A stretch of DNA of 51,064 nt, from the IMG/VR virus record IMGVR_UViG_2534681675_000014, one strand, 5' to 3'. Below the pieces are notes generated by a model. It saw only the letters and a program-made list of their open reading frames with translations, had not been told where the DNA came from and ran no database searches. How positions within the stretch are numbered: position 1 is the first letter of the stretch; the number at the start of each line of letters is the position of its first letter. Positions 1 to 51,064 of this stretch are shown here, one piece after another. This stretch comes from a virus. Taxonomy: Duplodnaviria > Heunggongvirae > Uroviricota > Caudoviricetes. Made by a program: the position numbers and the translations under genes.

Positions 1-1236
1 CTATGATAACCGCGCATTCAACATGGCTATCTGTTCGTCGTTCATGTCATCAATCCACATACCGTAAATTTCATACACCATCTGCGCAGTTTCATGCCCC
101 ATTTGGCTGGCTATAAATGCCGGGTTCGCTCCTGCCGTCAACAGCCAGCAGGCAAAAGTATGCCGCGTATGGTACGGATTACGGCGGCGAATACCAGCAC
201 GTTTTACTGCTGCATTCCACCTTGCCCCCAAACTGCTTACCGAGTAATAAGGTTTTTGTTTTCCGTTACACACCCTGGGCATGAAAACAAAATGCAGTTT
301 TTGCTTTTCGGTTCTGCCGTACTCCCGATGATAAAAGGTGATTTCGCTTTTGCGATGATGCCCGGTCAGTTTGTATTGCTCCTTCAGTGCTTCAAGAGCA
401 GGCTGCAGTAGTGTTACTGTCCGGATCCCGGCATTTGTTTTTGGGGGACCGAACATATCAAGTATCGTCAGGTTTCTTCTGACATTCACTATTCCCTTTT
501 CGAGATCCACATCCTCCCACGCCAGAGCTGCCAGTTCCCCGTGACGAAGTCCTGAGTAAACTGCAAATTTCCACATGTTCTGGCTCTGTCCTTTTTCACT
601 TTCCATTAATGCATTGAATTCTGTTTTAGATAACGGATCAGGCTTTATTCTGTTTCGCTGTAATTTTTTTACTCCTTCAAATGGTTTGGTTGATATAAAT
701 CCCGACTGATACGCAAAACGTAACAGCGAACAGAGCAGGGCGATATAGTTATCAACTGTGCGCACGGTTCTTCCTTTTTTGTTGGATCTTGGATTATCCA
801 GGTAAAGCGTTTCTCCATGCAGCAGTTCATTCCGGTAGTTTAAGATATCGCTATAACGAATATGTGATATCAGGGTACTTTCACAAATTATTATTCTGAG
901 TGTTTTTAATTGTGATTTCGTTTTCTTCATTGTGTTTGTTGTTAACTCTGTCTCTTTAATTTTCGTCCAGATATCACAAAGCTCTCCGAACGTTTTTATG
1001 ACTCTCGTTGTCACCATTTTTGCCCCAGTGCTGGACTGGGGAAAACGTCTTAAATACTCAAATTTACCGGAGTTTATTTCATGAACTATCAGCGCTCTTA
1101 AATTTCCGGCCTTTTTAATATTACTGTTTGTAATCTCCCAGCCTTTTAATGTTTCCCGACATCGTTTTCCTCGAAACATGAACCAGATGCGAATGTATCT
1201 ACCTCTAATCTCGACACCTGTTGGTAATTTAGACAT
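1..1236 (-). CDS. intR: Tyrosine recombinase, phage integrase (Rac IntR-like)
   Basis: 411-aa ORF ending at window edge; sequence recalled as Rac-type integrase; followed upstream by xis-like gene on same strand. Confidence 0.85.
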   Translation of the reverse strand: MSKLPTGVEIRGRYIRIWFMFRGKRCRETLKGWEITNSNIKKAGNLRALIVHEINSGKFEYLRRFPQSSTGAKMVTTRVIKTFGELCDIWTKIKETELTTNTMKKTKSQLKTLRIIICESTLISHIRYSDILNYRNELLHGETLYLDNPRSNKKGRTVRTVDNYIALLCSLLRFAYQSGFISTKPFEGVKKLQRNRIKPDPLSKTEFNALMESEKGQSQNMWKFAVYSGLRHGELAALAWEDVDLEKGIVNVRRNLTILDMFGPPKTNAGIRTVTLLQPALEALKEQYKLTGHHRKSEITFYHREYGRTEKQKLHFVFMPRVCNGKQKPYYSVSSLGARWNAAVKRAGIRRRNPYHTRHTFACWLLTAGANPAFIASQMGHETAQMVYEIYGMWIDDMNDEQIAMLNARLS

Positions 1237-1237
1237 A

Positions 1238-1477
1238 TCATGAGTCTTTGATAAACTGATTTATCTTTGGATAGTTGTACCAGATAATCCCTCGTTTGCT
1301 GTCTGGCTTACCTAAAGGAGATACTCGTTTGAAGTGGAAGCCCTCCACCCAACAGTTCTGGCGGTATGCTTCAATTTGTCTGGCCCCCAGACCAGTGCGA
1401 AGCATCAGGCCGTATTCAACCATCCACTCTTCATTAAAGATTACTTGTGCCATCGCATCACCTCTGGCAGGCGCCAA
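1238..1477 (-). CDS. ydaQ: Excisionase-like small protein
   Basis: 79-aa ORF immediately upstream of int, same strand, 1-nt spacing; Rac YdaQ-like by position. Confidence 0.6.
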
Positions 1478-1531
1478 TGTTAGACTGAAATTGACGCCCG
1501 ATGTTGATTATTAATAATCAGCTATGAAGTT

Positions 1532-1741
1532 TTAATTTGAATACAATGCAATTCTCGAGGACTGAAGTTTCTCGCAATTAAAATTTATCAGTTTTACTTT
1601 CTGCTCTCTGGAAACGCCTGCTTCTTTTTTACCTGAGAGCATTTTTTCGCATTCTGATTTCGTTAGTTTAGATTTTGAATATCTTGTCCAGTTAGTAGGA
1701 GTGCCACCTTCCTTTTCAATAGTGGCGGTAATTTTATACAT
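1532..1741 (-). CDS. Small protein, YdaC-like (69 aa)
   Basis: ORF 1532..1813; ATG at 1741 preceded by GGAGGTG Shine-Dalgarno; this start overlaps the ralR stop by 8 nt. Confidence 0.5.
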   Translation of the reverse strand: MYKITATIEKEGGTPTNWTRYSKSKLTKSECEKMLSGKKEAGVSREQKVKLINFNCEKLQSSRIALYSN

Positions 1742-1928
1742 GAACACCTCCATTATTATTTCCAGTGGTTCGTTTATTCCATCTTTCGAGTGCTTCTTTT
1801 TCACTTCCACCATAACCGGTTCGGGATTCGCATCCGTTACACTTCGCTCGGTAATATCCTGAAATGGCTTTCACCGTTACTGATGGACAACCACAAAATG
1901 GACATGGTTTAACATTGTCATATCTCAT
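1734..1928 (-). CDS. ralR: RalR/Lar restriction-alleviation protein, type I toxin (64 aa)
   Basis: Product MRYDNVKPCPFCGCPSVTVKAISGYYRAKCNGCESRTGYGG... recalled as Rac RalR; ORF extends to 1967 with alternative upstream starts. Confidence 0.75.
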   Translation of the reverse strand: MRYDNVKPCPFCGCPSVTVKAISGYYRAKCNGCESRTGYGGSEKEALERWNKRTTGNNNGGVHV

Positions 1929-1984
1929 AATTTTTCTCATAAAAAATATTTCAAGTTGGCGGTGCATTACACCGCCAGGCTGAA

Positions 1985-2794
1985 TTATTCCTCTGAATTA
2001 TCGATTACACTGTATTCCCCGGTTAATACAGAGGAATCTGCAGGATCGATTGTCAGTGGTTCCTTTTCATCCATTGATACTGCACGCTGGATCTCAATTG
2101 ATACGGGCAGATATTTGAACAGGCGACGAATAGCCGTTTTCTTTGCCATTTCTTCCCAGTGAGTTACCCACGGCCCGTTATTACCAGCTTTACTCAGGCT
2201 GCGCACCAGCTCAATCTGTTTGCGCGTCATAACTTCAAACTGAGTACCTCCGTCTTTAAGTCTTGCGACAGCATAGACGTGGGTAACCGGGGCATCTTCG
2301 TTTTCTCCCGGGCGGTGTATTAACTTTTCATCAAGGCCAAATTCGAAGCTAAACTCGTCACCTTCACGGACAACACGGGCTGACAGGCTGGCGATTTGAC
2401 CAGAACGGCGAGCCAGATCAATCATGCCGCGATAGCCAATGATTAGCTGAACGTTCTTTTTACCGCTCTTTTCGTTTTTATTACCAAAAGGCAGTAAATA
2501 TGCATGACCGAGGGCGCTACCTGGCTCAAGTCCGAGCTGTGAACACTGTACGATCGCACTGACAAAACTCATAGTGTCACAGTTTCCTAACGCCGGAACT
2601 TTACGAATTTCTGTGGTGGCGATACGGATCATACGTTCAGCCGTCATATGGCGTGGAAGAGCTGCTGCCAGTTGCTCTTTCATTGATGGCTGGTTAATAA
2701 AACTAATCACGTCGCTATTTTTAACTGCTGCTGGTGCACGGTTTCCCTGAGTTTTTTGCAGATCGGCTTTTGCGATTGGTGGTTGCTTAGTCAT
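1985..2794 (-). CDS. recT: RecT single-strand annealing recombinase
   Basis: 269-aa product from internal Met [13 protein letters not shown]... recalled as RecT; start overlaps recE stop by 8 nt. Confidence 0.9.
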
Positions 2795-5387
2795 TTGCAT
2801 ATTCCTTAGCCCTGCGGGGCAGTGATAATGTCTTAATAGCTGGCCATTCATCGGTATTCAGGCAGTCAGACAGGGTTCGCAGATTGCGGTGATATTCCTG
2901 TTGACCTGCCAGTTTTGCTTCTTCGCCCATCATGAAAATTTCAACCGGATAACGTCCGCACTCAATAGTTGTGCTGGCAACCAGAAAAACGAAAGTTGGC
3001 TGCACTCCAAACTGTGCTTCATAACCGTCACTGTAGAATGCATCCTGAACGTGATAGCGGTAGTCGTAATAAGCGGTTTTGAATCGTTGAATATCCGCCG
3101 TAGTTTTCACGTCCATGATCCAGTGAAATTCAGGGATAATTTTGTCCGGACGGCACCGACACAAAATTCCTGTTTCAGGATCTTCCCAGTAAATTGATGA
3201 TTCAGCGTGTCCGGCGCTTTCAACAAGCCATTGCCCCAGCGGCAAAGCCATAACGCTTTGATACATGAGTTCAATTTTCCGGCCTTCTTCCGCAGTGATA
3301 ACTGTTTTTCCTGTGCTTGCGCATTCCATCAGAAACGCTTTCTCTTCTTCTTTTCCGGCGTTTGTACGGCGGTTAAATTCAGGTGCTACGATAAAGCGGT
3401 TACTGAATTCTTCCGGTTCAAGTACCCGGCAGTGGAAAGCGGTTCCTAAATCGAGCGTTTTTGTCTTTGTGGTGTCCACGGGGGCATTTTTACGCCACAA
3501 ATATAGTGCCGGAGTATCAGCAATGTCATCGAGCTGAGACTTACTGACACCGGGACCCGCGTGGTAATTCTCATTCGAAATTCCGTAATAAATACCTGGC
3601 TCTATGTCTTCTACGATTACGGGATCTGCGACTTCGCCAGTTTCATCACTGCAATCGCGATGCGGATCGCTGCCAGCATTCTCATTGTGCGGATGTTCAG
3701 CGCCTTCCATTTCCTCCGGATCATTTTCCTTAGCTTCAACCTGACTCTCTTCATCGAATGTTTCCTGGTATGTTGCGTCGCCCATCACCGCACCACAGTC
3801 AGGGCAGTTATCCCCGCCAGTCTGGCCGCAGGCATTGCAGGCTATTTCCGGTTCCTGTTGCACTACTGGCTCAGGTTGATTCATATCCGGGCTGGTTTTT
3901 TCCGTTTCTGGCTGGTTCTGGTACACACAATTGCGAGTCTGGATCCCCTTTACCCATTTCGGATCGTTCGGGTCGCTAATTCCGTCAACAAATTCACCAC
4001 GTGATGCAGCAAGCAATTTATCGGCATCGACAGGATCTTTTGATGGAATGTTTTTCCGGGCTTCATGGAGTTCTGCCCGCAGTTCCTGATATTTCGCATC
4101 AACAGAATTTACCTGTGACTGAGCATCCAGCGGCTGCGTGTCCTGATGATGTTCAGTTGCGTCCGGTTCCATTGTTTCAGCCTCTCCCTGTTCAACTGCC
4201 GTTGTTCCAGATGGTTGCGGTTTTTCTTCATCATCCTGTTTTCCTTCTTCTGTTACTCGCTGCGGCATCGGGGCAGAGGAGCGACCGCAGGCAATATCCA
4301 CGATTTCCGGATCAGGGTTGGCATGATCGGTTTCAGTCAGTACTTTGTTCAGATATTCAGTGACGTGCGCGGGGATGACCTCGATCCCAATTGGTGCTTC
4401 TTTTACGGACGCAACCACGATGGCGCGGGAATAATCCAGCCCGCCAGGCATGGTGATGAATTTGTCGCGGAAAACAGAAAAGGGCGGTTTATTTTCAGCG
4501 ATAATTTCCTCAATGCGTTTAGCGTGTGCCGGATGAAGGTTATAGATGTCCAGATCCATTGAACGGGCCAGTACGCCAGTGGCTACGTCGCGCGCCAGTG
4601 ACGTCAGATCGTGTACGAAACCTTCGCCGCGATCGGTGAGGTTTCCGCCGCCAGCATTAGCACCGGAAGCCGTGCGAGTGATGTGTGAAACACGATTACC
4701 CTTCATCCACTCTTTTGTCAGCAGTCCTCGATCGGTGTAGTCAGCGTTCAGGTATGCTTCGAAAAAAGCAGTTATCAGTCCCAGGTTTGAATTACCAGGA
4801 TTAGGGAAAACTTTGTCAGTGTCACGAACCAGTTTGTGGAGTTCGCGAATTTCCAGCGGGTCGAGCAGGCTGGTTTTGTGGGAAACAGCCAGGGCAGTAA
4901 CAGCCGGTAGTTCTTCAGCCCGAGCAATGTGTAATGCCTGGAGTCCTTCGCGTGAAACGTGCGTTACCGGTTTTTCGCTGCCGTGTTGAGCAAGCCAACG
5001 AATGGGCAGTTCCTGGCCAGAAATTGGGAGTAGCATATTCTCCTCAATCTCAGTCATGTCTTCGCCGTTGACGTTGGTATTGCCTTGATAGTGAGCGTTG
5101 TCTGGTGCTGCTCCCGGTTTTAGTTCCCATGTCATGGAGTCTTTGCTGAGTTGATAGCGTTCACTCCAGGTAAAATCGATCTCACCTTCAGCGGGCAGGT
5201 CATTAACGACAGGAAAATTCGTGGCAACAGCTTTAAAATAGCTGCTCAGTTTTTTACCTGACTTAACGATCAGGTAGTCCAGAGTGGCACTGGTCGATTC
5301 AAAATCGTTGCTTGCCCACAGGACGACGTCAGGTTCACCGGATGATTTTTTCGCTTTCCGTAACAGGAAGAGTGGTTTTGTGCTCAT
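2787..5387 (-). CDS. recE: RecE exonuclease VIII
   Basis: 866-aa ORF, sequence recalled as Rac RecE; recE-recT order. Confidence 0.9.
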
Positions 5388-5488
5388 TGTTTTTTAACCT
5401 CAACTCAGATTAAAATTCGTTTTGTTCAGTGAATGATCTTGCCGGATACACACTGTTCATAGCCTGCGCCATACGCAGGCTATTTCTT

Positions 5489-5764
5489 TCAGATTTCACC
5501 TTTTAATTTCATTGCAATTAGAGTTGCCAGAAATTCGGCTTTTTTTTCTGCGGGCAGATTCTTTCCGATATGCACCAGGCACATTTTTTTGACACCTTCA
5601 TCAAGTGTTTTTACGTTGCCTGATGGACCATCGATATCAACCACAGTGAATGGGGTTTCTTTATTTTCTGTTTTAATTACGTAGCCAATGCGCTTTCCTT
5701 CCAGATTCACCTCGTGAACAATGTCATCGGTAGTTACAACAGTGGCTTCATAATTGGTAATCAT
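5489..5764 (-). CDS. racC: RacC-like small protein (91 aa)
   Basis: ORF 5489..5812; internal Met MITNYEATVVTTDD... gives 91 aa; position upstream of recE as in Rac. Confidence 0.65.
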   Translation of the reverse strand: MITNYEATVVTTDDIVHEVNLEGKRIGYVIKTENKETPFTVVDIDGPSGNVKTLDEGVKKMCLVHIGKNLPAEKKAEFLATLIAMKLKGEI

Positions 5765-5838
5765 GTTTTTCTCCTTAATTAAGGTTGAGCGAATACCTGC
5801 CATTTCTGGCATAAATTCAGTTTCAAATAGTCAATTAA

Positions 5839-6009
5839 TTAAAGTTCATGTGCCATCTGGTCTTTTTCGGCACAAGCTTCACTGCAATATTTTCTCGGTT
5901 CGTCTTTTGATAAAATCCCGTGCATGAAGTGAAGCATTCTTTCAATAGCTTTGCTTTCTTCAACGTCTTTTTTGCAAAGGTGGTAAGCACATTTTATTTT
6001 CTTAGTCAT
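5839..6009 (-). CDS. ydaE: YdaE-like zinc-binding small protein (56 aa), below the ORF-track length cutoff
   Basis: Hand translation [56 protein letters not shown]; Cys/His-rich; ATG overlaps kilR stop (TGATG). Confidence 0.6.
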   Translation of the reverse strand: MTKKIKCAYHLCKKDVEESKAIERMLHFMHGILSKDEPRKYCSEACAEKDQMAHEL

Positions 6010-6242
6010 CACCATGACTCCGCCTTTACAGGTAAACCATCACGACCGAGGAAGACTTTAATCATGCGGTCAGTAATGCATGTTTTTGTGGTCAGGTTAC
6101 GAATATATAGTTTTCGCTTTTTAATATTGTTTGCCGAGGCAATATATGTCCGGCCTTCATGAAGAACATAATCGCCAGGAGTCACACACTGACGTGGTAT
6201 TTCATCAGTTCCGAAGTGATGTGCAATCATAATTATCTCCAT
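6009..6242 (-). CDS. kilR: KilR-like FtsZ inhibitor / host killing protein
   Basis: 77-aa ORF (73 aa from [14 protein letters not shown]...); recalled as Rac KilR; early-left operon position. Confidence 0.7.
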
Positions 6243-6671
6243 TTTTACAAATGAACTTTGTTGATGCGGTGCCTGGTGCCTCCAGGTGACTGCAACCAGT
6301 TAACAATTACAGTCGGCTTTCCCACCCAAACCAATAAGGACTAACATGACTTTTAACTGTGCCACGTGCGCTTAGCCGCATTCACCGCATCACAAAATTC
6401 ACTTTAAAAAGGGCGGACATCAGCCGAACTTCAAGAAAAAAACTGATGCCGCCAGGACTACACACAGCAATGTCGTTATTTACAACCGGAGGCGCACTCC
6501 CACCATTTAAATTTAACAGACAAGACCGACTCTTTATGGATATCGGAAATGCGCCTTCGTGTTGTGCCCGGTTTTATTTCACCACCTCCGGGCTTCGGTG
6601 GTCTCGGCTATACCCCTACAGCGAGAGCTTGTGTTAACATTTCAATACCCTTACAGTTGAGAGTTATTGAT

Positions 6672-7160
6672 ATGTTGGATGTATTTACTCCATTGTTGAA
6701 ACTTTTTGCTAACGAGCCACTCGAAAGACTTATGTATACGATTATCATTTTTGGTCTCACTCTCTGGCTGATACCGAAAGAGTTTACTGTCGCATTCAAT
6801 GCTTATACTGAAATACCTTGGCTCTTTCAGATTATCGTTTTTGCCTTTTCTTTCGTGGTCGCCATTTCCTTCTCAAGATTGCGAGCACATATTCAAAAGC
6901 ATTATTCATTACTACCAGAGCAACGAGTATTGCTTCGTTTATCTGAGAAAGAAATCGCTGTATTTAAAGATTTCCTTAAAACAGGAAATCTTATTATCAC
7001 TTCTCCTTGCCGTAACCCGGTTATGAAAAAATTAGAACGGAAGGGCATCATTCAACATCAGAGTGATAGCGCAAACTGTTCTTATTATCTCGTCACCGAA
7101 AAATACTCCCATTTTATGAAGTTATTCTGGAACAGCAGGAGTAGACGTTTTAATCGTTAG
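6672..7160 (+). CDS. sieB: Superinfection exclusion protein B (inner-membrane)
   Basis: 162-aa product from ATG 6672 (MLDVFTPLLKLFANEPLERL...), hydrophobic segments; only plus-strand gene in the early-left region. Confidence 0.8.
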   Translation: MLDVFTPLLKLFANEPLERLMYTIIIFGLTLWLIPKEFTVAFNAYTEIPWLFQIIVFAFSFVVAISFSRLRAHIQKHYSLLPEQRVLLRLSEKEIAVFKDFLKTGNLIITSPCRNPVMKKLERKGIIQHQSDSANCSYYLVTEKYSHFMKLFWNSRSRRFNR

Positions 7161-7312
7161 CTTACTGTGTGCTTCTCCAACCATCGGCGCGCACCAGTTT
7201 CGGTTTTAAATGTTTTGCTTTTGGTATACGTCATGGCAGTGAACGTTCCATCCTGGTTGGGGAACACGCCGCACACCAGGGATTCGTTGTTGCCGAGGTC
7301 GATTTTTTGCAT
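7157..7312 (-). CDS. ydaF: Small protein, YdaF-like (51 aa), below the ORF-track length cutoff
   Basis: Hand translation MQKIDLGNNESLVCGVFPNQDGTFTAMTYTKSKTFKTETGARRWLEKHTVS; stop overlaps sieB stop; length and position match Rac ydaF. Confidence 0.5.
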   Translation of the reverse strand: MQKIDLGNNESLVCGVFPNQDGTFTAMTYTKSKTFKTETGARRWLEKHTVS

Positions 7313-7322
7313 TTTGCGAATC

Positions 7323-7457
7323 TCACATCTTGTTGCTGTGTATAGCGACTTCTGCCTGCCAGAGATCCCAGTCGTTGCTGCGTAAAGCCTGCACAGCCTG
7401 GTTGTAAGTGATACCGCAACAATCCATCAAATACTGAACTACTTCGTAATGCACCAT
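7323..7457 (-). CDS. ydaG: Small protein, YdaG-like (44 aa)
   Basis: ORF 7323..7505; internal Met MVHYEVVQYLMDCCGITYNQ... gives 44 aa; first gene of leftward operon. Confidence 0.45.
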   Translation of the reverse strand: MVHYEVVQYLMDCCGITYNQAVQALRSNDWDLWQAEVAIHSNKM

Positions 7458-7742
7458 CTTATCTCTCCCCTTAACGCCGGGTGGCGGAACTGAAACCTGC
7501 TGCACTGCAAAATCTGAACCCTGCCGTCATGTTCATACGCCTCGGGCTGGCTACTTAACCCCTGACCACTGCCTGGTAACTCGAAGTATTGCCCTGCATT
7601 CTGTGGGGTGGGGTGAGGGAATGAATGAAGTTTAGAAAAATGAACTTTTCAGGTCAATGTTTTTTTTATCAAAACATTTTAGGCAGGCAGCTGTTAAGCC
7701 ATCAGCACGATGGCATACAGTTAATCAAATAGATGAGGTTGG

Positions 7743-8381
7743 TTAAATATCTTGTTGAATTTTAAAGCATACGCCCAATATGCAAGATAGATCATCCAGC
7801 ATAATTGAAGGGTAGCGAGGATTCGTGGGGACTAAAAGAATATCCGGCCCTTCTATCTCCAGTTTACGAATGACAGGTGTTGTGGTCCCTTTGGGTAAGG
7901 CAAGGACAATATTTCCTGGTTGTACGGTTCGATCGGGATCAACAAAAACTGTTGAACCATTTGGGATGGAAACTCCCCCACCAGATGTTGACATACTGTC
8001 ACTCTCTAGAACAACTGCAAAGGTATTGGCCGGGATTTCTCCGACAAGCTGCACACAAGAGGTTATTGAGGAATTTTTCATATAATCACTCCAGCTTGCT
8101 GCCTGCTGAAGTGATAGTAGCGGAACCGTTTTTATCGGCGGTAAAGATAGATCAAGCGAATCACCTGTATTTAACTCTCCTCCATTAAGAAGCCAATTTT
8201 CGTTTACTTTCAATATCTTTGCCAGTGAACTTATGTAACGCGAGGACGGCGCTCCTCCACCGTTCATCCATTGACTTACGGAGCCTTTTGATGCGCCAGT
8301 GGCATTGACAAGGTCTTTGCCTTTCAGGTTTAGCGCATGCATACGTTGGGTTATGCGTTCAGATATTGTTTGCTTGCTCAT
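7743..8381 (-). CDS. CI-type prophage repressor (N-terminal HTH, C-terminal LexA/S24-like autopeptidase)
   Basis: 212 aa; N-terminus SERITQRMHALNLKGKDLVNATGASKGSVSQW is HTH-like; C-terminal half S24-peptidase-like; divergent from cro-like gene; ATG directly abuts operator repeats. Confidence 0.75.
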   Translation of the reverse strand: MSKQTISERITQRMHALNLKGKDLVNATGASKGSVSQWMNGGGAPSSRYISSLAKILKVNENWLLNGGELNTGDSLDLSLPPIKTVPLLSLQQAASWSDYMKNSSITSCVQLVGEIPANTFAVVLESDSMSTSGGGVSIPNGSTVFVDPDRTVQPGNIVLALPKGTTTPVIRKLEIEGPDILLVPTNPRYPSIMLDDLSCILGVCFKIQQDI

Positions 8382-8472
8382 GTTTTGATTTTAAAACACA
8401 GATGGTTTTGTTTCTTGACTTTCTTTGGTTTTGATTATTAAACTTTTGGCGTTCAGTTTTATGGAGCGACTC
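8382..8472. promoter_or_regulatory. Divergent immunity promoter/operator region (OR-like)
   Basis: 91-bp gap between divergent repressor and cro-like genes; three direct GTTTTGWTT repeats at 8382, 8405, 8428 (23-bp period); TTGACT -35-like hexamer at 8415..8420. Confidence 0.5.
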
Positions 8473-8715
8473 ATGAAAAAATCAGAAGTATTAGGCTATT
8501 TTGGCGGAGTTGTTAAAACAGCCGCAGCTCTAGGAACGTCAAAAACCACAGTCAGCATGTGGGGGGAAGAGGTTCCGTGGAAATGGGCGTTGCTAATTCA
8601 GGCAGTCACTGCCGGGGCGCTCAAATATGAGTTACACATACCGACGGTTGTCATTCCTGGTTCTGATCATAATCCGCCTTCTAACCAAGGGGGGATTCAT
8701 GAAAATCAAGCATGA
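8473..8715 (+). CDS. Cro-like HTH regulator (YdaS-like)
   Basis: 80 aa from ATG 8473 (GGAG 6 nt upstream); HTH-like VKTAAALGTSKTTVSMW; divergent from repressor. Confidence 0.65.
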   Translation: MKKSEVLGYFGGVVKTAAALGTSKTTVSMWGEEVPWKWALLIQAVTAGALKYELHIPTVVIPGSDHNPPSNQGGIHENQA

Positions 8716-9124
8716 ACACATCCGCATGGCGATGAATGCCTGGGCGCGTCCTGATGGCGAAAAAGTTCCAGCAGCTGGAATAACCCAGGCTTATTTTGAG
8801 TTGGGTATGACGTTTCCTGAACTGTATGACGACAGCCATCCGGAAGCCCTGGCTCGCAATACCCAGAAAATTTTCCGCTGGGTAGAGAAAGACACCCCTG
8901 ATGCAGTTGAAAAAATTCAGGCGTTGTTACCAGCGATCGAAAAGGCAATGCCACCTTTGCTGGTGGCCAGAATGCGCAGCCACAGTTCAGCTTATTTTCG
9001 GGAGCTGGTGGAGACGCGGGAGCGATTGGTGAGAGACGCTGATGATTTTGTCGCAGTGGCAATCGCCGGTTTCAATCAGATGAACCGTGGTGGCCCGGCA
9101 GGAAATGCTGTGGCAGTACATTGA
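8699..9124 (+). CDS. YdaT-like protein (141 aa)
   Basis: ATG 8699 with AAGGGGGG Shine-Dalgarno; starts MKIKHEHI as recalled for Rac YdaT; overlaps cro-like gene by 17 nt. Confidence 0.6.
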   Translation: MKIKHEHIRMAMNAWARPDGEKVPAAGITQAYFELGMTFPELYDDSHPEALARNTQKIFRWVEKDTPDAVEKIQALLPAIEKAMPPLLVARMRSHSSAYFRELVETRERLVRDADDFVAVAIAGFNQMNRGGPAGNAVAVH

Positions 9125-9195
9125 CTGACAATAGCCATATCGAATCGCTTCCGGCAACTCGTGAGTAAAAAGATTCGGTATCAGAAGAGGTGAGT

Positions 9196-10278
9196 ATGGC
9201 TAACGCCTGGCTCAGATTATGGCATGACATGCCAAATGACCCTAAGTGGCGAACAATTGCCAGGGTGTCAGGGCAGCCAATTGCAACAGTGATGGCAGTG
9301 TATATCCACCTCCTGGTGAGCGCGTCACGAAATGTCACGCGAGGTCACATTGATATCACGACAGAAGATTTGGCAAGTGCGCTCGACGTGACAGAAGAGG
9401 TAATTGATTCAATTTTGCAGACGATGCAGGGGCGGGTACTTGATGGTGATTTAATCACTGGATGGGAAAAACGCCAGGTGCTTAAAGAGGACAACGGCAA
9501 TATTTCGCAAACCGCAAAATCTCCTGCAGAGCGCAAGAGGGCGCAGCGAGAGAGGGAAAGAAAGCGGGAACAAAATGGCGATTGTCACGGCGCGTCACGA
9601 AATGTCACGCACATGTCACGACGAGTCACGACAGATAAAGATACAGATAAAGATACAGATAAAGATACAGATCAAGAAGATCAAAATACTATGGTCCATG
9701 GCGTAAAAAACGCCACGAACCAGGCAGGGGATGTTCAGACCGTCAATCCTGGTCAGCCAGCAGGCACGACACCGGAAGCCGATTCAGCGTATGCGCTGAA
9801 AGCCGATTCGGGCGCTGTGCAGCAGGTGATGACCGCAAGGCCGGAGCAATCACACCAACTGCAGCAGCCTGAAGCCGATTCCGCCATTCAGCGGGAAGCC
9901 GATCGGGTAGTCCCGGAAAACACCGGGCAGTCTGTGGGACGAGTGGATTATCCGGATGTGTTCGAACAGGTCTGGCGGGAGTACCCGTTGCGTGCCGGGG
10001 CAAACCCGAAGAAATCCGCTTTCAGTGCCTGGAAGGCCAGATTACGTGAGGGGGTGCCACCAGAGGCCATGCTGGATGGCGTTAGGCGTTACGCAAGATA
10101 CCTGGCGGCTACCGGGAAAACGGGAACGGAATTTGTTCAGCGAGCGACGACGTTTTTTGGACCGGACCGGAATTTTGAGAACCCCTGGTTGCTCCCGGTA
10201 AGCGGCACGAACAACCAGCGTTGTGTGAATCATATTTCTGAACCGGATACCGAAATTCCGCCTGGCTTCAGGGGGTAA
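9196..10278 (+). CDS. Putative replication initiator (O-like), iteron-containing
   Basis: 360 aa from ATG 9196; position after the immunity switch; internal GTCACG iterons and DKDT-repeat linker; acidic/basic linker then C-terminal domain. Confidence 0.55.
   Translation: MANAWLRLWHDMPNDPKWRTIARVSGQPIATVMAVYIHLLVSASRNVTRGHIDITTEDLASALDVTEEVIDSILQTMQGRVLDGDLITGWEKRQVLKEDNGNISQTAKSPAERKRAQRERERKREQNGDCHGASRNVTHMSRRVTTDKDTDKDTDKDTDQEDQNTMVHGVKNATNQAGDVQTVNPGQPAGTTPEADSAYALKADSGAVQQVMTARPEQSHQLQQPEADSAIQREADRVVPENTGQSVGRVDYPDVFEQVWREYPLRAGANPKKSAFSAWKARLREGVPPEAMLDGVRRYARYLAATGKTGTEFVQRATTFFGPDRNFENPWLLPVSGTNNQRCVNHISEPDTEIPPGFRG
9321..9364. repeat. Iteron-like cluster 1 (GTCACG-type hexamers at about 10-bp phasing)
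   Basis: Hexamers at 9324, 9334, 9344, 9355; 20-mer cgcgtcacgaaatgtcacgc (9321..9340) repeated exactly at 9591..9610. Confidence 0.5.
9583..9670. repeat. Iteron-like cluster 2 plus three 12-bp tandem repeats (candidate origin core)
   Basis: GTCACG at 9584, 9594, 9604, 9615, 9625, then ataaagatacag x3 (9635..9670); inside the replication gene. Confidence 0.5.
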
Positions 10279-10318
10279 GTGCTGATTTCAGGTCATGAGG
10301 TAATTTTCAGGAGGACTT

Positions 10319-10723
10319 GTGGCAAAAGTTTTTACACAAGAAGAGCGAGAAAAAATTAAAGGGCAGGTTGTTGAACTCGTACGCCAGAGTGGGCGCGAGA
10401 CGTTACGACAACTGGAAGCTAAAACCGGGGCAACAAGATATCTGATGAGCGTTCTGGCCAGAGAGCTGGTTGCCAGTGGCGATGTATACAACTCTGGCTA
10501 CGGGTTATTCCCGTCAGAACAGGCTCGTAAGGACTGGCAAAATGCCCGCAAAAAACTCTCGAGGGCAAAGGTGAAGAAACCATCTGTGGTTGATCCGGAC
10601 CTTATCTGGTCATTACCTGACGGAGAAATACGTCGCTACGACAGGCGTCAGAACATGATTTGCCGTGAGTGCCGGGAAAGCAAAGGTATGCAGCGTATAC
10701 TAACGTTCTATTGGGGAATATAG
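10319..10723 (+). CDS. Hypothetical protein (134 aa)
   Basis: GTG start 4 nt after CAGGAGG Shine-Dalgarno; follows replication gene on same strand. Confidence 0.45.
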   Translation: MAKVFTQEEREKIKGQVVELVRQSGRETLRQLEAKTGATRYLMSVLARELVASGDVYNSGYGLFPSEQARKDWQNARKKLSRAKVKKPSVVDPDLIWSLPDGEIRRYDRRQNMICRECRESKGMQRILTFYWGI

Positions 10724-10738
10724 CCACTAAATAAGGTA

Positions 10739-11050
10739 ATGAACCAAATGAACACGGAAAAAGCGAAAACGCAGCTCAGGATAATGCTTGCCGGTCCGGC
10801 TGCGAGTTATGCGACACATTCACCAGCCATAAAAAAGGTTCTTGATGAACTGGAAGCCAAAGACAAGCGCATTGCAGAACTGGAGGCAAGGGAAGTCCAG
10901 CTACCGGCTGGCTATGAACTTCGATATGGACACCCGATAAATGCTGATGAGCGCCATGTCATGATACCTAAGGAAAATGGCAGCTGGATTTATCTGGCTG
11001 ATTTAGAGCGCGCACTACGTGTTGCTGGCATTCGCATCAAAGGAGAGTGA
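10739..11050 (+). CDS. Hypothetical protein (103 aa)
   Basis: ATG start; tightly packed in the replication/nin block. Confidence 0.45.
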   Translation: MNQMNTEKAKTQLRIMLAGPAASYATHSPAIKKVLDELEAKDKRIAELEAREVQLPAGYELRYGHPINADERHVMIPKENGSWIYLADLERALRVAGIRIKGE

Positions 11051-11051
11051 C

Positions 11052-11408
11052 GTGGAAATAAAACCAGAAGATGAGTTAAGTAATATTGTTTTATTTCCGG
11101 TAAAAGAAGATGATCCACGTAATCAGGTTAATTTTCTTTATGAGCCATCGGAAAGACCATATTGCCATCACGCTTCTGTCCGGGTTGATGAAAAAGAGCG
11201 TCAGGTCCGCTGTAAAATCTGCGGTGCAGTTGTGGAGCCGTTTGACTGGATGCTCTCTGTGGCGAAAAGAGAAAACAGACTGGCAGATAATGTAAGGCTA
11301 TTGCGTCAGGAGGAACGGGAAAGGCGGAAAAATATAGAAAAGCTAATTCAGATTGAGCGTAACGCAAAAGCGCGGATACGCAGAGCGACAAAATCCAGAA
11401 CTGAATAA
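11052..11408 (+). CDS. Hypothetical Cys/His-containing protein (118 aa)
   Basis: GTG 11052 with GGAG 6 nt upstream, 1 nt after previous stop; CHH...CKIC motif suggests a zinc ribbon; ORF track gives a longer 11019 start. Confidence 0.45.
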   Translation: MEIKPEDELSNIVLFPVKEDDPRNQVNFLYEPSERPYCHHASVRVDEKERQVRCKICGAVVEPFDWMLSVAKRENRLADNVRLLRQEERERRKNIEKLIQIERNAKARIRRATKSRTE

Positions 11409-11505
11409 TTAAATTTAGCACTGTTAAAAATTTAATCCTTAACCGGAGGGATTTCTGCACCCTCAGAACATCAGGAGGCCGCCTGAAAGGGCGGTGGAGA
11501 TAATA

Positions 11506-12027
11506 ATGGGAATAACTAAAGAACGATTGTTGGAAATAGCAAACCTTAGTGATTGGGCATTAAGTGATGAGAGAATTATTTCTCCTCATGCTTATGAGTC
11601 AGTTACAAGTATAGAAATAACAACAATGGCTAGAATGCTGCTTGGTTATTTCAAAATAGAAAATAAAAAACAGATGGATAGTAATGTTGATATATGTGAG
11701 ATTTTAGACGATTGGGGGGCTTGGGTTGTGGCTGGTAATAGTTCTATTGATTGGCAGGAAATAGCTGATAAATATAAAAATGTTGTTCCTCATGGTAAAA
11801 AATCACGTCGTCAGTGCAGCAATGATGAAGGGCGAGTTATTGACATTAGTATCCTTAGGTTAGAAAGATATAAGCAACAAGAATATGAGTTAATTGTTGC
11901 TCATTTTGTGATTGGTTTATCTCTTCGTGCTATTGCAAAGCAACAAGGATGTTCAGATGGAACAATTCGTAAAAGATTGCAAAAAGCCTTAGGTTTTTTG
12001 ACTGGATATATAGCAATTACCAGTTAA
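11506..12027 (+). CDS. Q-family antiterminator-like protein (QuuD/933W-Q-like), paralog 1
   Basis: 173 aa from ATG 11506 (GGTGGAG SD); motifs DDWGAWVV, KSRRQCSNDEG, LIVAHFVIGLSLRAIAKQQGCSDGTIRKRLQKA align with recalled DLP12 QuuD sequence. Confidence 0.6.
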   Translation: MGITKERLLEIANLSDWALSDERIISPHAYESVTSIEITTMARMLLGYFKIENKKQMDSNVDICEILDDWGAWVVAGNSSIDWQEIADKYKNVVPHGKKSRRQCSNDEGRVIDISILRLERYKQQEYELIVAHFVIGLSLRAIAKQQGCSDGTIRKRLQKALGFLTGYIAITS

Positions 12028-12665
12028 GAGTCAGCGGGTTTTTTACCAGTGTAATGGTATAAGGATACTCCCATGTGTCTTACATGATATGGAAGCGCTG
12101 TTGCTGGATGCTTTGTGATACTCTTAAAGCGGAGGGGAGAGCCTTCCGCTTCAATTTCTGCGTCCGAAACGGTCGTAGAGAAAAATTCTTTCCATTCATT
12201 GAATTTTACTGCTGATTTGTCAGACTTTATATAAATTAGAATTCCTCCATGATCGTCACGTGACGTACCCGTGCCGTAACGTTCGGTTAGCTGAATCCAG
12301 CCATTATGAATAGATTTGGGGCCTCTCCATAATTTTGCTTCACCGATCCATTCGAATTTTCCGAATTGATGTTTAACTAATAAATCAACGTGACCGCCAT
12401 GTTGAGTATCATGTTCAACATCATAAAACCTACCTTTCAGGAAATTTTTGATCGACGCTGTTAGCTCGTCCTCTCCCCACTTAGCATCTTGATAGAAGTG
12501 TTTGTCATTTTCTAAATTCTGAATAGCGTCGTCTAAATCTTCATAGAGTTGCTTTACAAAAATATTTTTGTCTGCAGCTAATTTTCTTTGAACCATTCCC
12601 CTAAATTCAGGATCCATTCTAATTAATGATTGAAGGTCTGCAGTACAGATGTTTACATCACTCAT
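12024..12665 (-). CDS. Hypothetical protein with PD-(D/E)xK-like nuclease motif (213 aa), operon gene 3
   Basis: ATG 12665 with GGAGAG SD; motif GHVDLLV...FEWIGEAK; stop overlaps the Q-paralog-1 stop; AT-rich. Confidence 0.55.
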   Translation of the reverse strand: MSDVNICTADLQSLIRMDPEFRGMVQRKLAADKNIFVKQLYEDLDDAIQNLENDKHFYQDAKWGEDELTASIKNFLKGRFYDVEHDTQHGGHVDLLVKHQFGKFEWIGEAKLWRGPKSIHNGWIQLTERYGTGTSRDDHGGILIYIKSDKSAVKFNEWKEFFSTTVSDAEIEAEGSPLRFKSITKHPATALPYHVRHMGVSLYHYTGKKPADS

Positions 12666-13086
12666 GCAGACTCTCCAAAAGACTCGAAGGAGTAAAGTAT
12701 GGATAAAGATACTGGCTAAAATTATCAACCAATTCGCCAGTTTCTGGATGGTAAAAACTTCCTGTGTCTAAAGCATAGGAAATAAGATCATCTTCAACTG
12801 GTATTGGTTCTTCCGTTAAATTATCAATGTATTGAAAATGCATATCCAATAGATGTGCTTTATAGCTAGATAAATAATCAGTTGCTTTTATTAGCAGGAT
12901 ATAGTCATCTTTCGTATCAGTTAGATAGGTCAAACCATTGATAAGGGTTTTGTATGTAAAGTGATTGATATTTTTAGCATCTTTACTAACCAGAAAAAGA
13001 AAAAGATCACGACACACACTGCGAACAGGATCATTAAAATCCTGCTCTATTTGCGTGATAATGTCGTGATATATACTCTTTTTCAT
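12658..13086 (-). CDS. Hypothetical acidic protein (142 aa), operon gene 2
   Basis: ATG overlaps upstream gene stop (ATGA at 13083..13086); stop 2 nt before gene 3 start; AT-rich. Confidence 0.5.
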   Translation of the reverse strand: MKKSIYHDIITQIEQDFNDPVRSVCRDLFLFLVSKDAKNINHFTYKTLINGLTYLTDTKDDYILLIKATDYLSSYKAHLLDMHFQYIDNLTEEPIPVEDDLISYALDTGSFYHPETGELVDNFSQYLYPYFTPSSLLESLHE

Positions 13087-14174
13087 TTATGGCCTGATGA
13101 TCTCGCTCTTCTTTTCTCTTCACAGGACTTAACAGAATCCAATATTTTTTCAACAATAAATATAATCGAATCAATGTTGTTACAGTTCTTCGCAATTGCC
13201 TCATGCAACCTAATTCTAGGATTATCAAGCATTGTCCTTTTCCCTGGTAATATTAACTCTACTGATAAAATATGTGAAGAACTTTGTGGTAAATCCCAAA
13301 TTTTTCCCAACTTAAACTTTGTCAATATTGGGCTTGCGGACTCTCCACTATGATGGTAAACATCTTGACGCAAACACTTTTGACTTGGTTTGAGTTTTAA
13401 AGAACTTGTATTGCCATCTGAGGTGATAAAAGATACATGAGAAATTCTGCCATCTACTTTCTCGTAAAGATCTTGTATTGAACCAAATAATTCAAGAGGA
13501 TTGTTTAAAATAACGCCAGCTTCTTTTTTTATAAAATTAGCCACAAGGTATTGTTGAGGCTGTGATTCACTTCTTGGAAGGATAGATAAATCAATCGTAA
13601 GAATTAATATTTTTTCTGCAGGCATTAGCATGATGGTATTAAAGCATTGCGTGACTTGGCGTGTTTTGCATTTTATTTCTCCACCATTAGCACGTAATTC
13701 CATACCCGCATCGCTAAGATGTGTTGGGTCAAGCTCTATCACTTCAGTGTAATACGCTTTGGATAAAAAAACAGCAGTGTCAATTTGTTTATCACGAATG
13801 ATATCTTGACGTAGTTCAGCAAAATGCAGCTCAGTATCAGCAACTAACAGCTCCTCTCTGGATAAAGGAGTTGGGTATTTTTCTGAGAAGGGGCTATTGT
13901 CCTTTTTCTGATTTGTGAAAATTGTTTGTAATTTTGCTACGTCTTCATCGGTGATTCTATAAATAGAAAGTAATCGATTCCCGCTAAAAATTAAACCTTT
14001 CCAGAAATCGTCGATTCTGTCTTTTAGGTCGGGATTATGCTGAACTACACTATTTACACGTTCAATAAAAAGGGGTAATCCTTGGGCCGTTACACCCAGT
14101 GATGAACCAAGAAGCTTACGGGTGTTGCGCCAGCCAAAGCGTGAATTGATGTTTTTTACTGTTTGCTCAAGCAT
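13083..14174 (-). CDS. Hypothetical protein (363 aa), operon gene 1
   Basis: ATG 14174 preceded by AAGGAAG SD (ORF track alternative GTG at 14180); AT-rich; no family recognised. Confidence 0.55.
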   Translation of the reverse strand: MLEQTVKNINSRFGWRNTRKLLGSSLGVTAQGLPLFIERVNSVVQHNPDLKDRIDDFWKGLIFSGNRLLSIYRITDEDVAKLQTIFTNQKKDNSPFSEKYPTPLSREELLVADTELHFAELRQDIIRDKQIDTAVFLSKAYYTEVIELDPTHLSDAGMELRANGGEIKCKTRQVTQCFNTIMLMPAEKILILTIDLSILPRSESQPQQYLVANFIKKEAGVILNNPLELFGSIQDLYEKVDGRISHVSFITSDGNTSSLKLKPSQKCLRQDVYHHSGESASPILTKFKLGKIWDLPQSSSHILSVELILPGKRTMLDNPRIRLHEAIAKNCNNIDSIIFIVEKILDSVKSCEEKRRARSSGHK

Positions 14175-14462
14175 TAACACTTCCTTAATTTTCCCTTAAC
14201 AATTTAGGGTGCTAAACTTTTTTGCGCAGTTTACACAAAAAAATAGTGCGTACGCAAAAACTATCTAACATGATGAGCTTTAACCGGGAAACTTGTATAT
14301 GTTGTGAGCATAAAGTTGGCTGAGAAATCTAAAACGGGTAGAATGACTGCGGGTGCTTGAGGCTATCTGCCTCGGGCATGAACACCAAAGGCAGATAGAG
14401 AAAAGCCCCAGTTAACATTACGCGTCCTGCAAGACGCTTAACATTAATCTGAGGCCAATTTC

Positions 14463-14675
14463 ATGCTTTGCACAAGTAGGTTAGCCTCTTACGTGCCGAA
14501 AGGCAAGGAGAAGCAGGCTATGAAGCAGCAAAAGGCGATGTTAATCGCCATGATCGTCATCTGTTTAACCGTCATAGTGACGGCACTGGTAACGAGGAAA
14601 GACCTCTGCGAGGTGCGAATCCGAACCGGCCAGACGGAGGTCGCTGTCTTCGTAGACTACGAATCTAGAGAGTAA
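14463..14675 (+). CDS. Mok-like in-frame leader reading frame of the hok locus (70 aa)
   Basis: In-frame N-terminal extension of the Hok-like toxin, as in mok/hok loci. Confidence 0.5.
   Translation: MLCTSRLASYVPKGKEKQAMKQQKAMLIAMIVICLTVIVTALVTRKDLCEVRIRTGQTEVAVFVDYESRE
14520..14675 (+). CDS. hok: Hok/Gef-family type I toxin (51 aa)
   Basis: MKQQKAMLIAMIVICLTVIVTALVTRKDLCEVRIRTGQTEVAVF recalled as Hok family; AAGGAG SD; stable hairpin downstream (14681..14707). Confidence 0.8.
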   Translation: MKQQKAMLIAMIVICLTVIVTALVTRKDLCEVRIRTGQTEVAVFVDYESRE

Positions 14676-15144
14676 GAGTGACCAGGCGGGAGAGTAATCT
14701 CCCCGCCACCTCTGATGTGTCAGGCATCCTCAACGCACCCGCACTTAACCAGCTTTGGCGGGTATATTTTATCTGTGAATATTTTTATAAAAATAATGCC
14801 CACGCACAGCATAAAACAAAAAGTATTACAGATAAAAAAGGAACGTAATGTGCAGATTTGTTGTTTTCCATATTTACTCACCTTAATATGATTAACCCTG
14901 ATAGGGTTGTTATTTCAGCGGTTTTCAAATGAGATATTATGGTGATCTGACAAATTTGCATAACATTAAAATTTAATTTGTTTAACCGCTTTTAATAATA
15001 AGCGTTGTTTGTATCCCAGCAATCTGTTGTTTGGTTTTTATTCCATTAAGGTGGGGGCTTTACACTGGAGCCAGTTTATTTATACTTCATACGTCAGCCT
15101 GAACAACTGGCATCTGCTGCGCTGCGCCATCGAGAGATTGAGAA

Positions 15145-15744
15145 ATGGCGCATATACAACTGGTCAAACAAACCTCTTCCGGATTACTTCTCCCGGCGAC
15201 GCCGGAGAGTTGTGATTTTCTGCATCAAATCAAAATAGGCGAGTGGATACACGCAGACTTTAAGCGTGTGCGTAACTACGCATTCCACAAGCGTTTTTTC
15301 AAACTCCTGCAACTGGGATTCGATTACTGGACTCCGGTCGGTGGGGCGATCACGCCTCGCGAACGAAAACTGCTGTCTGGTTTCGTTGATTACCTGTGCG
15401 AATCAGTTGGTCGGGAACACACGCCAGCCCTGAGTGATGCCGCAGAGCAATATCTGAATACAGTTGCGACACGCAGAACCCGGGATACGGCATTGTTAAA
15501 GTCGTTTGAGGCTTTTCGCGAGTGGGTAACCATTCAGGCTGGATTTTACACCGAACATTTTTATCCGGACGGTAGCCATGGGCGTCGGGCGAAATCCATC
15601 GCTTTTGCGAATATGGACGAAACCGAGTTTCAGCAGGTTTATAAATCTGTTCTGAATGTGCTGTGGAACTGGATTCTGTTCCGTAAATTTTCCTCTCCGG
15701 AACAAGTCGAAAATGTGGCCGCGCAGCTGCTGGAGTTTGCGTAA
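15145..15744 (+). CDS. Conserved lambdoid nin-region protein (YbcN/DUF1367-like, unverified)
   Basis: 199 aa; coupled (TAATG) to the ybcO-like gene downstream; position upstream of Q. Confidence 0.45.
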   Translation: MAHIQLVKQTSSGLLLPATPESCDFLHQIKIGEWIHADFKRVRNYAFHKRFFKLLQLGFDYWTPVGGAITPRERKLLSGFVDYLCESVGREHTPALSDAAEQYLNTVATRRTRDTALLKSFEAFREWVTIQAGFYTEHFYPDGSHGRRAKSIAFANMDETEFQQVYKSVLNVLWNWILFRKFSSPEQVENVAAQLLEFA

Positions 15745-16034
15745 TGGTGGATTTACGTAAAGCGGCGCGGGGGCAGATGTGCACCGTCAGAATTCCTGGC
15801 TACTGCAATCACGATCCGGAAACGTCTGTGCTGGCGCATTACCGACTGGCGGGAACGTGCGGAATAACGACAAAACCACACGATATGCAGGCGGCGATTG
15901 CCTGTAGCTCATGCCACGATCTAATCGACGGGCGGGTAAAAACCAGCGATTACACCAAAGAAGAATTACGCCTGATGCATGCAGAAGGTGTTTTTCGCAC
16001 ACAAGAAATCTGGAGAAAGGAGGGATATTTGTGA
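15744..16034 (+). CDS. YbcO-like Cys/His-rich nin-region protein (putative nuclease)
   Basis: 96 aa; Cys/His pattern CTVRIPGYCNH...CSSCHD; length and position match DLP12 YbcO as recalled. Confidence 0.6.
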   Translation: MVDLRKAARGQMCTVRIPGYCNHDPETSVLAHYRLAGTCGITTKPHDMQAAIACSSCHDLIDGRVKTSDYTKEELRLMHAEGVFRTQEIWRKEGYL

Positions 16035-16573
16035 TTTACCCAACGAATACAGGAAAAAGCGGAGAACACCTTCGTCTCGCCACGCTGGAAAGTGTCTGGA
16101 TTCAGGGCAAACTGCGTATGTGGGGGCGCTGGTCGTATATTGGCGGTGGCAGGTCAGGAAATATGTTCAATCAGTTGTTGGCATCCCAAAAATTGACGAA
16201 AACAGCCATCAATGAAGCCCTGCGCAGAATGAAAAAAGCGGGAATAGAGAAAGCTGAGCTGGAAGCGTTTTTGAGAGAGATGATCAACGGCAAGCAAAAG
16301 AGCTGGCTGGCGCATTGTACTGATGCAGAGGCGTTATGTATTGATCGAGTCATAAGTGAGGTGCTGGCAGAGCATCCAGGATTGATTTGCATTCTCCGGC
16401 AACGCTATGAAGGGCGGGGGATGACTAAGCGTAAAATGGCTGAATTGCTACATGATGCACACCCAGAGTGGTGTTTTAGCACATGCGAAAAACGGATTGC
16501 TAATTGGTTAGCTGTTGCTGAGTATGTCCTATATATTCCCATGCGTGAATCATTTGCTGAGAAAATGGCTTGA
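16031..16573 (+). CDS. Q-family late-gene antiterminator, paralog 2 (likely the functional late activator)
   Basis: GTG 16031 overlapping upstream stop (GTGA), AGGAGGG SD; WGRW motif and Q-like C-terminus; followed by a strong terminator about 85 bp downstream. Confidence 0.55.
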   Translation: MIYPTNTGKSGEHLRLATLESVWIQGKLRMWGRWSYIGGGRSGNMFNQLLASQKLTKTAINEALRRMKKAGIEKAELEAFLREMINGKQKSWLAHCTDAEALCIDRVISEVLAEHPGLICILRQRYEGRGMTKRKMAELLHDAHPEWCFSTCEKRIANWLAVAEYVLYIPMRESFAEKMA

Positions 16574-16656
16574 TTTCTTACGTATAAACTGCTTCAATTT
16601 CGCTATGCTTCGCAAAGCTGTATCGCGAGGCGAACAATCCCACGGATACAAAAAAA

Positions 16657-16677
16657 CCACCTAAAGGTGGTTTTTTT
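16657..16677 (+). terminator. Rho-independent terminator (tR-prime-like) downstream of Q paralog 2
   Basis: ccacc-taaa-ggtgg stem-loop followed by T7. Confidence 0.6.
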
Positions 16678-16952
16678 GTATCTGTAAGAAATGAGATATT
16701 AGTGTTGATATATTGTTGTTGTTTTGATGCATATTTCTATGCCTAAATAATGTGATGTAGATCACTTATATTATTAATGCTGTATTTTAATCTATTAAGG
16801 ATCTTGAGGTGTTCCCCAGGGCGGGGGTGGCAAGGTATAACTGTTTAGCGGGAGGGAAGCCACAGTGTATTAGTCAGGAGCTGATATACTTCGGGAGGCA
16901 CCCGACGCCTCAGATCATAATAATAATGACCTCTTTAGCTAACCATCTTTTT

Positions 16953-16976
16953 ACCGCCTTGACGGGCGGTTTTTTG
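16953..16976 (+). terminator. Rho-independent terminator
   Basis: accgcc-ttgacg-ggcggt hairpin followed by TTTTT. Confidence 0.5.
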
Positions 16977-17098
16977 TTTATATAGAAAGTATTTGGCAGG
17001 GATTTTAGGCTAAAAATCACCACGTAGTCTTAATTCAGGACTGAGGAGACGTTGATGTTGGTGAGATGATGCAGCACGGCTTCTGGCATAATTTCAGG

Positions 17099-17126
17099 CA
17101 AAAAAAACGGCCCGTGAAAGAGCCGT
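17099..17126 (-). terminator. Minus-strand terminator-like hairpin 1
   Basis: acggc/gccgt stem; A-run on plus strand equals T-run after the hairpin on minus strand. Confidence 0.4.
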
Positions 17127-17256
17127 AAAATCTAATGCATTTCAAAATTCGCCTCCAGAAAAACTCTTATATCTTTAGGTGTCATGATTTGTTTTTCCTT
17201 GACCTTAGTCAATATTACTATGTCATTATTAATGGTTGATTGTTTTTCATCCAGAT

Positions 17257-17278
17257 AAAAAAGCCCTCTTGCGAGGGC
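17257..17278 (-). terminator. Minus-strand terminator-like hairpin 2
   Basis: gccctc-ttgc-gagggc with A6 on plus strand (T6 on minus). Confidence 0.45.
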
Positions 17279-17405
17279 ACTAGTATGAAAATATGTGAAG
17301 CAATATTTATTAGCGTTTATGTAGTGGAGTTTTGGATTTTGTGATTTTTTTATAAGTTTTTTTGTGATGCAGATCTTTTTTTGACATTGTGTCGGTGATA
17401 GTCCG

Positions 17406-17432
17406 AAAAAAAGCGACCCGTTAAAGAGTCGC
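17406..17432 (-). terminator. Minus-strand terminator-like hairpin 3
   Basis: gcgac-ccgttaaaga-gtcgc with A7 on plus strand; loop resembles hairpin 1. Confidence 0.4.
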
Positions 17433-17545
17433 TTGTGAATAAAGGAAGTATATAAGTAACCGCGTACGTTATTAATTCTATTGCTCTATGCCTGTGACGG
17501 ATATTGATTTTGGTCAATTCATCTGTAATGAGTGGTTATTTACGA

Positions 17546-17572
17546 TAAAAAATAGCTCCCCGGAAGAGGAGC
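17546..17572 (-). terminator. Minus-strand terminator-like hairpin 4
   Basis: gctcc/ggagc stem with A-run on plus strand. Confidence 0.35.
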
Positions 17573-17822
17573 CCGTGAAAATTCATGGTGAGAAGAACAA
17601 GGATTTACAAAAGATTCCGACAGACAAAGAATCGTAGGTATTTTATGAGGCGATATTGGTTTTGTGGTGATTTATATCAATATCTTGATGGTTTCTTGAA
17701 TGCTTGATGGCTAATTATAATTATGCATATTAAATGATTATTATTGTTTTCATATAGAAATAAGTAGCATCCTTGATATAGTAACAGCACAACTCGAATT
17801 TTCTTTCACTGGGAGACTATTT

Positions 17823-18080
17823 ATGCACTCACACCATCATCAAATATCTATGAGCCAACTTACCATGAGTTCACCCATTAAAGGTTTTTCACTGTATGTA
17901 GAAAGCGAAGACGTGGCTGTCGCGATAGCTGAACTTGAAAAGGCCTTATCACAGCTCAGGAACGGAGATAAGGCATTCAAAGAAAGTGGTACGCTGGTTG
18001 GTAACGTCAGAGCAAGTTATTGCTATCCTTACCGCCCCCATTGTGTCGCGAAAGGTCTTTATTGGGATGAAGGGGATTAA
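17823..18080 (+). CDS. Hypothetical protein (85 aa)
   Basis: ATG with GGGAGA SD; convergent with the 170-aa gene and overlapping its stop. Confidence 0.4.
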   Translation: MHSHHHQISMSQLTMSSPIKGFSLYVESEDVAVAIAELEKALSQLRNGDKAFKESGTLVGNVRASYCYPYRPHCVAKGLYWDEGD

Positions 18081-18589
18081 GCAAGGACTTGTTCACCGAT
18101 AGTTACTGGTAGCGGACAAATGTATTCCCAGACTGGATCAGGGTTAAAGGTTTTACCTGCCCAGTAAAGTTCCATTCTGTAGGTGAATTCCAGTACTGAT
18201 GTATCATTTCTTAATAATGACATATCTCCGCGATGATAACTATCTGTTTGTATTATGAAGATTTTATCAGATGGTTTCCCGTCTGTAAGTCGAAAATGTT
18301 TAGCCTCCTCCAGGTTACCCCATGCGAAGAGTGACGTATAGCGAGAAGGTTTTTGCGGGTAAACTCCTCTTCGGTAAAACTCTAACCCCCAGTCGATGAA
18401 TTCGTTTTTATTATAAATTTTTGCCGCATTGTTAATAAGGTATCCCTCGCCATGTGGTGCAAGCCCGCACGGAAAAAGTTTGTCTACCAGAGATGACATT
18501 TCGACAGGACTTATATCGGAGAATCGCTTTGGTGTAACAATATCGCCAGTTGAGTATATTCCTCGGCGATCAACCAAAAATAGTTCCAT
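18077..18589 (-). CDS. Hypothetical protein (170 aa), cargo gene in the Q-to-lysis region
   Basis: ATG with GGAGAAA SD; minus strand, opposite to late transcription; AT-rich. Confidence 0.5.
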   Translation of the reverse strand: MELFLVDRRGIYSTGDIVTPKRFSDISPVEMSSLVDKLFPCGLAPHGEGYLINNAAKIYNKNEFIDWGLEFYRRGVYPQKPSRYTSLFAWGNLEEAKHFRLTDGKPSDKIFIIQTDSYHRGDMSLLRNDTSVLEFTYRMELYWAGKTFNPDPVWEYICPLPVTIGEQVLA

Positions 18590-18782
18590 TCATTTTCTCC
18601 ATTGATAGTTGTTACTTTTGGCGATGTAACGATATCAAGTGCGAGGTTATGCCGCCAGATTCTTAATCTGGTACTTCATCAGGCCCTTGCATGTACTAGG
18701 GCTTTTTCATTGTCAGGCTACGGATAACATCTCTGACTTCTTGTTAGTAAATCTGAGAGCCTGGACCCTACTGGATTTGCCC

Positions 18783-19688
18783 CTATATTTCCAGACATCT
18801 GTTATCACTTAACCCATTACAAGCCCGCTGCCGCAGATATTCCCGTGGCGAGCGATAACCCAGCGCACTATGCGGATGCCATTCGTTATAATGCTCGAAC
18901 GCCTCTGCAAGGTTCTTTGCTGCCGTTAACCCGTCTGGTTTGGGCATGATACTGATGTAGTCACGCTTTATCGTTTTCACGAAGCTCTCTGCTATTCCGT
19001 TACTCTCCGGACTCCGCACCGCCGTGTTCTTCGGTTCAAGTCCCAACATCCGGGCGAACTGGCGTGTTTCATTAGCCCGGTAGCATGAACCATTATCCGT
19101 CAGCCACTCCACTGGAGACGACGGAAGATCGTTGCCGAAGCGGCGTTCCACCGCTCCCAGCATGACGTCCTGTACTGTTTCACTGTTGAAGCCGCCAGTA
19201 GTCACCGCCCAGTGCAGTGCCTCACGATCACAGCAGTCCAGCGCGAACGTGACACGCAGTCTCTCTCCGTTATCACAGCAGAACTCGAACCCGTCAGAGC
19301 ACCATCGCTGATTGCTTTCTTTCACGGCCACTCTGCCTGTATGTGCCCGTTTCGATGGCGGTACAGCAGGTTTTCGCTCAAGCAACAGCGCATTCTGGCG
19401 CATGATCCGGTAAACACGTTTGGCATTGATCGCAGGCATACCATCAAGTTCTGCCTGTCTGCGAAGCAGCGCCCATACCCGACGATAACCATACGTGGGC
19501 AGCTCTCCGATAACATGGTGTATACGGAGAAGCACATCCGTATCATCAGTGTGACGACTGCGGCGGCCATCCATCCAGTCATCGGTTCGTCTGAGAATGA
19601 CGTGCAACTGCGCACGCGACACCCGGAGACAACGGCTGACTAAGCTTACTCCCCATCCCCGGGCAATAAGGGCGCGTGCGCTATCCAC
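18783..19688 (-). CDS. insD: IS2 transposase OrfB (InsD)
   Basis: 301 aa, recalled as IS2 InsD. Confidence 0.9.
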
Positions 19689-20011
19689 TTTTTTGCCCGT
19701 CCATATTCAACGGCTTCTTTGAGGAGTTCATTTTCCATCGTTTTCTTGCCGAGCAGGCGCTGGAGTTCTTTAATCTGCTTCATGGCGGCAGCAAGTTCAG
19801 AGGCAGGAACAACCTGTTCTCCGGCGGCGACAGCAGTAAGACTTCCTTCCTGGTATTGCTTACGCCAGAGAAATAACTGGCTGGCTGCTACACCATGTTG
19901 CCGGGCAACGAGGGAGACCGTCATCCCCGGTTCAAAGCTCTGCTGAACAATTGCGATCTTTTCCTGTGTGGTACGCCGTCTGCGTTTCTCCGGCCCTAAG
20001 ACATCAATCAT
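19646..20011 (-). CDS. insC: IS2 OrfA (InsC)
   Basis: 121 aa from [18 protein letters not shown]...; overlaps insD as expected for the InsCD frameshift fusion. Confidence 0.85.
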
Positions 20012-20141
20012 CTGTTCTCCAATGACTAGTCTAAAAACTAGTATTAAGACTATCACTTATTTAAGTGATACTGGTTGTCTGGAGATTCAGGGGGCCAGTC
20101 TACCTACGTTTAGCACCATCCGAATTCTCGGAGGTGAGGCT

Positions 20142-20357
20142 ATGAAATCCATGGACAAGTTAACAACGGGCATTGCCTACGGCACCTCCGCAGGCAGTGC
20201 TGGATACTGGTTTTTACAGTGGCTGGATCAGGTCAGTCCGTCACAGTGGGCTGCAATTGGTGTGCTGGGAAGTCTGGTTCTGGGCTTTTTGACTTATCTG
20301 ACAAATCTGTACTTCAAAATCAGAGAAGACAGAAGAAAGGCTGCGAGAGGAGAGTAA
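20142..20357 (+). CDS. Class II holin (phage 21 S21-type pinholin)
   Basis: 71 aa [30 protein letters not shown]...; dual-start Met1/Met4; GGAGGTGAGG SD. Confidence 0.85.
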
Positions 20358-20361
20358 TATA

Positions 20362-20706
20362 ATGACCCAAGACTATGAACTGATTGTGAAAGGGATCCGC
20401 AATTTTGAGAATAAAGTTGCGGTAACTGTAGCATTACAAGACAAAAAACGCTTTGACGGTGAAATTTTTGACCTGGACATCTCGCTGGACCGTGTTGAAG
20501 GTGCTGCGCTGGAGTTTTATGAGGCTGCAGCCAGAAGGAGCATCAGACAGGTCTTCCTGGATGTTGCTGCCGGGTTATGTGAAGGGGATGAGCAGTCACC
20601 GGAAAAGCGCCCCGTAATTTTAGAGGCGCAGAATGTGTGGATAACCTACAAAGGAAAGCTACCAGGAAGAATTACTGATTTTCTGAAGACTCCACCGAAA
20701 TGGTAA
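20362..20706 (+). CDS. Hypothetical protein (114 aa) between holin and endolysin
   Basis: ATG 5 nt after holin stop, GAGAGGAGAG SD; no family recognised. Confidence 0.5.
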   Translation: MTQDYELIVKGIRNFENKVAVTVALQDKKRFDGEIFDLDISLDRVEGAALEFYEAAARRSIRQVFLDVAAGLCEGDEQSPEKRPVILEAQNVWITYKGKLPGRITDFLKTPPKW

Positions 20707-20944
20707 TTTTACCAGCATATTTTTCTTCCAGTAATGTCGCCAGCCACTTAAAAGAATTTTGTTGTTCCTGGGACCATTTGGGGTTGCGTGATTCAAGCAG
20801 GAGCGATGCCAGTGTTGGTTGCATTTGTTCTCTGGGAATTGATAAGGCCAGATATGAAAATGCAACAGTGAGGGCATTTACATCATCCCGAAGCCTGGAA
20901 ATGCAGTCGAGCAACTCCTGTAGAGAAATGGTGTTATTGTCCAT
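20672..20944 (-). CDS. Hypothetical protein (90 aa), antisense gene within the lysis cassette
   Basis: ATG with AAGAGGA SD; 3-prime end overlaps the 114-aa gene by 35 nt. Confidence 0.45.
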   Translation of the reverse strand: MDNNTISLQELLDCISRLRDDVNALTVAFSYLALSIPREQMQPTLASLLLESRNPKWSQEQQNSFKWLATLLEEKYAGKITISVESSENQ

Positions 20945-21049
20945 AAATAATCCTCTTGATTGTATTTACCTTTTCCCCGCCTGATTCAACAGGCCGGGGC
21001 AGATAAACATATCCAGGGTTCAGAAACCGATAAATCCTGATAAATATCC

Positions 21050-21583
21050 ATGAACGCAAAAATCAAATACGGCCTGTCAGCGGCCGTTCTGGCGCTGATT
21101 GGAGCAGGCGCATCTGCTCCTGAGATACTTGACCAGTTTCTGGATGAAAAAGAGGGTAACCACACTACGGCATACCGCGATGGTTCCGGCATATGGACCA
21201 TCTGTCGCGGTGCCACGATAGTAGATGGTAAACCTGTTATTCCGGGCATGACACTGACGAAGGAAAAATGCGATCAGGTTAATGCCATTGAGCGTGATAA
21301 GGCGCTGGCATGGGTGGATCGCAATATTAAAGTAACACTGACCGAACCACAAAAAGCGGGTATCGCGTCATTTTGTCCCTATAACATTGGCCCCGCTAAG
21401 TGTTTTCCGTCGACATTTTATAAGCGGCTGAATGCAGGTGATCGTAAAGGTGCCTGCGAGGCGATTCGCTGGTGGATTAAGGACAGGGGGCGCGATTGCC
21501 GCCTTCGTTCAAATAACTGTTACGGTCAGGTTATTCGTCGTGATCAGGAGAGCGCATTAGCCTGTTGGGGGATAGAGCAGTGA
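21050..21583 (+). CDS. SAR endolysin (lysozyme-type, R21-like)
   Basis: 177 aa; hydrophobic N-terminal signal-anchor-release segment; lysozyme-like core; between holin and Rz. Confidence 0.8.
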
Positions 21584-22044
21584 GCAGAGTTGCCGTGATT
21601 ATTTATGCTCTGGTTATCTGCATCATCGTCTGCCTGTCATGGGCTGTTAATCATTACCGTGATAATGCCATTACCTACAAAGCGCAACGCGATAATGTGA
21701 CGGAAAAACTCAACCAGGCGACCGCAATCATTACTGACATGCAGATACGCCAGCGTGATGTTGCTGCACTCGATGCAAAATACCTGAAGGAGTTAGCTGA
21801 TGCGAAAGCTGAAAATGATGCTCTGCGTGATGATGTTGCCGCTGGTCGTCGTCGGTTGCGCATCAAAGCAGTCTGTCAGTCAGTGCGTGAAGCCACCGCC
21901 ACCTCCAGCGTGGATAATGCAGTCTCCCCCAGACTGGCAGACACCGCTGAACGGGATTATTTCACCCTCCGGGAACGACTGGTAATGATGCAGGCCCAAC
22001 TTGAAGGTGCTCAGCAATACATAACCGAACAGTGTTTAAAGTAA
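21580..22044 (+). CDS. rzpR: Rz i-spanin
   Basis: GTG overlapping endolysin stop; N-terminal TM segment, coiled-coil region, contains Rz1 in the +1 frame. Confidence 0.8.
21800..21985 (+). CDS. rzoR: Rz1 o-spanin lipoprotein (embedded in Rz)
   Basis: 61 aa; lipobox LVVVGC then proline-rich PPPPPAW; fully nested in Rz in another frame. Confidence 0.8.
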
Positions 22045-22181
22045 AATCTTAACTACAATATGATTCATTTTGATGATTGTTTCATAAGGAACAGTGAAGT
22101 AAGATCTAAGAGGAGTTAAATTTTATACAGTATAATCATAATATTGCAGCAAGGTGGTTATAATTGAAAGAATATTTAGAT

Positions 22182-23639
22182 ATGAATACATCTCATGTAA
22201 GAGTTGTTACTCATATGTGTGGGTTCCTGGTTTGGCTCTATAGTCTTTCAATGTTGCCACCAATGGTTGTAGCATTGTTTTATAAAGAAAAAAGCCTGTT
22301 CGTTTTCTTTATAACTTTCGTTATATTTTTTTGCATTGGTGGCGGAGCGTGGTATACAACTAAGAAATCTGGCATTCAATTACGTACCCGTGATGGGTTT
22401 ATTATAATTGTAATGTTTTGGATTTTGTTTTCTGTTATTAGTGCATTCCCTTTATGGATTGACTCAGAACTTAATTTAACGTTCATTGATGCTCTGTTTG
22501 AAGGGGTTTCTGGAATAACAACAACAGGAGCAACTGTAATTGATGATGTTAGTTCATTACCTCGGGCATATTTGTACTATCGGTCACAGTTAAATTTTAT
22601 AGGTGGTTTAGGAGTTATTGTTCTGGCGGTTGCAGTATTGCCATTATTGGGTATTGGTGGTGCAAAGCTTTATCAGTCAGAAATGCCGGGGCCATTTAAG
22701 GATGACAAACTCACTCCCCGCCTGGCCGATACGTCACGGACACTGTGGATAACTTATTCTTTATTAGGTATTGCTTGTATTGTCTGTTATAGACTTGCAG
22801 GAATGCCTTTGTTTGATGCTATTTGTCACGGGATTTCCACAGTTTCGCTTGGTGGTTTCTCAACTCATAGCGAGAGTATCGGATATTTTAATAACTATTT
22901 GGTTGAGCTGGTGGCTGGTGCTTTTTCCCTGCTATCGGCTTTCAACTTTACTCTTTGGTATATTGTTATTAGCAGAAAAACGATAAAACCTTTAATCAGA
23001 GATATTGAACTTCGTTTCTTTCTGTTAATAGCCTTAGGGGTGATCATTGTTACCTCTTTCCAGGTCTGGCATATAGGTATGTATGACTTGCATGGAAGTT
23101 TTATTCATTCGTTTTTTCTTGCCAGCTCCATGCTCACTGATAATGGTTTAGCTACGCAGGATTATGCAAACTGGCCCACGCACACGATAGTGTTTTTGCT
23201 GTTGTCAAGTTTCTTTGGGGGATGTATAGGTTCAACCTGTGGTGGAATTAAGTCACTTCGATTTCTTATACTTTTCAAACAAAGCAAACACGAGATAAAT
23301 CAACTTTCTCATCCCAGAGCGTTGTTGAGTGTAAATGTAGGAGGGAAGATAGTTACAGATCGTGTAATGAGGTCTGTATGGAGTTTCTTTTTTCTTTATA
23401 CTCTCTTCACGGTGTTTTTTATACTGGTGTTAAATGGTATGGGATATGATTTTCTTACATCATTTGCAACAGTGGCTGCATGTATTAATAATATGGGATT
23501 AGGTTTTGGGGCTACTGCATCGTCATTCGGAGTGCTTAATGACATTGCAAAATATTTAATGTGCATAGCTATGATTCTTGGTCGCCTTGAAATTTATCCT
23601 GTTATTATATTGTTTTCAGGTTTTTTTTGGCGCTCCTAA
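22182..23639 (+). CDS. trkG: TrkG potassium uptake protein (Trk/Ktr family membrane protein)
   Basis: 485 aa from MNTSHVRVVTHMCGF..., recalled as Rac TrkG; AT-rich; ORF track offers a TTG start at 22164 with AAGGTGG SD. Confidence 0.9.
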   Translation: MNTSHVRVVTHMCGFLVWLYSLSMLPPMVVALFYKEKSLFVFFITFVIFFCIGGGAWYTTKKSGIQLRTRDGFIIIVMFWILFSVISAFPLWIDSELNLTFIDALFEGVSGITTTGATVIDDVSSLPRAYLYYRSQLNFIGGLGVIVLAVAVLPLLGIGGAKLYQSEMPGPFKDDKLTPRLADTSRTLWITYSLLGIACIVCYRLAGMPLFDAICHGISTVSLGGFSTHSESIGYFNNYLVELVAGAFSLLSAFNFTLWYIVISRKTIKPLIRDIELRFFLLIALGVIIVTSFQVWHIGMYDLHGSFIHSFFLASSMLTDNGLATQDYANWPTHTIVFLLLSSFFGGCIGSTCGGIKSLRFLILFKQSKHEINQLSHPRALLSVNVGGKIVTDRVMRSVWSFFFLYTLFTVFFILVLNGMGYDFLTSFATVAACINNMGLGFGATASSFGVLNDIAKYLMCIAMILGRLEIYPVIILFSGFFWRS

Positions 23640-23776
23640 TATATGGCTGATTTATAATTGTGAGTTTAATATTATGTTGACTCACTCATTGATCCAATAC
23701 CTAACTTTACCAGCAACACCTCCGCCCCCAGTAGCACTGGCTGCTGGGGTGCGTTTTATTCATAAAGCAAGGCTGT

Positions 23777-24568
23777 ATGAGCGAGAAATTAAAGATAGTC
23801 TATCGCCCATTACAAGAATTGTCACCGTATGCGCACAACGCCAGGACGCACAGTACTGAGCAGGTGGCACAACTGGTAGAAAGTATTAAGCAATTCGGCT
23901 GGACTAATCCGGTGCTGATTGACGAAAAGGGCGAAATTATTGCGGGTCACGGTCGTGTTATGGCGGCTGAAATGCTCAAAATGGATTCTGTTCCGGTCAT
24001 TGTTCTGTCTGGCCTGACGGATGAGCAGAAAAAGGCGTACCGCCTGGCAGATAATCGCCTGCCGATGAATGCTGGCTGGGATGAAGATCTGTTGCGGATG
24101 GAGCTGTCGGACCTAATCAATGCTGATTTTGATGTCTCCCTGACAGGCTTCATCCCGACAGAAATTGATGAACTGTTGACGGATGTTTTGCCCGGTACAG
24201 GAAATGAGGAGGAGCCGTATACGACGAAAATTGATACGCCTGTTTATGAGCCGTCGGACGGTAAACCGGATATCAGTGAACTGTACGACGATACGAAAAC
24301 TCAGGAGCTGATCAGCCGGATACGTTCGGCGTCCCTTGATCCTGATATTGAGAAATTCCTCCTGTGTGCGGCAGAACGTCACACAGTGTTTAATTTCAGC
24401 AGAATTGCGGACTATTACGCTCATGCCCCCGCTGAAATTCAGTGCCTTTTCGAGGAGTCGGCGCTGGTGATCATTGATTATCAGCAGGCTATTGAAAATG
24501 GATTTGTCCGAATGACGCAGCGCATGGTGGAGATCATGCATGGCGGGGAGGAGGAGGAATATGCGTGA
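23777..24568 (+). CDS. ParB-like nuclease-domain protein (YnaK-like)
   Basis: 263 aa; N-terminal ParB/Srx-like motifs (IIAGHGR); position after trkG matches ynaK in Rac. Confidence 0.65.
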   Translation: MSEKLKIVYRPLQELSPYAHNARTHSTEQVAQLVESIKQFGWTNPVLIDEKGEIIAGHGRVMAAEMLKMDSVPVIVLSGLTDEQKKAYRLADNRLPMNAGWDEDLLRMELSDLINADFDVSLTGFIPTEIDELLTDVLPGTGNEEEPYTTKIDTPVYEPSDGKPDISELYDDTKTQELISRIRSASLDPDIEKFLLCAAERHTVFNFSRIADYYAHAPAEIQCLFEESALVIIDYQQAIENGFVRMTQRMVEIMHGGEEEEYA

Positions 24569-25493
24569 TGATTTTTGCGCCTTTATTCTGACTCACGGGC
24601 GACCGGACAAAGTTCTGACTTACCGGACGTTGCGTCGTGCTGGCTATACCGGGAAAATTTTTATCGTTGTTGATGATGAAGATAAGACACGGCATCAGTA
24701 CATGGCTGAATTTGGTGAACAGGTGCTGGTATTTTCCAAAGCCGATATTGCCAGTCGTTTTGACGAAGCCGATAATTTTGGTGACCGCCGCTCAATTTTT
24801 TACGCCCGTAATGCCTGTTTCGACCTGGCAAAACTGGTCGGGTGTAAATACTTCATTCAGCTCGATGATGATTATCACGAGTTCCAGTTTCGGGTGGATC
24901 GCAACTATGACCAGGCCTATTTCCCGATAAGGAAACTGGATGCGATCCTTTCTGAAATGCTGGCGTATTACGAATCAATACCCGCGCTTTCCATCGCTAT
25001 GTCGCAGGGCGGGGATTTTCTTGGTGACAATGGCGGCCATGCTTCGTGGGTGAAACGCAAGGCAATGAACAGCTTTATCTGTTCGGTTGATCGACCGTTC
25101 TCATTCATGGGGCGCATTAACGAGGATGTGAATACGTACACGAATCTCGGTCGCTGTGGTGAATTGTTTATGACGATCGGTGCTGTCCAGTTAGGGCAGA
25201 AACAGACGCAGAAAAACAGCGGCGGAATGACCGAGCTGTATCTGGACTCCGGAACCTACGTTAAAAGTTTTTACTCCGTCATGTATTCGCCGTCGTGCGT
25301 AAAAATCTCACTGATGGGTGCCAGCCATAAACGCATTCACCATCAGGTCACCTGGAACAACGCTGCAGTAAAAATCCTTCACGAAAAATACAGGAAGAAG
25401 ACACCCTGCATATCAATGGGGGTGACAAATGATTCCGTATTCGAAAGTCGAGTCTCTGGCAGCGTGCCGGATGACTGCACAACAAATCGCTGA
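24540..25493 (+). CDS. Hypothetical protein with GT-A glycosyltransferase-like motifs
   Basis: 317 aa (alternative start 24561); motifs CAFILTHGRPD, KIFIVVDDEDK and DxD-like IQLDDDY; no predicted TM segments. Confidence 0.45.
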   Translation: MAGRRRNMRDDFCAFILTHGRPDKVLTYRTLRRAGYTGKIFIVVDDEDKTRHQYMAEFGEQVLVFSKADIASRFDEADNFGDRRSIFYARNACFDLAKLVGCKYFIQLDDDYHEFQFRVDRNYDQAYFPIRKLDAILSEMLAYYESIPALSIAMSQGGDFLGDNGGHASWVKRKAMNSFICSVDRPFSFMGRINEDVNTYTNLGRCGELFMTIGAVQLGQKQTQKNSGGMTELYLDSGTYVKSFYSVMYSPSCVKISLMGASHKRIHHQVTWNNAAVKILHEKYRKKTPCISMGVTNDSVFESRVSGSVPDDCTTNR

Positions 25494-25680
25494 CGTTCTG
25501 GATGTTGATCTGAACCGACTGAAAGAAAATCGGGAAGCAATGACAGATTTTTATGCGGCCATCCGTAAGGGCAGAGCGAAAGGTGAAGCCGAGTTACGAG
25601 CGGCATTGTTTAAGCTTGCCAGAAAAGGGGATGCCTTTGCTCTGCGCGAACTACTCAGGGTGGATAAAAATCAGGACTAA
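25471..25680 (+). CDS. Small hypothetical protein (about 69 aa) upstream of terS
   Basis: ORF 25429..25680 overlaps the upstream gene; start uncertain; weak SD. Confidence 0.3.
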   Translation: MTAQQIADVLDVDLNRLKENREAMTDFYAAIRKGRAKGEAELRAALFKLARKGDAFALRELLRVDKNQD

Positions 25681-25683
25681 CTG

Positions 25684-26778
25684 ATGAGCAGACCGGACTG
25701 GGGGGCGTTGCAGCAGGAGTATATTGCTGAATACACCCGCTCCGGTATATCTCCGGTGGCATGGTGTGAAGCAAGGGGACTGAACTACGCAACAGCCCGT
25801 CGTTACATCAAAAAAACTCCGAAAAATGCGCAGAAAGAAATGCGCAAAACTGCGCAAAAAAGTGCGCGAAAAAAAACTGCGCAGACTGCGCAAAGGCAGA
25901 ACGGAAAATCTCAGAAAAAAAAGGCTATATCCGATGCACTCCTGATTGAGGGGGACACGGAAGAAATTTCGTTCTGCCCCGATGAATTCGGTATTTCTGA
26001 CCAGCAGGCAAAATTCGCCATGTTGGTTGCTCAGGGGAAAAAGCCGACAGAGGCATACCGACTGGCTGGTTATGAGGGGCAAGGTGCGACAGCTAACAGC
26101 AACGCCAGCCGTATGCTTAGAAATGCCAGGGTTTATCGTGCTATCAGCTACTTCCGCAATCAGTACCAGAAACGCTATATCGCAGACCTGGATTTACTGG
26201 TGAGCCAGTTGATGGCCATTGTCCAGGCCGACCCCAATCAGTTGGCACAATTTCGCCGTGTTAACTGCCGTTATTGCTGGGGCGAGAATCATCTCTACCA
26301 GTGGCGTGATATTGCAGAATTCGATAAGGCTGCGGCACAGGCCTCCAGAGATGGTAAACCCGAGCCGGAATATGGAGGCCTCGGCTTTGTTGATAACGCC
26401 ATACCCAATCCTGATTGCCCGAAGTGCTGCGGTGAGGGAACAGGACAGCTTTATATGGCTGATACCACACTGCTTGATGGGGATGCGCGGCAATTATATG
26501 CAGGGTCAAAGCTCGGAAAATACGGTGTTGAGATCCTGCTGGAGGATAAGGCTGCCGCCCGGCGTGAATTGTTGCGTTTGTTTTCTGCTGGCGGGGCTTT
26601 ATGTGCAGATAAACGGCTACAGGAACTGGAAATTGAACGGCGCAGAATGGAAAACCAGAAGCTGCGCAAAGAGATCGAAACGGTGGAAGATAATGAACAT
26701 CCCCAGCCTGTGGCGATCAATATTAATGTGGTTGATGCCAGAGTAAGGAGTGATGAAGATGATCTCTCCGACGCTTAA
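25684..26778 (+). CDS. Terminase small subunit
   Basis: 364 aa directly upstream of terL; N-terminal HTH-like region, basic linker. Confidence 0.65.
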   Translation: MSRPDWGALQQEYIAEYTRSGISPVAWCEARGLNYATARRYIKKTPKNAQKEMRKTAQKSARKKTAQTAQRQNGKSQKKKAISDALLIEGDTEEISFCPDEFGISDQQAKFAMLVAQGKKPTEAYRLAGYEGQGATANSNASRMLRNARVYRAISYFRNQYQKRYIADLDLLVSQLMAIVQADPNQLAQFRRVNCRYCWGENHLYQWRDIAEFDKAAAQASRDGKPEPEYGGLGFVDNAIPNPDCPKCCGEGTGQLYMADTTLLDGDARQLYAGSKLGKYGVEILLEDKAAARRELLRLFSAGGALCADKRLQELEIERRRMENQKLRKEIETVEDNEHPQPVAININVVDARVRSDEDDLSDA

Positions 26779-28060
26779 TGTGCCTCAGGCGCGATTTCTT
26801 TCAATGCCCCATAAATTTAAAGCCTATATTGCTGGTTTTGGCTCGGGCAAAACATGGGTTGGGTGTGGCGGCATATGCAAGGGGATTTGGGAGCATCCAG
26901 GTATAAATCAGGGATATTTTGCGCCAACGTATCCCCAAATTCGCGATATTTTTTACCCTACAGTGGAAGAAGTTGCTGCTGACTGGGGATTGAACGTAAA
27001 AATTAATGAGGGAAATAAAGAGGTTCACTTTTATTACGGACGCCAGTATCGGGGAACCACTATCTGCAGATCGATGGAGAAGCCACAAACGATCGTCGGT
27101 TTCAAAATTGGTAATGCGTTGGTGGATGAACTGGACATTTTGCCGAAGGAAAAAGCCAGAACGGCGTGGCGCAAGATAATTGCACGTATGCGTTATAAGA
27201 TTGATGGACTTCGCAACGGTATTGACGTTACAACCACGCCGGAAGGATTCAAATTTGTCTACGAGCAGTTTGTTAAAGCCGTGCGTGAAAAAACAGAGCT
27301 GGCCTCACTGTATGGTCTGGTGCAGGCATCTACTTTCGATAATGAAAAGAACCTGCCAGCAGATTACATTCCTTCGCTTCTTGAATCATACCCTCCAGAG
27401 CTGATTAAAGCCTATCTTCGAGGACAGTTTACTAACCTGACAAGTGGTACTGTTTACCATCAGTTTGACCGGAAACTGAATAATTGCGAAGAAGTGGAGC
27501 AGCCAGGGGAGCCGATTTATATTGGGATGGATTTTAACGTTGGAAAGATGGCGGGAATCGTCCATGTGCTGCGTTTGGGGCTTCCATGTGCGGTAACTGA
27601 AATCATCAATGCCTACGATACGCCGGATATGATCCGCATCATTAAAGAACGCTTCTGGCTGTATGATGGGAATGATTACCGGAAAGTGAGGGAAATTTAT
27701 ATTTATCCAGATGCTTCCGGGGATTCCAGAAAATCAAGTAACGCAAGTACGACGGATATAGCCCAGCTTAAGCAGGCTGGTTTTAACGTTGTGGTGAACA
27801 GCTCGAACCCGCCAGTAAAAGATCGCGTTAACTCAATGAATGCAATGTTCTGCAATGCCAATGGTGAGCGTCGCTATAAAGTTAATGTGAAGCGTTGCCC
27901 GTTATATGCCGAATCTCTGGAGCAACAGGTCTGGGATGAGAAGGGGGAGCCTGATAAAAAATCTGGCAATGATCACCCGAATGATGCCGGAGGTTATTTC
28001 ATCGTTAAGCAATTCCCTATTGTCAAACCGACCGGAAGAGTCACATCACTTCGGATTTAA
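26759..28060 (+). CDS. Terminase large subunit
   Basis: Walker A-like GFGSGKT near N-terminus; ATG 26759 with AAGGAG SD; size and position. Confidence 0.85.
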   Translation: MISPTLNVPQARFLSMPHKFKAYIAGFGSGKTWVGCGGICKGIWEHPGINQGYFAPTYPQIRDIFYPTVEEVAADWGLNVKINEGNKEVHFYYGRQYRGTTICRSMEKPQTIVGFKIGNALVDELDILPKEKARTAWRKIIARMRYKIDGLRNGIDVTTTPEGFKFVYEQFVKAVREKTELASLYGLVQASTFDNEKNLPADYIPSLLESYPPELIKAYLRGQFTNLTSGTVYHQFDRKLNNCEEVEQPGEPIYIGMDFNVGKMAGIVHVLRLGLPCAVTEIINAYDTPDMIRIIKERFWLYDGNDYRKVREIYIYPDASGDSRKSSNASTTDIAQLKQAGFNVVVNSSNPPVKDRVNSMNAMFCNANGERRYKVNVKRCPLYAESLEQQVWDEKGEPDKKSGNDHPNDAGGYFIVKQFPIVKPTGRVTSLRI

Positions 28061-28062
28061 TT

Positions 28063-29469
28063 ATGGCTGATATATCAACACCCAACCTCGACTATAACGA
28101 TATGCTGGAGGCGTGGGATATTAACGACGCACTGATGGGCGGTACGCTTGAAATGCGCAGGCAGGGGGAAAATTATCTCCCAAAATGGCCTAACGAAGAT
28201 GAAGACGCTTATAAAAAACGCCTGTCTGTGGCTACGCTACTTCCTGTGTATGAAGAAAGCATCAAGCAAAATATTGGGCGCATATTTGCAGAGCCGACAG
28301 TATTGAGTGAGGAAACGCCGGCAAAAATCAGGGAATATGCAGAAAATATCGACATGGAGGGGAGCCGACTGGATGTGTGGGCGCAGCAATTTTTCAGCCT
28401 CGCATTTCAGTATGGTGTGGCACATGCGCTGGTGGACTATCCACGAACGGATATGAAAGAGATTCGGACAAAAGCCGATGAAAACGCGACCGGTGGTCGT
28501 CCGTACGTTACGATGCTGAATCCACGCCAGGTTATTGGATGGAAATCGAAAGTTGAAAAAGGGAAAGTTGTTCTCACTGATTTGCGTATAAAAGAGGTCA
28601 TCATTATTGATGGTGATGATTTCGGGCAGAAGAAGGTGGAGCAGATCCGCCATATTATGCCCCGTCGAGTTGAAATTTATCGACGTAGCGAAGGCACTAA
28701 TGGCGAATCTGTCTGGACGCTTCATGAGTCATGGAATACCAGCCGTGATGATATTCCTCTGGTAACACTGTACACGAAGAAAACAGGATTTATGCGTGGT
28801 ACACCGCCATTGCTTAATCTTGGCTTGCTGAATATCAAGCACTGGCAAAGCCAGAGCGAGCAGGACAATATTCTTCATGTTGCCCGCGTTCCATTGCTGG
28901 TGGCCTACGGGCTGGACAGGAATGAAGAACTGACGGTTGGTGCATCCACCGCTACGATTTTTGAGGACAGAACAAAAAATGGCCTCGAATATGTTGAACA
29001 TAGTGGCGCAGCGATAGAATCTGGCGAAACATCACTTGAGAAGCTGGAAAATCAGATGCGTCATGCCGGCGCTAAACTTCTGCGTGCTGAAAATACATCC
29101 ACCAAATCTGTTGATCAGACTAATGAAGAGCGAATGCAGGAAAACTCGCCGCTTTATACAATGGCGAACTCCCTCGAAGATGCCCTCGATAATATTCTCC
29201 AGATAATGGCGGAATGGATCGGAGAGAGTTGCGGTGGCAATGTGGATGTGCGCACTGAACTGGATGTATCTGCCCAGGTGTTTGACTCATCCTCCGCGCT
29301 GGCTGTTCAGTCATTGCGTCAGGGCGGTGATATACGTCAGATTGATGCGGTTCGGGTGTTGCAGGCGTTGAAATTTATCGATCAGGATTCCCGTCCAGAG
29401 GAAGTGATCGATGAATTAAAAAATCAGAGTGTAATGCTGATGGAAATCAATGATGCAAACCGTGAATGA
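28063..29469 (+). CDS. Portal protein
   Basis: 468 aa immediately after terL; acidic C-terminus. Confidence 0.75.
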   Translation: MADISTPNLDYNDMLEAWDINDALMGGTLEMRRQGENYLPKWPNEDEDAYKKRLSVATLLPVYEESIKQNIGRIFAEPTVLSEETPAKIREYAENIDMEGSRLDVWAQQFFSLAFQYGVAHALVDYPRTDMKEIRTKADENATGGRPYVTMLNPRQVIGWKSKVEKGKVVLTDLRIKEVIIIDGDDFGQKKVEQIRHIMPRRVEIYRRSEGTNGESVWTLHESWNTSRDDIPLVTLYTKKTGFMRGTPPLLNLGLLNIKHWQSQSEQDNILHVARVPLLVAYGLDRNEELTVGASTATIFEDRTKNGLEYVEHSGAAIESGETSLEKLENQMRHAGAKLLRAENTSTKSVDQTNEERMQENSPLYTMANSLEDALDNILQIMAEWIGESCGGNVDVRTELDVSAQVFDSSSALAVQSLRQGGDIRQIDAVRVLQALKFIDQDSRPEEVIDELKNQSVMLMEINDANRE

Positions 29470-30565
29470 ACGGCTGCGTGATGAATCAATTGCTCATGCA
29501 GTCTGGATATCCCGCTATAGCACTGGCGTGGCTGCCAGAATGGTGAAAATACTGAATGACAGCGATGCGGAACTTACTGCTCGCCTGCTGATAGCACTGG
29601 ACAGCCTCGATCCAGGTAGTTTTACCGTTAAGCGCCTGGAGTCACTTCTGGCGAGCGTCAGAGAGGTTAACCGCACTGCTATTAACAGCATGTTTACCAG
29701 TCTCTCCGGAGAGCTGAACGAGCTGGCAATTTATGAGGCTGGTTATCAGTTAAGTCTGTTTGATTCTATGCTACCTGATTTTGTTGCTGATGTTCACCCT
29801 CTGGTTGGTATCTCTCCTGATGCACTTTATGCCGCTGCAATGGCGCGACCATTCCAGGGACGACTGCTCAGTGAGTGGGCCTCAGATCTTGAGGCGGATC
29901 GGCTCAGACGCATAACAAATACAGTGCGTCAGGGTTTTTTGCTGGGGGATACCAATGAGCAGATCGCAAGAAAAATTCGGGGACATGTCAGTAAGGGATT
30001 TCAGGATGGTGCATTGCAGATGAGCCGGGCTAATGCGGCCAGCATTGCAAAAACAGCGGTTGGACATCTTGCTGCTACTGCCCGTGAGAGTTTTGCCAGC
30101 GCGAATAATGATTTGATTAAGGGTAAGCAATGGTTATCAACGCTTGATAATCGTACTACGCCACAATGTCGAATCAGGGATCGCCTCAAATATACGCTGA
30201 ATAATAAACCTGTAGGTCACAGCGTGCCTTATTTGCAGGGGCCGGGAAAAATTCATTTCTGCTGCCGCTCAACGGAAACGTTCATTCTGAAATCAGCGAA
30301 GGAACTGGGTATTGATGTTCGCGATATTTCCCCGGCTGAGCGGGCCAGCATGGATGGAGTGGTGGCCGGAGATACAACCTACAGGGAATGGTTTTTGCGT
30401 CAGCCTTACACCAGACAAAAACAGATTGTGGGGGAAACCCGAGCAAAGCTGATTCGGGATGGTGGTATGTCGCCAGATGAATTTTACACCGATAAAGGCG
30501 AATGGCTGACGCTGAAGCAGCTCCGTGAGCGTGATGCACAGGTATTCAGAAAAGCAGGGATTTAA
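29450..30565 (+). CDS. Head morphogenesis protein (Mu gpF / SPP1 gp7-like)
   Basis: 371 aa after portal; position and length. Confidence 0.65.
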   Translation: MMQTVNERLRDESIAHAVWISRYSTGVAARMVKILNDSDAELTARLLIALDSLDPGSFTVKRLESLLASVREVNRTAINSMFTSLSGELNELAIYEAGYQLSLFDSMLPDFVADVHPLVGISPDALYAAAMARPFQGRLLSEWASDLEADRLRRITNTVRQGFLLGDTNEQIARKIRGHVSKGFQDGALQMSRANAASIAKTAVGHLAATARESFASANNDLIKGKQWLSTLDNRTTPQCRIRDRLKYTLNNKPVGHSVPYLQGPGKIHFCCRSTETFILKSAKELGIDVRDISPAERASMDGVVAGDTTYREWFLRQPYTRQKQIVGETRAKLIRDGGMSPDEFYTDKGEWLTLKQLRERDAQVFRKAGI

Positions 30566-30585
30566 ATAAATCATTTATTACAACA

Positions 30586-30609
30586 GGCTACCTTCGGGTG
30601 GCCTTTTTT
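30586..30609 (+). terminator. Terminator-like hairpin after the head morphogenesis gene
   Basis: ggctacc-ttcg-ggtggcc then T6. Confidence 0.4.
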
Positions 30610-30669
30610 ATTGCTGCGATCCGGATGGTGAGCAGCGTAACTGTCGGAAGAATTAAACCAGGTACTAAT

Positions 30670-31434
30670 ATGAAACTGAAAACGGTCGAGATTAACGGAA
30701 AACAATACGCAGAAATTGATACTGCTGGCCTGCCAGTTTATGTGCACGACGATGGTAAAGAAATTGGCTTCGATGCACCGCTGGCGACAAAAAAAATTAC
30801 AGAGCTTAATGGCGAGGCAAAAAATCATCGCCTGGCTAAAGAAGCTGCAGAGGAAAAACTGGCTAAGTTTGCCGCTATCGAAGACCCGAAGAAGGCGATC
30901 GAGGCACTGGAAATGCTGTCAAAAATCGACCAGAAAAAGCTGCTCGATGCGGGACAGGTTGACCAGGTTAAGGCAGAAATTACGAAAAATTTTCAGCAGC
31001 AATTAGATGAAGAAAAGCAACGCTCTCAGATGCTGGAGAAGCAGCTTTACGATTCTATGATTGGCGGTAGTTTTGCGGGTTCAAAATATATTGCCGATAA
31101 AATTGCGATCCCGGCAGATTTATTACAAGCCCGCTTCGGGCAGGCATTCAAAGTGGAAGAAGGGAGGATCGTTGCTTATGACGCTTCCGGCAACAAAATT
31201 TATTCCCGCGCGAAGCCTGGCGAACTGGCGCAGTTTGATGAGGCGCTGGAGTTCCTTGTCGAAAATTACCCTCAGAAAGACTACATCCTGAAAGCCAGTG
31301 GCAACAATGGCGGCGGCTCCCGTCCGACACAGCATGATATTGGTCAGAAAACGATGAAACGCTCTGCTTTTGATGCACTGGATGTTGCAGGTAAGCAAAA
31401 CGCATTGAAAGACGGTATCACAATCGTTGATTAA
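30670..31434 (+). CDS. Scaffolding protein
   Basis: 254 aa from ATG 30670, coiled-coil-like, acidic; immediately upstream of the major capsid gene. Confidence 0.55.
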   Translation: MKLKTVEINGKQYAEIDTAGLPVYVHDDGKEIGFDAPLATKKITELNGEAKNHRLAKEAAEEKLAKFAAIEDPKKAIEALEMLSKIDQKKLLDAGQVDQVKAEITKNFQQQLDEEKQRSQMLEKQLYDSMIGGSFAGSKYIADKIAIPADLLQARFGQAFKVEEGRIVAYDASGNKIYSRAKPGELAQFDEALEFLVENYPQKDYILKASGNNGGGSRPTQHDIGQKTMKRSAFDALDVAGKQNALKDGITIVD

Positions 31435-31532
31435 CACATTTGTCAGCTTCCGGATGGGAGCTGGTGTCAGGGCTGGATAGCTCATTACTCCATCTATTCA
31501 CAATTACGCAAATTTTTAAGGAATATTTAATT

Positions 31533-32672
31533 ATGGCTGGAAATACCCTGACCGGGTTGATCCCGACTATTTATACCGCCCTGGATGTTGTATCCCGTGA
31601 GCAGGTAGGTTTTATCCCTGCGGTAGCAAAAAACGCAAAAGCTGACGCCGCAGCAAAAGATCAGACGGTAACCGCGCCAGTTGCGCCTGAGGCGAAAACC
31701 GAAGATATCGTACCGGGGCCGTCAGCTCCGAATACCGGTGATCAAAATATTGGCACTGTTGATGTAAAAATTACTAAATCCAAAATGGCACCGGTTAAAT
31801 GGAATGGTGAAGAACAACTGGCTCTTGGCCCTTCAGGGACTTACAACACCATTCTGGCTGATCAGTTCAAGCAGGCTTTTCGCGCCCTTGCAAACGAGGT
31901 TGAGGCTGATCTTGGTGCGTTGTATTTCGGTGCTTCCCGCGCCGTGGGAACCGCAGGGACAACGCCGTTTGGTGTTAAAGATGATCTTTCTGATGCTGCT
32001 CTGGCTCGTCAGGTTCTGGAGGATAACGGCGCACCGACAACCGATCTGCAGATGGTGCTTGGCTCCACTGCCATTGCTAATTTGCGCGGAAAACAGTCTG
32101 TATTGTTTAAAGTGAATGAATCCGGCACTGAACAGCTACTGCGTGAGGGCGTGTTGGGGCGTCTGGAGGGATTCAATATTCACAGTTCGGCAGGTGTGAA
32201 ACGAGCGCCAAAGGTTGCTGCAACTGGTTATCTCGTGAATGGAGAGAAAAAAGAAGGCGATGTTCTTATTTCCATTGATACTGGTTCGGGGAGTATTTCT
32301 GCAGGTCAGATTGTTACGTTCGCTGGTGATCCGAATCAGTATGTTGTGGCAGCAGCGACCAGCAATCTGATTACTCTTGCAGCGCCCGGACTGCGTCAGG
32401 ATCTGGCCGATGATACTGCCATCACAGTTGTTGGGGCCTTTACTGCAAATATGGCGTTTGATCGCAACGCGTTTCTGCTGGCATCCCGTACTCCGGCAAT
32501 GCCGGAAGGTGGCGATAATGCTGATGATGTAATGAATGTTACGGACCCGATTTCAGGGATTACGTTCCAGATTGCATTGTATCGTCAGTATCGCCAGGTG
32601 CGCTATGAAGTTGGACTGGCATGGGGTGTTTCATCAGTGAAGCCGGCACATGGTTGTCTGATTCTTGGTTAA
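31533..32672 (+). CDS. Major capsid protein
   Basis: 379 aa from ATG 31533 (AAGGA SD); position after scaffold. Confidence 0.7.
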   Translation: MAGNTLTGLIPTIYTALDVVSREQVGFIPAVAKNAKADAAAKDQTVTAPVAPEAKTEDIVPGPSAPNTGDQNIGTVDVKITKSKMAPVKWNGEEQLALGPSGTYNTILADQFKQAFRALANEVEADLGALYFGASRAVGTAGTTPFGVKDDLSDAALARQVLEDNGAPTTDLQMVLGSTAIANLRGKQSVLFKVNESGTEQLLREGVLGRLEGFNIHSSAGVKRAPKVAATGYLVNGEKKEGDVLISIDTGSGSISAGQIVTFAGDPNQYVVAAATSNLITLAAPGLRQDLADDTAITVVGAFTANMAFDRNAFLLASRTPAMPEGGDNADDVMNVTDPISGITFQIALYRQYRQVRYEVGLAWGVSSVKPAHGCLILG

Positions 32673-32682
32673 ACATTCAAAC

Positions 32683-32702
32683 GGGGCTTCGGCCCCATTT
32701 TT
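32683..32702 (+). terminator. Terminator-like hairpin after the capsid gene
   Basis: ggggc-ttcg-gcccc followed by ATTTTTAAT. Confidence 0.4.
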
Positions 32703-32714
32703 AATGGGGGGCAT

Positions 32715-32891
32715 ATGGCCGGATTAACTAAAGAGCAAAGAGCACAGCGTGAAGCCGCACAAAAAACGCAAATTGAGTTAGTGGTTATGGTGACCGATTA
32801 TCAGATGTTTCCCGGCGCACCAACTATCGCTAATGTTCATCCTGATGAAGTTGACAACTGGAAGGCTATGGGCTGGAAAACTCAGGAGTAA
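32715..32891 (+). CDS. Small hypothetical protein (58 aa), below the ORF-track length cutoff
   Basis: Hand translation MAGLTKEQRAQREAAQKTQIELVVMVTDYQMFPGAPTIANVHPDEVDNWKAMGWKTQE; GGGGGG SD; fills the capsid-connector gap. Confidence 0.4.
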   Translation: MAGLTKEQRAQREAAQKTQIELVVMVTDYQMFPGAPTIANVHPDEVDNWKAMGWKTQE

Positions 32892-32894
32892 CAC

Positions 32895-33290
32895 ATGATC
32901 ACTTACGTGACCTGTGATGACGTTGATAATGCGTTTGGGAACGCCTGGACGAGTGAGAACGCTAAAAATAAAGCTGTTTTAATGGCTAATGCCTGGCTTA
33001 ATGGCTTCAACCTGAAAATTAACCCATCCCGTATTCCGGAAGAGGTAAAACTTGCGGGAGCATATGCAGCCAGAATTGCCTCATTCGGTAAGTTGTTTCA
33101 GCAGAAAAATGATTCTGGCGTTGTTATCAGTAAAGCCGTGTCGGCTGACGGGGTCAGTGTATCGAAATCATTTTCTGAGTTGCCAGCAAACAGTACTGCA
33201 TTGCTTGAACCCGATTTACAGCTTGCGATAGCACTGCTGAAACCGTACGGACTTAGTCGCTCACAAGTCAGGGTTGTGAGGGGGGGATAA
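32895..33290 (+). CDS. Head-tail connector / head completion protein
   Basis: 131 aa; AGGAG SD; position in head-tail joining block. Confidence 0.5.
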   Translation: MITYVTCDDVDNAFGNAWTSENAKNKAVLMANAWLNGFNLKINPSRIPEEVKLAGAYAARIASFGKLFQQKNDSGVVISKAVSADGVSVSKSFSELPANSTALLEPDLQLAIALLKPYGLSRSQVRVVRGG

Positions 33291-33673
33291 TGGGGCTTCG
33301 TGAAGAGATTCAGTCAGAGGTTGCCGCTGCTTTTGATGAGGATTTAGCGGACGCCGTGAGTGATTTTTCTGGTTCTTACGTTACGCACCGGCACTGGGAT
33401 CCTGTGACGGAAACTGGCGGCGAATCCACCGCAATCTATACCGGGCGAGGCGTGTTGACACGTTATAAGCTGGGCAGAATTGATGGGATTAATATTTTGC
33501 ATGGTGACCTTAAATTAACCGCTCTGGTATGCGAGGTTACGGATAAACCAGCTGTCGACCATATTATTGAGATTTATGATCCTGTATTAAGGCAGTTACA
33601 ACGATACGAGGTAATTACAGCGAGTGTAGATCCTTCCGCATCAGTTTACTCTATCCAGTTAAGGAGAGCGTAA
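33290..33673 (+). CDS. Head-tail adaptor protein
   Basis: 127 aa; start overlaps upstream stop; position. Confidence 0.5.
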   Translation: MGLREEIQSEVAAAFDEDLADAVSDFSGSYVTHRHWDPVTETGGESTAIYTGRGVLTRYKLGRIDGINILHGDLKLTALVCEVTDKPAVDHIIEIYDPVLRQLQRYEVITASVDPSASVYSIQLRRA

Positions 33674-34054
33674 ATGGCAAAGGCATGGGATATAGAACCG
33701 TCAATATTTGCCGGGATGATTGAGGAAGATGTGGGGCTGAAAATTCGCTACATCGCTATGCAGATTCTTACTGCTATTGATATTGCTGCTCCGGTTGATA
33801 CCGGACGTTTCAGAAATAACAACCTGGTGTCGTTACAGCATCCCGATTTTGGTATATCTGATAACGTGGATCCGAACGGTACGATTGCGGTTCAGCGTGG
33901 GATCGGGGTTATTTCGAAAGCTGCAAATTACGGAGTTATTTATATCCAGAATAACCTTCCTTATGCAGAGGCTCTTGAAAACGGTCATTCACAACAAGCG
34001 CCAACTGGCGTGTATGCCAACGCTTTTCATGGTGTTTTACAGGCTTACAAATGA
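33674..34054 (+). CDS. Neck/tail component (HK97 gp10-like)
   Basis: 126 aa; position. Confidence 0.5.
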   Translation: MAKAWDIEPSIFAGMIEEDVGLKIRYIAMQILTAIDIAAPVDTGRFRNNNLVSLQHPDFGISDNVDPNGTIAVQRGIGVISKAANYGVIYIQNNLPYAEALENGHSQQAPTGVYANAFHGVLQAYK

Positions 34055-34443
34055 CGTTTACTGAAATCAGAAATACGGTTATTTCCAGAATGACGGCACA
34101 GACGATTATTGATGGAAAAGACGTATTGTATCCGAACGCGCCAACGTTCGATCCTTCCGGTAAGTTAATCTGGGCGCGGTTAAGTAATATTCCCGGGCAG
34201 GCTGGAGTTAATGAAATTGGCGCGGGGCCGATTGTTTATCGCACGGGGATAATCATTATTCAGTTATTTGTCCCCGCAGGTTCTGGTTCAAAACTCATTA
34301 CTGAGACAGCCGATAAATTGCGGGAACTGTTTGAGTTTCAGGATGACGATCGTCTCAGTTACCAGGCTGTTTCCTCAATAGCCGTTGGCGAAAAGAATGG
34401 CTGGTTCCAGCTTAATCTTCAAATTCCATATCGCGCGCTCTAG
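34051..34443 (+). CDS. Tail terminator (gpU-like)
   Basis: 130 aa; immediately upstream of the major tail protein. Confidence 0.5.
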   Translation: MTFTEIRNTVISRMTAQTIIDGKDVLYPNAPTFDPSGKLIWARLSNIPGQAGVNEIGAGPIVYRTGIIIIQLFVPAGSGSKLITETADKLRELFEFQDDDRLSYQAVSSIAVGEKNGWFQLNLQIPYRAL

Positions 34444-34469
34444 CGCAATTAATGACATAGGAGGCTCCT

Positions 34470-35432
34470 GTGAGTTCAGGTGCAAAGGTTATCTCGGCAT
34501 TTATCCGGGAGACGGTTGCAGGCACTACGCCAGCAAGTGGTGACTGGAGTTTATTAAAACGCACAAGCTGGGGAGTAAAACCCACCCAGAATAAAGGCGA
34601 AAATAATGAGATTGGTGGCTCCCGGATGGCTCAGGGGGCGACGCCTGGCACTGTGGATGTCGGCGGTGATGTTGGTACCAAATTTCGCTGGGGTCAACAT
34701 GATGATTTTCTTGCATCCTGTTTCGGCGCGGAATGGTCAGGCGATTCTCTGACAATGGGGAATGAGCGAATAACATTTTCTCTAGCGACCTATGCGTCCG
34801 ATGTCGGAATTGCCTCTGTCGTCAGAGGAGCGCAGGTTGGCTCATGGAAAATGCAGATCCCTAACGACGGCGATATTACAGCGACCGTAACCTTTGCCGG
34901 ACTGGACTGGGAATCAAAGGCCGATGATACGAATTTTATCAAAGGCGAACCTGTGGATAGTGCAGGAAAGCTACGTTATTCGTTTAAGGAGGTTTCAGCA
35001 GTAAGCCTGAATGGTGTTGCCGGAGGTAACGGTTTTTGTATCGACAGTTTTGATATTCAGTTCGATAACAAACTCCAGACACAGCGTTGTATCGGGACTG
35101 GCTCGCCTTATGCAGGAGCAAATATTCCGACTACTTTTACACCGTCCGGTACGGTGACGCTTTCATGGTCTAAAGCCGCGTGGGAAATCTGGAGTAAAAC
35201 ACTGACTGGAGAAACAGTTCCGTTCAACTTTACGCTTTCGAATGGAGAGGGGGCATACACTTTCAGTTTCCCGAAGGTTCAGGTGTCAGGTGAATGGCCT
35301 GATGGGGGTAATAGCGACATTATCCAGGTTCAATTGAGCATTACCGCAGCAGATGAAGCACCTACGATAACCAGAAAAAAAAATTCCCCGGCTGCCGTGA
35401 TCGCAAAAGCCAGTGCTGAGGCGATTAGTTGA
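34470..35432 (+). CDS. Major tail tube protein (gpV-like, with C-terminal Ig-like extension)
   Basis: 320 aa; upstream of the G/GT chaperone pair and tape measure. Confidence 0.7.
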   Translation: MSSGAKVISAFIRETVAGTTPASGDWSLLKRTSWGVKPTQNKGENNEIGGSRMAQGATPGTVDVGGDVGTKFRWGQHDDFLASCFGAEWSGDSLTMGNERITFSLATYASDVGIASVVRGAQVGSWKMQIPNDGDITATVTFAGLDWESKADDTNFIKGEPVDSAGKLRYSFKEVSAVSLNGVAGGNGFCIDSFDIQFDNKLQTQRCIGTGSPYAGANIPTTFTPSGTVTLSWSKAAWEIWSKTLTGETVPFNFTLSNGEGAYTFSFPKVQVSGEWPDGGNSDIIQVQLSITAADEAPTITRKKNSPAAVIAKASAEAIS

Positions 35433-35480
35433 TTTTCCGTTATTCCTCCTGTGGTACTGCCCTACAGGGGGACGCATTGA

Positions 35481-35942
35481 ATGAGGTTATGGATGTTTAT
35501 TCTTAATCAGAAAATTATCATTGGTGGAGAACGCTGGTTTACGCCAATGAAGGACTTAAAACCTGTAGACGGGTTAAAACTGTTGGTGGCAAGCAGCGAT
35601 AACGATCAGTATCGCTCCCGTAATGCATTAATCCGTCGCCACATTGAGAAAATGGATGCCAGTTTGCACGTCGGAACGAAGGAGTTTGATATTTCAAAGG
35701 TTTCCGAGGTGGATTCTGTTGATGATTTACTCATTGATAATGCCGCTCGTTATCTGCTGAAAGACTGGAAAGGGGTTGGTGAACTGGTTAATGGTGTTGA
35801 GGTTGCACTGGAATATACGGCAGAACGAGGGATCGCGCTGCTTAAGCAGAATCCAGAGTTGTACTGGCAGATCCTTGCAGAAGCAGCCAGCATCGCCCAG
35901 GGTAAAGAGCAGCAGAAGCAGGATACGATAAAAAAGCCATAG
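35481..35942 (+). CDS. Tail assembly chaperone G
   Basis: 153 aa ending just after slippery A_AAA_AAG; between V and tape measure. Confidence 0.7.
   Translation: MRLWMFILNQKIIIGGERWFTPMKDLKPVDGLKLLVASSDNDQYRSRNALIRRHIEKMDASLHVGTKEFDISKVSEVDSVDDLLIDNAARYLLKDWKGVGELVNGVEVALEYTAERGIALLKQNPELYWQILAEAASIAQGKEQQKQDTIKKP
35930..35936 (+). other. Programmed -1 ribosomal frameshift slippery heptamer A_AAA_AAG (G to GT)
   Basis: Heptamer in G frame 2 codons before the stop; the -1 frame stays open to 36250. Confidence 0.65.
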
Positions 35943-36250
35943 CTGCCCAGCGGTGGTTATCGGAGTTCGGGGGAGAAAGGGGGGAAAAGGCAAGATGGAA
36001 GCGAGAAAAACTCAGGTTGCCACCGATACCGGAACCAGAAATAGACCCGGTGCTTAAGGAGTTGTTGTACGCCTATTCGGTAATATCCCGTGCCCGACGT
36101 TATGCTGGAATGGCTGGGGTGCCTTTGCCTTTATCTCTGACAGAGATAAATGAATATTTAGCCACTCATCCGGTATTGATTGAGCGCGATGAATTTGAAG
36201 CAGTGATCTTTGCACTGGATGACCAGTATTTTCAGGAGCAGTGTGTGTAG
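35936..36250 (+). CDS. Tail assembly chaperone T segment (expressed as G-T fusion by -1 frameshift)
   Basis: -1 frame open from 35906 to 36250; no independent strong start. Confidence 0.6.
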   Translation, partial: AIAAQRWLSEFGGERGEKARWKREKLRLPPIPEPEIDPVLKELLYAYSVISRARRYAGMAGVPLPLSLTEINEYLATHPVLIERDEFEAVIFALDDQYFQEQCV

Positions 36251-36415
36251 TTGTTAATTACGTACACTCTGTTACAGAGATGTGATGGTGTCTTTAATTA
36301 AATCGATGATGCTCCTGGAGAAAAGCATTGCGTGGCCTCGTAATCGCTATATCTACTATTATGTCGCCTGAAACCCACTTCGCGGTGGGTTTTTTGTTGT
36401 CAGGAGTTTTAATAA

Positions 36416-39400
36416 ATGGCAGAGCAAACCTCGCGTCTCGCAATAATTATTGATAGCACTGGAGCGAAAAATAATGCTGACAATCTGACCTCCTCATTAG
36501 TCAAAATGACGCAGGCTGGGGAAACTGCTGCAAATAGCGCAGGGAAAGTGACTAAGGCAACAGAAGATGAGAAGAACGCGCTCGCAAAATTAAAAGCAGC
36601 TATTGATCCAGTTGGTGCCGCAATTGATACTGTCGGTCGACGCTATTCTGAATTAAAGAAATTTTTCGATAAAGGGCTTATTGATAAAGAAGAATATGAA
36701 TTTCTTGTCCGTAAACTTAATGAAACCACAGAGGAATTGAGCGGGGTTGCGCAAGCGCAGAGAGAAGCCGAGAAGGCCGGAAAACTTGCTGCCGCCCAGC
36801 AGGAAGCGCAGGCTCAGGCCTTTCAAAGAATGCTGGACAAGATCGACCCTCTGGCTGCGGCGCTAAGAAATCTTGAACAACAGCATGATGAACTTAATGC
36901 TGCGTTTGCATCCGGGAAAATAAATGGTTCTCAGTTTGAGAATTATAGCCGAAAAATACAGGAAACACGGCGAGAGCTTATCGGAGAGGCTCAGGCAGAG
37001 CGAGAAGCAGCAAAAGCGCATGATGAACAGGTTGTTGCTTTGCAACGTCTGATTGCTCAACTTGATCCTGTCGGAACTGCTTTTAATCGTCTGGTAGAAC
37101 AACAGAAACAGCTCAATGAAGCAAAAGCTAAGGGGATGCTTTCTCCTGAAATGTATGAGGAGCTTTCTGGAAAACTTCGTGCTATGCGGAGTGAGCTTGA
37201 GGTTACTCAATCACAATTAAGCAAAACCGGAATGTCGGCAAAACAAACGGCTTTTGCTATGCGCATGTTGCCTGCACAAATGACGGATATTGTTGTTGGG
37301 TTGTCCACTGGTCAGTCACCATTTATGGTGTTAATGCAGCAGGGCGGCCAGCTAAAAGATATGTTCGGTGGGATTGGCCCGGCGATCAAAGGTGTAGGTT
37401 CTTATGTGCTGGGATTAGTTAATCCTTTTACCCTGGCCGCAGCAGCCGTTGGGGTCTTAGGACTGGCTTACTATAAAGGCTCTCAGGAGCAGGACGAATT
37501 TAATAAATCTCTTATTCTTACCGGAAATCAGTTGGGGACAACCAGCGGGCAATTGGGCGATATAGCTCAACGTGCCGGGAATGCGGCTGATTCGACAACT
37601 GGTGCTGCGGCGGCAGTATTAAATCAGCTTGTGCGTTCGGGAAAGGTAGCGAGCAGTTCGCTGGAGCAAGTGACGACAGCGATAGTAAAAACGAGCGAAG
37701 TAACAGGAATATCAACCGAACAACTGGTTAATGACTTCAATGAAATTGCAAAGGATCCTGTCAGTGCCATATCAAAACTTAATGATCAGTACCATTTTCT
37801 GACACTTGCGACTTATAACCAGATTAAGGCGCTACAGGATGAAGGGAACCAGCAGGAGGCCGCCCGCATTGCGACAGAAGAATACTCATCCTCAATGATC
37901 CAGCGCACCAACCAGATTAAAGAAAATCTTGGTTATCTTGAGACTGCATGGAAAGCTGTCGCAGACTCCGCAAAATGGGCATGGGATTCCATGCTGGATA
38001 TTGGCCGTGAGACCTCCCTTGATCAAAAAATCTCAGATGTTCTCCGTCAAATTGATGAAATAGAAAAAAATACCCGACCCGGAGTTTTCGGGTTAGGTGG
38101 CATTGGAGATGGCGGAGCTCAAAATAAAAGGCTGGCACGATTAAAGCAGCAATTGGGCGTACTTCAAGCAGAAAAAATTGCTCAGGACGTACTAAATTCA
38201 TCAATAAACGATTACAACAAGCGACAACAGGAAGGAATTGAACTCAGACAGAGAGCAGATGCCTTTTCAAAACAATATCAGACCCGGGAGCAGCAGAGAG
38301 CTAGTGAACTTGCAAAACTGGAAAAGCTAAAGAATCAGTATTCAAAGGAAGAATATAATAATCTTATCGCTCAAATAAATGAGCGTTATAAAGATCCAAA
38401 GCAACCAAAGGCGAAAGGTTATTCTGATGATGCAGCCCAACGAATGATTGATCATCTGAATCAACAGAATGCGTTACTAAGTTCACAAGCTGAGTTGACC
38501 GTTAAATTAAGTTCCTCTGAACAGGAACTGGTTAAGTGGCGTCAGCGGATTGCCGACCTAGAGTCACGACCATCAACGAAATTAACCCAGGATCAGAAAT
38601 CGCTTCTCTTACACCGGGAAGAAATAACCGCGTTGATGGAGAAAAATGTTGCGATTGAAAAAAATAACAGGCTAATCAAGGAATCCGCCGAAATAACAGC
38701 ATGGCGTGATTCATTGCAGGCTTCGATTGATAATCGTCAGCAGGGGTATGATATTCAGATTGCTGGTTATGGGGTTGGCGATAAAAATCAGCAACGCCAG
38801 CAGGAATTACTGCGGATTGAACATGGATATAACAATCAGCGTTTGCAACTTGAACGTGACTATGCAGATAAATCCCGTGGAATGTCAGATCATGTTTTTC
38901 AAGAGAAAATGCAGGCTCTGAATGATGCTCTGGAACGGGAAAAAGAAATTGTCAGACAGAAAAACGAGCAGCTCGATATTCAGGCAGGAGACTGGGTTAG
39001 TGGTGCCTCCCAGGGATTCAATAACTGGCTGGATGACACTAAGGATATCAGTGAGCAGATAAAATCAACCACGACTCAGATGTTTGATGGGATGACCGAT
39101 GCGCTGGGTGATTTTGTCACGACAGGCAAGGCAAATTTTCGTTCTTTCGCTACTTCCGTGATTTCGGATCTTAGTCGAATAGCATTAAAGGCTTCAATTA
39201 CTGGGATTTTCGACAGCATTAGTAACAGTTCTTCTGGGGGGATTTTAGGAACTATCGGGAGTGCTATTAGTAAATTTATTCCGAATGCAAAGGGCGGTGT
39301 TTATGAGTCTCCGTCATTGAGCACGTATTCGAACGGTATTTATGATTCCCCGCAATTTTTTGCTTTTGCAAAAGGGGCTGGTGTTTTTGGTGAGGCTGGA

Positions 39401-39649
39401 CCGGAAGCTATTATGCCATTAACACGAACTTCCGATGGTTCTCTTGGTGTCAGAGCTATTAATAGTAAAAGTGGTAATGGAGGCGGAGATATTACCTATG
39501 CCCCTGTATACCAAATCACTATTCAAAATGACGGCCAGAATGGAGAGATTGGCCCTCAGGCAATAAAAGCACTTATGGGGATGGTTGATCAGCGGGTGCA
39601 GGGCAATCTGTTAAATATGCGACGTGATGGGGGAATGTTAAGTGGCTAA
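36416..39649 (+). CDS. Tail tape measure protein
   Basis: 1077 aa, coiled-coil-rich; position after G/GT. Confidence 0.9.
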
Positions 39650-39683
39650 TACGGAAGAATTTCACTGGTTACCAGAGGATGGA

Positions 39684-39980
39684 ATGAAAACAGAAAATAA
39701 ACCATCGATAAAAACTGTAAGATTTGGTGATGGTTATGAGCAACGAAGTCCAAATGGACTTAACCATTCTCTGCGCGTTTTCACCTGTGATTTCAAAGTT
39801 GAGGCGAATGAACGTGATTCATTTGAAAAATTTTTAGCCCGGCATGAAGGCTATAAATCTTTTTTTTGGCGCCCGCCGGGTATTAACAGAAAAATCAGAG
39901 TGGTGTGTCGAACGTGGTCAGCGACAGAACATATCACCTATACCGATTTTTCGTGTCAGTTTGACGAAGTGGTGATCTGA
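39684..39980 (+). CDS. Minor tail protein M (lambda gpM-like)
   Basis: MKTENKPSIKTVRFGDGY... aligns with lambda M as recalled; ORF track start GTG 39642 overlaps the tape-measure end. Confidence 0.8.
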   Translation: MKTENKPSIKTVRFGDGYEQRSPNGLNHSLRVFTCDFKVEANERDSFEKFLARHEGYKSFFWRPPGINRKIRVVCRTWSATEHITYTDFSCQFDEVVI

Positions 39981-40678
39981 TGCAGGACATACGACAGGAA
40001 ACACTGAATGAATGCATCCGTGTGGAGCAGACGGCCAGCGTGGTGCTCTGGGAAATTGATCTGACAGAGGTCGGTGGGGAGCGTTACTTTTTCTGCAATG
40101 AGCAGAATGAAAAAGGTGAACCGGTTACCTGGCAGGGGCGAAAGTATCAGGCGTACCCCATTCAGGGAAGCGGCTTTGAGATGAACGGTAAGGGCAGCAG
40201 CGCACGTCCCACACTTAAGGTATCTAACCTGTATGGCATGGTCACCGGGATGGCCGAAGACCTGCAGAGTCTGGTCGGCGGAACGGTGGTCAGGCGTAAG
40301 GTTTATGCCCGTTTTCTGGATGCGGTGAACTTCATCAACGGAAACAGCGAAGCCGATCCGGAGCAGGAGGTGATCAGCCGCTGGCGCATCGAGCAGTGCA
40401 GCGAACTGAGCGCGGTCAGTGCCTCTTTTGTACTGTCCACACCGACTGAAACGGATGGTGCCGTTTTTCCGGGGCGCATCATGCTGGCTAATACCTGCAC
40501 CTGGACCTATCGCGGTGATGAGTGCGGTTATAACGGTCCGGTTGTTGCGGATGAATATGACCAGCCGACGTCCGATATCACGAAGGATAAATGCAGCAAA
40601 TGCCTGAGCGGTTGTAAGTTTCGCAATAATGTCGGCAACTTTGGCGGCTTCCTTTCCATTAACAAACTTTCGCAGTAA
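39980..40678 (+). CDS. Minor tail protein L (lambda gpL-like)
   Basis: 232 aa; ATGA overlap with M stop; Cys cluster near C-terminus. Confidence 0.85.
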   Translation: MQDIRQETLNECIRVEQTASVVLWEIDLTEVGGERYFFCNEQNEKGEPVTWQGRKYQAYPIQGSGFEMNGKGSSARPTLKVSNLYGMVTGMAEDLQSLVGGTVVRRKVYARFLDAVNFINGNSEADPEQEVISRWRIEQCSELSAVSASFVLSTPTETDGAVFPGRIMLANTCTWTYRGDECGYNGPVVADEYDQPTSDITKDKCSKCLSGCKFRNNVGNFGGFLSINKLSQ

Positions 40679-40683
40679 ATCCC

Positions 40684-41427
40684 ATGACACAGACAGAATC
40701 AGCGATTCTGGCGCACGCCCGGCGATGTGCGCCAGCGGAGTCGTGCGGCTTCGTGGTGAGAGCGCCGGAGGGGGAAAGATATTTTCCCTGCGTGAATATT
40801 TCCGGTGAGCCGGAGGATTATTTCCGGATGGCTCCGGAGGACTGGCTGCAGGCAGAAATGCAGGGTGAGATTGTGGCGCTGGTCCACAGCCACCCCGGTG
40901 GTCTGCCCTGGCTGAGTGAGGCCGACCGGCGGCTGCAGGTGCAGAGTGATTTGCCGTGGTGGCTGGTCTGCCGGGGGACGATTCATAAGTTCCGCTGTGT
41001 GCCGCATCTCACCGGGCGGCGCTTTGAGCACGGGGTGACGGACTGTTACACGCTGTTCCGGGATGCTTATCATCTGGCGGGGATTGAGATGCCGGATTTT
41101 CATCGCGAGGATGACTGGTGGCGTCACGGTCAGAATCTCTATCTGGATAATCTGGAGGCCACAGGGCTGTATCAGGTGCCGTTGTCATCAGCACAACCGG
41201 GCGATGTGCTGCTGTGCTGTTTTGGTTCATCGGTGCCGAATCATGCCGCCATTTACTGTGGTGATGGCGAGCTGCTGCACCATATTCCTGAACAACTGAG
41301 CAAACGAGAGAGGTATACCGACAAATGGCAGCGACGCACACACTCCCTCTGGCGTCACCGGGCATGGCGCGCATCTGCCTTTACGGGGATTTGCAACGAT
41401 TTGGCCGCCGCATCGACCTTCGTGTGA
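40684..41427 (+). CDS. Tail tip assembly protein K (lambda gpK-like)
   Basis: 247 aa; HSHP metal site of the JAB/MPN domain; lambda order. Confidence 0.85.
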   Translation: MTQTESAILAHARRCAPAESCGFVVRAPEGERYFPCVNISGEPEDYFRMAPEDWLQAEMQGEIVALVHSHPGGLPWLSEADRRLQVQSDLPWWLVCRGTIHKFRCVPHLTGRRFEHGVTDCYTLFRDAYHLAGIEMPDFHREDDWWRHGQNLYLDNLEATGLYQVPLSSAQPGDVLLCCFGSSVPNHAAIYCGDGELLHHIPEQLSKRERYTDKWQRRTHSLWRHRAWRASAFTGICNDLAAASTFV

Positions 41428-41972
41428 AAACGGGGGCCGAAGCCATCCGGGCGCTGGCCACACAGCTCCCGGCGTTTCGTCAGAAACTGAATGAGGGCTG
41501 GTATCAGGTGCGCATTGTCGGGCGTGATGCAGGAGAAAATGAATTATCTGCCCGTCTTAATGAGCCGCTGGCAAATGGTGCCGTGATCCACATTGTGCCG
41601 CGTCTGGCGGGAGCTAAAAGTGGCGGTGTTTTTCAGGCAGTGCTGGGTGCGGCGCTGATTGCGGTGGCATGGTGGAACCCTGTGGGCTGGCTGGGTGCCG
41701 CGGCTGTATCGGGCATGTATGCGGCAGGGGCCAGTATGATCCTGGGCGGTGTGGCTCAGATGCTGGCACCGAAAGCCAGAACTCCCCGCACACAGACAAC
41801 GGATAACGGTAAGCAGAACACCTATTTCTCCTCACTGGATAACATGGTTGCCCAGGGCAATGTTCTGCCGGTTCTGTACGGTGAAATGCGCGTGGGGTCA
41901 CGGGTGATTTCTCAGGAGATCAGCACGGCAGATGAAGGAGATGGTGGTCAGGTTGTGGTGATTGGTCGCTGA
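41325..41972 (+). CDS. Tail assembly protein I (lambda gpI-like)
   Basis: 215 aa MAATHTLPLASPGMARICLYGDLQRFGRR...; overlaps the K 3-prime end. Confidence 0.8.
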   Translation: MAATHTLPLASPGMARICLYGDLQRFGRRIDLRVKTGAEAIRALATQLPAFRQKLNEGWYQVRIVGRDAGENELSARLNEPLANGAVIHIVPRLAGAKSGGVFQAVLGAALIAVAWWNPVGWLGAAAVSGMYAAGASMILGGVAQMLAPKARTPRTQTTDNGKQNTYFSSLDNMVAQGNVLPVLYGEMRVGSRVISQEISTADEGDGGQVVVIGR

Positions 41973-42032
41973 TGCAGAATGTTTTGTGTGAAACCGCCTG
42001 CGGGCGGTTTTGTCGTTTATGGAGCGTGAGGA

Positions 42033-45000
42033 ATGGGTAAAGGCAGCAGTAAGGGACATACCCCGCGTGAAGCGAGGGACAACCTGAAGTCCACGCAGTT
42101 GCTGAGTGTGATCGATGCCATCAGTGAAGGGCCGATTGAAGGTCCGGTGGACGGATTAAAAAGTGTGCTGCTGAACAGTACGCCAGTGCTGGACAGTGAG
42201 GAGAATACCAATATCTCCGGTGTCACGGTGGTTTTCCGGGCAGGTGAGCAGGAGCAGACACCGCCGGAGGGATTTGAATCCTCCGGCTCCGAGACGGTGC
42301 TGGGTACGGAAGTGAAGTACGACACGCCGATTACCCGGACCATCACGTCTGCAAACATCGACCGTCTGCGCTTTACCTTCGGTGTGCAGGCACTGGTGGA
42401 AACCACCTCAAAGGGGGACCGGAATCCGTCGGAAGTCCGCCTGCTGGTTCAGATACAGCGTAACGGTGGCTGGGTGACGGAAAAAGACATCACCATTAAG
42501 GGCAAAACCACCTCGCAGTATCTGGCCTCGGTGGTGGTGGATAACCTGCCGCCGCGCCCGTTTAATATCCGGATGCGCAGGATGACGCCGGACAGCGCCA
42601 CAGACCAGCTGCAGAACAAAACGCTCTGGTCGTCATACACAGAAATCATCGATGTGAAACAGTGCTACCCGAACACGGCACTGGTCGGCGTGCAGGTGGA
42701 CTCGGAGCAGTTCGGCAGCCAGCAGGTGAGCCGTAATTATCATCTTCGCGGGCGCATTCTGCAGGTGCCGTCGAACTATAACCCGCAGACGCGGCAATAC
42801 AGCGGTATCTGGGACGGAACGTTTAAGCCAGCATACAGCAACAACATGGCCTGGTGTCTGTGGGATATGCTGACCCATCCGCGCTACGGCATGGGGAAAC
42901 GTCTTGGTGCAGCAGATGTGGATAAATGGACGCTGTATGTCATCGGCCAGTACTGCGACCAGTTGGTACCGAATGGTTTTGGCGGCACGGAGCCGCGCAT
43001 CACCTGTAATGCCTGGCTGACCACACAGCGTAAGGCGTGGGATGTGCTCAGCGATTTCTGCTCGGCGATGCGCTGTATGCCGGTATGGAACGGGCAGACT
43101 CTGACGTTCGTGCAGGACCGACCGTCGGATAAGGTGTGGACCTATAACCGCAGTAATGTGGTGATGCCGGATGATGGCGCGCCGTTCCGCTACAGCTTCA
43201 GCGCCCTGAAGGACCGCCATAATGCCGTTGAGGTGAACTGGATTGACCCGAACAACGGCTGGGAGACGGCGACAGAGCTTGTTGAAGATACGCAGGCCAT
43301 TGCCCGTTACGGTCGTAATGTCACGAAGATGGATGCCTTTGGCTGTACCAGCCGGGGGCAGGCACACCGCGCCGGGCTGTGGCTGATTAAAACGGAACTG
43401 CTGGAGACGCAGACCGTGGATTTCAGCGTGGGTGCTGAAGGGCTTCGCCATGTACCGGGCGATGTCATTGAAATCTGCGATGATGACTATGCCGGTATCA
43501 GCATCGGCGGGCGCGTGCTGGCGGTAAACAGCCAGACCCGGACGCTGACGCTCGACCGTGAAATCACTCTGCCATCCTCCGGTACCACGCTGATAAGCCT
43601 GGTTGACGGAAGTGGCAATCCGGTCAGCGTGGAGGTTCAGTCCGTCACCGACGGCGTGAAGGTGAAAGTGAGCCGTGTTCCTGACGGCGTTGCTGAATAC
43701 AGCGTGTGGGGGCTGAAGCTGCCGACGCTGCGCCAGCGCCTGTTCCGCTGCGTGAGTATCCGTGAGAACGACGACGGCACGTATGCCATCACCGCCGTGC
43801 AGCATGTACCGGAAAAAGAAGCCATCGTGGATAACGGGGCGCACTTTGACGGCGACCAGAGCGGCACGGTGAATGGTGTCACGCCGCCAGCGGTGCAGCA
43901 CCTGACCGCCGAAGTCACCGCAGACAGCGGGGAATATCAGGTGCTGGCGCGCTGGGACACGCCGAAGGTGGTGAAGGGCGTGAGCTTCCTGCTCCGTCTG
44001 ACCGTAACAGCGGATGACGGCAGTGAGCGGCTGGTCAGCACGGCCCGGACGACGGAAACCACATACCGCTTCAGGCAGCTGGCGCTGGGAAATTACAGGC
44101 TGACAGTCCGGGCGGTAAATGCATGGGGACAGCAGGGCGATCCTGCATCGGTATCGTTCCGGATCGCCGCACCGGCAGCGCCGTCGCGGATTGAGCTGAC
44201 GCCGGGCTATTTTCAGATAACCGCCACGCCGCATCTTGCCGTTTATGACCCGACGGTACAGTTTGAGTTCTGGTTCTCGGAAAAGCGGATTACCGATATC
44301 AGGCAGGTTGAAACCACAGCCCGCTATCTTGGTACGGCGCTGTACTGGATAGCCGCCAGTATCAATATCAAACCGGGCCATGATTATTACTTTTATATCC
44401 GCAGTGTGAACACCGTTGGCAAATCGGCATTCGTGGAGGCCGTCGGTCGGGCGAGCGATGATGCGGAAGGTTACCTGGATTTTTTCAAAGGCAAGATAAC
44501 CGAATCCCATCTCGGCAAGGAGCTGCTGGAAAAAGTCGAGCTGACGGAGGATAACGCCAGCAGACTGGAGGAGTTTTCGAAAGAGTGGAAGGACGCCAAC
44601 GATAAGTGGAATGCCATGTGGGCTGTCAAAATTGAGCAGACCAAAGACGGCAAACATTATGTCGCGGGTATTGGCCTCAGCATGGAGGACACGGAGGAAG
44701 GCAAACTGAGTCAGTTTCTGGTTGCCGCTAACCGTATCGCATTTATTGACCCGGCAAACGGGAATGAAACGCCGATGTTTGTGGCGCAGGGCAATCAGAT
44801 ATTCATGAACGACGTGTTCCTGAAGCGCCTGACGGCCCCCACCATTACCAGTGGTGGCAGTCCTCCGGTATTTTCCCTGACATCAGACGGAAAGCTGACC
44901 GCTAAAAATGCGGATATCAGTGGCAGTGTGAATGCGAACTCAGGAACGCTCAACAATGTCACGATTAACCAGAACTGTACGATTAAGGGCATGCTGGAGG

Positions 45001-45446
45001 CGACCCAGGTCAGAGGAGATTTCGTTAAAGCTGTATCAAAAGCCTTCCCGAAAAAAGTCGGTACGTGGGGTAACACGGAAACACCAGACGGTACGGTTAC
45101 AGTCACCATCAGCGATGATCATAACTTTGACCGCCAGATTATTATTCCGCCCATTATTTTTAACGGTATAGCGTATGACGATCCGGGGAGCGGAAATAAC
45201 CCAGGAGGCACGCGATACACGGGTTATGGTTTTGAAGTTCGCAAAAACGGCGTATTAATCGCATCCAGAGAAACTAAAGGGGCCATTCCCGGTAGTTACA
45301 GTGCAGTTATTGATATGCCTAGTGGTGGTGGTAGCGTCACTCTGGAGTTTAAGATTTTCCAGAAAGGCAATCAGGGGGCAGGCAATATCACCGACTGTAC
45401 GGTGATTGTGACCAAAAAAGCTGCTTCCGGCATCAGTATTCGTTGA
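42033..45446 (+). CDS. Tail tip / host specificity protein J
   Basis: 1137 aa; lambda J-like length and position. Confidence 0.9.
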
Positions 45447-45468
45447 AATATTTATAACCCCAATAAAG

Positions 45469-45492
45469 GGCGTCAGGAATGACGCCTTTTTT
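45469..45492 (+). terminator. Rho-independent terminator after J
   Basis: ggcgtca-ggaa-tgacgcc then T6. Confidence 0.6.
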
Positions 45493-45516
45493 ATTGCAGA
45501 AAAGCGAGAGGTAATT

Positions 45517-46116
45517 ATGCGTAAAGTTTGTGCAGCAATTTTGTCCGCAGCCATTTGTCTGGCCGTATCCGGTGCGCCTGCATGGGCGTCTGAACATCAG
45601 TCCACGCTGAGCGCGGGGTATCTTCATGCCTCGACGAACGTCCCCGGCAGTGATGATCTGAACGGGATTAACGTGAAATACCGTTATGAGTTTACGGATA
45701 CGTTGGGGCTGGTGACGTCATTCAGCTATGCAGGAGACAAGAATCGCCAGCTGACCCGTTACAGCGATACCCGCTGGCATGAAGATTCCGTTCGTAACCG
45801 CTGGTTCAGCGTAATGGCGGGGCCGTCTGTGCGCGTGAATGAATGGTTCAGCGCGTATGCGATGGCGGGTGTGGCTTACAGACGTGTGTCGACTTTCTCC
45901 GGGGATTATCTCCGCGTAACTGACAACAAGGGGAAAACGCACGATGTGCTGACCGGAAGTGATGACGGTCGCCACAGCAACACGTCTCTGGCGTGGGGAG
46001 CTGGCGTGCAGTTTAACCCGACCGAATCCGTGGCCATTGATATTGCTTATGAAGGCTCCGGCAGTGGCGACTGGCGCACTGACGGTTTCATCGTGGGTGT
46101 CGGTTATAAATTCTGA
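45517..46116 (+). CDS. lom: Lom-like outer-membrane beta-barrel protein (Ail/Lom family)
   Basis: 199 aa with signal peptide; C-terminus DIAYEGSGSGDWRTDGFIVGVGYKF matches lambda Lom as recalled. Confidence 0.85.
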   Translation: MRKVCAAILSAAICLAVSGAPAWASEHQSTLSAGYLHASTNVPGSDDLNGINVKYRYEFTDTLGLVTSFSYAGDKNRQLTRYSDTRWHEDSVRNRWFSVMAGPSVRVNEWFSAYAMAGVAYRRVSTFSGDYLRVTDNKGKTHDVLTGSDDGRHSNTSLAWGAGVQFNPTESVAIDIAYEGSGSGDWRTDGFIVGVGYKF

Positions 46117-46141
46117 TTAGCCAGGTAACACAGTGTTATGA

Positions 46142-46170
46142 CAGCCCGCCGGTTCAGGCGGGCTTTTTTG
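46142..46170 (+). terminator. Rho-independent terminator after lom
   Basis: cagcccgcc-ggttca-ggcgggct then T6. Confidence 0.6.
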
Positions 46171-46180
46171 TGGGGTGAAT

Positions 46181-49100
46181 ATGGCAGTAAAGATTTCAGG
46201 TGTACTGAAAGACGGCACAGGAAAACCGGTACAGAACTGCACAATCCAGCTGAAAGCAAAACGTAACAGCACCACGGTGGTGGTGAACACGCTGGCCTCA
46301 GAAAATCCGGATGAAGCCGGGCGTTACAGCATGGACGTTGAGTACGGTCAGTACAGCGTTATTCTGTTGGTGGAAGGATTCCCGCCGTCACATGCCGGGA
46401 CCATCACCGTGTATGAAGATTCCCAACCCGGTACGCTGAATGATTTTCTCGGTGCCATGACGGAGGATGATGCCCGTCCTGAGGCACTGCGCCGTTTTGA
46501 ACTGATGGTGGAAGAGGTGCGCGTAACGCGTCTGCGGTGGCACAGAACACGGCAGCCGCGAAGAAGTCAGCCGGCGATGCCAGCACATCAGCCCGTGAGG
46601 CGGCAACCCATGCGACTGATGCTGCAGGCTCAGCACGCGCAGCCAGCACGTCAGCCGGACAGGCCGCGTCGTCGGCTCAGTCAGCGTCTTCCAGCGCAGG
46701 AACGGCATCAACAAAGGCCACTGAAGCGGAAAAAAGTGCTGCCGCTGCAGAGTCCTCAAAAAGCGCGGCGGCCACCAGTGCCGCTGCGGCGAAAACGTCA
46801 GAAACGAATGCGGCAGCGTCACAACAATCAGCAGCCACTTCTGCATCCACCGCGACCACGAAAGCGTCAGAAGCTGCCACCTCAGCCCGGGATGCGTCGG
46901 CTTCAAAAGAGGCGGCAAAATCATCAGAAACGAGCGCAGCCTCGAGCGCCAGCAGCGCAGCTTCCTCGGCAACGGCGACAGCAAATTCTGCGAAGGCGGC
47001 AAAAACGTCCGAGACGAACGCTAAGTCTTCTGAAACGGCAGCGGGACAGAGTGCCTCAGCTGCGGCAGGCTCAAAAACAGCGGCTGCGTCGTCTGCCAGT
47101 GCAGCGTCAACAAGTGCCGGGCAGGCCTCAGCCAGTGCTAGCGCCGCCGGTAAATCGGCAGAAAGCGCCGCATCGTCCGCTTCAACAGCCACAACGAAGG
47201 CTGGCGAAGCCACTGAACAGGCCAGTGCAGCAGCGAGGTCTGCTTCCGCAGCGAAGACATCCGAGACGAACGCGAAAGCGTCGGAAACCAGCGCAGAATC
47301 CTCAAAAACGGCTGCCGCATCGTCCGCCAGTTCGGCGGCGTCATCGGCATCATCGGCGTCTGCTTCAAAAGATGAGGCGACCAGACAAGCGTCCGCAGCG
47401 AAGGGCAGCGCCACGACAGCATCCACGAAGGCGACAGAGGCAGCTGGCAGTGCGACGGCGGCAGCACAGAGCAAAAGTACGGCGGAATCTGCAGCAACGC
47501 GCGCTGAGACAGCGGCAAAACGGGCAGAGGATATTGCATCCGCCGTGGCGCTTGAGGATGCGAGCACGACGAAAAAGGGGATAGTACAGCTCAGTAGTGC
47601 GACTAACAGCACTTCCGAGTCACTGGCGGCAACACCAAAAGCCGTTAAGGCCGCGTATGACCTGGCTAACGGGAAATACACCGCACAGGATGCAACGACA
47701 GCACAGAAAGGGATAATCCAGCTAAGCAGCGCGACCAACAGCACGTCTGAAACGCTTGCCGCGACACCAAAGGCAGTAAAAACAGCCTATGACAATGCTG
47801 AGAAACGTCTGCAGAAAGATCAGAACGGTGCGGATATCCCTGGCAAAGACACCTTTACGAAAAATATTGGTGCCTGCCGTGCCTTTGGTGGGTCAGTAAG
47901 CACAATAACAGGAAACTGGACGACTGCACAGTTTATCGAGTGGCTGGATTCTCAGGGAGCATTTAACCATCCCTACTGGATGTGCAAGGGTTCCTGGTCT
48001 TATGGCAATAATAAAATCATTACTGATACTGACTGCGGTAATATTCATCTCGCCGGAGCTGTCATTGAAGTAATGGGGATAAAGTCAGCGATGACGATCC
48101 GCATTACCACACCGACCACCTCCACTGGTGGTGGAACAACTAACGCCCAGTTTACCTATATTAATCACGGAACAGATTATTCACCTGGCTGGCGAAGGGA
48201 CTATAACTCCAGAAATAAGCCAACGGCATCAGAGATCGGGGCGTTACCGTCAGGTGGAACAGCAGTATCATCAGTTAATCTGTCTTCAAAAGGTCGGGTA
48301 ACCGCGCTGACAGACAATACACAGGGGGCAACAGGTCTTGAGTTATACGAGGTGTATAACAACGGATATCCAACAGCGTATGGAAATATCATTCACCTGA
48401 AAGGGATGACAGCCGTTGGCGAAGGTGAGTTACTCATCGGCTGGAGTGGTACAAGCGGTGCTCATGCTCCGGCATTTATTCGTTCACGACGGGATACGAC
48501 CGACGCAAACTGGTCGCCGTGGGCGCAGCTTTACACCTCGGCTCATCCTCCTGCAGAGTTTTATCCAGTCGGTGCACCAATCCCGTGGCCATCAGATACC
48601 GTTCCGTCTGGCTATGCCCTGATGCAGGGGCAGACTTTTGACAAATCTGCATACCCGAAACTTGCAGCGGCTTATCCGTCAGGCGTGATCCCTGATATGC
48701 GTGGCTGGACGATTAAGGGCAAACCTGCCAGTGGTCGGGCCGTATTGTCTCAGGAACAGGACGGCATTAAATCGCATACCCACAGCGCCAGCGCATCCAG
48801 TACGGATTTGGGGACGAAAACCACATCGTCGTTTGATTACGGCACTAAATCCACGAATAACACTGGTGCGCATACCCATAGTTTAAGTGGTAGCACGAAT
48901 GCAGCTGGTAATCACAGCCATAGAGATGGCCGTCGATTTAACCCCAGTGTTTTTAAAGATACTTATCAATATGGTTATACAAGCTCAGGTCAAAATACCT
49001 GGGGTGTACAAGGCTCAGTAGGTATGTCTACGGGGTGGTTAGCTAATACCAGTACAGATGGTAATCATAGCCACTCACTGTCCGGCACAGCAGCATCTGC

Positions 49101-49251
49101 AGGTGCACACGCGCATACTGTCGGTATTGGTGCTCATACGCACTCCGTTGCGATTGGTTCACATGGACACACCATCACCGTTAACGCTGCTGGTAACGCG
49201 GAAAACACCGTCAAAAACATCGCATTTAACTATATTGTGAGGCTTGCATAA
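46181..49251 (+). pseudogene. stfR: Side tail fibre gene (StfR-like) interrupted by a 1-nt frameshift near codon 113
   Basis: N-terminal frame reads ...[10 protein letters not shown] then switches to -1 frame [22 protein letters not shown]... which continues to 49251; could be a sequencing error. Confidence 0.65.
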
Positions 49252-49826
49252 TGGCATTCAGAATGAGTGAACAACCACGGACCATAAAAATTTATAATCT
49301 GCTGGCCGGAACTAATGAATTTATTGGTGAAGGTGATGCATATATTCCGCCTCATACAGGTCTGCCAGCAAACAGTACCGATATTGCACCGCCAGATATT
49401 CCGGCTGGCTTCGTGGCTGTTTTCAACAGTGATGAGTCATCGTGGCATCTCGTTGAAGATCATCGGGGTAAAACGGTTTATGACGTGGCTTCCGGCGACG
49501 CGTTATTTATTTCTGAACTCGGTCCGTTACCGGAAAATGTTACCTGGTTATCGCCGGAAGGGGAGTTTCAGAAGTGGAACGGCACAGCCTGGGTGAAGGA
49601 TACGGAAGCAGAAAAACTGTTCCGGATCCGGGAGGCGGAAGAAACAAAAAACAACCTGATGCAGGTAGCCAGTGAGCATATTGCGCCGCTTCAGGATGCT
49701 GCAGATCTGGAAATTGCAACGGAGGAAGAAATCTCGTTGCTGGAAGCATGGAAAAAGTATCGGGTATTGCTGAACCGTGTTGATACGTCAACTGCACAGG
49801 ATATTGAATGGCCAGCACTGCCGTAG
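49251..49826 (+). CDS. tfaR: Tail fibre assembly protein (Tfa)
   Basis: 191 aa; start overlaps stf stop (ATAATG); position. Confidence 0.8.
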
Positions 49827-49923
49827 GGTAAAACATATAAATTCTATAATTAGATGTATCTTTCCATTTACGGCAAGGAAGGGGGCTTGGAAGACGTAAA
49901 GCATCTCACACCGAGATTATTTT

Positions 49924-50514
49924 TTATATGTCAGGTGTCTGAAGTTTTGCTTTGGCTCTTAAAATGGTTTGCCGCGAGGTTTTGAATTCCCGGGCAATGG
50001 CACTTATACTTACACCTGACTTAATTCGTTCGAATACCACCTGTTTCTGTTCTTCATTTAACACAGGTGGTCGACCAAAACGTTTCCCTGCGCCGCGGGC
50101 TCTTACTATCCCGGAATGAGTGCGTTCAAGTAAAAGGTCTCGTTCAAATTCAGCGACTGCTGAAATTACTTGCATCATCATTTTTCCTGTTGGACTGGTC
50201 AGGTCAATGCCACCCAATGCTAAGCAATGCACTCTGATACCTGTTTCGGTCAGTTGTTCCACTGTTTTCCTGATATCCATTGCATTACAACCAAGGCGAT
50301 CCAGTTTTGTCACAATCAATTGATCACCACATTTCAGGCGAGCAAGCAACCGGTTAAAACCAGGACGCTCACTGGTTGCTGCTGAGCCGCTAATGTGTTC
50401 TTCGATTATTTGCTGAGGTTTGATTTTAAAACCTGCACTTTCGATTTCCCGGCGTTGATTTTCGGTGGTCTGATCCAGCGTTGATATCCGACAGTAAGCA
50501 AAAATTCGAGACAT
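49924..50514 (-). CDS. pinR: Serine recombinase / DNA invertase Pin
   Basis: 196 aa; sequence recalled as PinR, Gin/Hin/Cin family. Confidence 0.9.
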
Positions 50515-50830
50515 AGTGAGACTCTATACGAAATTGGTGTTCATATCATAATGCATCTCAGAAAATAATTATGATTATTTTTGTGCATATTTGTATGTAC
50601 ACGTTCGAAAATAAACGAATGCGTATGCAACCCCGTAATTTTGGTGAGACCCAAAATCGATTTTGTGAAAAATGGCTTTAACTCGGTTTGTTTTTCGAGT
50701 TCCGGGCGGACTCAAGGAAGAAGAATAGTGTTGCGTGTTATTTTAACCAGATTTCAAGTTGTTTGGTCGTGGAAAAGTGGAGCAAAATGTTGTTAAAGTG
50801 GAAAAATGATAAAAAAGTAAGTTTATTATA

Positions 50831-51064
50831 TTATATTTTACCATTTAAATTTTGGTTGTCTTTAAGAACTGATATCGCTGTTTGTAATAATTCTTTGTTA
50901 TCCAGCCATGATTTTTTCTTTATGTTTCCTTCAATGTAATCAAGCAATGTTCTGGTATTGATAGGTCTTCCCTGTTTTGCTACTTCCACTACAGCATCCC
51001 CTAGGATAATTCTTACTTCAGGAAGCTGCGCAGGGAACCACTTTAGGGTGTCTTTTGATTTCAT
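50831..51064 (-). CDS. ynaE: YnaE/YdfK-like cold-shock-induced prophage protein
   Basis: 77 aa MKSKDTLKWFPAQLPEVRIILGDAVVEVAKQ...; ATG is the last codon of the window; AT-rich. Confidence 0.7.
   Translation of the reverse strand: MKSKDTLKWFPAQLPEVRIILGDAVVEVAKQGRPINTRTLLDYIEGNIKKKSWLDNKELLQTAISVLKDNQNLNGKI

Follow-up and report, generated by a model that had tools for sequence, protein, structure and literature searches.

Introduction

In bacteriophage lambda, the OOP RNA is antisense to the cII-O junction, and the duplex that it forms targets the sense mRNA for cleavage by RNase III. GadY is a cis-antisense RNA to the gadX-gadW spacer, and when it pairs, the bicistronic mRNA is processed within that spacer. 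In the Rac prophage itself, the small RNA RalA, an antitoxin that constitutes an Rfam family, acts in trans on ralR mRNA through 16 nt of complementarity. Here we describe a G+C-rich hairpin in the spacer between racC and recE of the Rac prophage of Escherichia coli K-12 that, in view of an RNA 3′ end mapped in vivo, is probably the terminator of an RNA antisense to racC-recE.

The locus resembles several of the described systems in part. As in E. coli intrinsic terminators, a G+C-rich 10-bp stem with a short loop adjoins a U-tract, and an in vivo 3′ end lies inside that tract; unlike them, the racC-recE hairpin ends no annotated gene, lies on the opposite strand inside a prophage operon and has an interrupted U-tract. 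The likeness to lambda OOP and its terminator tO is one of arrangement: a lambdoid phage, a short antisense RNA over an early-operon gene junction and an intrinsic terminator of its own, with a length of 77 nt for OOP in lambda versus approximately 64 nt predicted for the Rac antisense RNA. The two RNAs share no sequence similarity, however. The Rac RNA lies in the leftward recombination operon and not at cII-O, it overlaps an intergenic leader instead of a coding 3′ end, and its 5′ end is predicted. GadY, too, is encoded opposite the spacer of two co-transcribed genes, but it is Hfq-associated and RpoS-dependent, whereas the Rac locus is absent from an Hfq RIL-seq based list of sRNAs.

RalA (1557..1735, plus strand) is comparable in being a plus-strand sRNA within the leftward Rac operon region that overlaps opposite-strand genes, although, unlike RalA, the Rac spacer RNA matches no Rfam family. 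Elements of the REP/BIME type are also stable G+C-rich palindromes between two genes of one operon. The racC-recE hairpin differs from them in being single-copy, in having no REP consensus and in carrying a one-sided U-tract with a mapped 3′ end.

Results

A stable hairpin in the racC-recE spacer

The DNA analyzed, hereafter the window, is a stretch of 51,064 nt that represents the Rac prophage of E. coli K-12. Its position 1 is MG1655 coordinate 1412000 and the orientation is identical, so that window positions were obtained by subtracting 1411999 from MG1655 coordinates. The region of interest, 5388..5488, is exactly the whole racC-recE spacer of 101 nt, bounded by the racC stop codon (5489-5491, minus strand) and the recE ATG (5387-5385, minus strand) (Table 1). 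racC and recE have been described as a functional blocker/trigger pair for retron toxin systems. In a wide protein search, the RacC family was narrow and confined to Escherichia and Shigella.

Table 1. Positions of genes, predicted elements and the mapped RNA 3′ end at the racC-recE junction (window coordinates).
Feature	Position	Strand	Remarks
recE CDS, 866 aa	2787..5387	-	downstream gene of the pair; MG1655 annotation
Putative sigma-70 promoter, TTGTTT-18-TAAAAT	5387..5416	+	overlaps the recE start codon and ribosome-binding region
Second hairpin, recE leader (UUUUAAUCU / AGGUUAAAA)	5392..5415	-	pairs part of the Shine-Dalgarno GAGG
Predicted antisense RNA, ~64 nt	5424..5487	+	first stem-loop (5427-5455) plus probable terminator; 5′ end inferred from promoter prediction
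Stem-loop of the probable terminator, ATAGCCTGCG-CCATA-CGCAGGCTAT	5459..5483	+	perfect 10-bp stem, 6 G-C pairs, 5-nt loop
U-rich tract, TTCTTTCAGATTTC	5484..5497	+	first 5 nt non-coding, remainder over the racC stop and last codons
RNA 3′ end	5487 (MG1655 1417486)	+	Term-seq, Adams et al. 2021, supplementary file 1; class 'antisense' to racC
racC CDS, 91 aa	5489..5764	-	upstream gene of the pair; MG1655 annotation

A sequence-only reading of the window had reported a stable hairpin between racC and recE. Both its placement and its stability were borne out: according to the MG1655 annotation the hairpin lies 6 nt past the racC stop codon, with 71 nt separating it from the recE ATG, and with the flanking A/T pair included its stem is a perfect 10 bp. 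The palindrome is indeed present in the spacer, but the position given for it, 5465..5487, was off, the true site being about 5 nt to the left. The segment tagcctgcg occupies 5460-5468, ccata 5469-5473 and cgcaggcta 5474-5482, and the full arms, flanking pair included, span 5459-5468 and 5474-5483. In a 33-nt context the folding energies are -16.7 kcal/mol (plus strand) and -18.4 kcal/mol (minus strand), with z-scores of about -5.6 and -5.9, respectively, against dinucleotide shuffles.

Hairpins of this quality are scarce in the window, which contains three distinct perfect examples whose stem has 10 bp or more and whose loop measures 3-8 nt. When each stem/loop combination is scored separately, 5 are observed, compared with 0.37 per window in dinucleotide-shuffled sequences. 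Across 1595 E. coli genomes the racC-recE hairpin behaves as a single-copy element, with a median of 1 and a maximum of 2 places per genome, and a dispersed repeat of the REP/BIME type was ruled out on this ground.

An RNA 3′ end in the plus-strand U-tract

The absence of a U-run after the stem on the transcribed minus strand, also part of the earlier reading, is correct; the next bases there are GAACAGUGUG. The plus strand is different. The minus-strand AAAGAAA that precedes the stem becomes UUCUUUCAGAUUUC after the stem on the plus strand, and the plus-strand tail UUCUUUCA is U at 5 of its 8 positions and directly follows the stem. The U-tract of K-12 is interrupted (UUCUUUC). A consensus scan for terminators found the site terminator-like on the plus strand only; it is the second entry listed for the first 12 kb.

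A strong plus-strand RNA 3′ end has been mapped at this site by Term-seq (Adams et al. 2021, eLife, PMC7815308). It corresponds to the U at 5487, 4 nt past the last stem base and 7 nt past the G+C core, and the sequence given around the 3′ end in the table of Adams et al. matches the window exactly. The site has three entries, distributed across the sheets for LB OD 0.4, LB OD 2.0 and M63, and the average counts in two of these three entries are 185664 and 146140; for comparison, the LB OD 0.4 sheet lists 66698 for sokC and 6222 for sgrS (PMC7815308). Searches for 'racC' and '14174' returned no match in any of the four supplementary files of Adams et al., the table of Rho termination included (PMC7815308).

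The plus strand of the spacer carries a G+C-rich stem-loop, an adjoining U-tract and an in vivo 3′ end within that tract. Because the Term-seq 3′ end falls in the U-tract, we read the hairpin as an intrinsic terminator that works in vivo on an antisense transcript. The palindrome at 5459..5483 and the T-run that follows it are thus probably a plus-strand, Rho-independent terminator for an RNA antisense to racC-recE, which is likely to come from the putative promoter described below; the independence from Rho is a property that we infer. The 3′ end could in principle also be produced by exonuclease trimming back to the stable hairpin instead of by termination. In the sequence of events that we propose, a rightward RNA polymerase would cross the recE leader, transcribe the G+C-rich stem and then UUCUUUC, and release the RNA at 5487. 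The earlier judgment that the hairpin does not look like an intrinsic terminator holds for the leftward operon, whose strand has no U-run, but fails for the plus strand, where the 3′ end at 5487 marks it as a probable one. The corrected reading of the element is that of a terminator, but of the opposite strand.

Conservation of the hairpin in four spacer versions

We compared the spacers of 246 loci from E. coli, Shigella, E. ruysiae and IMG/VR prophage contigs, together with those of distant racC homologues. Four diverged spacer versions were distinguished, designated A (the version of K-12), B, C and D, and all four have a hairpin at the same position. A U-rich tail follows it on the plus strand in 4/4 versions and on the minus strand in 0/4, the minus-strand tails being GAACAGUG, CUGAGUGA, UGAGUCAA and UAAACGGU. 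Because the tail bases fall outside the coding sequence, in the gap that follows the racC stop codon, coding constraint is not the explanation for them.

Within versions A and B, the loop is hypervariable and the stem is kept. Version A has four loops, which in the minus-strand reading are TATGG (K-12; 151 loci), its exact inverse CCATA (10 loci), TATGC and TATGA. Version B, GCCTGCAC-NNN-GTGCAGGC, occurs with five loops and is followed on the plus strand by UUUCUUUUUU(U); its U-tract, TTTCTTTTTT(T), is longer than that of K-12. Between A and B, the 39-nt segment that separates the hairpin from the recE ribosome-binding region is unalignable. In version C, whose RacC is 71% identical, the plus strand reads GGCCUGCGC-UGA-GUGCAGGCC, forming 10 pairs with one G.U among them, and continues with UUUUUCCC (U5). 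On the minus strand of this version the G.U becomes an A.C mismatch, which leaves a stem of 8 pairs and a 7-nt loop. Version D (RacC 67% identical), represented by one low-coverage metagenome contig, carries a weaker stem of different sequence in the same place, with UUAUCUUC as its plus-strand tail.

When the 13 distinct hairpins of versions A and B were aligned, 91.6% of the cells paired, compared with 20-41% after the partner had been slid by 1-3 columns. Three pairs are altered on both sides in this alignment, namely an A-U/U-A exchange, a G-C/A-U exchange and one loop-proximal pair. As these changes stem from few independent events, we regard the covariation as supportive rather than strong, and the narrowness of the RacC family puts deep covariation out of reach. 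Like version C, one version A variant (4 loci) forms a plus-strand G.U that becomes an A.C or C.A mismatch on the minus strand. The opposite case is found in one version B variant (2 loci), whose loop-closing pair is U.G on the minus strand and C.A on the plus strand. Judged from these cases, the wobble asymmetry leans towards the plus strand. A RacC-based search of viral contigs yielded identical copies only, and the phage collection contributed six records, all at least 90% identical.

The loop (5469..5473) exists in two reverse-complementary forms, which on the plus strand are CCATA (K-12) and TATGG (10 of about 165 version A loci), and ACT and AGT stand in the same relation among the loops of version B. 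From their sequences, these forms look like the products of a flip-flop inversion between the inverted repeats, an event at the DNA level.

Several individual loci deserve mention. A Rac-like prophage of E. coli PapRG-04-4 (locus L007, 1584..1609) has a gene for a 'DNA breaking-rejoining protein' in place of racC and a spacer of 24 nt, and the hairpin, the U-tract and the TAAAAT -10 element are absent from it together. This joint absence fits a single unit of hairpin, U-tract and -10 element that is linked to racC. In a Logan assembly (SRR23625871, locus L246, ~1770..1800), the 5′ arm of the hairpin is replaced (GAAATAATACCGTATGGCGCAGGCTAT) and the translation of the called gene does not match the query; the change probably arose at the palindrome as an artefact of assembly or mutation. 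A record named Actinobacillus phage vB_Apl-pPE4 (PP818812.1, locus L005) contains a Rac-like racC-recE region 91% identical to that of E. coli, and metagenome bins labelled Candidatus Nanosynbacter and 'Proteobacteria bacterium' (L013 and L015) are identical in sequence to K-12 Rac over the ~165-nt racC-recE junction compared. These look like cases of host misassignment or contamination.

A putative promoter and a predicted antisense RNA

A putative sigma-70 promoter for the antisense RNA was located at the recE start, 43 nt upstream of the stem, with TTGTTT at 5387-5392 as the -35 element, a spacer of 18 nt and TAAAAT at 5411-5416 as the -10 element. Ranked with a simple in-house sigma-70 weight matrix, it is the best plus-strand site within ~560 nt upstream of the hairpin (scan 4900-5470) and lies at the 99.98th percentile of the window. 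Its -35 element matches at 3/6 positions, and a stricter consensus promoter scan does not list the TTGTTT-18-TAAAAT site. The -10 element TAAAAT does not vary among 31 spacer variants, is the same in version C and reads AAAAAT in version D.

On the basis of this prediction, the RNA most likely starts ~64 nt upstream of its 3′ end, from the sigma-70 promoter at the recE start. Given the weak -35 element and the missing entry in the stricter scan, it could also be longer and start inside recE. The predicted 64-nt RNA folds with -24.9 kcal/mol (z -4.9). Versions B and C adopt the same two-hairpin fold despite their sequence differences, and the contig of version D is less clear (z -1.0).

No plus-strand gene is annotated at this place in MG1655 RefSeq, though the neighbours ralA and kilS are. 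A 12-kb scan with Rfam 15 gave no match here, and the best scores of a focused Rfam scan, 21.7 bits for FasX against a threshold of 100 and 18.9 for the Phe leader against 55, amount to noise. As in the Hfq RIL-seq based list, the locus has no entry in the small-RNA list of Shinhara 2011 or in SMRT-Cappable-seq. No plus-strand ORF of at least 20 aa ends before the terminator, and the sole short plus-strand ORF, 5429..5506, extends beyond the mapped 3′ end; a small-protein mRNA was ruled out, there being no suitable ORF.

The literature that we searched contained nothing on this element, and the stem sequence itself was also unmatched. A paper on Rho terminators that deals with Rac concerns a site in racR, not the racC-recE spacer, and the spacer is unmentioned both in the OxyS/kilR paper and in a 2025 paper on Rac transcription factors. 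The element points, in the most thoroughly studied strain of E. coli, to an abundant RNA that has no gene name, no Rfam family and no discussion in the literature searched.

Alternative roles of the palindrome

The hairpin will fold in the minus-strand mRNA as well, apparently without stopping transcription there. When RacR is silenced or titrated, racC, recE, recT, ralR, xisR and intR are derepressed together. Under these conditions the rise is about 40-fold for racC and more than 70-fold for ydaC (now rcbA), a gene located beyond recE, and an RNA-seq compendium groups ralR through kilR as one operon. Given the joint derepression of racC, recE and recT, nothing points to a strong leftward stop at the hairpin, in keeping with the lack of a U-run on this strand.

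The sequence-only reading had considered an element of RNA processing or stability, or an attenuator of recE. It is conceivable that the hairpin acts in this polycistronic mRNA, as an exonuclease barrier that stabilizes racC, as a processing signal for RNase III or RNase E, or as a structure that attenuates recE expression. Such a role could coexist with a plus-strand terminator. The hairpin is at least as stable on the minus strand (-18.4 kcal/mol), it is kept in all four spacer versions, and it directly follows the racC stop codon, a frequent site of mRNA stabilizers; intercistronic elements of this kind are known, for example REP in malE-malF. Uneven expression of racC and recE would also be sensible for a retron blocker/trigger pair. 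The same proximity tells against it, however: the distance from the racC stop to the stem is 6 nt in K-12 and 0 nt in version D, so short that a terminating ribosome, judged by the size of its footprint, would melt the 5′ arm. The co-induction of racC and recE on RacR loss also argues against it. Furthermore, a minus-strand role leaves the conserved purine run upstream of the stem, which is the U-run of the other strand, unexplained, and in version C one pair that persists as G.U on the plus strand is lost from the minus-strand stem. The Term-seq data contain no minus-strand 3′ end at 14174xx, which is weak evidence in that the operon was repressed in those cultures (PMC7815308). Overall, we consider a role of the hairpin in the leftward mRNA unlikely.

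We regard as very unlikely that the palindrome is an element of the DNA, either a site for a dimeric protein (GCCTGC-N7-GCAGGC) or one prone to cruciform extrusion, with the RNA 3′ end being incidental. The half-sites GCCTGC and GCAGGC keep a constant spacing of 7 bp in versions A, B and C, and the exactly inverted loop of 10 loci (CCATA versus TATGG) implies that hairpin events do occur at the DNA level here. Yet version D has a different stem sequence in the same place, a one-sided conserved T-run would go unexplained, the strong RNA 3′ end lies at the canonical distance from the stem, and there is no known protein for such a site, nor does the context suggest one.

Equally improbable, in our view, is a bidirectional terminator that would also halt some of the leftward transcription between racC and recE. 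Although the stem is perfectly symmetric and G+C-rich, and hairpins with a weak U-tract can pause or partly terminate transcription, a minus-strand U-run is present in 0/4 versions, the consensus scan contains no minus-strand listing for the site, and the genes beyond the hairpin are derepressed along with racC. Finally, single perfect palindromes do arise in 51 kb, and terminator-like sites in general are near their expected number (14 vs 12.3), but a chance palindrome of no function is extremely unlikely with ~0.001 such hairpins expected per 101-nt spacer, a hairpin conserved with compensatory changes across four diverged versions and an RNA 3′ end measured at it.

A possible effect on recE

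Silence of recE in wild-type K-12 defined the sbcA/RecET story. The classical sbcA deletions, which activate recE by fusion to racC, would presumably take out the racC-recE spacer. With the palindrome read as a plus-strand terminator, the promoter at the recE start would yield a two-hairpin sRNA fully complementary to the racC-recE spacer, and the terminator would keep antisense transcription out of racC and kilR. An effect of this RNA on recE is possible by analogy, and its function is speculative. By polymerase interference, or by cleavage of the duplex by RNase III, the convergent promoter and the complementary RNA would reduce what is expressed of recE from the polycistronic mRNA, on the pattern of lambda OOP or GadY. 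Attenuation of recE could in this way arise indirectly, through the antisense RNA.

In its most specific form, the proposal would be that a constitutive cis-antisense sRNA with its promoter on the recE start keeps RecE/RecT silent in lysogens and, through promoter interference and duplex-directed cleavage, sets the RacC:RecE ratio after induction. We put this forward as a doubtful, tentative model. If it were true, it would supply a regulatory layer missing behind the classical silence of recE in sbcA+ K-12, and the RacC:RecE ratio would be the balance of a retron-toxin blocker and its trigger. Control of recE by the antisense RNA would be a genuine if small contribution to what is known of prophage regulation, of relevance to RecET recombineering strains. 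If recE is not controlled in this way, the element is a well-behaved terminator that insulates antisense transcription.

Other elements in the window

The second hairpin of the spacer, in the recE leader (5392..5415), overlaps the putative antisense promoter. It is invariant in seven aligned loci, including one in which racC is replaced by another gene, and altered in a few variants from IMG/VR and from distant homologues. To judge from its pairing, this hairpin may limit recE translation.

Between kilR and sieB (6406..6503, minus strand), two Rfam matches below threshold were obtained, DicF at 6411..6466 (39.1 bits vs 48) and STnc100 at 6223..6409 (35.5 vs 47). The DicF-like match coincides with the annotated sRNA KilS (b4833), which by sequence looks to be a relative of DicF; it precedes kilR, the gene of a division inhibitor, much as dicF precedes dicB in Qin. 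At 16645..16682, a 17-bp perfect palindrome, GATACAAAAAAACCACC-TAAA-GGTGGTTTTTTTGTATC, is flanked by A7 and T7 and has the textbook shape of a bidirectional intrinsic terminator. The sieB CDS contains a 10-bp perfect palindrome at 6967..6992 that forms a strong hairpin, and near the racR end of the leftward region another strong hairpin, a terminator-like stem of 13 pairs with a weak U-tail, lies on the minus strand at 9692..9722.

Follow-up and report, generated by a model that had tools for sequence, protein, structure and literature searches.

Described immunity switches and the genes of the locus

The closest characterized system to the locus described here is the heteroimmune switch of CP-933P (Sp12, E. 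coli O157:H7), whose immunity region carries PaaR2, YdaS, and YdaT (Jurenas et al. 2021, PMC8630535; Prolic-Kalinsek et al. 2023, PMC9986795). The 97-bp intergenic region of CP-933P contains four equally spaced inverted repeats, two of which are half-conserved; 5' RACE located the starts of PR and PRM, and the paaR2 mRNA is leaderless, as confirmed by N-terminal sequencing (PMC8630535). In phage lambda, the annotated OR3, OR2, and OR1 operators start at 37951, 37974, and 37998, respectively, which gives a 23/24-bp spacing. In the repressor family that includes lambda CI, 434, and P22 C2, structures solved with DNA show symmetric dimers bound to dyads.

The DNA analyzed here is a single stretch of 51,064 bp (the window), in which the following genes of an immunity module were annotated:

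7743 to 8381, minus strand: repressor gene, 212 aa, with the Pfam domains HTH_3 and Peptidase_S24
8473 to 8715, plus strand: cro-like gene, 80 aa, Pfam P22_Cro (E = 1.1e-15), with a Shine-Dalgarno sequence, GGAG, at 8462 to 8465
8699 to 9124, next gene past cro: YdaT gene, near-identical to PDB 3c4r and matching the CP-933P YdaT structure 8bt1 (E = 4e-79)

A divergent HTH/S24 repressor and a small Cro-type gene around a short control region are expected of a lambda-type switch. An earlier note on this DNA had proposed a divergent CI-type repressor and cro-like gene, and Pfam and PDB matches agreed with both identities. The best solved-structure match of the repressor was full-length lambda repressor (3bdn, E = 3.8e-10). 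Its N-terminal HTH domain was 434/P22 C2-like, based on PDB matches to N-terminal domains, and in this respect the protein is nearer to those two repressors than to lambda CI; its C-terminal S24 domain was of the lambda CI/LexA type and matched that of lambda CI. Ser129 and Lys173 of the repressor aligned with lambda Ser149 and Lys192, and the lambda cleavage site, Ala111-Gly112, aligned with Ala94-Ala95. Identity to the characterized repressors nearest by sequence (P22 C2 and others) was at most approximately 30%, and the N-terminal HTH domains of P22 C2 and 434 could be aligned with that of the window repressor (approximately 28% identity for P22 C2). The cro-like protein matched PDB 1rzs (Cro regulatory protein; E = 2.5e-8) and falls within the P22 Cro family, as in P22 and unlike in lambda, and the position held by CII in lambda is held in the window by the YdaT protein.

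Divergent alleles of the module, with repressors 84 to 90% identical and DNA identity of approximately 82 to 83% for two loci, were aligned for comparison. Among them, seven of repressor codons 2 to 13 showed synonymous changes only, and codon 2 encoded S or T. Because codons 2 to 13 change mainly synonymously, the ATG at 8381 is read as the real start of the repressor, and no in-frame start codon was present upstream of it. A start at Met14 with a promoter within the gene was considered and rejected, given that nearly all changes in codons 2 to 13 were synonymous and that the N terminus of the repressor aligned with helix 1 of 434 and P22 C2; good -10 and -35 elements were also absent for such a start.

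The 91-bp gap between the repressor and cro genes is predicted from its sequence to be OR (the right operator/promoter) of a lambda-type CI/Cro immunity switch, and a probability of roughly 0.75 is given to the operator assignment. The switch is of ordinary lambdoid design, which is well understood, and belongs to an E. coli prophage; the general understanding of lambdoid switches is unchanged by it. It represents a very common, uncharacterized immunity type, with predicted 16-bp operators and a predicted PRM geometry slightly tighter than that of lambda. The operator string had no match in the searchable literature.

The window shares with CP-933P the prophage backbone and flanks, and its YdaT was 84% identical to that of a CP-933P-type locus (L090) recovered for comparison. 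Assignment to the CP-933P type would call for homologs of PaaR2 and YdaS; BLASTP of the window repressor and Cro against PaaR2 and YdaS gave no alignment at E ≤ 100, and YdaT alone was shared. The module of the window would work like that of CP-933P but is not a member of its type. It differs further in that its repressor has an S24 domain, of the putatively self-cleaving kind, and in that the toxin-antitoxin genes found after the CP-933P repressor are absent.

Repeats and predicted operators between the repressor and cro genes

Three direct copies of GTTTTGWTT with a 23-bp period had been reported between the repressor and cro genes, and all were found again when every coordinate was reread in the sequence: GTTTTGATT at 8382 to 8390, GTTTTGTTT at 8405 to 8413, and GTTTTGATT again at 8428 to 8436, with start-to-start distances of exactly 23 and 23 bp. 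The first copy was also confirmed to lie beside the repressor start codon, which reads CAT on the plus strand at 8379 to 8381, with the repeat following from 8382. On both strands of the whole window, GTTTTGWTT matched three times, each time within this gap. Three matches anywhere in the window were reached in 26 of 100 shuffles, so that the count itself is not unusual; it is the clustering and phasing of the copies, rather than their number, that are unusual.

Since the gap is T-rich (48% T), the repeats were tested against local composition, with dinucleotide-preserving shuffles of the 91-bp gap (n = 20,000) as the null. Equally spaced 9-mer triples with pairwise matches of at least 8/9 arose in 11 of the 20,000 shuffles, and a single shuffle produced at least two GTTT-N8-AAAC dyads. 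A fourth, weaker copy of the repeat (GTTCAGTTT, 7/9 match) was found at 8451 in the same 23-bp phase, and a match as good as this one at a single fixed position has a P value of approximately 0.036. A 32-nt stretch (repeat D1) was also found to be repeated at 72% identity with a 46-bp spacing, extending into the coding sequence.

The predicted operator units and promoter elements of the gap were as follows:

8382 to 8397: unit A, predicted OR3-equivalent, GTTTTGATTTTAAAAC, adjoining the repressor ATG and lying over the PRM -10
8405 to 8420: unit B, predicted OR2-equivalent, GTTTTGTTTCTTGACT, with a consensus left half and a right half that is the PR -35
8428 to 8443: unit C, predicted OR1-equivalent, GTTTTGATTATTAAAC, within the PR spacer and overlapping the PR -10
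8451 to 8466: unit D, tentative fourth phased unit, GTTCAGTTTTATGGAG, spanning the PR start and the Shine-Dalgarno sequence of cro
8415 to 8444, plus strand: PR-like promoter of cro from the consensus scan, with -35 TTGACT (8415 to 8420), an 18-bp spacer, and -10 TAAACT (8439 to 8444)
8388 to 8393, minus strand: candidate PRM -10, TAAAAT, occupying -12 to -7 relative to the first base of the repressor start codon (8381)

The four units, which start at 8382, 8405, 8428, and 8451 and are phased at 23 bp, each carry the half-site GTTTTG(A/T)T. Although the repeats are real, their earlier description as operator-like direct repeats was revised, as they are better read as halves of 16-bp pseudo-palindromes, with AAAC occurring exactly 12 nt downstream of the repeat start in units A and C. 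Since B and D retain the GTTTTG-type half alone, each direct repeat most likely represents the better-conserved half of a putative dyad operator (GTTTT-N6-AAAAC), with alternate units degenerate. Unit A has exact GTTTT-N6-AAAAC arms (6/8 symmetric pairs) and was unchanged across seven divergent alleles except for a T/C change at 8386. Unit C, also a dyad, was unchanged across alleles, while the neighboring positions 8427 and 8448 to 8451 varied. Unit B is half-conserved (1/8 symmetric pairs) and was likewise unchanged, and unit D, exactly 23 bp past C, has 3/8 symmetric pairs, with GTTC(A/G)GTTTT kept in all alleles. Because dyad symmetry is absent from B and D, these units may be bound only weakly or may not serve as operators. 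The GTTCA half-site of unit D was also observed in OL1, described below.

Readings in which the repeats are not dyad halves were weighed against the same data. The repressor or Cro might read the GTTTTG direct repeats as such, in a head-to-tail array of four units like those of P2-type C repressors, which would fit the conserved half being kept on one strand and in one phase by all four units, as well as the lack of a convincing second half in B and D. This is improbable, as the complementary AAAAC or AAAC stands at a fixed distance in A, C, and OL2, where a pair of such dyads was seldom produced by shuffling (1/20,000), OL2 is oriented opposite to A, and the PDB matches place the repressor in the lambda CI/434/P22 C2 family. 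P2 C, for its part, is a small protein unrelated to the window repressor. An alternative dyad register, AAAAC-N7-GTTTT at 8393 to 8409 (centered at -20 from PRM, like lambda OR3), was rejected as a single occurrence, with no counterpart between B and C, past C, or at OL. A sequence resembling site A at 50417 to 50432 falls within an invertase gene and probably arose by chance, and a by-eye check of OR and OL for IHF-like sites (WATCAANNNNTTR) gave no full match.

The repeats might also be TTGATT half-sites for YdaT, the conserved CII analogue encoded directly downstream. Units A and C contain exact TTGATT sequences, YdaT of CP-933P binds TTGATT-N6-AATCAA (PMC9986795), and the YdaT proteins of the window and L090 are as similar as noted above (84% identity). 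Nevertheless, the AATCAA partner is absent from OR, where the best 18-bp match has three mismatches, and lone incomplete repeats are bound only weakly by YdaT (Kd, approximately 53 uM; PMC9986795). YdaT is, moreover, common to heteroimmune modules, whereas the repeats are cassette-specific and absent from CP-933P-type OR, and a much better YdaT-type site lies at the cro/ydaT junction (8692 to 8709), which is the expected place. On these grounds, YdaT binding to the OR repeats was rejected as very improbable.

Read as dyad operators, the units resemble those of CP-933P in being equally spaced with alternate members half-conserved, in having half-sites that start with GTTT, and in a PR-proximal site whose right half also serves as the -10. 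They differ from them in period (23 bp in the window versus approximately 19.5 bp), in site length (16 versus 18 bp), and in half-site (GTTTTGAT versus GTTTAGTAA). Compared to lambda, the predicted operators are 16 rather than 17 bp long, with the half-site GTTTTGAT in place of TATCACCGC; their spacing is 23/23 bp versus 23/24 bp, the divergent repressor/cro gap is 91 bp versus 100 bp, and the window has a possible fourth unit over the PR start. With P22 C2 and 434 they share the character of AT-rich, dyad-symmetric sites in which the outer bases are conserved and the center varies. The sites of 434 are 14 bp long (ACAA-N6-TTGT) and those of P22 are 18 bp long, and the predicted window sites differ from these in length and sequence.

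The predicted leftward operator region and exchange of the immunity cassette

The earlier note had pointed to GTTTT/AAAAC inverted motifs to the left of the repressor as a candidate OL-side site. Such a motif was located at 7659 to 7675, with the same dyad as unit A, and it overlaps a PL-like promoter. The features predicted on this side were as follows:

7659 to 7675: OL2, GTTTTTTTTATCAAAAC (reverse complement, GTTTTGATAAAAAAAAC), directly upstream of the PL -35
7630 to 7645: OL1, GTTTAGAAAAATGAAC, overlapping the PL -10 and placed on PL as unit C is on PR
7629 to 7657, minus strand: PL-like promoter from the consensus promoter scan, with -35 TTGACC (7657 to 7652), a 17-bp spacer, and -10 TAAACT (7634 to 7629)

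OL2 is related to unit A as an inverted repeat (I2, 82%). In 70 of 74 related loci, OL2 is a 16-bp perfect-armed dyad with a run of seven T residues, and the window has eight, with one extra central T. OL1 is related to unit C as a direct repeat (D2, 75%) and is only partly a dyad (4/8 symmetric pairs); it was conserved among alleles, whereas 7646 to 7651 varied. The two OL sites found are 29 bp apart (29.5 bp in the window), compared to 23 bp between units in OR. The motif common to OR and OL (repeats I2, I4, and D2) is found at OL, approximately 700 bp from OR, in both orientations, and no other motif shared by OL and OR was found in 7500 to 8520. A lambda-type switch is expected to carry its operator motif at another site as well, over the leftward early promoter, and a second operator set over PL is a feature of lambda also. 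The PL -10, TAAACT, is the same in CP-933P.

Among the divergent alleles, the variable columns of OR fell between the units (8400 to 8403, 8427, and 8448 to 8451), apart from the single T/C at 8386, and those of OL fell between OL1 and the PL -35. The pattern of conservation across OR and OL was footprint-like but depends on a small number of variable columns, since the alleles were highly similar overall (mean column identity, 92%).

Many E. coli matches to the region, in thousands of genomes, covered the flanks alone (query positions 1 to 116 and 1195 to 1301, corresponding to window positions 7500 to 7615 and 8694 to 8800), indicating that the sequence between them behaves as an exchangeable cassette:

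7616 to 8693, no strand assigned: exchangeable immunity cassette, comprising PL/OL, the repressor gene, OR, and cro between shared flanks

Operators, repressor, and cro moving together as one exchangeable cassette are likewise expected of a lambda-type switch. Three heteroimmune loci (L087, L088, and L090) had flanks in common with the window and a different cassette. Each heteroimmune cassette on this backbone had an OL/OR-shared dyad of its own, such as GGTAAC-N4-GTTACC in L088, at positions equivalent to those of the window.

These observations bear on whether the T-rich periodic repeats could have arisen from the architecture of the promoters or through an ancient 46-bp duplication, without being recognized specifically by any protein, in which case the operators would lie elsewhere. 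The T content of the gap, the D1 repeat with its 46-bp spacing and its extension into coding sequence, and the fact that C and OL1 each end on the right in a -10 hexamer, which would be conserved for reasons of its own, are compatible with such an origin. It is nonetheless highly improbable, given that the pattern seldom arose in shuffles of local composition, that the motif is present again, in both orientations, at OL some 700 bp away and is the only OL/OR-shared motif found in 7500 to 8520, and that heteroimmune cassettes have dyads of their own at the same positions.

Of 5,426 complete E. coli genomes, 1,058 (approximately 19%) carried the immunity cassette, O157:H7 and O145 strains among them; it was also found in phages 204576, vB_EcoS-640R1 (an induced phage), and vB_EcoS-813R8. 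A scan of IMG/VR recovered 80 near-identical loci, which were informative for polymorphism only, and a protein word-index search for the repressor returned only alleles of the same specificity (73 to 99% identical). No relatives of the repressor were confirmed in a scan of genome contigs. For these very common prophages, the operator/promoter map indicates which sites could be probed in superinfection immunity, prophage induction, and engineering.

Predicted promoter geometry, repressor transcript, and operation of the switch

The TTGACT hexamer at 8415 to 8420, which the earlier note had recorded as -35-like between the second and third repeats, was paired by the promoter scan with TAAACT at 8439 to 8444 over 18 bp. 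Owing to this pairing, the hexamer is assigned to the predicted PR, as its -35, and not to the maintenance promoter. The PR start was predicted near 8451. TTGACT is also the PR -35 of lambda, and the PR of L090 (TTGACT-18-TAAACT) is identical to that of the window in both hexamers and in spacer length. With unit B overlapping the PR -35, unit C overlapping the PR -10, and the PRM -10 inside unit A, at least three related operator-like sites approximately two helical turns apart extend across the divergent promoters, as expected of a lambda-type switch.

PRM was not called by the consensus promoter scan. On the minus strand ahead of the repressor, the sequence reads TAAAAT-CAAAAC-ATG; the hexamer, which is near-consensus, was unchanged in all alleles, whereas the candidate PRM -35, AAGAAA (8416 to 8411), is poor. 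No Shine-Dalgarno sequence was found in the sequence ahead of the repressor ATG, in contrast to the GGAG that precedes cro. Because TAAAAT sits at -12 to -7 and a Shine-Dalgarno sequence is lacking, PRM transcription probably begins with the first base of the start codon (8381), and a start at this position would make the repressor mRNA leaderless, as the earlier note had proposed and as in lambda cI and CP-933P paaR2. The layout of start codon, 6 nt, and -10 hexamer, which predicts a leaderless repressor mRNA, is common to lambda and the window.

Relative to PR, the unit centers lie at -15.5 (C), -38.5 (B), and -61.5 (A), which is nearly the same as in lambda (OR1, -17; OR2, -41; OR3, -64). 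Relative to PRM, they lie at -8.5 (A), -31.5 (B), and -54.5 (C), approximately 10.5 bp nearer to the start than in lambda (OR3, -19; OR2, -42; OR1, -66); in CP-933P, the promoter-proximal site is centered at approximately -20 from PRM, compared to -8.5 in the window. Consequently, unlike in lambda, the OR3-equivalent lies over the PRM -10 and start, and, with the array about one helical turn nearer to PRM, the OR2-equivalent (B) overlaps the PRM -35.

From the gene families and the arrangement of sites, we infer how the switch would operate. Dimers of the HTH/S24 repressor would fill C and then, cooperatively through their lambda CI-like C-terminal domains, B, which would turn PR off; dimers at OL1 and OL2 would turn PL off. 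At higher repressor levels, A would become occupied, and the repressor's own PRM would be shut off. The P22-type Cro would act on the same sites with the opposite preference and so silence PRM first.

Because B overlaps a PRM -35 that is itself poor, activation of PRM from the OR2-equivalent, as in lambda, is not assured. The tighter PRM geometry and the four same-strand units phased at 23 bp make it conceivable, although unlikely, that PRM is not activated through lambda-style contacts, the switch relying instead on, for example, relief of the competition exerted by the back-to-back PR, or that the repressor assembles head to tail on half-sites as a phased array.

The predicted repressor transcript provides the Rac/CP-933P-type backbone with a second case of a putatively leaderless repressor mRNA. 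The PRM -10 of L090 (GATAAT) likewise occupies -12 to -7 relative to the ATG, in the same layout of CAT, 6 nt, and hexamer as in the window.

Predicted operators and repeats around the repressor gene

At the center of OL2 (7659-7675), the predicted operator dyad to the left of the repressor gene, the window had a run of eight T residues (T8); among 74 related loci, 70 had T7 here and 3 had T6. The window dyad therefore measured 17 bp rather than 16 bp. This T8 run could be a homopolymer sequencing error or a genuine spacing mutation that weakens the predicted OL2. Between OL2 and the repressor stop codon, the following feature was found:

7699-7715, minus strand: palindrome, GCCATC-N5-GATGGC

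The arms of this palindrome were kept among alleles, with a variable center (AGCAC, AATAT, or ACTGT). As RNA, it formed a modest hairpin (minimum free energy, -13.2 kcal/mol over a 70-nt stretch; z, -1.9) that lacked a U-tract; a heteroimmune locus on the same backbone (L088) carried a canonical terminator at the equivalent position. The palindrome may act as a weak terminator for repressor transcription or as a dyad to which a protein binds.

At OR, the gap between the repressor and cro-like genes, a 32-nt direct repeat (8366-8397 versus 8412-8443; 72% identity) was spaced at 46 bp, or two units, and extended beyond operator unit A into the repressor gene, over its first codons. This repeat may be what is left of an old duplication of two units. 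Similar 24-nt repeats spaced at 39 bp were present in the CP-933P-type OR (L090, positions 7236 and 7275). Far from OR, the sequence GGTTTGATTTTAAAAC (window 50417-50432) agreed with unit A in 15 of its 16 bases, including 14 consecutive identical ones. It lay within a gene for a serine invertase of the Pin/Hin type (49924-50514, minus strand), adjoining tail-fiber genes, and the likeness is probably a chance match.

Candidate YdaT site at the cro/ydaT junction

8692-8709: GGGATTCATGAAAATCAA, candidate YdaT site overlapping the ydaT start codon

This site was the counterpart of OM, the footprinted YdaT operator of the E. coli O157:H7 prophage CP-933P (TTGATT-N6-AATCAA; PMC9986795), which reads TTGATTCATGAAAATCAA in L090. 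The left half of the window site was altered to GGGATT because the boundary of the exchangeable immunity cassette (~8694) passes through it.

Repressor protein, O157:H7 copies, and prophage backbone

The self-cleavage bond of lambda CI (Ala111-Gly112) aligned with Ala94-Ala95 of the repressor (window 8100-8105), around which QQAASW was kept in all intact full-length alleles, and the Ser/Lys catalytic residues were conserved. RecA-dependent inducibility may differ from that of lambda. Cassette copies in O157:H7 were 98.6% identical to that of the window, and of their repressor only the C-terminal 112 aa were annotated as a gene, as in the following locus:

L136 (E. coli O157:H7 ATCC 43888), 6001-6339: C-terminal 112 aa of the repressor

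These copies may carry a disrupted repressor gene, with the predicted operators still present.

Rfam matches above the gathering score (RalA antitoxin sRNA, sok antitoxin RNA, and IS009 RNA; window 1557-1735, 14351-14525, and 49594-49792) and a DUF1391 (YdfA-like) gene (7157-7312) together indicate a Rac/Qin-like lambdoid prophage backbone.

Follow-up and report, generated by a model that had tools for sequence, protein, structure and literature searches.

The locus described here raises the question of where a prophage begins to replicate its DNA when it carries an initiator gene and neither a helicase nor a loader gene of its own; neither was found by Pfam and PHROG searches of the segment at 8.4-12 kb of the window. 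The window is the whole stretch of DNA analyzed, 51,064 nucleotides from a virus of the Caudoviricetes (IMG/VR record IMGVR_UViG_2534681675_000014). A preliminary description of this DNA had placed a lambda-like origin of replication inside the initiator gene, at two clusters of short phased repeats. The location agrees with all of the comparative evidence presented below. On the basis of DNA-level selection, co-variation of the two arrays, modular inheritance, the position of a domain-swap joint, and the recurrence of the same layout beside an N-terminal domain with no detectable homology (locus L061), the prophage quite probably has its replication origin within its own initiator gene. The features of the locus are as follows, in coordinates of the window.

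9196-10278, plus strand: initiator gene ('phage replisome organizer', phrog_3729), 360 aa; from the open reading frame, its translation, and the PHROG match.
9320-9360, plus strand: iteron array 1, four direct repeats at spacings of 10, 10, and 11 bp; from a sequence scan.
9387-9392, minus strand: single inverted iteron copy, 27 bp past array 1.
9517-9573, plus strand: coding sequence of the basic helix KSPAERKRAQRERERKREQ (aa 108-126); from co-variation of residues with iteron class.
9584-9630, plus strand: iteron array 2, five GTCACG direct repeats in the disordered linker, predicted to be the origin-proximal array.
9631-9690, plus strand: A/T-rich (72-73%), purine-rich, hexamer-periodic tract, a candidate DNA-unwinding element (DUE).
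9692-9722, no strand: inverted repeat TGGTCCATGGCGT AAAAA ACGCCACGAACCA, with 13-bp arms and a 5-nt loop, directly past the A/T-rich tract.
10204-10275, plus strand: C-terminal tail GTNNQRCVNHISEPDTEIPPGFRG, resembling the C-terminal tail of E. coli DnaT; from profile matches.

The 360-aa protein is named 'phage replisome organizer' at NCBI, and its best PHROG match is phrog_3729 (E = 9e-256). No Pfam family, PF04492 (lambda O) included, was assigned to it at E ≤ 0.01. The alignment of its residues 5-123 to positions 1-119 of the 121 of PF09681 (Phage_rep_org_N) is sub-threshold (E = 0.0093, 16.4 bits, cut-off 23.3), as is the match to TIGR01714 (E = 0.018); PF09681 matches 9 of 27 relatives, with a best E of 9e-4. 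Profile searches detected no AAA+ or DnaA domain. The AF2 model is poor (mean pLDDT 58.6) and shows an N-terminal helical, winged-helix-like domain (aa 1-95), a basic helix (aa 108-126), a disordered linker (aa 129-248), and a helical C-terminal domain (aa 250-336) followed by the DnaT-like tail. A Foldseek search of this low-confidence model against the PDB gave no match with E < 1; the best matches (E about 1) were weak ones to generic winged-helix regulators and 4pta. The fold of the N-terminal domain may thus be described as helical and possibly winged-helix, and nothing more specific. For the C-terminal domain, PDB and Pfam profile searches returned only the DnaT-like tail. The tail GTNNQRCVNHISEPDTEIPPGFRG matches 6aep, 2ru8, and 9zbt (E = 0.02-0.07) and positions 156-179 of the 179 of NF002770, and a link to the host primosome or to helicase loading is possible. 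The next genes downstream are a DUF977/Ren-like gene, two small ORFs, and Q; scanning with PADLOC gave no matches in the three minus-strand genes that follow Q.

Array 1 consists of two GTCACG copies, at 9324 and 9334, and two variants, GTCACA (9344) and ATCACG (9355). In array 2, GTCACG is found at 9584, 9594, 9604, 9615, and 9625, at spacings of 10, 10, 11, and 10 bp. Both clusters are as first reported in position and in their spacing of about 10 bp. The exact repeat shared between them, recorded earlier as a 20-mer at 9321 and 9591, is real, but is actually the 21-mer GCGCGTCACGAAATGTCACGC at 9320 and 9590. The iteron units have a period of 10-11 bp, a 6-bp core (GTCACG), and the consensus aaTGTCACGc; within the arrays they are all direct and lack a dyad. 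The GTGAC of the single inverted copy occurs at the same offset in most loci of the GTCAC class, and codon V65 is GTG in 17 of 17. GTCACG has eight copies within 310 bp, compared with a maximum of three in 200 Markov-2 simulations, and the pattern GTCACN{4,6}GTCAC has six matches in the 51-kb window, all inside the initiator gene, where 0.13 are expected; a chance origin of the repeats is therefore excluded. No second phased array lies outside the initiator gene in the 51-kb window, beyond which the prophage may extend. Both arrays are encoded in parts of the protein that are of low confidence or disordered in the AF2 model: array 1 encodes the loop S44-T55 (SRNVTRGHIDIT; pLDDT < 50) of the N-terminal domain, and array 2, together with the A/T-rich tract, encodes aa 130-165 of the disordered linker.

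The A/T-rich tract starts exactly 8 nt past the G of the last iteron and is built of ACAGAT/AAAGAT hexamers, with 72-74% purines on the top strand. The AT-rich stretch that had been seen beside the second cluster is confirmed by a G+C content down to 0.28 at 9630-9689. No 40-bp duplex of the gene is less stable than 9635-9674, which lies at the 99.5th percentile of the whole window. The three perfect 12-bp tandem repeats described earlier are present, but they are part of a 6-bp periodic, purine-rich tract in which Tandem Repeats Finder gives 3.9 copies of the 12-bp unit ACAGATAAAGAT (97% matches, 9631-9677); this region encodes TTDKDTDKDTDKDTD. The copy number of the 12-mer differs among E. 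coli prophages. GATC sites are located in the tract at 9670-9673 and 9679-9682. The two clusters had been treated as equals; they are not equivalent, as only cluster 2 adjoins the A/T-rich tract, with cluster 1 standing apart as an auxiliary array. By stability, the inverted repeat at 9692-9722 ranks in the top 4% of 44-nt windows in the ORF. It is part of the C-terminal module that is exchanged, and it is kept in L061 and several other loci. As a conserved third element, such as that of lambda, the palindrome was rejected: in 40 loci examined with controls the signal was weak (median empirical p 0.40, KS p 0.03), and it is therefore not claimed as a feature of the family. The inverted iteron copy at 9387-9392, the inverted repeat, the position of array 1 in the coding sequence of an N-domain loop, and the 6-bp periodicity were not part of the preliminary description.

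A homologous N-terminal domain was present in 60 loci of gamma-, beta-, and alphaproteobacteria, which served for comparison. In these loci, whichever hexamer is most frequent in the ORF occurs in two phased clusters, and the offsets of the clusters are conserved. The same NNNACG hexamer, with at least two copies in each cluster, tops both clusters in 40 of the 56 analyzable loci, and it switches in concert in the two arrays (GTCACG, GTAACG, or CGAACG). The comparison of iteron number among relatives, which had been suggested earlier, gave 2 to 6 units for array 1 and 3-6 for array 2, the latter in the same place; array 1 is missing in the subfamilies L027, L030, and L041. In a gap-free alignment of 19 genes of the GTCACG class, the normalized codon entropy was 0.14 under array 1 and 0.81 elsewhere (Mann-Whitney p = 1.8e-6), and the codons under array 1 were fixed (Val GTC, Thr ACG, Gly GGT, and His CAC, each 19/19). 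This codon usage indicates that selection on the arrays acts at the DNA level. Successive iterons occupy all three reading frames, so a peptide repeat does not explain them. Array 2 is always followed by repeats of the AGATAA/AGATAC/AGAGAA type, and in 23 of 25 loci of the GTCAC class their AGA begins exactly 8 nt past the G of the final iteron. The A/T-rich tract is kept across all iteron classes, and its AGATAA-type form is found in more than one reading frame. The arrays are about 260 bp apart. Helical phasing between them was considered and rejected, because the distances calculated from the offsets (249, 258, and 267 bp) differ by multiples of 9 bp; there is no conserved array-to-array phase.

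Proteins of the O157 type keep the N-terminal domain, the arrays, and the tract, and have a DnaT domain as C-terminus; those of the P0032 type keep the C-terminus and have a different N-terminal domain. The joint of the domain swap lies directly past the A/T-rich tract, and joints of this kind border the segment that codes for aa 130-165. These exchanges indicate that the N-terminal domain, both arrays, and the A/T-rich tract are inherited as one module. Among the 60 loci, the DUF977 gene occurs in 2, the cII-like gene in 6, and the C-terminal domain in 5, a distribution which argues that the iterons travel only with the N-terminal domain of the initiator. In L061, whose N-terminal domain has no detectable homology (hhalign probability 0.2%), three plus three AAGGGGCTT iterons of 11-bp period are located 256 bp apart and are followed by purine-rich hexamer repeats and then by the same palindrome. 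The basic helix differs with iteron class, with the motif RK..QR for GTCAC, RA/S-K.W-R for CGAAC, and RV..Y/F-R for GTAAC. K114 and Q117 track the iteron class, with L037 as an independent switch and L023 as the one exception, a correlation that is confounded by physical linkage and phylogeny. Because these two residues co-vary with iteron class, the basic helix is a candidate for the iteron-specificity element. The N-terminal domain had been named as the reader of the iterons; the residues that track iteron type are located in the basic helix at aa 108-126, not in the body of that domain.

The architecture of the locus, its conservation, the constraint at the DNA level, the co-variation of the arrays, and their modular inheritance are directly observed, and from them we infer a course of binding, unwinding, and helicase recruitment. 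At the phased iterons, spaced 10-11 bp apart, the initiator would bind along a single face of the DNA, with contact made by its N-terminal region, especially the basic helix. Array 2 would set the initiator oligomer directly against the hexamer tract at 9631-9690, where strand opening is predicted. Array 1, 260-270 bp upstream, and the inverted copy would provide a second binding platform, which most likely concentrates the initiator locally, or else folds the DNA between the arrays into a loop or wrap, and so would aid opening; alternatively, array 1 might serve copy control in a handcuffing-like manner. The exchangeable C-terminal domain would then recruit the host helicase machinery, as is proposed from the lack of a helicase or loader gene in the phage and from the resemblance of its tail to DnaT. 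No DnaA box (TTATNCACA, up to one mismatch) was found at 9196-10223, and input from the host initiator is thus unsupported beside the repeats.

A farther-reaching interpretation, which is regarded as doubtful, is that the locus represents a distinct and widespread origin design of non-AAA+ phage initiators, defined by a register-locked, strand-specific hexamer tract, an obligatory second array, and a mechanically required two-array plan. In that case the hexamer repeat would be read as single-stranded DNA by the initiator bound at the iterons or by its DnaT-like C-terminus, and the tract would be a functional analogue of DnaA-box/DnaA-trio unwinding. The obligatory array 1, about 260 bp upstream, would lie inside the coding sequence of the DNA-binding region of the initiator, so that a change of specificity would rewrite both cis sites and part of the protein together. 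The two-array plan in L061, whose initiator shows no detectable homology, would then reflect a mechanical requirement (a loop or wrap of about 260 bp) and not shared ancestry.

The first alternative to an origin at this place is that the arrays are initiator sites for autoregulation, copy-number control or handcuffing, or a fork barrier, with the origin elsewhere in the prophage. Array 1 would suit such a role in having no adjoining AT-rich tract; a pair of separated arrays also resembles the arrangement of origin iterons and control iterons in plasmids such as P1 or F, and G38P of phage SPP1 likewise binds a further site, oriR, with a presumed role in stalling forks (PMC6316719). However, array 2 adjoins the least stable duplex in fixed register, which is a signature of a core origin; the 51-kb window has no other phased array, and the arrays, the A/T-rich tract, and the N-terminal domain appear to move as a unit, so that purely regulatory sites are considered unlikely. 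That another factor binds the repeats (a host protein, the DUF977/LygF DNA-binding protein, or the cII-like protein) is very unlikely. DUF977 does have a weak 'DNA binding protein' PHROG match, and the iteron complement GTGACA resembles a -35 hexamer, with a weak promoter-like site at 9608-9581 on the minus strand. However, the rarity of the DUF977 and cII-like genes beside the arrays speaks against the neighboring genes as iteron binders, which were rejected for this reason, and although the hosts belong to three classes of Proteobacteria, iteron type goes with the lineage of the initiator and with residues 114/117 of its basic helix. An antisense internal promoter formed by iteron complements was also rejected, since the single weak match does not exceed shuffled expectation. 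Finally, an explanation of the repeats as a by-product of a low-complexity protein segment or of replication slippage, with no cis function, would account for the slippage-like variation in 12-bp unit number between strains and for the disordered or loop regions that the segments encode, but is scarcely credible, as units that recur every 10-11 bp do not stay in one frame, synonymous sites under array 1 are frozen and neighboring codons drift freely, the hexamer changes jointly in both arrays, the AGATAA-type tract persists in more than one frame, and L061 has the same layout beside an N-terminal domain with no detectable homology.

The replication module was found in 1715 of 5426 complete E. 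coli genomes (32%), and relatives of it occur across the Proteobacteria. It belongs to the 'initiator-only' lambdoid replication modules, a group that, according to a 2025 study, is not understood and has never been the subject of experiments (PMC12315714). No account of the origin of this initiator family was found in the literature, a search whose scope largely excluded subscription journals, and an older description is possible. The locus represents a very common but unstudied type of E. coli prophage and a variant that differs from lambda in its iterons and initiator family. The predicted origin and the likely specificity determinants provide a directly testable minimal replicon, and the GTCACG, GTAACG, CGAACG, and AAGGGGCTT classes form a natural series of orthogonal initiator/iteron pairs. 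The module also makes it possible to ask by what route host DnaB is brought in by a phage that encodes no helicase or loader. Current models of phage origins include neither the plan of two arrays nor a hexamer tract in fixed register.

The iterons of lambda are about 18-19 bp long, have internal dyad symmetry, and number four to six units, whereas direct repeats of 10-11 bp with a 6-bp core and no dyad are found here. Further differences from the lambda origin are the lack of a PF04492 match in the initiator, the absence of a P-type loader gene downstream (a lambda-P fusion or neighbor occurs only in the O157-type relative P0103), the second array inside the coding sequence of the N-terminal domain, and the form of the AT tract, in which hexamers recur regularly at a set register to the last iteron. 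The likeness to lambda that was first noted holds for the layout, and not for iteron type, initiator family, or the P gene; the locus is an analogue of the lambda origin, neither a member of its family nor a lambda O/P system. As in lambdoid origins, several iterons are directly followed by an AT-rich tract. Origins inside initiator genes are experimentally defined in lambda and Stx phages, and in lambda and in the Stx phages 933W and P27 the origin is likewise in mid-gene, between the parts coding for the DNA-binding N-terminal domain and the partner-recruiting C-terminal domain; extra iterons add residues to the protein there as well, and the N-terminal domain and origin are swapped as one specificity module (PMC7466680). 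The origin oriL of Bacillus phage SPP1, also experimentally defined, lies in gene 38, which encodes a non-AAA+ initiator, the replisome organizer G38P, like the one described here (PMC5737612, PMC6316719). The initiator-bound direct repeats and adjacent AT-rich DUE in its own gene are what is predicted for the present locus (PMC5737612). SPP1 differs in encoding its own loader, G39P, and helicase, G40P, neither of which is in this module, and in having a second, distant origin, oriR, for which there is no counterpart in the 51-kb window, beyond which the prophage may continue.

In iteron plasmids (P1 oriR, F, RK2, R6K, pPS10), phased direct iterons adjoin a DUE with short repeats, a distant second array of control iterons is possible, some DUEs contain GATC, and Rep may bind one DUE strand. 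Their iterons are 17-22 bp long and lie outside the rep coding sequence, and DnaA boxes are usual. The present locus resembles them in the phased direct iterons beside a candidate DUE with short repeats, and differs in the shorter units (10-11 bp), the position inside the initiator gene, and the lack of a DnaA box. A Rep-like fold (tandem WH1-WH2) is unsupported, since Foldseek gave no significant match to solved structures. In the DnaA-box/DnaA-trio system of bacterial oriC, unwinding starts at a short-period repeat on one strand, which lies a fixed distance past the double-stranded sites. The locus shares with it the constant spacing between the last double-strand site and a short-period motif; a single-strand reading of the hexamer tract by the initiator is purely hypothetical. 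The motif here is a hexamer (AGATAA/AGATAC) and not a trinucleotide, and it stands beside the predicted sites of an initiator that is not an AAA+ protein.

The segment from 7.7 to 12 kb of the window is a lambdoid immunity and replication region with the following genes:

7743-8381, minus strand: cI-like repressor
P22-Cro-like gene
ending at 9124: YdaT/cII-like gene
9196-10278, plus strand: initiator gene, 360 aa (phrog_3729 'replication initiation protein', E = 9e-256)
10319-10723: DUF977/LygF 'Ren-like' gene
between the DUF977/LygF gene and Q: two small ORFs
11494-12027: Q antiterminator

Near-identical copies of the 360-aa protein are named 'phage replisome organizer' at NCBI, and a Pfam search returned no family above threshold. 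No P-, DnaC- or DnaB-type gene is present between the initiator gene and Q (9196-12027), and the replication module is of the 'initiator-only' type, which was reported in 34 of 314 lambdoid phages and described as experimentally unstudied (PMC12315714). Near-identical DNA occurs in the Escherichia phages Tritos, Evi, 204576 and vB_EcoS-640R1 and in 1715 of 5426 complete E. coli genomes. Directly after Q, three minus-strand genes (234, 142 and 365 aa; 12024-14180) run against the flow, a position typical for a moron; PADLOC gave zero matches for them.

The preliminary description placed a candidate origin inside the initiator gene. All the elements it listed are present; an inverted iteron copy, an inverted repeat and two GATC sites are additional to them. 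The repeats and adjoining features are:

9324, 9334, 9344, 9355: array 1 (GTCACG at the first two, variants GTCACA and ATCACG at the last two)
9387-9392: inverted iteron copy
9584, 9594, 9604, 9615, 9625: array 2, all GTCACG
9631-9677: 12-bp unit, 3.9 copies, encoding TDKD repeats
9670-9673 and 9679-9682: GATC (Dam) sites, one at each position, in the distal end of the AT-rich tract
9692-9722: inverted repeat immediately following the AT-rich tract, its 13-bp arms enclosing an AAAAA loop; encodes the conserved peptide MVHGxKNAT

An exact 21-mer is repeated at 9320 and 9590. Eight GTCACG copies fall within 310 bp, as against at most three in 200 simulations, and all six matches to GTCACN{4,6}GTCAC in the 51 kb lie inside the initiator gene (0.13 expected); chance is ruled out for the repeats. 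The G+C content falls to 0.28 at the 12-bp repeats and AT-rich stretch, and 9635-9674 is the gene's least stable 40-bp duplex. The inverted repeat resembles the palindrome on the right side of the AT-rich region in lambda ori; its conservation across the family is not robust. Input from SeqA or Dam at the GATC sites is possible, and no DnaA box is present near the repeats. The hexamer tract, as the A/T-rich repeats after array 2 are called here, ends with AAAGATCTAAAA in several enterobacterial relatives. Elsewhere in the window, a perfect palindrome, GTCACGTGAC (12255-12264), sets the iteron hexamer head to head in isolation, and TGCGCA at ~25824-25884 is the sole other instance of a hexamer occurring at least four times within 60 bp.

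A repeated peptide cannot explain the iterons, since they recur every 10-11 bp and successive units of array 1 are read in different frames (S-R, V-T, G-H, I/V-T). Codon usage was compared in 19 GTCACG-class genes, aligned without gaps over aa 5-99. Conserved residues beside array 1 use many synonymous codons; within it the codons are fixed, namely V47 GTC, T48 ACG, G50 GGT, H51 CAC and T55 ACG (each 19/19) and V54 GTC (18/18). Normalised codon entropy is 0.14 under array 1 and 0.81 elsewhere (p = 1.8e-6); selection here is at the DNA level. V65 is GTG in 17/17 and thereby marks the inverted iteron copy as conserved. Residues R49-G50 in the middle of the encoded loop (9340-9346) are nearly invariant in all iteron classes and even in relatives without array 1 (ERG motif), so that the loop has a protein-level role too and is more than a passive spacer.

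A scan with one genome per species yielded 60 loci with a homologous N-terminal domain, from Enterobacterales, Pseudomonas, Aeromonas-like bacteria, Bordetella, Acidovorax, Variovorax, Sphingomonas and others. Almost every locus has the commonest hexamer of its ORF gathered in two clusters, the copies 10-11 bp apart, at ~nt 128-160 and ~nt 360-480 of the gene. The hexamer varies by lineage (GTCACG, GTAACG or CGAACG), yet is identical in both clusters of one gene; the same NNNACG hexamer ranks first in both, with at least two copies each, in 40 of 56 analysable loci. L055 and L057 have their first cluster elsewhere within the N-domain, which again argues for a DNA feature and against a peptide. 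Some subfamilies (L027, L030, L041) lack array 1. In the Serratia and Pantoea relatives L043 and L054, which encode longer proteins (396-434 aa), array 2 and the hexamer tract are replaced by ACTACGTA-type repeats together with an inserted segment.

In every iteron class a purine-rich, A/T-rich tract of 6-bp periodicity follows array 2, typically of AGATAA, AGATAC or AGAGAA units and 24-60 nt long. Of 25 GTCAC-class loci, 23 have its AGA starting exactly 8 nt past the final iteron's G, and there the junction reads GTCACGACAGATAAAGAT or GTCACGCTAGATAAAGAT. The frame is mostly that of D-K; the other two also occur.

The gene is modular. The O157-type proteins P0068, P0088 and P0105 agree with the window in their N-domain, in both arrays and in the TDKD tract; beyond these their C-terminus is of the DnaT-domain kind, joined to lambda P in the case of P0103. 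P0032-type proteins have a different N-domain and match the window from just past the tract onward. These swaps locate a joint where the AT tract ends, comparable to the one between the two halves of lambda O. Among the 60 loci the N-domain alone travels with the iterons; DUF977 accompanies them in 2, the cII-like gene in 6 and the C-domain in 5. L061, the locus encoding P0032 (E. coli GCA_038071335.1), has the same C-domain as the window and an N-domain without detectable homology to the family of the window protein (hhalign probability 0.2%). It carries:

1684-1716: three AAGGGGCTT units, 11-bp period, within the N-domain coding part
1940-1972: three more AAGGGGCTT units, 256 bp downstream
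1979-2018: purine-rich hexamer repeats

The palindrome at 9692-9722 is the same in L061. This independent replicate shows that two arrays ~260 bp apart with a purine-rich hexamer tract are a design and not an accident of one lineage.

Outside the iteron-encoded loop, iteron classes are separated by residues 114 and 117 in a basic helix, whose motif is R-K-x-x-Q-R with GTCAC, R-A/S-K-x-W-R with CGAAC and R-V-x-x-Y/F-R with GTAAC. L037 is close in its N-domain to the CGAAC-type L049 and yet has GTCAC units together with RKRQQR, a switch that arose independently; L023 departs from the pattern (Y together with GTCAC). The correlation is suggestive only, since the helix is encoded right beside array 2.

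An AF2 model, of low overall confidence, predicts helices at 2-45, a low-confidence loop at 46-55 that coincides exactly with the peptide array 1 encodes, two helices and a hairpin resembling a winged helix (56-85), the basic helix (110-126) and a helical C-domain (254-320). Array 2 and the TDKD tract fall in the disordered stretch 129-248, as does a variable linker. In the disordered stretch PEADSA... is encoded twice by a 36-nt direct repeat (9772-9807 and 9868-9903; 75% identity, 96 bp apart); homologues of 324-330 aa are missing either one of the two copies or what lies between them. A fold search with the model gave no significant match. PF09681 (Phage_rep_org_N, including SPP1-type replisome organizers) aligned end to end below threshold, and also matched 9 of 27 relatives. 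The initiator may belong to the G38P family. Searches with the C-domain apart from its tail gave no known family. The last 24 residues (aa 337-360; 10204-10275) are similar to the tail with which E. coli DnaT ends (...ISEPDTEIPPGFRG in the initiator, ...SEPDNHIPPGFRG in DnaT), and IPxGFRG is conserved in relatives of only ~47% identity. The tail may give a phage that encodes neither helicase nor loader access to the host primosome; the evidence for such recruitment is the 24-residue similarity only. The preprimosome structure assigns no role to the DnaT tail (PMC13377028).

These sequence features are best read as an origin of replication lying within the initiator gene. Array 2 and the hexamer tract would form the core, where binding and unwinding would take place; array 1 would act as an auxiliary or control platform, and the C-terminal module would provide the link to host helicase loading. 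Its points of interest are its prevalence, the dual-array plan and the fixed register of the hexamer tract; no prior description of this origin was found in the searchable literature. The proposal of an origin within the gene is supported, with corrections, its lambda-like layout not extending to membership of the lambda O/P family, which is rejected on iteron type, initiator family and partner gene alike. Experimentally defined parallels to the candidate origin are ori-lambda and the origins of Stx phages within gene O (PMC7466680), and oriL of SPP1 within gene 38 (PMC5737612, PMC6316719).

Follow-up and report, generated by a model that had tools for sequence, protein, structure and literature searches.

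A three-gene antisense cassette in a Rac-like prophage is likely a divergent member of the DS-21 anti-phage family with a predicted nuclease effector

DS-21 (working identifier TOXO) is a three-gene anti-phage system cloned from an Escherichia coli strain (DeWeirdt, Mahoney and Laub, Science 2026, PMC13092281). Its components, DS-21A, DS-21B and DS-21C, are WP_001532221.1, WP_021552536.1 and WP_001557682.1, respectively (Table S8, PMC13092281), and Tables S6 and S8 of the same paper mark the system as defensive=TRUE and replicated=TRUE. In that screen, DS-21, cloned alone and carried on a plasmid, reduced the plating of Bas1 approximately 10^4.5-fold and that of Bas11 approximately 100-fold, and yielded smaller plaques for Bas3, Bas9, Bas67 and T3 (PMC13092281). 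The paper gives no mechanism for DS-21, and its main text does not discuss the system. The published HHpred analyses link DS-21B to DUF5939 (0.94) and to a winged helix (0.8), and DS-21C to 'LmuA_effector_PDDEXK' (probability 94.7); no RdgC-type fold is reported for DS-21A (PMC13092281).

The cassette described here also shares features with other described systems. Like lambda RexAB, it is prophage-encoded and presumably expressed in the lysogen, and the predicted model of its largest protein, g1, suggests the RdgC/Iml3/Chl4 fold class of the RexA crystal structure. Lambda RexA, Iml3 and Chl4 are reported to be DNA-binding dimers of this fold class (PMC11077077). Membership of RexAB was rejected: there was no sequence similarity to RexA by Pfam or hhalign and no RexB-like partner, the partners being a 142-aa acidic protein and a nuclease. 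Lamassu (LmuA, the SMC-like ATPase LmuB, and LmuC) likewise comprises three genes with a PD-(D/E)xK effector, but neither g1 nor g2 of the cassette contains an SMC/ABC ATPase or a P-loop. Lamassu membership was thus also rejected, as no ATPase domain (Pfam, NCBIfam) and no PADLOC Lmu match was found for g1–g3. Finally, a type II restriction-modification system was rejected since no methyltransferase domain occurs in g1, g2 or the flanking genes.

The host element of the cassette is a Rac-like prophage, analysed here as a stretch of 51,064 nucleotides (the window). Three intact, translationally coupled ORFs on the minus strand lie between a Q-family gene and hok/sok:

11494..12027, plus strand: Q-family antiterminator gene, convergent with the cassette, left boundary (PF06530, E 1.3e-31)
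12665..12024, minus strand: g3, 213 aa, DS-21C homologue
13086..12658, minus strand: g2, 142 aa, DS-21B homologue
14174..13083, minus strand: g1, 363 aa, DS-21A homologue
14175..14350, minus strand: intergenic stretch between the g1 start and the hok/sok RNA element; presumed location of the cassette promoter
14351..14675, plus strand: hok/sok type I toxin-antitoxin, right boundary (Rfam RF01794, 111 bits; PF01848 Hok/Gef, E 3.9e-22), with the Rfam sok model spanning 14351..14525
15911..16573: DUF1133/Q-like gene

These ORFs and all three flanking features were found as an earlier note on this DNA had described them. Judged by sequence, g1–g3 are real genes and not chance ORFs, since each has full-length homologues, down to approximately 20–30% identity, in several bacterial orders. 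The start of g1 was taken as the ATG that gives 363 aa; an alternative GTG two codons upstream was disfavoured because it leaves no room for a Shine-Dalgarno spacer. The g1 stop and g2 start overlap in the ATGA at 13086..13083, which the earlier note had also reported. Its statement that g3 begins 2 nt after the end of g2 was incorrect: the g3 ATG (12665..12663) lies inside the end of g2, giving an overlap of 8 nt, ATGAGTGA. The note had further assigned each gene a good Shine-Dalgarno sequence. This holds for g1 (AAGGAAG) and g3 (GGAGAG), each 5 nt before the ATG; g2 has no good site of its own, and its translation relies on the ATGA coupling to g1. The A-B-C order and tight coupling that mark DS-21 as one transcription unit are thus present here in the ATGA and 8-nt overlaps. 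At the other end, the palindrome TTAA (12024..12027) provides the stop codons of both g3 and the convergent Q-family gene, and a pattern scan of the minus strand after g3 detected no terminator-like hairpin, in agreement with the stop-on-stop arrangement reported earlier. Upstream of g1, a simple scan of the minus strand detected no consensus-grade sigma-70 site. The upstream regions of the two E. coli subtypes show little conservation and no conserved element common to both.

A conserved-peptide search of supplementary tables revealed the link to DS-21. Using BLASTP, g1 was 51% identical to DS-21A over 359 aa (E 5e-140), g2 was 54% identical to DS-21B over 136 aa (E 2e-53), and g3 was 60% identical to DS-21C over 208 aa (E 1e-91). 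The proteins of the E. coli locus L002, to which these identities refer, are identical to the DS-21 sequences printed in Table S8 (PMC13092281). The two systems have the same gene order, matching sizes (365/140/211 aa in DS-21 and 363/142/213 aa in the cassette) and identical PD-(D/E)xK residues, and each lies antisense in its lambdoid prophage, next to a convergent Q-family gene (PF06530). They differ in that the cassette forms a subtype of its own and does not match DS-21 at the DNA level. Moreover, DS-21 occupies a site between Q and holin, whereas the cassette lies between a Q-like gene and hokD in a Rac-like prophage; and they occur in different strains, DS-21 in 12 and the cassette in 14 of 5,426 genomes. 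Based on these data, the cassette likely belongs to the DS-21 family, as a divergent, prophage-borne member that has a nuclease effector and serves in defence. Phage protection was shown for the homologue DS-21 only, and defence by the cassette itself is predicted by analogy; at 51–60% identity, the cassette might act on other phages or not at all. It can no longer be called 'unrecognised', as in the earlier note, because its homologue was published in April 2026 as a validated system. The note's central proposal, an anti-phage module with a PD-(D/E)xK effector at a cargo site, is otherwise supported by the homology to DS-21 and by the variable cargo of the site.

The low G+C content noted earlier was borne out: 36.8% (0.368) in the cassette versus 47.2% (0.472) in the window and 0.567 in the region 40000..47500. 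Values as low occurred in just 2.1% of equally long segments, all within 11400..14200. The Q-family gene at 11494..12027 also has a low G+C content, 0.343. This gene shares 37% identity with the Q gene convergent with DS-21, and another locus (L017) has kept it beside different cargo. Related prophages carry other antisense cargo upstream of hokD, including PADLOC matches to cll and PD-Lambda-2_C and PD-Lambda-2/gop-beta-cll-like genes. In Rac-like prophages, this position marks a place where defence cargo is exchanged, and it is therefore worth mining for further systems. The prophage backbone resembles that of a defective Rac-type prophage, with an IS element elsewhere.

The cassette occurs in 14 of 5,426 complete genomes, in every case at ≥99.5% identity; the carriers include EPEC E2348/69 and several STEC. 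Beyond this subtype, the g1-g2-g3 order recurs in E. coli, Vibrio, Photobacterium, a metagenomic phage, and plasmids of Pseudomonas, Calothrix and Moritella. The trio thus ranges from Enterobacterales to a cyanobacterial plasmid and includes chromosomal islands outside prophages. Gene order is identical in seven loci (L002, L006, L009, L012, L019, L020 and L021). At the DNA level, nothing in the INPHARED phage genomes matched the cassette, and at the protein level there was just one match, weak and incomplete, to an Acinetobacter phage; the cassette has been observed as prophage cargo but in no sequenced virion. Searches of Pfam, NCBIfam and PADLOC returned nothing significant for g1, g2 or g3, and PDB sequence searches with single proteins and family profiles returned no match. 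In PHROGs, the three proteins matched only three families, each with no function assigned there. A literature search for the RefSeq accessions of the E2348/69 g1–g3 proteins found no mention of them.

The clearest functional prediction concerns g3. The motif pointed out earlier, GHVDLLV...FEWIGEAK, is present, and residues E65, D66, D94, E109 and K111 show no variation among 28 sequences or in 8 trios that reach down to 26% identity. The predicted model of g3 has a restriction-endonuclease-like αβββαβ fold in which the catalytic residues lie in elements H65-78, E91-98 and E105-112, with D...(D/E)xK on consecutive β strands and an upstream acidic helix residue. Its best structural matches are type II restriction enzymes and McrC. 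The sole match of the trio in PADLOC-DB 2.0 (2023) was of g3 to PDC-S54 (E 0.0016), in a stretch of 63 residues that surrounds the catalytic motif. Based on the invariant residues and the model, g3 is taken as a PD-(D/E)xK nuclease and the predicted effector. Its substrate may be DNA, which fits the Lys/Ala-rich tails of some distant homologues. Compared with type II endonucleases of the BamHI/BglII/BstYI/OkrAI group, g3 is just 8–14% identical in sequence, has no methyltransferase and has two obligatory partner genes.

The g1 family comprises approximately 500 clusters, none covered by Pfam, and a Pfam scan of g1 and 47 diverse relatives returned no match. The model of g1 matched a single fold: RdgC was the top match by two independent methods, with a global TM-score of 0.28–0.32, and g1 is accordingly predicted to have an RdgC/RexA/Iml3-type fold. 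In hhalign comparisons, g1 profiles gave a probability below 1 with E. coli RdgC and of 0.2 with lambda RexA; any relationship is therefore structural only. Placement of g1 in the RdgC family PF04381 was rejected based on the lack of a Pfam match and the hhalign probability below 1. In addition to having no detectable sequence relationship to E. coli RdgC (PDB 2OWL), g1 differs from it in an extra N-terminal four-helix region, a long C-terminal helix and its membership of a mobile trio. Conservation in g1 is highest at residues 263-285 (which include H274 and G277), a part that the model could not place. Overall, g1 may be a sensor or a DNA-binding subunit.

The properties of g3 and g1 also bear on an alternative in which g1, g2 and g3 form a complex that detects some property of the entering phage DNA, such as free ends, structure or modification, and cuts this DNA directly, the host surviving. 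Such methylase-free restriction is consistent with the type II and McrC matches of g3 and the missing methyltransferase, and the predicted g1 fold is that of the DNA-encircling RdgC. Further, the 4.5-log reduction in Bas1 plating by DS-21 is of the kind that direct immunity often produces. However, a means of sparing self DNA is not apparent, and the narrow phage range of DS-21 fits a specific trigger equally well. Moreover, the net charge of g1 varies from −18 to +11 across the family and, not being conserved, does not suggest conserved non-specific DNA binding. On balance, we regard this alternative as unlikely, albeit one to be taken seriously.

A homologue of g2 was present in every trio examined, and all eight g2 proteins compared were acidic, with a pI of 4.3–5.4. 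Using HMMER, g2 had no Pfam or PDB sequence match. The published DUF5939 link of DS-21B was not reproduced in Pfam scans of g2 relatives, and DUF5939 was absent from the literature searched. L014 is a two-gene variant: immediately upstream of its g3 homologue, it encodes a fusion in which a g2-like domain forms the C-terminal part and the N-terminal region is of another kind. Because this variant retains the g2-like domain with the g3 homologue, g2 and g3 look like the constant core of the family. We infer that g2 is an adaptor or inhibitor of the nuclease.

This constant pair, together with the small size and acidity of g2 and its 8-nt overlap with g3, is also what would be expected of a toxin-antitoxin-like addiction module. 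In such a module, g3 would be the toxin and g2 its direct antitoxin, stabilising the prophage, and any defence would be incidental to the loss of antitoxin on infection. The cassette adjoins hok/sok, and the trio occurs on plasmids as well. By contrast, of nine distinct types of locus examined, eight keep a larger third gene with the g2-g3 pair, which is unusual for a plain two-part toxin-antitoxin, and the g1-g2-g3 order is fixed. In addition, the homologue DS-21 protects against specific phages from a plasmid. An addiction module thus appears improbable.

A role in the prophage life cycle, for example as a RexA-like modulator of the lysis-lysogeny decision or a recombination accessory, is less probable by a wide measure. 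Lambda RexA, which has the fold class predicted for g1, biases the lambda switch (PMC11077077), and both E. coli subtypes have a convergent Q-family gene next to the cassette. Nevertheless, the trio is not confined to prophages, being found in chromosomal islands and on plasmids in hosts from Vibrio to cyanobacteria, DS-21 protects when cloned alone, and other cargo replaces the cassette at its site. Least credible of all is an inactive remnant whose genes are decaying or intact by chance: no promoter was found and the backbone is like that of a defective Rac-type prophage with an IS element elsewhere, but none of the three reading frames is truncated compared with its homologues, every invariant residue is kept, and the identity of ≥99.5% extends across 14 genomes of unrelated pathotypes.

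The reading that we prefer remains that of a DS-21 family defence cassette, for which a sensor-adaptor-effector arrangement can be proposed. The cassette would be expressed from its own promoter, antisense to the late-regulatory genes of the phage. With its predicted RdgC/RexA/Iml3 fold, g1 would act as the sensor. The g2 protein, made in step with g3 via their overlapping reading frames, would link g1 to g3 and probably hold the nuclease inactive until g1 registers infection. As a BamHI/BglII-like PD-(D/E)xK DNase, g3 would then cut DNA, and phage replication would stop. For g1 and g2 these roles are inferred, as are DNA as the substrate and the sequence of steps. Taken alone, the sensor-adaptor-effector wiring is plausible, if somewhat short of probable. 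A more specific version, in which the DS-21 family is a Rex-type sensor wired to a nuclease, is offered tentatively and is, on balance, unlikely. Here, a g1 dimer of RdgC/RexA fold would detect a DNA or protein-DNA intermediate of the phage and release the BamHI-like DNase via g2, with the g1 loop 263-285 (H274, G277, W293) acting as switch or interface.

Overall, the cassette represents a second, well-diverged subtype of a defence family known from one screen entry, and this subtype is carried by model pathogens, among them EPEC E2348/69 and several STEC strains. The family is now defined beyond the published table by its taxonomic range, the invariant nuclease residues, approximately 500 g1 clusters and an acidic g2. 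Finally, the predicted RdgC/RexA-type fold of g1 suggests a testable mechanism. If the Rex-type sensor reading is correct, the DS-21 family would provide a soluble, tractable system for establishing what the RdgC/RexA sensor fold recognises in infection, a question that lambda RexA itself still poses.

The cassette comprises three genes on the minus strand, g1, g2 and g3, homologous to DS-21A, DS-21B and DS-21C, respectively:

14174..13083, minus strand: g1, 363 aa, with AAGGAAG 5 nt ahead of its ATG
13086..12658, minus strand: g2, 142 aa, with an ATGA common to its start and the g1 stop
12665..12024, minus strand: g3, 213 aa, with GGAGAG 5 nt ahead of its ATG

The ORF list and the reverse-strand sequence agreed with the earlier note on the three antisense ORFs and their sizes, the two Shine-Dalgarno sequences and the g1/g2 overlap. 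The spacing of g3 had been misread: instead of a 2-nt gap between the two genes, there is an 8-nt overlap of the g3 start with the 3′ end of g2 (ATGAGTGA). As had been proposed, g3 ends stop-on-stop with the convergent Q-family gene through a common TTAA at 12024..12027, and a pattern scan found no terminator-like hairpin 3′ of g3 on the g3 strand. The G+C content of the cassette is indeed low, at 36.8% versus 56.7% in the structural genes (40000..47500) and 47.2% in the window, whose lowest-G+C stretch is 11400..14200. In E2348/69 and strain CFIAFB20190172, RefSeq starts g3 at an internal Met, which gives a 197-aa product and a gap of 40 nt between g2 and g3 (window 12617..12665; comparison locus L001, 7188..7229). 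The 213-aa start agrees with the Shine-Dalgarno sequence and with the N-termini of all homologues, and the public gene model is probably truncated.

The cassette was not recognised by the 2023 PADLOC models, a check that the earlier note had named. The link to a defence system was found by searching conserved peptides in the supplementary tables of DeWeirdt, Mahoney and Laub (Science 2026, PMC13092281). In those tables, the trio of the E. coli locus L002 occurs verbatim as WP_001532221.1 (365 aa), WP_021552536.1 (140 aa) and WP_001557682.1 (211 aa), with working id TOXO, display name DS-21 and category 'predicted novel defense gene'. The tables list DS-21 as defensive TRUE and replicated TRUE; in the screen rows, Bas1 is down 4.5 log and Bas11 2 log, and plaques are smaller for Bas3, Bas9, Bas67 and T3. 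Domain-table entries are a weak HeH/SAP (0.64) for DS-21A, DUF5939 (0.94) and winged helix (0.8) for DS-21B, and a DpnII-MboI-type PD-(D/E)xK (0.96) with an LmuA-effector link (94.7) for DS-21C. The main text of the paper contains no discussion of DS-21. Defence by the homologue is established by others.

Identities to DS-21A, B and C are 51% for g1, 54% for g2 and 60% for g3, and every DS-21 feature accessible to sequence analysis was found in the cassette. Both converge on a PF06530 Q-family gene, the two Q proteins being 37% identical over 106 aa; that of the window has an N-terminal extension of ~65 aa. However, DS-21 has no DNA-level match to the cassette, occupies a different prophage site and occurs in 12 genomes, of strains other than the 14 carrying the window-type cassette. 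By homology, the cassette is a new subtype, with a predicted defence function, of a family whose own defence role was published in 2026. The earlier proposal of an unrecognised defence module is supported as to defence, the homologue being marked defensive, but not as to novelty of the family. Three known systems were rejected: type II restriction-modification, as there is no methyltransferase; Lamassu, as there is no ATPase; and RexAB, as there is neither a RexB-like partner nor sequence similarity.

Full-length homologues fell into 45 clusters (g3), 32 clusters (g1) and, for g2, which evolves fast, 7 clusters. Gene order and similar sizes are kept, and each protein is alignable, across the following trio loci:

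L002-L005: E. coli lambdoid prophage other than the window's, between Q and the holin gene
L006: Vibrio parahaemolyticus island with an integrase, adjoining rpoD
L009: Photobacterium island
L012: metagenomic phage
L019-L021: plasmids of Pseudomonas, Calothrix (a cyanobacterium) and Moritella

Judged by this conservation, the ORFs are real genes that move as a unit. The window-type cassette occurs in 14 of 5,426 complete E. coli genomes, including EPEC E2348/69, an O145 strain and several STEC, at ≥99.5% identity and always annotated as hypothetical proteins. The distant locus L014 (4743..6630) has two genes only and lacks g1: directly upstream of the g3 homologue lies the gene for a protein of 423 aa; its last 70 residues resemble the g2 C-terminus, and its N-terminal part is unrelated to g1. 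Based on this arrangement, a g2-like part and g3 look like a constant core, which suggests that sensors are exchangeable upon it.

The nuclease-like pattern noted in g3 was borne out. Among 28 homologues (to 27% identity), E65, D66, H85, G91, H92, D94, W106, I107, G108, E109, A110, K111 and Q125 are invariant, and the catalytic set is kept in all eight trios compared. In a confident AF2 model (pLDDT 90.1, pTM 0.86), the catalytic residues lie on helix 65-78 and on two strands, 91-98 and 105-112. Distant g3 homologues (L012 6001..6723; L019 3968..4696; L021 3932..4678) carry Lys/Ala-rich, histone-H1-like C-terminal tails, such as AAKKTAAKK repeats (weak PF07382); no such tails are present in g3 from E. 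coli and Vibrio.

The model of g1 suggests a fold of the RdgC/RexA class, and no sequence-level link to RdgC or RexA was found. Lambda RexA is reported to share the RdgC/Iml3/Chl4 fold and to form dimers with non-specific DNA binding (2024 crystal structure, PMC11077077). A full profile search returned 498 g1 clusters at 50% identity, of which 288 had E values up to 1e-10; lengths are about 340-390 aa throughout, with none fused; 0 of 47 diverse members matched Pfam. The most conserved stretch, residues 263-285 (CLRxDxYHxxGE...; about 13320..13388, minus strand), includes H274 and G277, nearly invariant in these 47 relatives, and is the sole segment with a pLDDT under 50; an interface or a ligand loop is a possible role. 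This low-confidence modelling, together with a g1 net charge ranging from -18 to +11, calls for caution. The g2 protein matched nothing among profiles and the PDB and is acidic in every trio (pI 4.3-5.4).

The prophage backbone is Rac-like (RecT, a RecE-sized gene, SieB, a CI-type repressor, Rz and a trkG-like gene), and its nearest annotated relative carries recE, recT, kilR, sieB and ydaT. Features around the cassette were as follows:

11494..12027, plus strand: PF06530 Q-family gene, left flank, converging on g3; G+C 0.343
right flank: hok/sok (Rfam RF01794, 111 bits; PF01848)
beyond hok/sok, in order: DUF1367, YbcO and a DUF1133/Q-like gene
6549..7160, plus strand: SieB superinfection-exclusion gene (PF14163, E 3e-31), immunity region
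18783..19688, minus strand: IS3-family transposase ORF (rve and HTH_21 domains), between the Q region and lysis genes
22164..23639, plus strand: TrkH-family gene, 491 aa (PF02386, E 2e-144), directly after Rz in a stretch of 0.32-0.40 G+C

The flanks are those originally described, and the window thus holds two Q-like genes. Counting SieB, the prophage encodes two or more putative anti-phage functions in addition to hok/sok. The TrkH-family gene appears to be the trkG that Rac-type prophages carry as cargo, and is the window's second low-G+C insertion. An IS421 element adjoins the cassette, outside it, in several STEC strains. Around the lysis genes, downstream of its Q region, the closest annotated relative (L022, 17652..21364) has two pairs of toxin genes, one encoding a scabin-related ADP-ribosyltransferase and an AB5 binding subunit, the other an enterotoxin A/B pair. 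The window DNA differs there.

Comparison across related prophages confirmed a cargo position: the flanks are kept while at least three other kinds of antisense cargo occupy the site upstream of hokD:

L016 1750..3385, antisense: gene pair matching PADLOC models cll and PD-Lambda-2_C/beta
L017 2136..3545, antisense: DUF6731 and a 159-aa protein, no PADLOC match
L018 1681..3014, antisense: two hypothetical proteins, no PADLOC match

The L017 and L018 pairs are candidates.

Gene structure, conservation and relationship to DS-21 are established by the analysis, as is the fold of g3, and the fold of g1 is predicted. The cassette is most likely a three-part defence system with g3 as DNase effector. 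What g1 and g2 do, what is cut and what triggers the system are our inferences. Specifically, g1 would be a sensor of the RdgC/RexA fold class and g2 an adaptor that probably keeps g3 inactive; the overlapping g2/g3 reading frames would keep the two proteins in step. Rival explanations are an addiction module of the toxin-antitoxin type, direct restriction without a methylase, a function in the life cycle of the prophage itself and, finally, an inactive remnant.

A defence function is unsurprising for a low-G+C antisense cassette at a prophage cargo site. Relative to the parts of PMC13092281 considered here, the additions are the predicted RdgC/RexA-type fold of the large subunit, the acidity of the middle protein, the variant with two genes and the occurrence of the trio on a plasmid of a cyanobacterium. 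The DS-21 family offers a convenient way into this poorly understood sensor fold.

Follow-up and report, generated by a model that had tools for sequence, protein, structure and literature searches.

Why would a single prophage carry two genes of the late-activator type? The locus that raises this question lies at positions 11,506 to 16,573 of a 51,064-nucleotide stretch of Caudoviricetes DNA (IMG/VR record IMGVR_UViG_2534681675_000014), which we refer to as the window, and begins and ends with a gene of the Q antiterminator type (Q1 and Q2). The explanation we favor, with moderate confidence, is that a Rac-like prophage with its own late activator, Q2, received a transplanted Q cassette; the extra gene would be an import that came along with three accessory genes and the DNA site it targets. 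That the cassette is a unit of Q gene, reverse-strand cargo and Q target site, set into a Rac-like early region, is very likely.

The Two Q Genes

Are both genes members of the Q family? Profile searches bear out the original prediction that they are. Q1 is an intact ORF of 173 aa with a GGAG ribosome-binding site (11495-11498); it scores 109.4 bits against PF06530 (Phage_antitermQ; cut-off 26), matches the “Q-like” phrog_79 (3.9e-34), and in its core is 35% identical to DLP12 QuuD over 108 residues. Among solved structures, its family profile matches the phage 21 Q alone (E 2.7e-5). The motifs first recognized by eye are present: WGAW at residues 70-73, KSRRQC at 99-104, and CSDGTIRKRLQKA at 149-161. 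By these matches Q1 is clearly a Q21-family protein, of a long form with an N-terminal extension of 60 residues, a module also found in other genes of the variable slot. The AlphaFold model was poor (pLDDT 48) and did not confirm the fold.

Q2 (180 aa) starts with a GTG that shares the bases GTGA with the stop codon of YbcO, the coupling to a nin gene that had been proposed. It aligns with PF06576 (DUF1133) from residue 1 at 354 bits, with PF06530 at 26.5 bits (cut-off 26), and with the “Q-like” phrog_753 (3.3e-78), and the phage 21 Q is the sole match of its family profile among solved structures (E 1e-5). On this evidence Q2 is a QuuQ-like DUF1133 protein and a remote member of the Q21 family. 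A survey of Stx phages names DUF1133 a Q antiterminator by HHpred (PMC8136144); we found no experimental test of DUF1133 antitermination in the literature. To call Q1 and Q2 paralogs, as was done initially, overstates their kinship, because BLASTP of Q1 against Q2 returned no match and hhalign of the two family profiles gave a probability of 29% (E 6e-4); they are not detectable paralogs.

The idea that Q2 is the late activator holds up as likely. No other Q lies closer to the lysis genes, Rac prophages devoid of Q1 (Rac-SA53, L004, and T-HYM1, L245) have it as their sole Q, and a downstream block of about 60 bp, conserved across E. coli and Salmonella, is inherited with it. The promoter predicted in this block has a −35 TTGATT (16570-16575), a 17-bp spacer containing TTACGTATAAAC, the sequence TGcTTCAAT (16590-16598), and a −10-like TATGCT (16604-16609); Rac-SA53 has TTGATT-17-TATCTT at the equivalent position. 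The terminator that had been noticed behind Q2 is real: its core, CCACC-TAAA-GGTGG followed by a T run, sits in an A/U-flanked extended stem with a computed folding energy of −29 kcal/mol (z = −9.5), and three other prophages carry a different hairpin at the equivalent position 3′ of Q2.

Features of the two-Q locus (positions in the window unless residues are given).
Feature	Position	Strand	Comment
Conserved leader, 66 bp	11430..11495	+	Entry of variable slot; hairpins by folding at 11446-11464 and 11478-11494
Q1	11506-12027	+	Long-form Q
Q1 N-terminal module	residues 1-63		phrog_3323
Q1 Q domain	residues about 62-171		C-terminal sigma-region-4-like helix-turn-helix
Left cassette joint	11810..11830		Inside Q1, at conserved KSRRQCSNDEG-coding core
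Cargo gene 3	12024..12617	-	197 aa, phrog_9664; start as annotated in L001
Cargo gene 2	12658..13086	-	142 aa, phrog_11490
Cargo gene 1	13083..14180	-	365 aa, phrog_12777
Predicted leftward cargo promoter	14228..14257	-	-35 TTGCGT 14252-14257; -10 TAAACT 14228-14233; 18-bp spacer
Element GCGTACGCAAAA	14248..14259	+	Q1-subfamily-specific; putative Q-binding element, palindromic core
Predicted rightward -10 TAACAT	14266..14271	+	Late-promoter-like site; predicted start point ~14278
Right cassette joint	14339..14347		At -10 of hok promoter
hok/sok module	14351..14675	+	Backbone; mok ORF start 14463; hok 14520-14675
DUF1367	15145-15744	+	nin-region backbone
YbcO/DUF1364	15744-16034	+	nin-region backbone
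Q2	16031-16573	+	DUF1133
Block co-inherited with Q2	16570..16633	+	Putative Q2 late promoter
Intrinsic terminator, strong, bidirectional	16642..16685 (core 16657-16677)	+	By folding

The Cargo Slot and the 12-bp Element

What lies beyond Q1? The rightward early operon ends with Q1, which, as originally described, runs head-on into an antisense operon with no terminator: its stop codon (12025-12027) overlaps that of the convergent gene (12024-12026), and no hairpin was found between them. A D...EAK motif in that gene, cargo gene 3, suggests a PD-(D/E)xK nuclease; it had no matches in Pfam, NCBIfam or the PDB, and its PADLOC match, to PDC-S54, is weak (E 0.002). Directly past the cargo, 2.2 kb from Q1, stands the window's single occurrence of the 12-bp element GCGTACGCAAAA. 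Among the first 24 loci, which were collected by Q or DNA similarity, all 23 with a Q1-family gene have exactly one exact plus-strand copy directly beyond the cargo, and the only one lacking the element is Rac-SA53, which has no Q1. The reverse test gave the same association: a Q1-family gene was present in 117 of 219 motif-bearing viral stretches, with the element downstream on the same strand in every one of the 117, and for ACGCGTACGCAAAA such a gene lay upstream on the same strand in 62 of the 66 stretches with at least 4 kb of upstream sequence. Q1 probably binds the element.

The same arrangement extends over 141 related loci, in which the element is always downstream of the Q1-type gene and on its strand. 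The slot is empty in six of these, because the element overlaps the 3′ end of the Q ORF; the other 135 carry 0.6-3.6 kb of cargo, falling into 42 clusters, which is reverse-dominated in 131 loci and forward-dominated in none. Slot cargo includes Kiwa KwaB (498 bits), an NsnA/PD-T4-2_A-like protein and PDC-S60. By this layout one recognizes a slot for anti-phage genes that is widespread among related prophages and seems not to have been described before. Enterobacterial lambdoid prophages include a large group with a short Q21-family Q (113-120 aa) and no other Q; in prophages of the one-Q kind, such as L015-L024, the Q1-type gene follows RusA/DUF968/DnaB and precedes the lysis genes, and the accessory genes of the slot separate the sole short Q from its own late promoter.

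Two promoters are predicted to meet at the element. In one-Q prophages the late-promoter-like site consists of GCGTACGCAAAA, a −10 roughly 19 bp beyond it and TGTTAAGAGTGG, with a terminator some 60 nt downstream. A TAnnnT begins 17-21 positions from the element in 81/81 one-Q loci (background 0.10), TGnTAAGAG occurs in 72 of them, and the register of the predicted rightward −10 agrees with the DLP12 promoter TTTACG-16-TATGCT. On the other strand, TAnnnT lies 16-19 bp from TTGCGT in 63 of 81 non-redundant one-Q loci, independent of the cargo; this predicted leftward promoter, which shares the 12-bp element, appears to drive whichever cargo is present. Long-form loci, including the window, have kept neither the pause-like TGTTAAGAGTGG nor the nearby terminator of the one-Q type, which makes a classical antitermination loading site doubtful there.

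Joints and Backbone

Where was the cassette joined to its host? At the left joint, the identity of Q1 to alleles with other cargo (L003, L005 and L009) falls from 78-100% to about 50-60%, and dS between alleles is 0.03-0.33 up to codon 109 and >1.5 beyond. At the right joint, homology to L003 and L004, which have other cargo, sets in. Further mosaic joints were found at 14741/14763, 15079/15080, and 16632/16633, the last at the end of the Q2-linked block, where homology to other prophages stops. The hok/sok module (Rfam sok at 14351-14525, 111 bits against a gathering score of 59; Pfam HOK_GEF, 78 bits) and the nin genes had been counted as part of an imported island. They are instead backbone: the DUF1367-YbcO module follows hok in Rac prophages both with and without Q1, and a Rac prophage devoid of Q1 matches 14339-17200 at 98.4% identity. 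Because this hok-nin-Q2 segment occurs without Q1, Q1 is not generally required for Q2 expression. The hairpins that resemble terminators in the hok-DUF1367 interval fold weakly (−5 to −8 kcal/mol, z about −1.2).

How common is the two-Q state? Some portion of 10700-17200 is matched in 4,838 of 5,426 complete E. coli genomes and the 66-bp leader upstream of Q1 in 2,604, whereas Q1 itself is carried by 68, which supports its status as an imported extra Q in a minority state. L246 and L247 have other genes in first place behind the leader, which Rac-SA53 retains too.

What Might Q1 Do?

In the account we favor, the Q domain of the window's Q1 is fused onto a resident 60-residue N-terminal module, and the exchangeable unit runs from about 11820 to 14338: flanked by the conserved 5′ part of Q1 on one side and hok on the other, it takes in the final (3′) third of that gene, all three cargo genes and the element. 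Upon induction, Q1 would be produced as the final gene of the early operon and then occupy the putative element at 14248, from which it would promote rightward transcription that starts at ~14278 and enters hok, the nin genes and Q2, or occlude the overlapping cargo promoter, or both. Q2, acting at its own predicted promoter, would then give readthrough of the terminator to reach the lysis and structural genes. Antitermination by Q1 in the window is conceivable but somewhat doubtful.

The original prediction held that recombination between Q genes of two lambdoid phages had brought in the operon, hok and the nin genes as one island, with Q1 possibly an orphan, which would mean a Q lacking a target. 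Q1 is indeed an extra gene in the minority, AT-rich like the cargo (GC 0.34-0.36) and pointed head-on at it, and one cassette joint does fall within a Q gene. That joint separates Q1-type alleles from one another rather than Q1 from Q2, however; recombination between the latter is the wrong mechanism because they share no usable similarity, and the joints lie elsewhere. With hok and the nin genes at home in prophages lacking Q1 and a family-specific element retained just past the cargo, the joint positions and the element contradict this history, which we consider extremely improbable; of “orphan Q,” the extra Q stands and the missing target does not. Just as strained is an ancestral fixed cascade in which Q1 is the obligatory middle regulator of Rac-like phages, comparable to lambda N before Q. 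The layout with two Qs is seen again in E. coli and Salmonella, where cargo of three types and second Qs of three families (DUF1133, Q82-type and Q-lambda-type) occur, and Q1 ends the early operon, but Q1 is missing from most prophages that share the leader and backbone, and the slot is otherwise occupied in Rac-SA53 and T-HYM1. Recurrent the layout is; “fixed” is contradicted, and so improbable a cascade we set aside.

Two further readings grant the cassette and deny Q1 a role in antitermination. Q1 and the element could be inert flanks of the cargo, at most homology arms for exchange, as the loss of the pause-like element and terminator in long-form loci, the near identity of the hok-nin-Q2 segment without Q1, and frameshifts in 2 of 32 long-form copies would suggest. 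We think this unlikely. The element is perfect (12/12) in four long-form lineages whose neighboring 30-100 bp have diverged beyond alignment, and the reading frame is intact in 30 of the 32 copies, the fused N-terminal module included (dN/dS 0.26-0.56); pairwise dN/dS for Q1 as a whole is 0.18-0.38 across five alleles, a low value that may in part have been set by selection in the donor phages and not where Q1 now resides. Moreover, since Q-type proteins can be toxic when over-expressed (PMC4825925), an expressed but useless Q1 should disappear. Alternatively, Q1 may be kept as a switch that shuts the cargo promoter on induction, during prophage replication. Read on the opposite strand, part of the element supplies the −35 of the predicted cargo promoter; this geometry recurs, independent of the cargo, in 63 of the 81 loci and is present in the window, and in long-form loci the element and the two core promoters are retained while the parts for antitermination erode. 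Both promoters are predictions, however, the cargo gives no sign of harming its own phage, and free Q proteins, to judge from lambda and phage 21, as a rule bind DNA weakly when no polymerase is paused there; a pure switch seems to us quite unlikely.

Comparison with Known Systems

How does the transplanted cassette compare with characterized Q systems? Among the nearest is phage 21 Q with its late promoter (structures 6P18 and 6JNX; PMC6606751). This Q belongs to PF06530, as Q1 does, has a sigma-region-4-like C terminus, and is the only solved relative of Q1 and Q2; its promoter places the Q-binding element within the spacer, ahead of a −10-like pause, a grammar shared by the one-Q relatives. 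The Q21 element consists of two direct TGAGCA repeats, whereas GCGTACGCAAAA has a palindromic core. Q1 further differs from phage 21 Q in its additional N-terminal module of 60 residues, in its place within an early operon, 8 kb away from the lysis genes, and in a site with no pause-like element or nearby terminator. E. coli K-12 itself has the same split-Q layout in DLP12 quuD-nmpC-essD, with nmpC on the reverse strand between and the site TTTACGTACGTAAAAAATTGGTTATGCTGTTAAGAGTGGTTAC plus a terminator directly ahead of essD; its element is the variant ACGTACGTAAAA, and QuuD is short and the sole Q of DLP12. We found no paper describing this split. Q2, in turn, presumably shares its DUF1133 family and the hok-DUF1367-Q order with QuuQ/YdfT of the Qin prophage.

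If Q1 is active, two antitermination steps would act in series toward the late genes, as with lambda N and then Q. Lambda N, however, works through nut sites in RNA and has no kinship with Q, while the window has two factors of the Q type, the first of which related prophages can do without. Loci with conserved flanks and interchangeable anti-phage systems are known (2022, cited in PMC11364771; PMC13586616), and the 42 cargo clusters follow that pattern. Compared with those loci, the present slot differs in lying between a regulator gene and that regulator's target promoter, in holding cargo that is nearly always antisense to phage transcription, and in exchanging part of the regulator gene along with the cargo.

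Two Q Genes of Different Families in a Rac-Like Prophage

Are the two genes that the original prediction named as divergent Q paralogs related regulators? By sequence, both proteins are members of known families. Q1 is a Q21-family antiterminator of putative activity, as an HMM search bore out: it matches PF06530 at 109.4 bits (cut-off 26) over residues 62-171 and phrog_79 at 3.9e-34, is 35% identical to DLP12 QuuD, and carries the Q motifs named in that prediction. Among solved structures, its only significant match is phage 21 Q (E 8e-4 with the single sequence, 2.7e-5 with the family profile), in a colinear alignment; an AlphaFold2 model built on a 46-sequence alignment reached pLDDT 48 and pTM 0.31, too low to confirm the fold. 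For Q2, Q-family membership stood in part. The protein belongs to DUF1133 (PF06576, 354 bits), a remote Q21 relative whose family profile finds only phage 21 Q in the PDB (E 1e-5), and its PF06530 score of 26.5 bits against a cut-off of 26 is marginal. The term paralogs did not survive, as BLASTP returned nothing between Q1 and Q2 and a profile-profile comparison gave 29% probability.

The window is a Rac-like lambdoid prophage (see the table of coordinates). Q1 is the final gene of the early operon, with ~8.1 kb and a second Q between it and the holin ORF; it does not stand directly before a late promoter and lysis genes, the placement of a phage late regulator. As predicted, it runs head-on into the antisense operon, sharing a four-base stop-to-stop overlap with the convergent gene. 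Q2 is the final nin-region gene, coupled as proposed through a GTG start that overlaps the YbcO stop codon, and the strong terminator predicted behind it (16657-16677) is part of a bidirectional hairpin of -29 kcal/mol. This terminator lies 85-105 bp past the Q2 stop, a position kept in five other prophages; all loci examined keep this distance, and the hairpins found there have four or more different sequences. A 60-bp block after the stop is co-inherited with Q2 in E. coli and Salmonella. The position of Q2 and its downstream unit fit a late activator with an inferred promoter, for which the best reading is TTGATT (16570-16575), a 17-bp spacer, TGcTTCAAT, and then a -10-like TATGCT; phage Rac-SA53 (related locus L004) has TTGATT-17-TATCTT at the same place.

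Coordinates of features in the window
Feature	Position	Strand	Remark
Integrase ORF	1-1236
RalA/RalR	1557-1735		Rfam, 225 bits
Exonuclease ORF	2787-5387		recE-size
Repressor	7743-8381	minus
Early ORFs	8425-12027	plus	uninterrupted run
Q1	11506-12027	plus	173 aa
Three cargo genes	12024-14180	minus
12-bp element, as named for segment 14200-14340	14248-14259	plus	GCGTACGC
Q1 element, stretch compared with the Q2 promoter	14248-14261		GTACGCAAAAAC
Q2	16031-16573	plus	180 aa
Q2-promoter spacer sequence	16577-16589		TTACGTATAAAC; in Rac-SA53 TTTACGCAAGAAAC
Terminator-like hairpins	17107-17126, 17263-17278, 17411-17434, 17554-17573	minus	without accompanying long ORF
Holin ORF	start 19968		holin domain in C-terminal half; first of lysis genes
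DUF1327	20362		after holin ORF
Lysozyme	21050		after DUF1327
Structural genes	up to 50 kb

Several other features of the prophage are recorded here. A DKDTDKDTDKDTD repeat occurs in a 362-aa early protein (9190-10278) for which Pfam gives no match. Downstream of Q2, positions 16775-16979 weakly resemble the sRNA family STnc100 (26 bits against a gathering score of 47), and this stretch closes with another plus-strand terminator (16953-16976, -11.2 kcal/mol, z = -3.8). Further on, four strong minus-strand terminator-like hairpins with T runs lie inside 470 bp (17107-17573); they may be part of genes for small RNAs or small peptides beyond the Q2 terminator. Two convergent ORFs without family match (17823-18589), a plus-strand one of 85 aa and a minus-strand one of 170 aa, recur in the Rac prophage of E. 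coli T-HYM1. Minus-strand ORFs of an IS3-family transposase (18783-20056; HTH_Tnp_1 at 19646-20056, rve at 18783-19688) separate the Q2 promoter region from the holin gene, and this insertion may affect late transcription.

Backbone, Probable Graft, and Left Entry of the Slot

Which parts of the region were imported? Comparison of the window with four related prophages placed joints between modules at 11389/11430, 14339/14347, 14741/14763, 15079/15080, and 16632/16633, and some part of 10700-17200 is matched in 4838 of 5426 complete E. coli genomes. Judged from these alignments, the hok module (HOK_GEF, 78 bits; Rfam RF01794 sok/hok, 111 bits, gathering score 59) and the DUF1367-YbcO-DUF1133 module are backbone. 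The proposal that hok and the nin genes arrived with the island is therefore contradicted, since the T-HYM1 Rac prophage, which has no Q1, carries 14339-17200 at 98.4% identity; island-like features are limited to the three reverse-strand genes and the DNA around them, which are AT-rich.

The left joint lies inside Q1. Against alleles with other cargo, Q1 is 78-100% identical up to ~11810 and ~50-60% beyond, and dS rises from 0.03-0.33 over the first 60 codons to >1.5 past codon 109, so that the last third of Q1 (3' end) moves together with cargo and element. This joint falls in the family's most conserved coding stretch (KSRRQCSNDEG). The first 63 residues match phrog_3323, a module that also starts an unrelated gene of 187 aa found at this position in an O157 prophage, and the 66-bp leader before Q1 occurs in 2604 of 5426 complete E. 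coli genomes, only 68 of them with Q1 too. On this evidence, the long-form Q1 looks like an imported short Q grafted in frame onto a resident gene start, with cargo and Q target site having come along.

Other occupants of the slot are small forward genes, a DUF4435 + AAA-ATPase pair, and a Beta-protein pair. The T-HYM1 prophage (L245 4329-6487) carries the reverse-strand DUF4435 protein and AAA ATPase between DUF977 and hok, with neither Q1 nor the 12-bp element; we take this pair to resemble PARIS. In Rac-SA53 (L004 6094-8660), Q1 and cargo give way to an IS1, a forward gene of 192 aa, and a "Beta protein" in reverse orientation (PF14350, 179 bits), and a 75-bp leader is kept. The leader itself (11430-11495 in the window) precedes many different genes and forms two hairpins, the second of which (GCCGCCU-GAAA-GGGCGGU) has a GNRA-type, boxB-like loop; because of this loop, the leader could act as an RNA signal, nut-like or otherwise, where the variable slot begins. 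The upstream hairpin at 11478-11494 was rejected as a terminator, as it has no T run and an unexceptional fold (z = -1.3). Site-specific insertion through a repeated junction was also considered: GTTAAGAGT, found at the Q1 stop (12023), looks like the pause-like element, but the other loci lack it at their left junctions, and we therefore regard it as coincidence.

A 12-bp Element and Diverse Cargo Accompany Q1-Type Genes

Homologues of Q1 come in two forms. Long-form proteins (170-185 aa, in E. coli and Salmonella) lie in a constant gene order of DUF977, Q1, two to three reverse-strand genes, hok, nin genes, second Q, and lysis genes. Three cargo types were seen in these loci (the window type, an NA37 protein with a 410-477 aa protein, and DUF6731 with a 159 aa protein), and the second Q belongs to one of three families, DUF1133, Q82-type PF06323, or Q-lambda-type PF03589. 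Short-form proteins (113-120 aa, ~60% identical to Q1 residues 60-173) are the sole Q of their prophage, placed after RusA, DUF968, or DnaB; reverse-strand genes follow within 9-14 bp, and lysis genes come only after these. Co-variation of helix-turn-helix specificity with cargo was rejected: neither the recognition stretch (invariant at C149, G152, R155, and K156, almost so at S150 and D151) nor the 12-bp element differs among the alleles compared.

In every Q1-type locus examined, long- or short-form, the element GCGTACGCAAAA lies on the Q strand just past the cargo; the window has a single copy. Of the first 24 loci fetched, the 23 with a Q1-family gene each have exactly one copy; the exception is Rac-SA53, where the Q1 gene is replaced. 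We also reversed the test, scanning viral contigs for two element-containing 14-mers, which gave 219 stretches. A Q1-family protein is encoded in 117 of these, and in 117/117 the element follows Q on the same strand at a distance of 42 bp to 3.6 kb. Where at least 4 kb of upstream sequence was available, a Q1-family gene was present in 62/66 stretches for ACGCGTACGCAAAA and 15/47 for GTGCGTACGCAAAA. Stretches without the gene are contigs of mixed composition, and they fit chance because 14-mers were scanned in a very large collection.

The interval between Q and element is a prophage hotspot, with conserved flanks and many unrelated inserts at one position. Among 141 loci, 6 have no insert, the element overlapping the 3' end of the Q ORF, and 135 carry 610-3565 bp of cargo in 42 sequence clusters. 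This cargo is reverse-dominated in 131/135 loci and forward-dominated in none of the 135. Inserts begin 9-14 bp past the Q stop in loci L015, L019, and L023 and end ~55-150 bp short of the element. Known or candidate defence systems were matched in 3 of 10 sampled clusters: Kiwa KwaB (498 bits), an NsnA/PD-T4-2_A-like protein with GmrSD_N, and PDC-S60 (337 bits); the L023 cargo includes a DNA methylase and an AAA_21 ATPase. PADLOC gave no match for the other seven sampled types (L028, L029, L031, L037, L048, L075, and L099), which are candidate new anti-phage systems. An NA37 nucleoid-associated-like protein is found in the L075 cargo, likewise in those of L003 and L005. The window's three cargo genes had no strong match in PADLOC, Pfam, NCBIfam, or PDB sequence searches, their only family assignment being PHROGs of unknown function, and they are among the candidate defence systems.

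Predicted Promoters at the Element and the Role of Q1

We anchored 81 non-redundant one-Q loci (short-form Q as only Q) on the element. Their consensus reads ta.aAAAa.acTAAC, then GCGTACGCAAAA, then A.TaT.gTAatcTGtTAAGAGTgGTtaCTtcG. A TAnnnT hexamer begins 17-21 bp from the first base of the element in 81/81 loci (background 0.10), TGnTAAGAG comes next in 72/81, and an intrinsic terminator usually follows ~60 nt beyond. The site is a predicted Q-dependent late promoter, with the element in the -35/spacer, a -10, a -10-like pause element, and the terminator. On the other strand the element reads TTGCGT, with TAnnnT 16-19 bp to its left in 63/81 loci, whatever the cargo; we read this pair as a predicted resident leftward promoter driving the insert. 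The Q2-promoter spacer holds TTACG[T/C]A..AAAC, the core of the Q1 element (TACGYA...AAAC is common to both). Because of this shared core, cross-recognition is possible, and Q1 and Q2 might recognise related sites.

Does Q1 act in the window, either by antitermination into hok-nin-Q2 or by repression of the cargo promoter? The element is intact there, with a rightward -10 in register (TAACAT, 14266-14271), as is the leftward geometry (-35 at 14252-14257, -10 at 14228-14233). Activity is favoured by the intact Q1 ORF in 30/32 long-form loci, by a dN/dS of 0.18-0.38 across the whole gene, N-terminal module included, and by the perfect element in four long-form lineages whose flanks are no longer alignable. 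However, the low dN/dS may be partly inherited from donor phages, and in two long-form loci the Q1 match is split between reading frames (L173 9344-9863 and L223 9185-9702), through either frameshift or sequencing error. The parts specific to antitermination are also lost: in the window and other long-form loci the pause-like TGTTAAGAGTGG is degenerate or absent, with no terminator within 100 nt, and the hok-nin-Q2 segment persists at near identity in T-HYM1 without Q1. From the points on both sides, we therefore hold with high confidence that Q1, cargo, and element are one cassette and consider it likely that Q1 binds the element; antitermination into hok-nin-Q2 and repression of the cargo promoter are alternative possible roles.

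Two hairpins in the hok-DUF1367 interval (14893-14909 and 14987-15004) were weak as terminators that Q1 might overcome. The predicted rightward start (~14278) lies ~70 nt upstream of the hok mRNA start, and a transcript from it would carry hok behind a longer 5' leader, with possible effects on how hok folds and is translated.

Wider Reading and Relation to Known Systems

A wider reading, tentative and on present evidence rather doubtful, is that a Q21-type Q gene and its own late promoter serve enterobacterial lambdoid prophages as a general expression platform for anti-phage cargo, a mobile cassette grafted in Rac-like prophages to give an extended Q ahead of the true late Q. The resident leftward promoter, sharing the Q-binding element, would express inserted cargo in the lysogen; the cargo would be switched or overrun after Q is made; and the 3' part of Q, cargo, and element would move together. 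In Rac-like prophages, its fusion to a gene already resident there would have produced the N-terminal extension of Q.

The cassette result itself explains a puzzling two-Q prophage and needs no decaying orphan gene to do so. If Q binding also controls the cargo promoter, the layout would illustrate how a prophage prevents its defence genes from disturbing its own lytic cycle. A PF06530-type Q gene and GCGTACGCAAAA bracket accessory genes in these prophages and offer a search key; because 7/10 sampled cargo types had no known-defence match, candidate systems can readily be drawn from the slot. Promoter and binding-site predictions are also gained for two unstudied Q subfamilies, the QuuD-like group and DUF1133.

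In open-access text, we found no description of the Q-promoter split or of two-Q prophages; of recurrent reverse cargo, a cassette with part of Q, or its transplantation into a two-Q prophage; or of experimental antitermination by DUF1133. A late-promoter grammar of this type has been described for phage 21, and the one-Q loci are like phage 21 in having binding element, -10, -10-like pause element, and terminator (PMC6606751). DLP12 offers a classical case, though apparently one that has drawn no comment, of a Q gene parted from its promoter: the same arrangement follows nmpC there, with TTTACG-16-TATGCT, GTTAAGAGTGGTTAC, and a terminator before essD. DLP12 differs in that its element is the variant ACGTACGTAAAA.

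Follow-up and report, generated by a model that had tools for sequence, protein, structure and literature searches.

A non-coding module of leftward terminators and FNR-type boxes downstream of a prophage Q-like antiterminator gene: candidate small-RNA genes

In the viral DNA analysed here (51,064 nt, hereafter the window), the 1.1 kb that follow a DUF1133-type, Q-like antiterminator gene are non-coding and fall into three parts: a promoter-proximal block (16570-16685), a plus-strand RNA gene (16758-16976) and an AT-rich module (17092-17780; Table 1). The module may be a non-coding moron that carries three or four leftward genes for small RNAs (~65-90 nt), which would probably be induced under anaerobic conditions and lie antisense to the leader of the late operon, a reading to which we give roughly even chances. 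It would be a self-contained element of ~700 nt, the small transcription units of which run leftward, opposite to the late operon. In this reading, units D, C and A would each start from a class II promoter of FNR type (CRP/FNR family), with a box ~41.5 nt upstream of the predicted start and a -10 hexamer, and each would end ~65-90 nt further on at a strong intrinsic terminator behind a U-rich tract. Hfq-binding small RNAs typically show such a succession of promoter, U-rich tract and terminator. Promoter firing, anaerobic activation by FNR and action of the RNAs are what we infer from the sequence.

Within 16574-17822, no open reading frame reaches 60 aa (the longest have 58, 55 and 49 aa), as the initial annotation had stated, and the PGAP annotation is blank over this 1.2 kb in all four carrier genomes inspected. 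The label "AT-rich non-coding" given to the whole stretch fits 16980-17822 only (30-40% GC), not 16800-16980, which has ~47% GC and holds a structured RNA gene. The initial annotation had noted no tRNA-like T-arm motif; ARAGORN returned zero tRNAs in the window, and neither ARAGORN nor Rfam gave a tRNA or tmRNA cloverleaf. In relatives with the same Q gene, tRNA-Thr and tRNA-Gly are present at this site.

The nature of the left third had escaped the initial annotation: it consists of the promoter-proximal block and an STnc100/PasD-like RNA gene, which together account for the two plus-strand terminators that had been noted and that were recovered here, at 16953-16970 and as a bidirectional hairpin at 16642-16685. 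The block, which travels together with the Q-like gene, probably comprises the late promoter, a conserved initial transcribed segment and the first terminator. Positions 16586-16634 are near-invariant throughout the set of 80 relatives of this Q gene, all DNA further downstream being different; the hairpin is called on both strands by a stricter terminator scan, and in relatives its place is constant and its sequence altered in compensating fashion. The second part, 16758-16976, encodes, on comparative sequence evidence, a structured RNA of STnc100/PasD type and includes a terminator for it. The Rfam model STnc100 (RF02076) matches the window with 26 bits (E = 0.0005), which falls short of the gathering score (47 bits), and the cmscan alignment spans the full model; the matches in the viral contig L161 (21.7 bits) and in APEC O1 (17.5 bits) also lie below that score. 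Positions 16775-16979, set between Q and holin of a prophage, display the STnc100 multi-hairpin architecture and its loop motifs (CGGGAGGCACCCG and others); the core has a fold energy of -50.3 kcal/mol, and in an alignment of 15 sequences, 10 of 35 consensus pairs show compensatory changes. The -10 hexamer of the promoter-like site before this gene, with the ensuing ATAATGTGATGTAGATC, is also found in L161 at 40-57. The analysis shows STnc100/PasD-like structured RNAs to be a regular companion of DUF1133-type Q genes.

Table 1. Features downstream of the Q-like gene, in window coordinates
Feature	Position	Strand	Details
Putative late promoter pR' of the DUF1133 Q-like antiterminator	16570..16598	+	-35 TTGATT (16570-16575), 17-nt spacer, -10 TTCAAT (16593-16598); read by eye in alignment
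Bidirectional hairpin terminator directly after Q, probably tR'	16642..16685	both	inverted repeat, 21-nt arms, 95% complementary
Promoter-like site before STnc100-like RNA	16724..16751	+	TTGATG, 16 nt, AATAAT
Structured core of STnc100/PasD-like RNA	16800..16916	+	closing stem and four hairpins
Intrinsic terminator of STnc100-like RNA	16953..16976	+	terminator scans and alignment
Predicted RNA A, ~66 nt	17099..17164	-	ends at hairpin 1 (17107-17126) and T run 17099-17106
FNR-type box of unit A, TTGACTAAGGTCAA	17199..17212	-	8/10; weak -10 AAAGAT (17176->17171)
Unit B	17257..17403	-	A-rich, G-poor, fast-diverging; ends at hairpin 2 (17263-17278)
Predicted RNA C, ~65 nt	17404..17468	-	34-nt unstructured 5' region, hairpin 3 (17411-17434), U tail
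FNR-type box of unit C, TTGACCAAAATCAA	17504..17517	-	9/10; -10 TAGAAT (17480->17475)
Predicted RNA D, ~87 nt	17547..17633	-	ends at hairpin 4 (17554-17573) and T run 17547-17553
FNR-type box of unit D, TTGATATAAATCAC	17667..17680	-	9/10 to TTGAT-N4-ATCAA; -10 TAAAAT (17645->17640)
Block 1, AT-rich, best-conserved part of the module	17665..17780	.	pairwise identity 91%, 79%, 78% (most unit bodies 35-60%); holds unit D box and palindrome TAATTATAATTA (17712-17723)

The module itself is rare. A distant-mode search found it in six of 5426 complete E. coli genomes, at 98.7-99.3% identity; carriers include E. coli C8 (NZ_CP010125), HYM1 (NZ_CP141765), KK19-02 (NZ_CM144238) and PCP06235 (NZ_CM129869). 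The one diverged relative is L161, ~70% identical, which carries two tandem copies (L161a and L161b) and no cargo genes; the three copies are 68-72% identical overall, and the comparison of diverged copies covers these three only, two of them on one contig. The phage and plasmid collections lack the module, conserved 20-23-mers scanned against IMG/VR gave the known copies and L161 only, and a degenerate hairpin-1/3 pattern gave chance terminator matches only in 185,579 species representative genomes and the JGI metagenomes. Given this rarity, it is clearly dispensable for the phage. The hairpins are retained in L161a and L161b, and of 80 loci with the same Q gene just four, near-identical ones, have the module. 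In L161 the whole ~680-nt unit is doubled with all signals kept in both copies, and its duplication there without any cargo gene indicates that the module is autonomous.

The module has four minus-strand intrinsic terminators, recovered by the terminator scan at the places noted initially, each a hairpin of 6-9 pairs (five of them G-C) with a run of 6-8 T on the minus strand only. They are spaced by 152, 156 and 139 nt, in agreement with the interval of ~140-160 bp reported before, and the likeness of hairpins 1 and 3 that had been noted extends over 26 nt at 85% identity. Under stricter criteria, eight minus-strand terminators are called over the 51-kb window, four of them inside this 470-nt stretch, and 2000 dinucleotide shuffles of 16980-17822 contained no minus-strand terminator in 1989 cases, one in 11 cases and never two or more. 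A U-rich tract lies at most 16 nt upstream of each of the four hairpins, UUU occurring in 21% of background 16-nt windows. The terminators hold the same positions in the three copies (spacings 139-169 nt), and pairing is retained through compensatory changes, for example in hairpin 1 as ACGGCTC/GGGCCGT, AACGGCTC/GAGCCGTT and AACGGCAC/GTGCCGTT, and in hairpin 2 by outer pairs that are G-C in one copy and A-T in another; hairpin 4, too, is retained in both L161 copies. Summed over the 12 hairpins of the three copies, the folding energy amounts to -159 kcal/mol for the minus strand and -140 kcal/mol for the plus strand, the minus-strand hairpins being more stable because G-U pairs exist only on that strand. 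These comparisons support the reading of the four hairpins as genuine terminators under selection. The hairpin-2 pattern also matched 47 unrelated contigs, its sequence thus being that of a generic terminator.

No plus-strand terminator was found inside 17092-17780 by the terminator scan, so that late transcription can pass. The ratio of four minus-strand to zero plus-strand terminators, together with the retention of hairpins and T runs while most bodies drift, would also be accounted for by a one-way insulator, in which the terminators would only keep leftward RNA polymerase from the STnc100-like gene, pR' and Q, leave rightward late transcription unhindered and give rise to functionless RNAs; possible sources of such polymerase are spurious promoters within the AT-rich DNA, morons on the opposite strand and the lysis region. 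Related Q-to-holin regions have almost only plus-strand terminators, which implies that terminator direction matters here, and the window has a cargo gene on the minus strand to the right of the module. However, L161 retains two full modules with no minus-strand gene on their right, and E. coli C311 has the cargo pair without the module, which weakens the initial suggestion that the terminators insulate Q from the cargo gene. Insulation also leaves unexplained why conserved FNR-type boxes and -10 hexamers precede three of the four terminators and why unit C has a conserved body, and we regard insulation as rather unlikely. For the cargo proteins, neither Pfam nor PADLOC gave a match, and hence there is no sign of the module belonging to a defence or toxin system.

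The boxes were scored against the FNR consensus TTGAT-N4-ATCAA, taken in part from PMC3718329. The 14-mer of unit D is invariant in all three copies, with its centre at -40.5 or -41.5. In unit C, the arms are constant over the three copies and the 4-nt spacer varies, and the gap between box and -10 is 23 nt in each of them (centre -42.5); the same elements make up the class II FNR promoter of yfgF (PMC3718329). Unit A has 9/10 boxes in L161b (TTGACTGAAATCAA) and, as read by eye, in L161a (ATGATCCACATCAA). In eight of nine unit copies, an exact box is followed at a distance of 20-23 nt by a -10-like hexamer, which places the box centre between -39.5 and -42.5; the ninth copy (unit A of L161a), with its by-eye box, stands outside this count. 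The -10 match is 5/6 in units C and D and 3-4/6 in unit A (3/6 in the window); -10-like hexamers are common in AT-rich DNA. The pattern TTGAYNNNNRTCAM has three sites in the 51-kb window, all of them in units A, C and D. FNR-type strand matches number five in the window against 1.2 expected, a value reached in one of 100 shuffles, and eight in L161 against 0.07 expected, reached in none of 200; the five FNR-type sites of L161 all lie inside its two module copies and each matches in 9/10 positions.

The right half of the unit D box is CRP-like (TCAC), and the regulator could thus be another member of the family. Two conventional promoters were considered and rejected: TTCAAG-N18-TATAAA for unit D is without the -7 T, the conserved 14-mer being better explained by the FNR box, and TTGACT-17-AATCAT for unit A is not conserved. 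For unit B, no promoter signal was found, and hairpin 2 may represent either the end of a fourth RNA or a backup for hairpin 3. The palindrome in Block 1 contains a perfect TATAAT on both strands, with neither a -35 element nor a TG motif.

Conservation over the three copies peaks in Block 1 (78-91%), in the hairpins and in the body of unit C, which is 70-76% conserved in all three pairwise comparisons, the bodies of A and B reaching 35-60%. RNA C is predicted to adopt the same fold in the three copies (z = -2.1 to -4.4) and is, by these models, the best small-RNA candidate of the module; it might act in trans through its conserved single-stranded 5' part, where UACUUCCUUUAUUCAC is a candidate seed. 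The body of RNA A is poorly conserved (46-54%), that of unit B is 35-60% identical with many indels, hairpin 2 being retained through compensatory changes, and that of unit D is conserved in two of three copies and diverges almost freely in L161b. Such near-free divergence of A, B and (in L161b) D is unusual for seed-dependent trans-acting RNAs and speaks against the small-RNA reading, as do the weak -10 of unit A, the lack of a promoter signal in unit B and the lack of an Rfam match. In 16980-17822, no Rfam family was found at the gathering score or at E values up to 1, and in L161 matches to families other than STnc100 were at chance level only. On balance, comparative evidence favours the array of small-RNA units that the initial annotation had listed as one option.

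Its idea of duplicated units is weak: only hairpins 1 and 3 and one palindrome are shared, and the unit bodies lack significant similarity. Self-comparison detected no repeat unit beyond hairpins 1/3 and a 14-nt palindrome, Tandem Repeats Finder gave only an 8-nt low-complexity run, and in alignments the unit bodies are mutually no more alike than shuffles. A type III toxin-antitoxin (toxI-like) locus or a tandem-repeat RNA array was rejected, head-to-tail repeats being lacking and the bodies dissimilar.

Among the 99%-identical E. coli copies, functional elements are not clearly spared from change, and variable sites are about twice as dense per site in the module (18 in 843 nt) as in the adjoining coding DNA (9 in 778 nt). 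This variation, together with the rarity and AT-richness of the module, is compatible with evolutionary debris, that is, with 3' ends (a terminator plus a gene remnant) left by the gain and loss of morons at the Q-S hotspot and without present function. As a known hotspot of mosaicism, the Q-to-holin interval shows ten distinct arrangements downstream of the same Q gene, and a startless open frame of 117 codons runs across hairpins 2 and 3. Against such an origin, searches of E. coli genomes, phages and plasmids gave no gene or other DNA to which any part of the module could be matched, and when the conceptual translation served as a protein query, the only hit was P0001, an artefact of gene calling (128 aa) from the E. 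coli copy of the same DNA. Four hairpins that keep their pairing by compensatory changes at ~70% identity, and a 680-nt unit duplicated whole with all signals retained in both copies, likewise speak against debris, which we consider improbable.

If small RNAs are made from the module, action in cis is also possible, because all of them would be perfectly antisense to the leader present in every late (lysis) transcript. An extension of this idea, which we advance only as a long shot, is a safety lock that would make phage lysis responsive to oxygen: under anaerobiosis, three leftward promoters within the leader of the late operon would be switched on by FNR, convergent transcription and complementary antisense RNAs would damp leaky or induced expression of holin and endolysin, and the four terminators would shield Q and pR' from antisense transcription. 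Prophage lysis would thereby be tied to the availability of oxygen in the gut.

Small-RNA genes of prophages are known from this very niche: PasA-D, STnc100, AgvB/AsxR, Esr41 and StxS lie at the Q-to-lysis moron site of lambdoid prophages, where they are intergenic, have their own terminators and occur in some strains only (10.64898/2026.05.13.724894). The stretch analysed here resembles this group in its location between the Q antiterminator and the holin, and its 16800-16976 element has the architecture and loop motifs of STnc100, whereas module 17092-17780 matches no such family even at E = 1, is oriented against the late operon, consists of three or four serial units and is far rarer (6/5426 genomes). 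FnrS, which belongs to the E. coli core genome, depends on Hfq and is activated by FNR, is likewise a small RNA whose gene has an intrinsic terminator and, at class II distance, an FNR-type box, and the 5' part of RNA C is predicted to be unstructured as well; in contrast to FnrS, the module is prophage-borne, bears no sequence similarity to it and carries three boxed units in tandem, with roles of FNR and Hfq that are predicted here. The lambda transcripts oop and paQ overlap coding genes (cII and Q) and are controlled by LexA/CII. Like them, the predicted RNAs would be short leftward transcripts with intrinsic terminators, antisense to rightward phage RNA and able to damp lytic functions, but the module overlaps an untranslated late leader, and its control signals resemble FNR boxes. 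Tandem sets of small RNAs under one regulator, such as OmrA/OmrB, PrrF1/PrrF2 and Qrr1-5, are paralogues with conserved seeds; adjacent units with the same type of regulator site are common to these sets and the module, the unit bodies of which are, however, unrelated. Morons, as defined by Hendrix and colleagues, are autonomous promoter-gene-terminator units inserted between phage genes, and the module is moron-like in being autonomous, AT-rich relative to its surroundings, equipped with its own boundary signals, located at a known hotspot and variably present, but it is without a protein gene.

Prophage small RNAs rewire host regulation and are overlooked by standard annotation. Should the small-RNA reading be correct, a Rac-like prophage would carry an autonomous small-RNA cassette, induced anaerobically and antisense within the leader of the lysis operon, and would offer a direct handle on whether oxygen status in the gut acts on late-gene control of the prophage or on host regulation; should the predictions fail, the stretch would still be a clear example of a conserved one-way stack of terminators.

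The short minus-strand ORFs noted initially are present, and small proteins had been offered as an alternative to small RNAs. An array of small-protein genes (the lysine-rich 25-aa ORF B, 17310-17387, and 17-aa ORF A, 17132-17185), or a set resembling type I toxin-antitoxin systems, is nevertheless highly improbable. A plausible Shine-Dalgarno sequence (AAGGA) stands 9 nt ahead of the ATG of ORF A, and hairpin 1 follows 5 nt after the stop codon of this ORF. However, the predicted start of RNA A falls downstream of this ATG, the ORF shows E15K between close E. coli copies, and its start codon is absent from both L161 copies, in which ORF B does not exist either; in a comparison of nine near-identical (~99%) copies, ORF B shows frameshifts at three homopolymer runs, and none of the small ORFs encodes a hydrophobic, toxin-like peptide. 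A plus-strand CxxC mini-ORF of L161 was likewise rejected: it is disrupted in the window, and between the L161 copies its frame changes after codon 23, with nine non-synonymous differences against one synonymous as counted by eye.

The best reading of the orphan AT-rich module (about 17092-17780) is a non-coding moron whose three or four small transcription units point leftward and carry individual terminators (units A, B, C and D, ending at hairpins 1, 2, 3 and 4, respectively). As annotated initially, 16574-17822 holds no ORF of 60 aa or more and four minus-strand hairpins, each then followed by 6-8 T; a U-rich tract precedes all four, against a background of 21%. Under stricter criteria, the 51-kb window has eight minus-strand terminators, four of these inside one 470-nt stretch, and in dinucleotide shuffles of 16980-17822 (n=2000) the minus-strand terminator count was never as high as two; the same scan found no plus-strand terminators in 16980-17822. 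Summed hairpin RNA energies are -159 kcal/mol for the more stable minus strand and -140 kcal/mol for the plus strand, on which 6 of 12 hairpins are weaker by 2.5-4.7 kcal/mol, G-U pairs becoming A-C mismatches. Hairpins 1 and 3 are indeed alike (26 nt in common, 85% identity), and no tandem repeats were found in the stretch. A tRNA search of the window was negative, in agreement with the reported lack of a tRNA-like motif, and Rfam gave no match in the module stretch, even at E up to 1.

Of 5426 complete E. coli genomes, 6 carry the module, in copies that are all 98.7-99.3% identical, and PGAP places no feature over it in the four carrier records inspected. It was found neither in phage or plasmid collections nor in species representative or metagenome scans. 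A diverged relative was recovered by a scan with the hairpin-4 sequence on one contig (IMG/VR UViG_2713896902_000003, here L161): window 16747-17780 aligns to L161 41-1074 at 71.6% identity, and 17101-17780 aligns again to 1357-2030 at 67.8%, so that in L161 the module (680 nt) accompanies the STnc100-like gene (see below) and is duplicated in tandem (L161a and L161b). Diverged module copies thus number three in total, two of them on one contig. The segment between the L161 copies (1084-1168) is 84% identical to lambda 44866-44950, a portion of the tR'-to-S leader, which suggests that the modules were inserted into a late leader of the lambda type. Directly after the L161 copies follow a plus-strand terminator, a holin and an endolysin, and the two cargo genes found to the right of the module in the window are absent.

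The palindrome TTGAY-N4-RTCAA has two sites in the 51-kb window, both within the module and 305 nt apart, with hairpins 1 and 3, respectively, lying 70-80 nt downstream; L161 has three, all in the module copies, versus 0.03 expected. If the last position may also be C, the 14-mer TTGATATAAATCAC is matched as well, a string invariant in the three copies and conserved better than any other in Block 1; this relaxed pattern then matches three times in the window and five times in L161, always within the module copies. By sequence, these are near-consensus FNR boxes, TTGAT-N4-ATCAA (the consensus and the class II rule were taken from PMC3718329 and general knowledge). Eight of nine unit copies have an exact box, followed 20-23 nt downstream by a minus-strand -10-like hexamer, such hexamers being common in AT-rich DNA and that of unit A weak; the box centre there falls between -39.5 and -42.5, where class II boxes sit. 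In the ninth (unit A, L161a), the box was read by eye and matches 9 of 10 positions. The same elements as in the boxed units make up the class II FNR-dependent yfgF promoter, with TTGAT--ATCAA and TAGAAT in E. coli and the box TTGAC--ATCAA in S. Enteritidis (PMC3718329). Three units are probably activated without oxygen by FNR or another protein of the CRP/FNR family. No conserved plus-strand -10 was seen by eye at the matching distance from box C, and unit B has no recognisable promoter.

Conservation in relatives is divided: terminators and boxes are kept, whereas the ORFs and most unit bodies are not. The minus-strand terminators of L161, seven by scan and an eighth by eye, match the window's four in position; spacings are 139-169 nt in L161 and the window, and the stems vary between copies through compensatory changes. 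Were the stretch debris, neither these changes nor a duplication with all signals kept would be explained. The initial suggestion that repeated terminators insulate Q, the DUF1133 Q-like antiterminator gene to the left, from the cargo gene, in which case the terminators alone would matter, accounts for the terminators but leaves the boxed promoters and the cargo-free module copies unexplained. Between the two kinds of array proposed, small RNA units remain the best reading, and small-protein units are refuted by comparison of copies: the lysine-rich ORF B (17310-17387, minus strand) is frameshifted by three separate homopolymer indels among nine 99%-identical copies, its T run in the window differing by one base from all others, and ORF A (17132-17185, minus strand) shows E15K between close copies and lacks its ATG in L161. 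An open frame of 117 codons crosses two terminators and lacks a start codon. The sole database 'protein' from module DNA (P0001, 128 aa; 17132-17517, minus strand), with frames fused across terminators 2 and 3, is a frameshift-fused gene-caller artefact of a near-identical module copy.

As small RNA units, A to D would lie within the leader crossed by every Q-dependent late transcript, and because of this position their RNAs would be perfectly antisense to late mRNA. An antisense role would account for the drift of most bodies alongside promoters and terminators that stay conserved. With its conserved body, RNA C is the foremost candidate to act in trans; in all three copies, it is predicted as the terminator preceded by an unstructured, G-poor 5' region of 34 nt. 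A perfect 12-bp palindrome, TAATTATAATTA (17712-17723), is invariant in the three module copies; it yields consensus TATAAT on both strands and may serve as a core promoter in both directions or bind a protein, and a search nearby for a -35 element or TG motif found none. At the module's right edge lies an invariant 16-mer, TATATCAAGGATGCTA (17765-17780, minus strand), which includes CAAGGAUG, similar in sequence to the CsrA binding consensus.

Features of the module and its surroundings (identities are pairwise among the three module copies)
Feature	Position	Strand	Remarks
Putative late promoter	16570-16598		TTGATT, 17 nt, TTCAAT; position and co-inheritance
Putative tR'	16642-16685		position and co-inheritance
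Hairpin 1	17107-17126	-	with tail 59-83%
Hairpin 2	17263-17278	-	with tail 56-75%
Hairpin 3	17411-17434	-	with tail 66-81%
Hairpin 4	17554-17573	-	with tail 86-96%
Unit A		-	body 46-54%; -10 weaker; predicted RNA about 66 nt
Unit B		-	body 35-60%
Unit C		-	body 70-76%; -10 TAGAAT or TAAAAT; predicted RNA about 65 nt
Unit D		-	body 85% window vs L161a, 35-41% vs L161b; -10 TAAAAT or TATCAT; predicted RNA about 87 nt
Block 1	17665-17780		78-91%
Cargo gene 1	17823-18080	+	85 aa; without known family
Cargo gene 2	18077-18589	-	170 aa; PHROG 5663, function of PHROG 5663 not known
Hairpin and T run (GGCCCT...AGGGCTTTTT)	18680-18706	+	between cargo genes and IS/holin
Two IS3-family-like transposase ORFs	18783-19688, 19646-20056	-	between cargo genes and holin
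S21-type holin	about 20142-20357		right of transposase ORFs

The gene ending at 16573 encodes a DUF1133 protein with a weak match to Phage_antitermQ and a strong one to PHROG 753 'anti-termination protein Q-like'; DUF1133 has been named a Q antiterminator in a published survey from HHpred evidence (PMC8136144). In 80 IMG/VR loci whose Q genes are 92-99% identical to the window's, Q is followed by at least ten kinds of arrangement; all 80 retain roughly the first 100 nt (16574-16685), and the DNA further downstream is a mosaic. In an alignment of Q relatives, 16586-16634 is almost invariant, and the hairpin terminator after it is constant in position and varies in sequence in compensating fashion. 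Judged solely by position and co-inheritance, 16570-16685 appears to comprise the late promoter cognate to Q, the initial transcribed region for Q loading, and tR'. The short transcript, about 70 nt long, would then correspond in position to lambda 6S RNA and StxS.

Farther right, 16775-16979 gives a full-length, sub-threshold match to Rfam STnc100 (26 bits versus a gathering score of 47). A preprint describes STnc100 and PasD as a single prophage small-RNA lineage adjoining Q and holin genes (10.64898/2026.05.13.724894); the element is a diverged relative of this lineage, with 16953-16976 as its terminator. About 100 E. coli records hold sequences 66-75% identical to 16806-16975, the chromosomal ones between a Q gene and the holin, in most cases some 220 nt past phage tRNA-Thr and tRNA-Gly genes, and others on plasmids. 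Fifteen distinct versions align with a closing stem and four hairpins, compensatory changes occurring in 10 of 35 consensus pairs. The RNA (window 16800-16976; related loci L003-L005, L052-L089), with its invariant loop CGGGAGGCACCCG, is widespread 3' of DUF1133-type Q genes, unannotated and below the Rfam threshold; in the commonest arrangement (L016 type, 35 loci), it is truncated or rearranged.

The window is an E. coli Rac-type lambdoid prophage, carrying Rfam matches above gathering score to RalA (1557-1735), the antitoxin RNA of the Rac prophage, sok (14351-14675) and IS009 (49594-49792); trkG lies downstream of related prophage copies. The sok match adjoins a hok-like ORF (14463-14675). 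The cargo genes, convergent with a 4-nt overlap and without matches in Pfam and PADLOC searches, travel as a unit: in E. coli C311, the pair (94% identical from 17801 onward) sits after a DNA methyltransferase without the terminator module, which is thus independent of the cargo genes. The transposase ORFs, which we take to be IS2, place an IS insertion between the late promoter and the lysis genes of the window strain, where the cargo-to-holin gap is about 1552 nt versus about 216 nt in IS-free relatives (L001, L002). The plus-strand hairpin within this gap corresponds in position to the terminator that immediately precedes the holin in L161 (2110-2125) and APEC O1, and its presence puts the lysis genes behind at least three plus-strand terminators.
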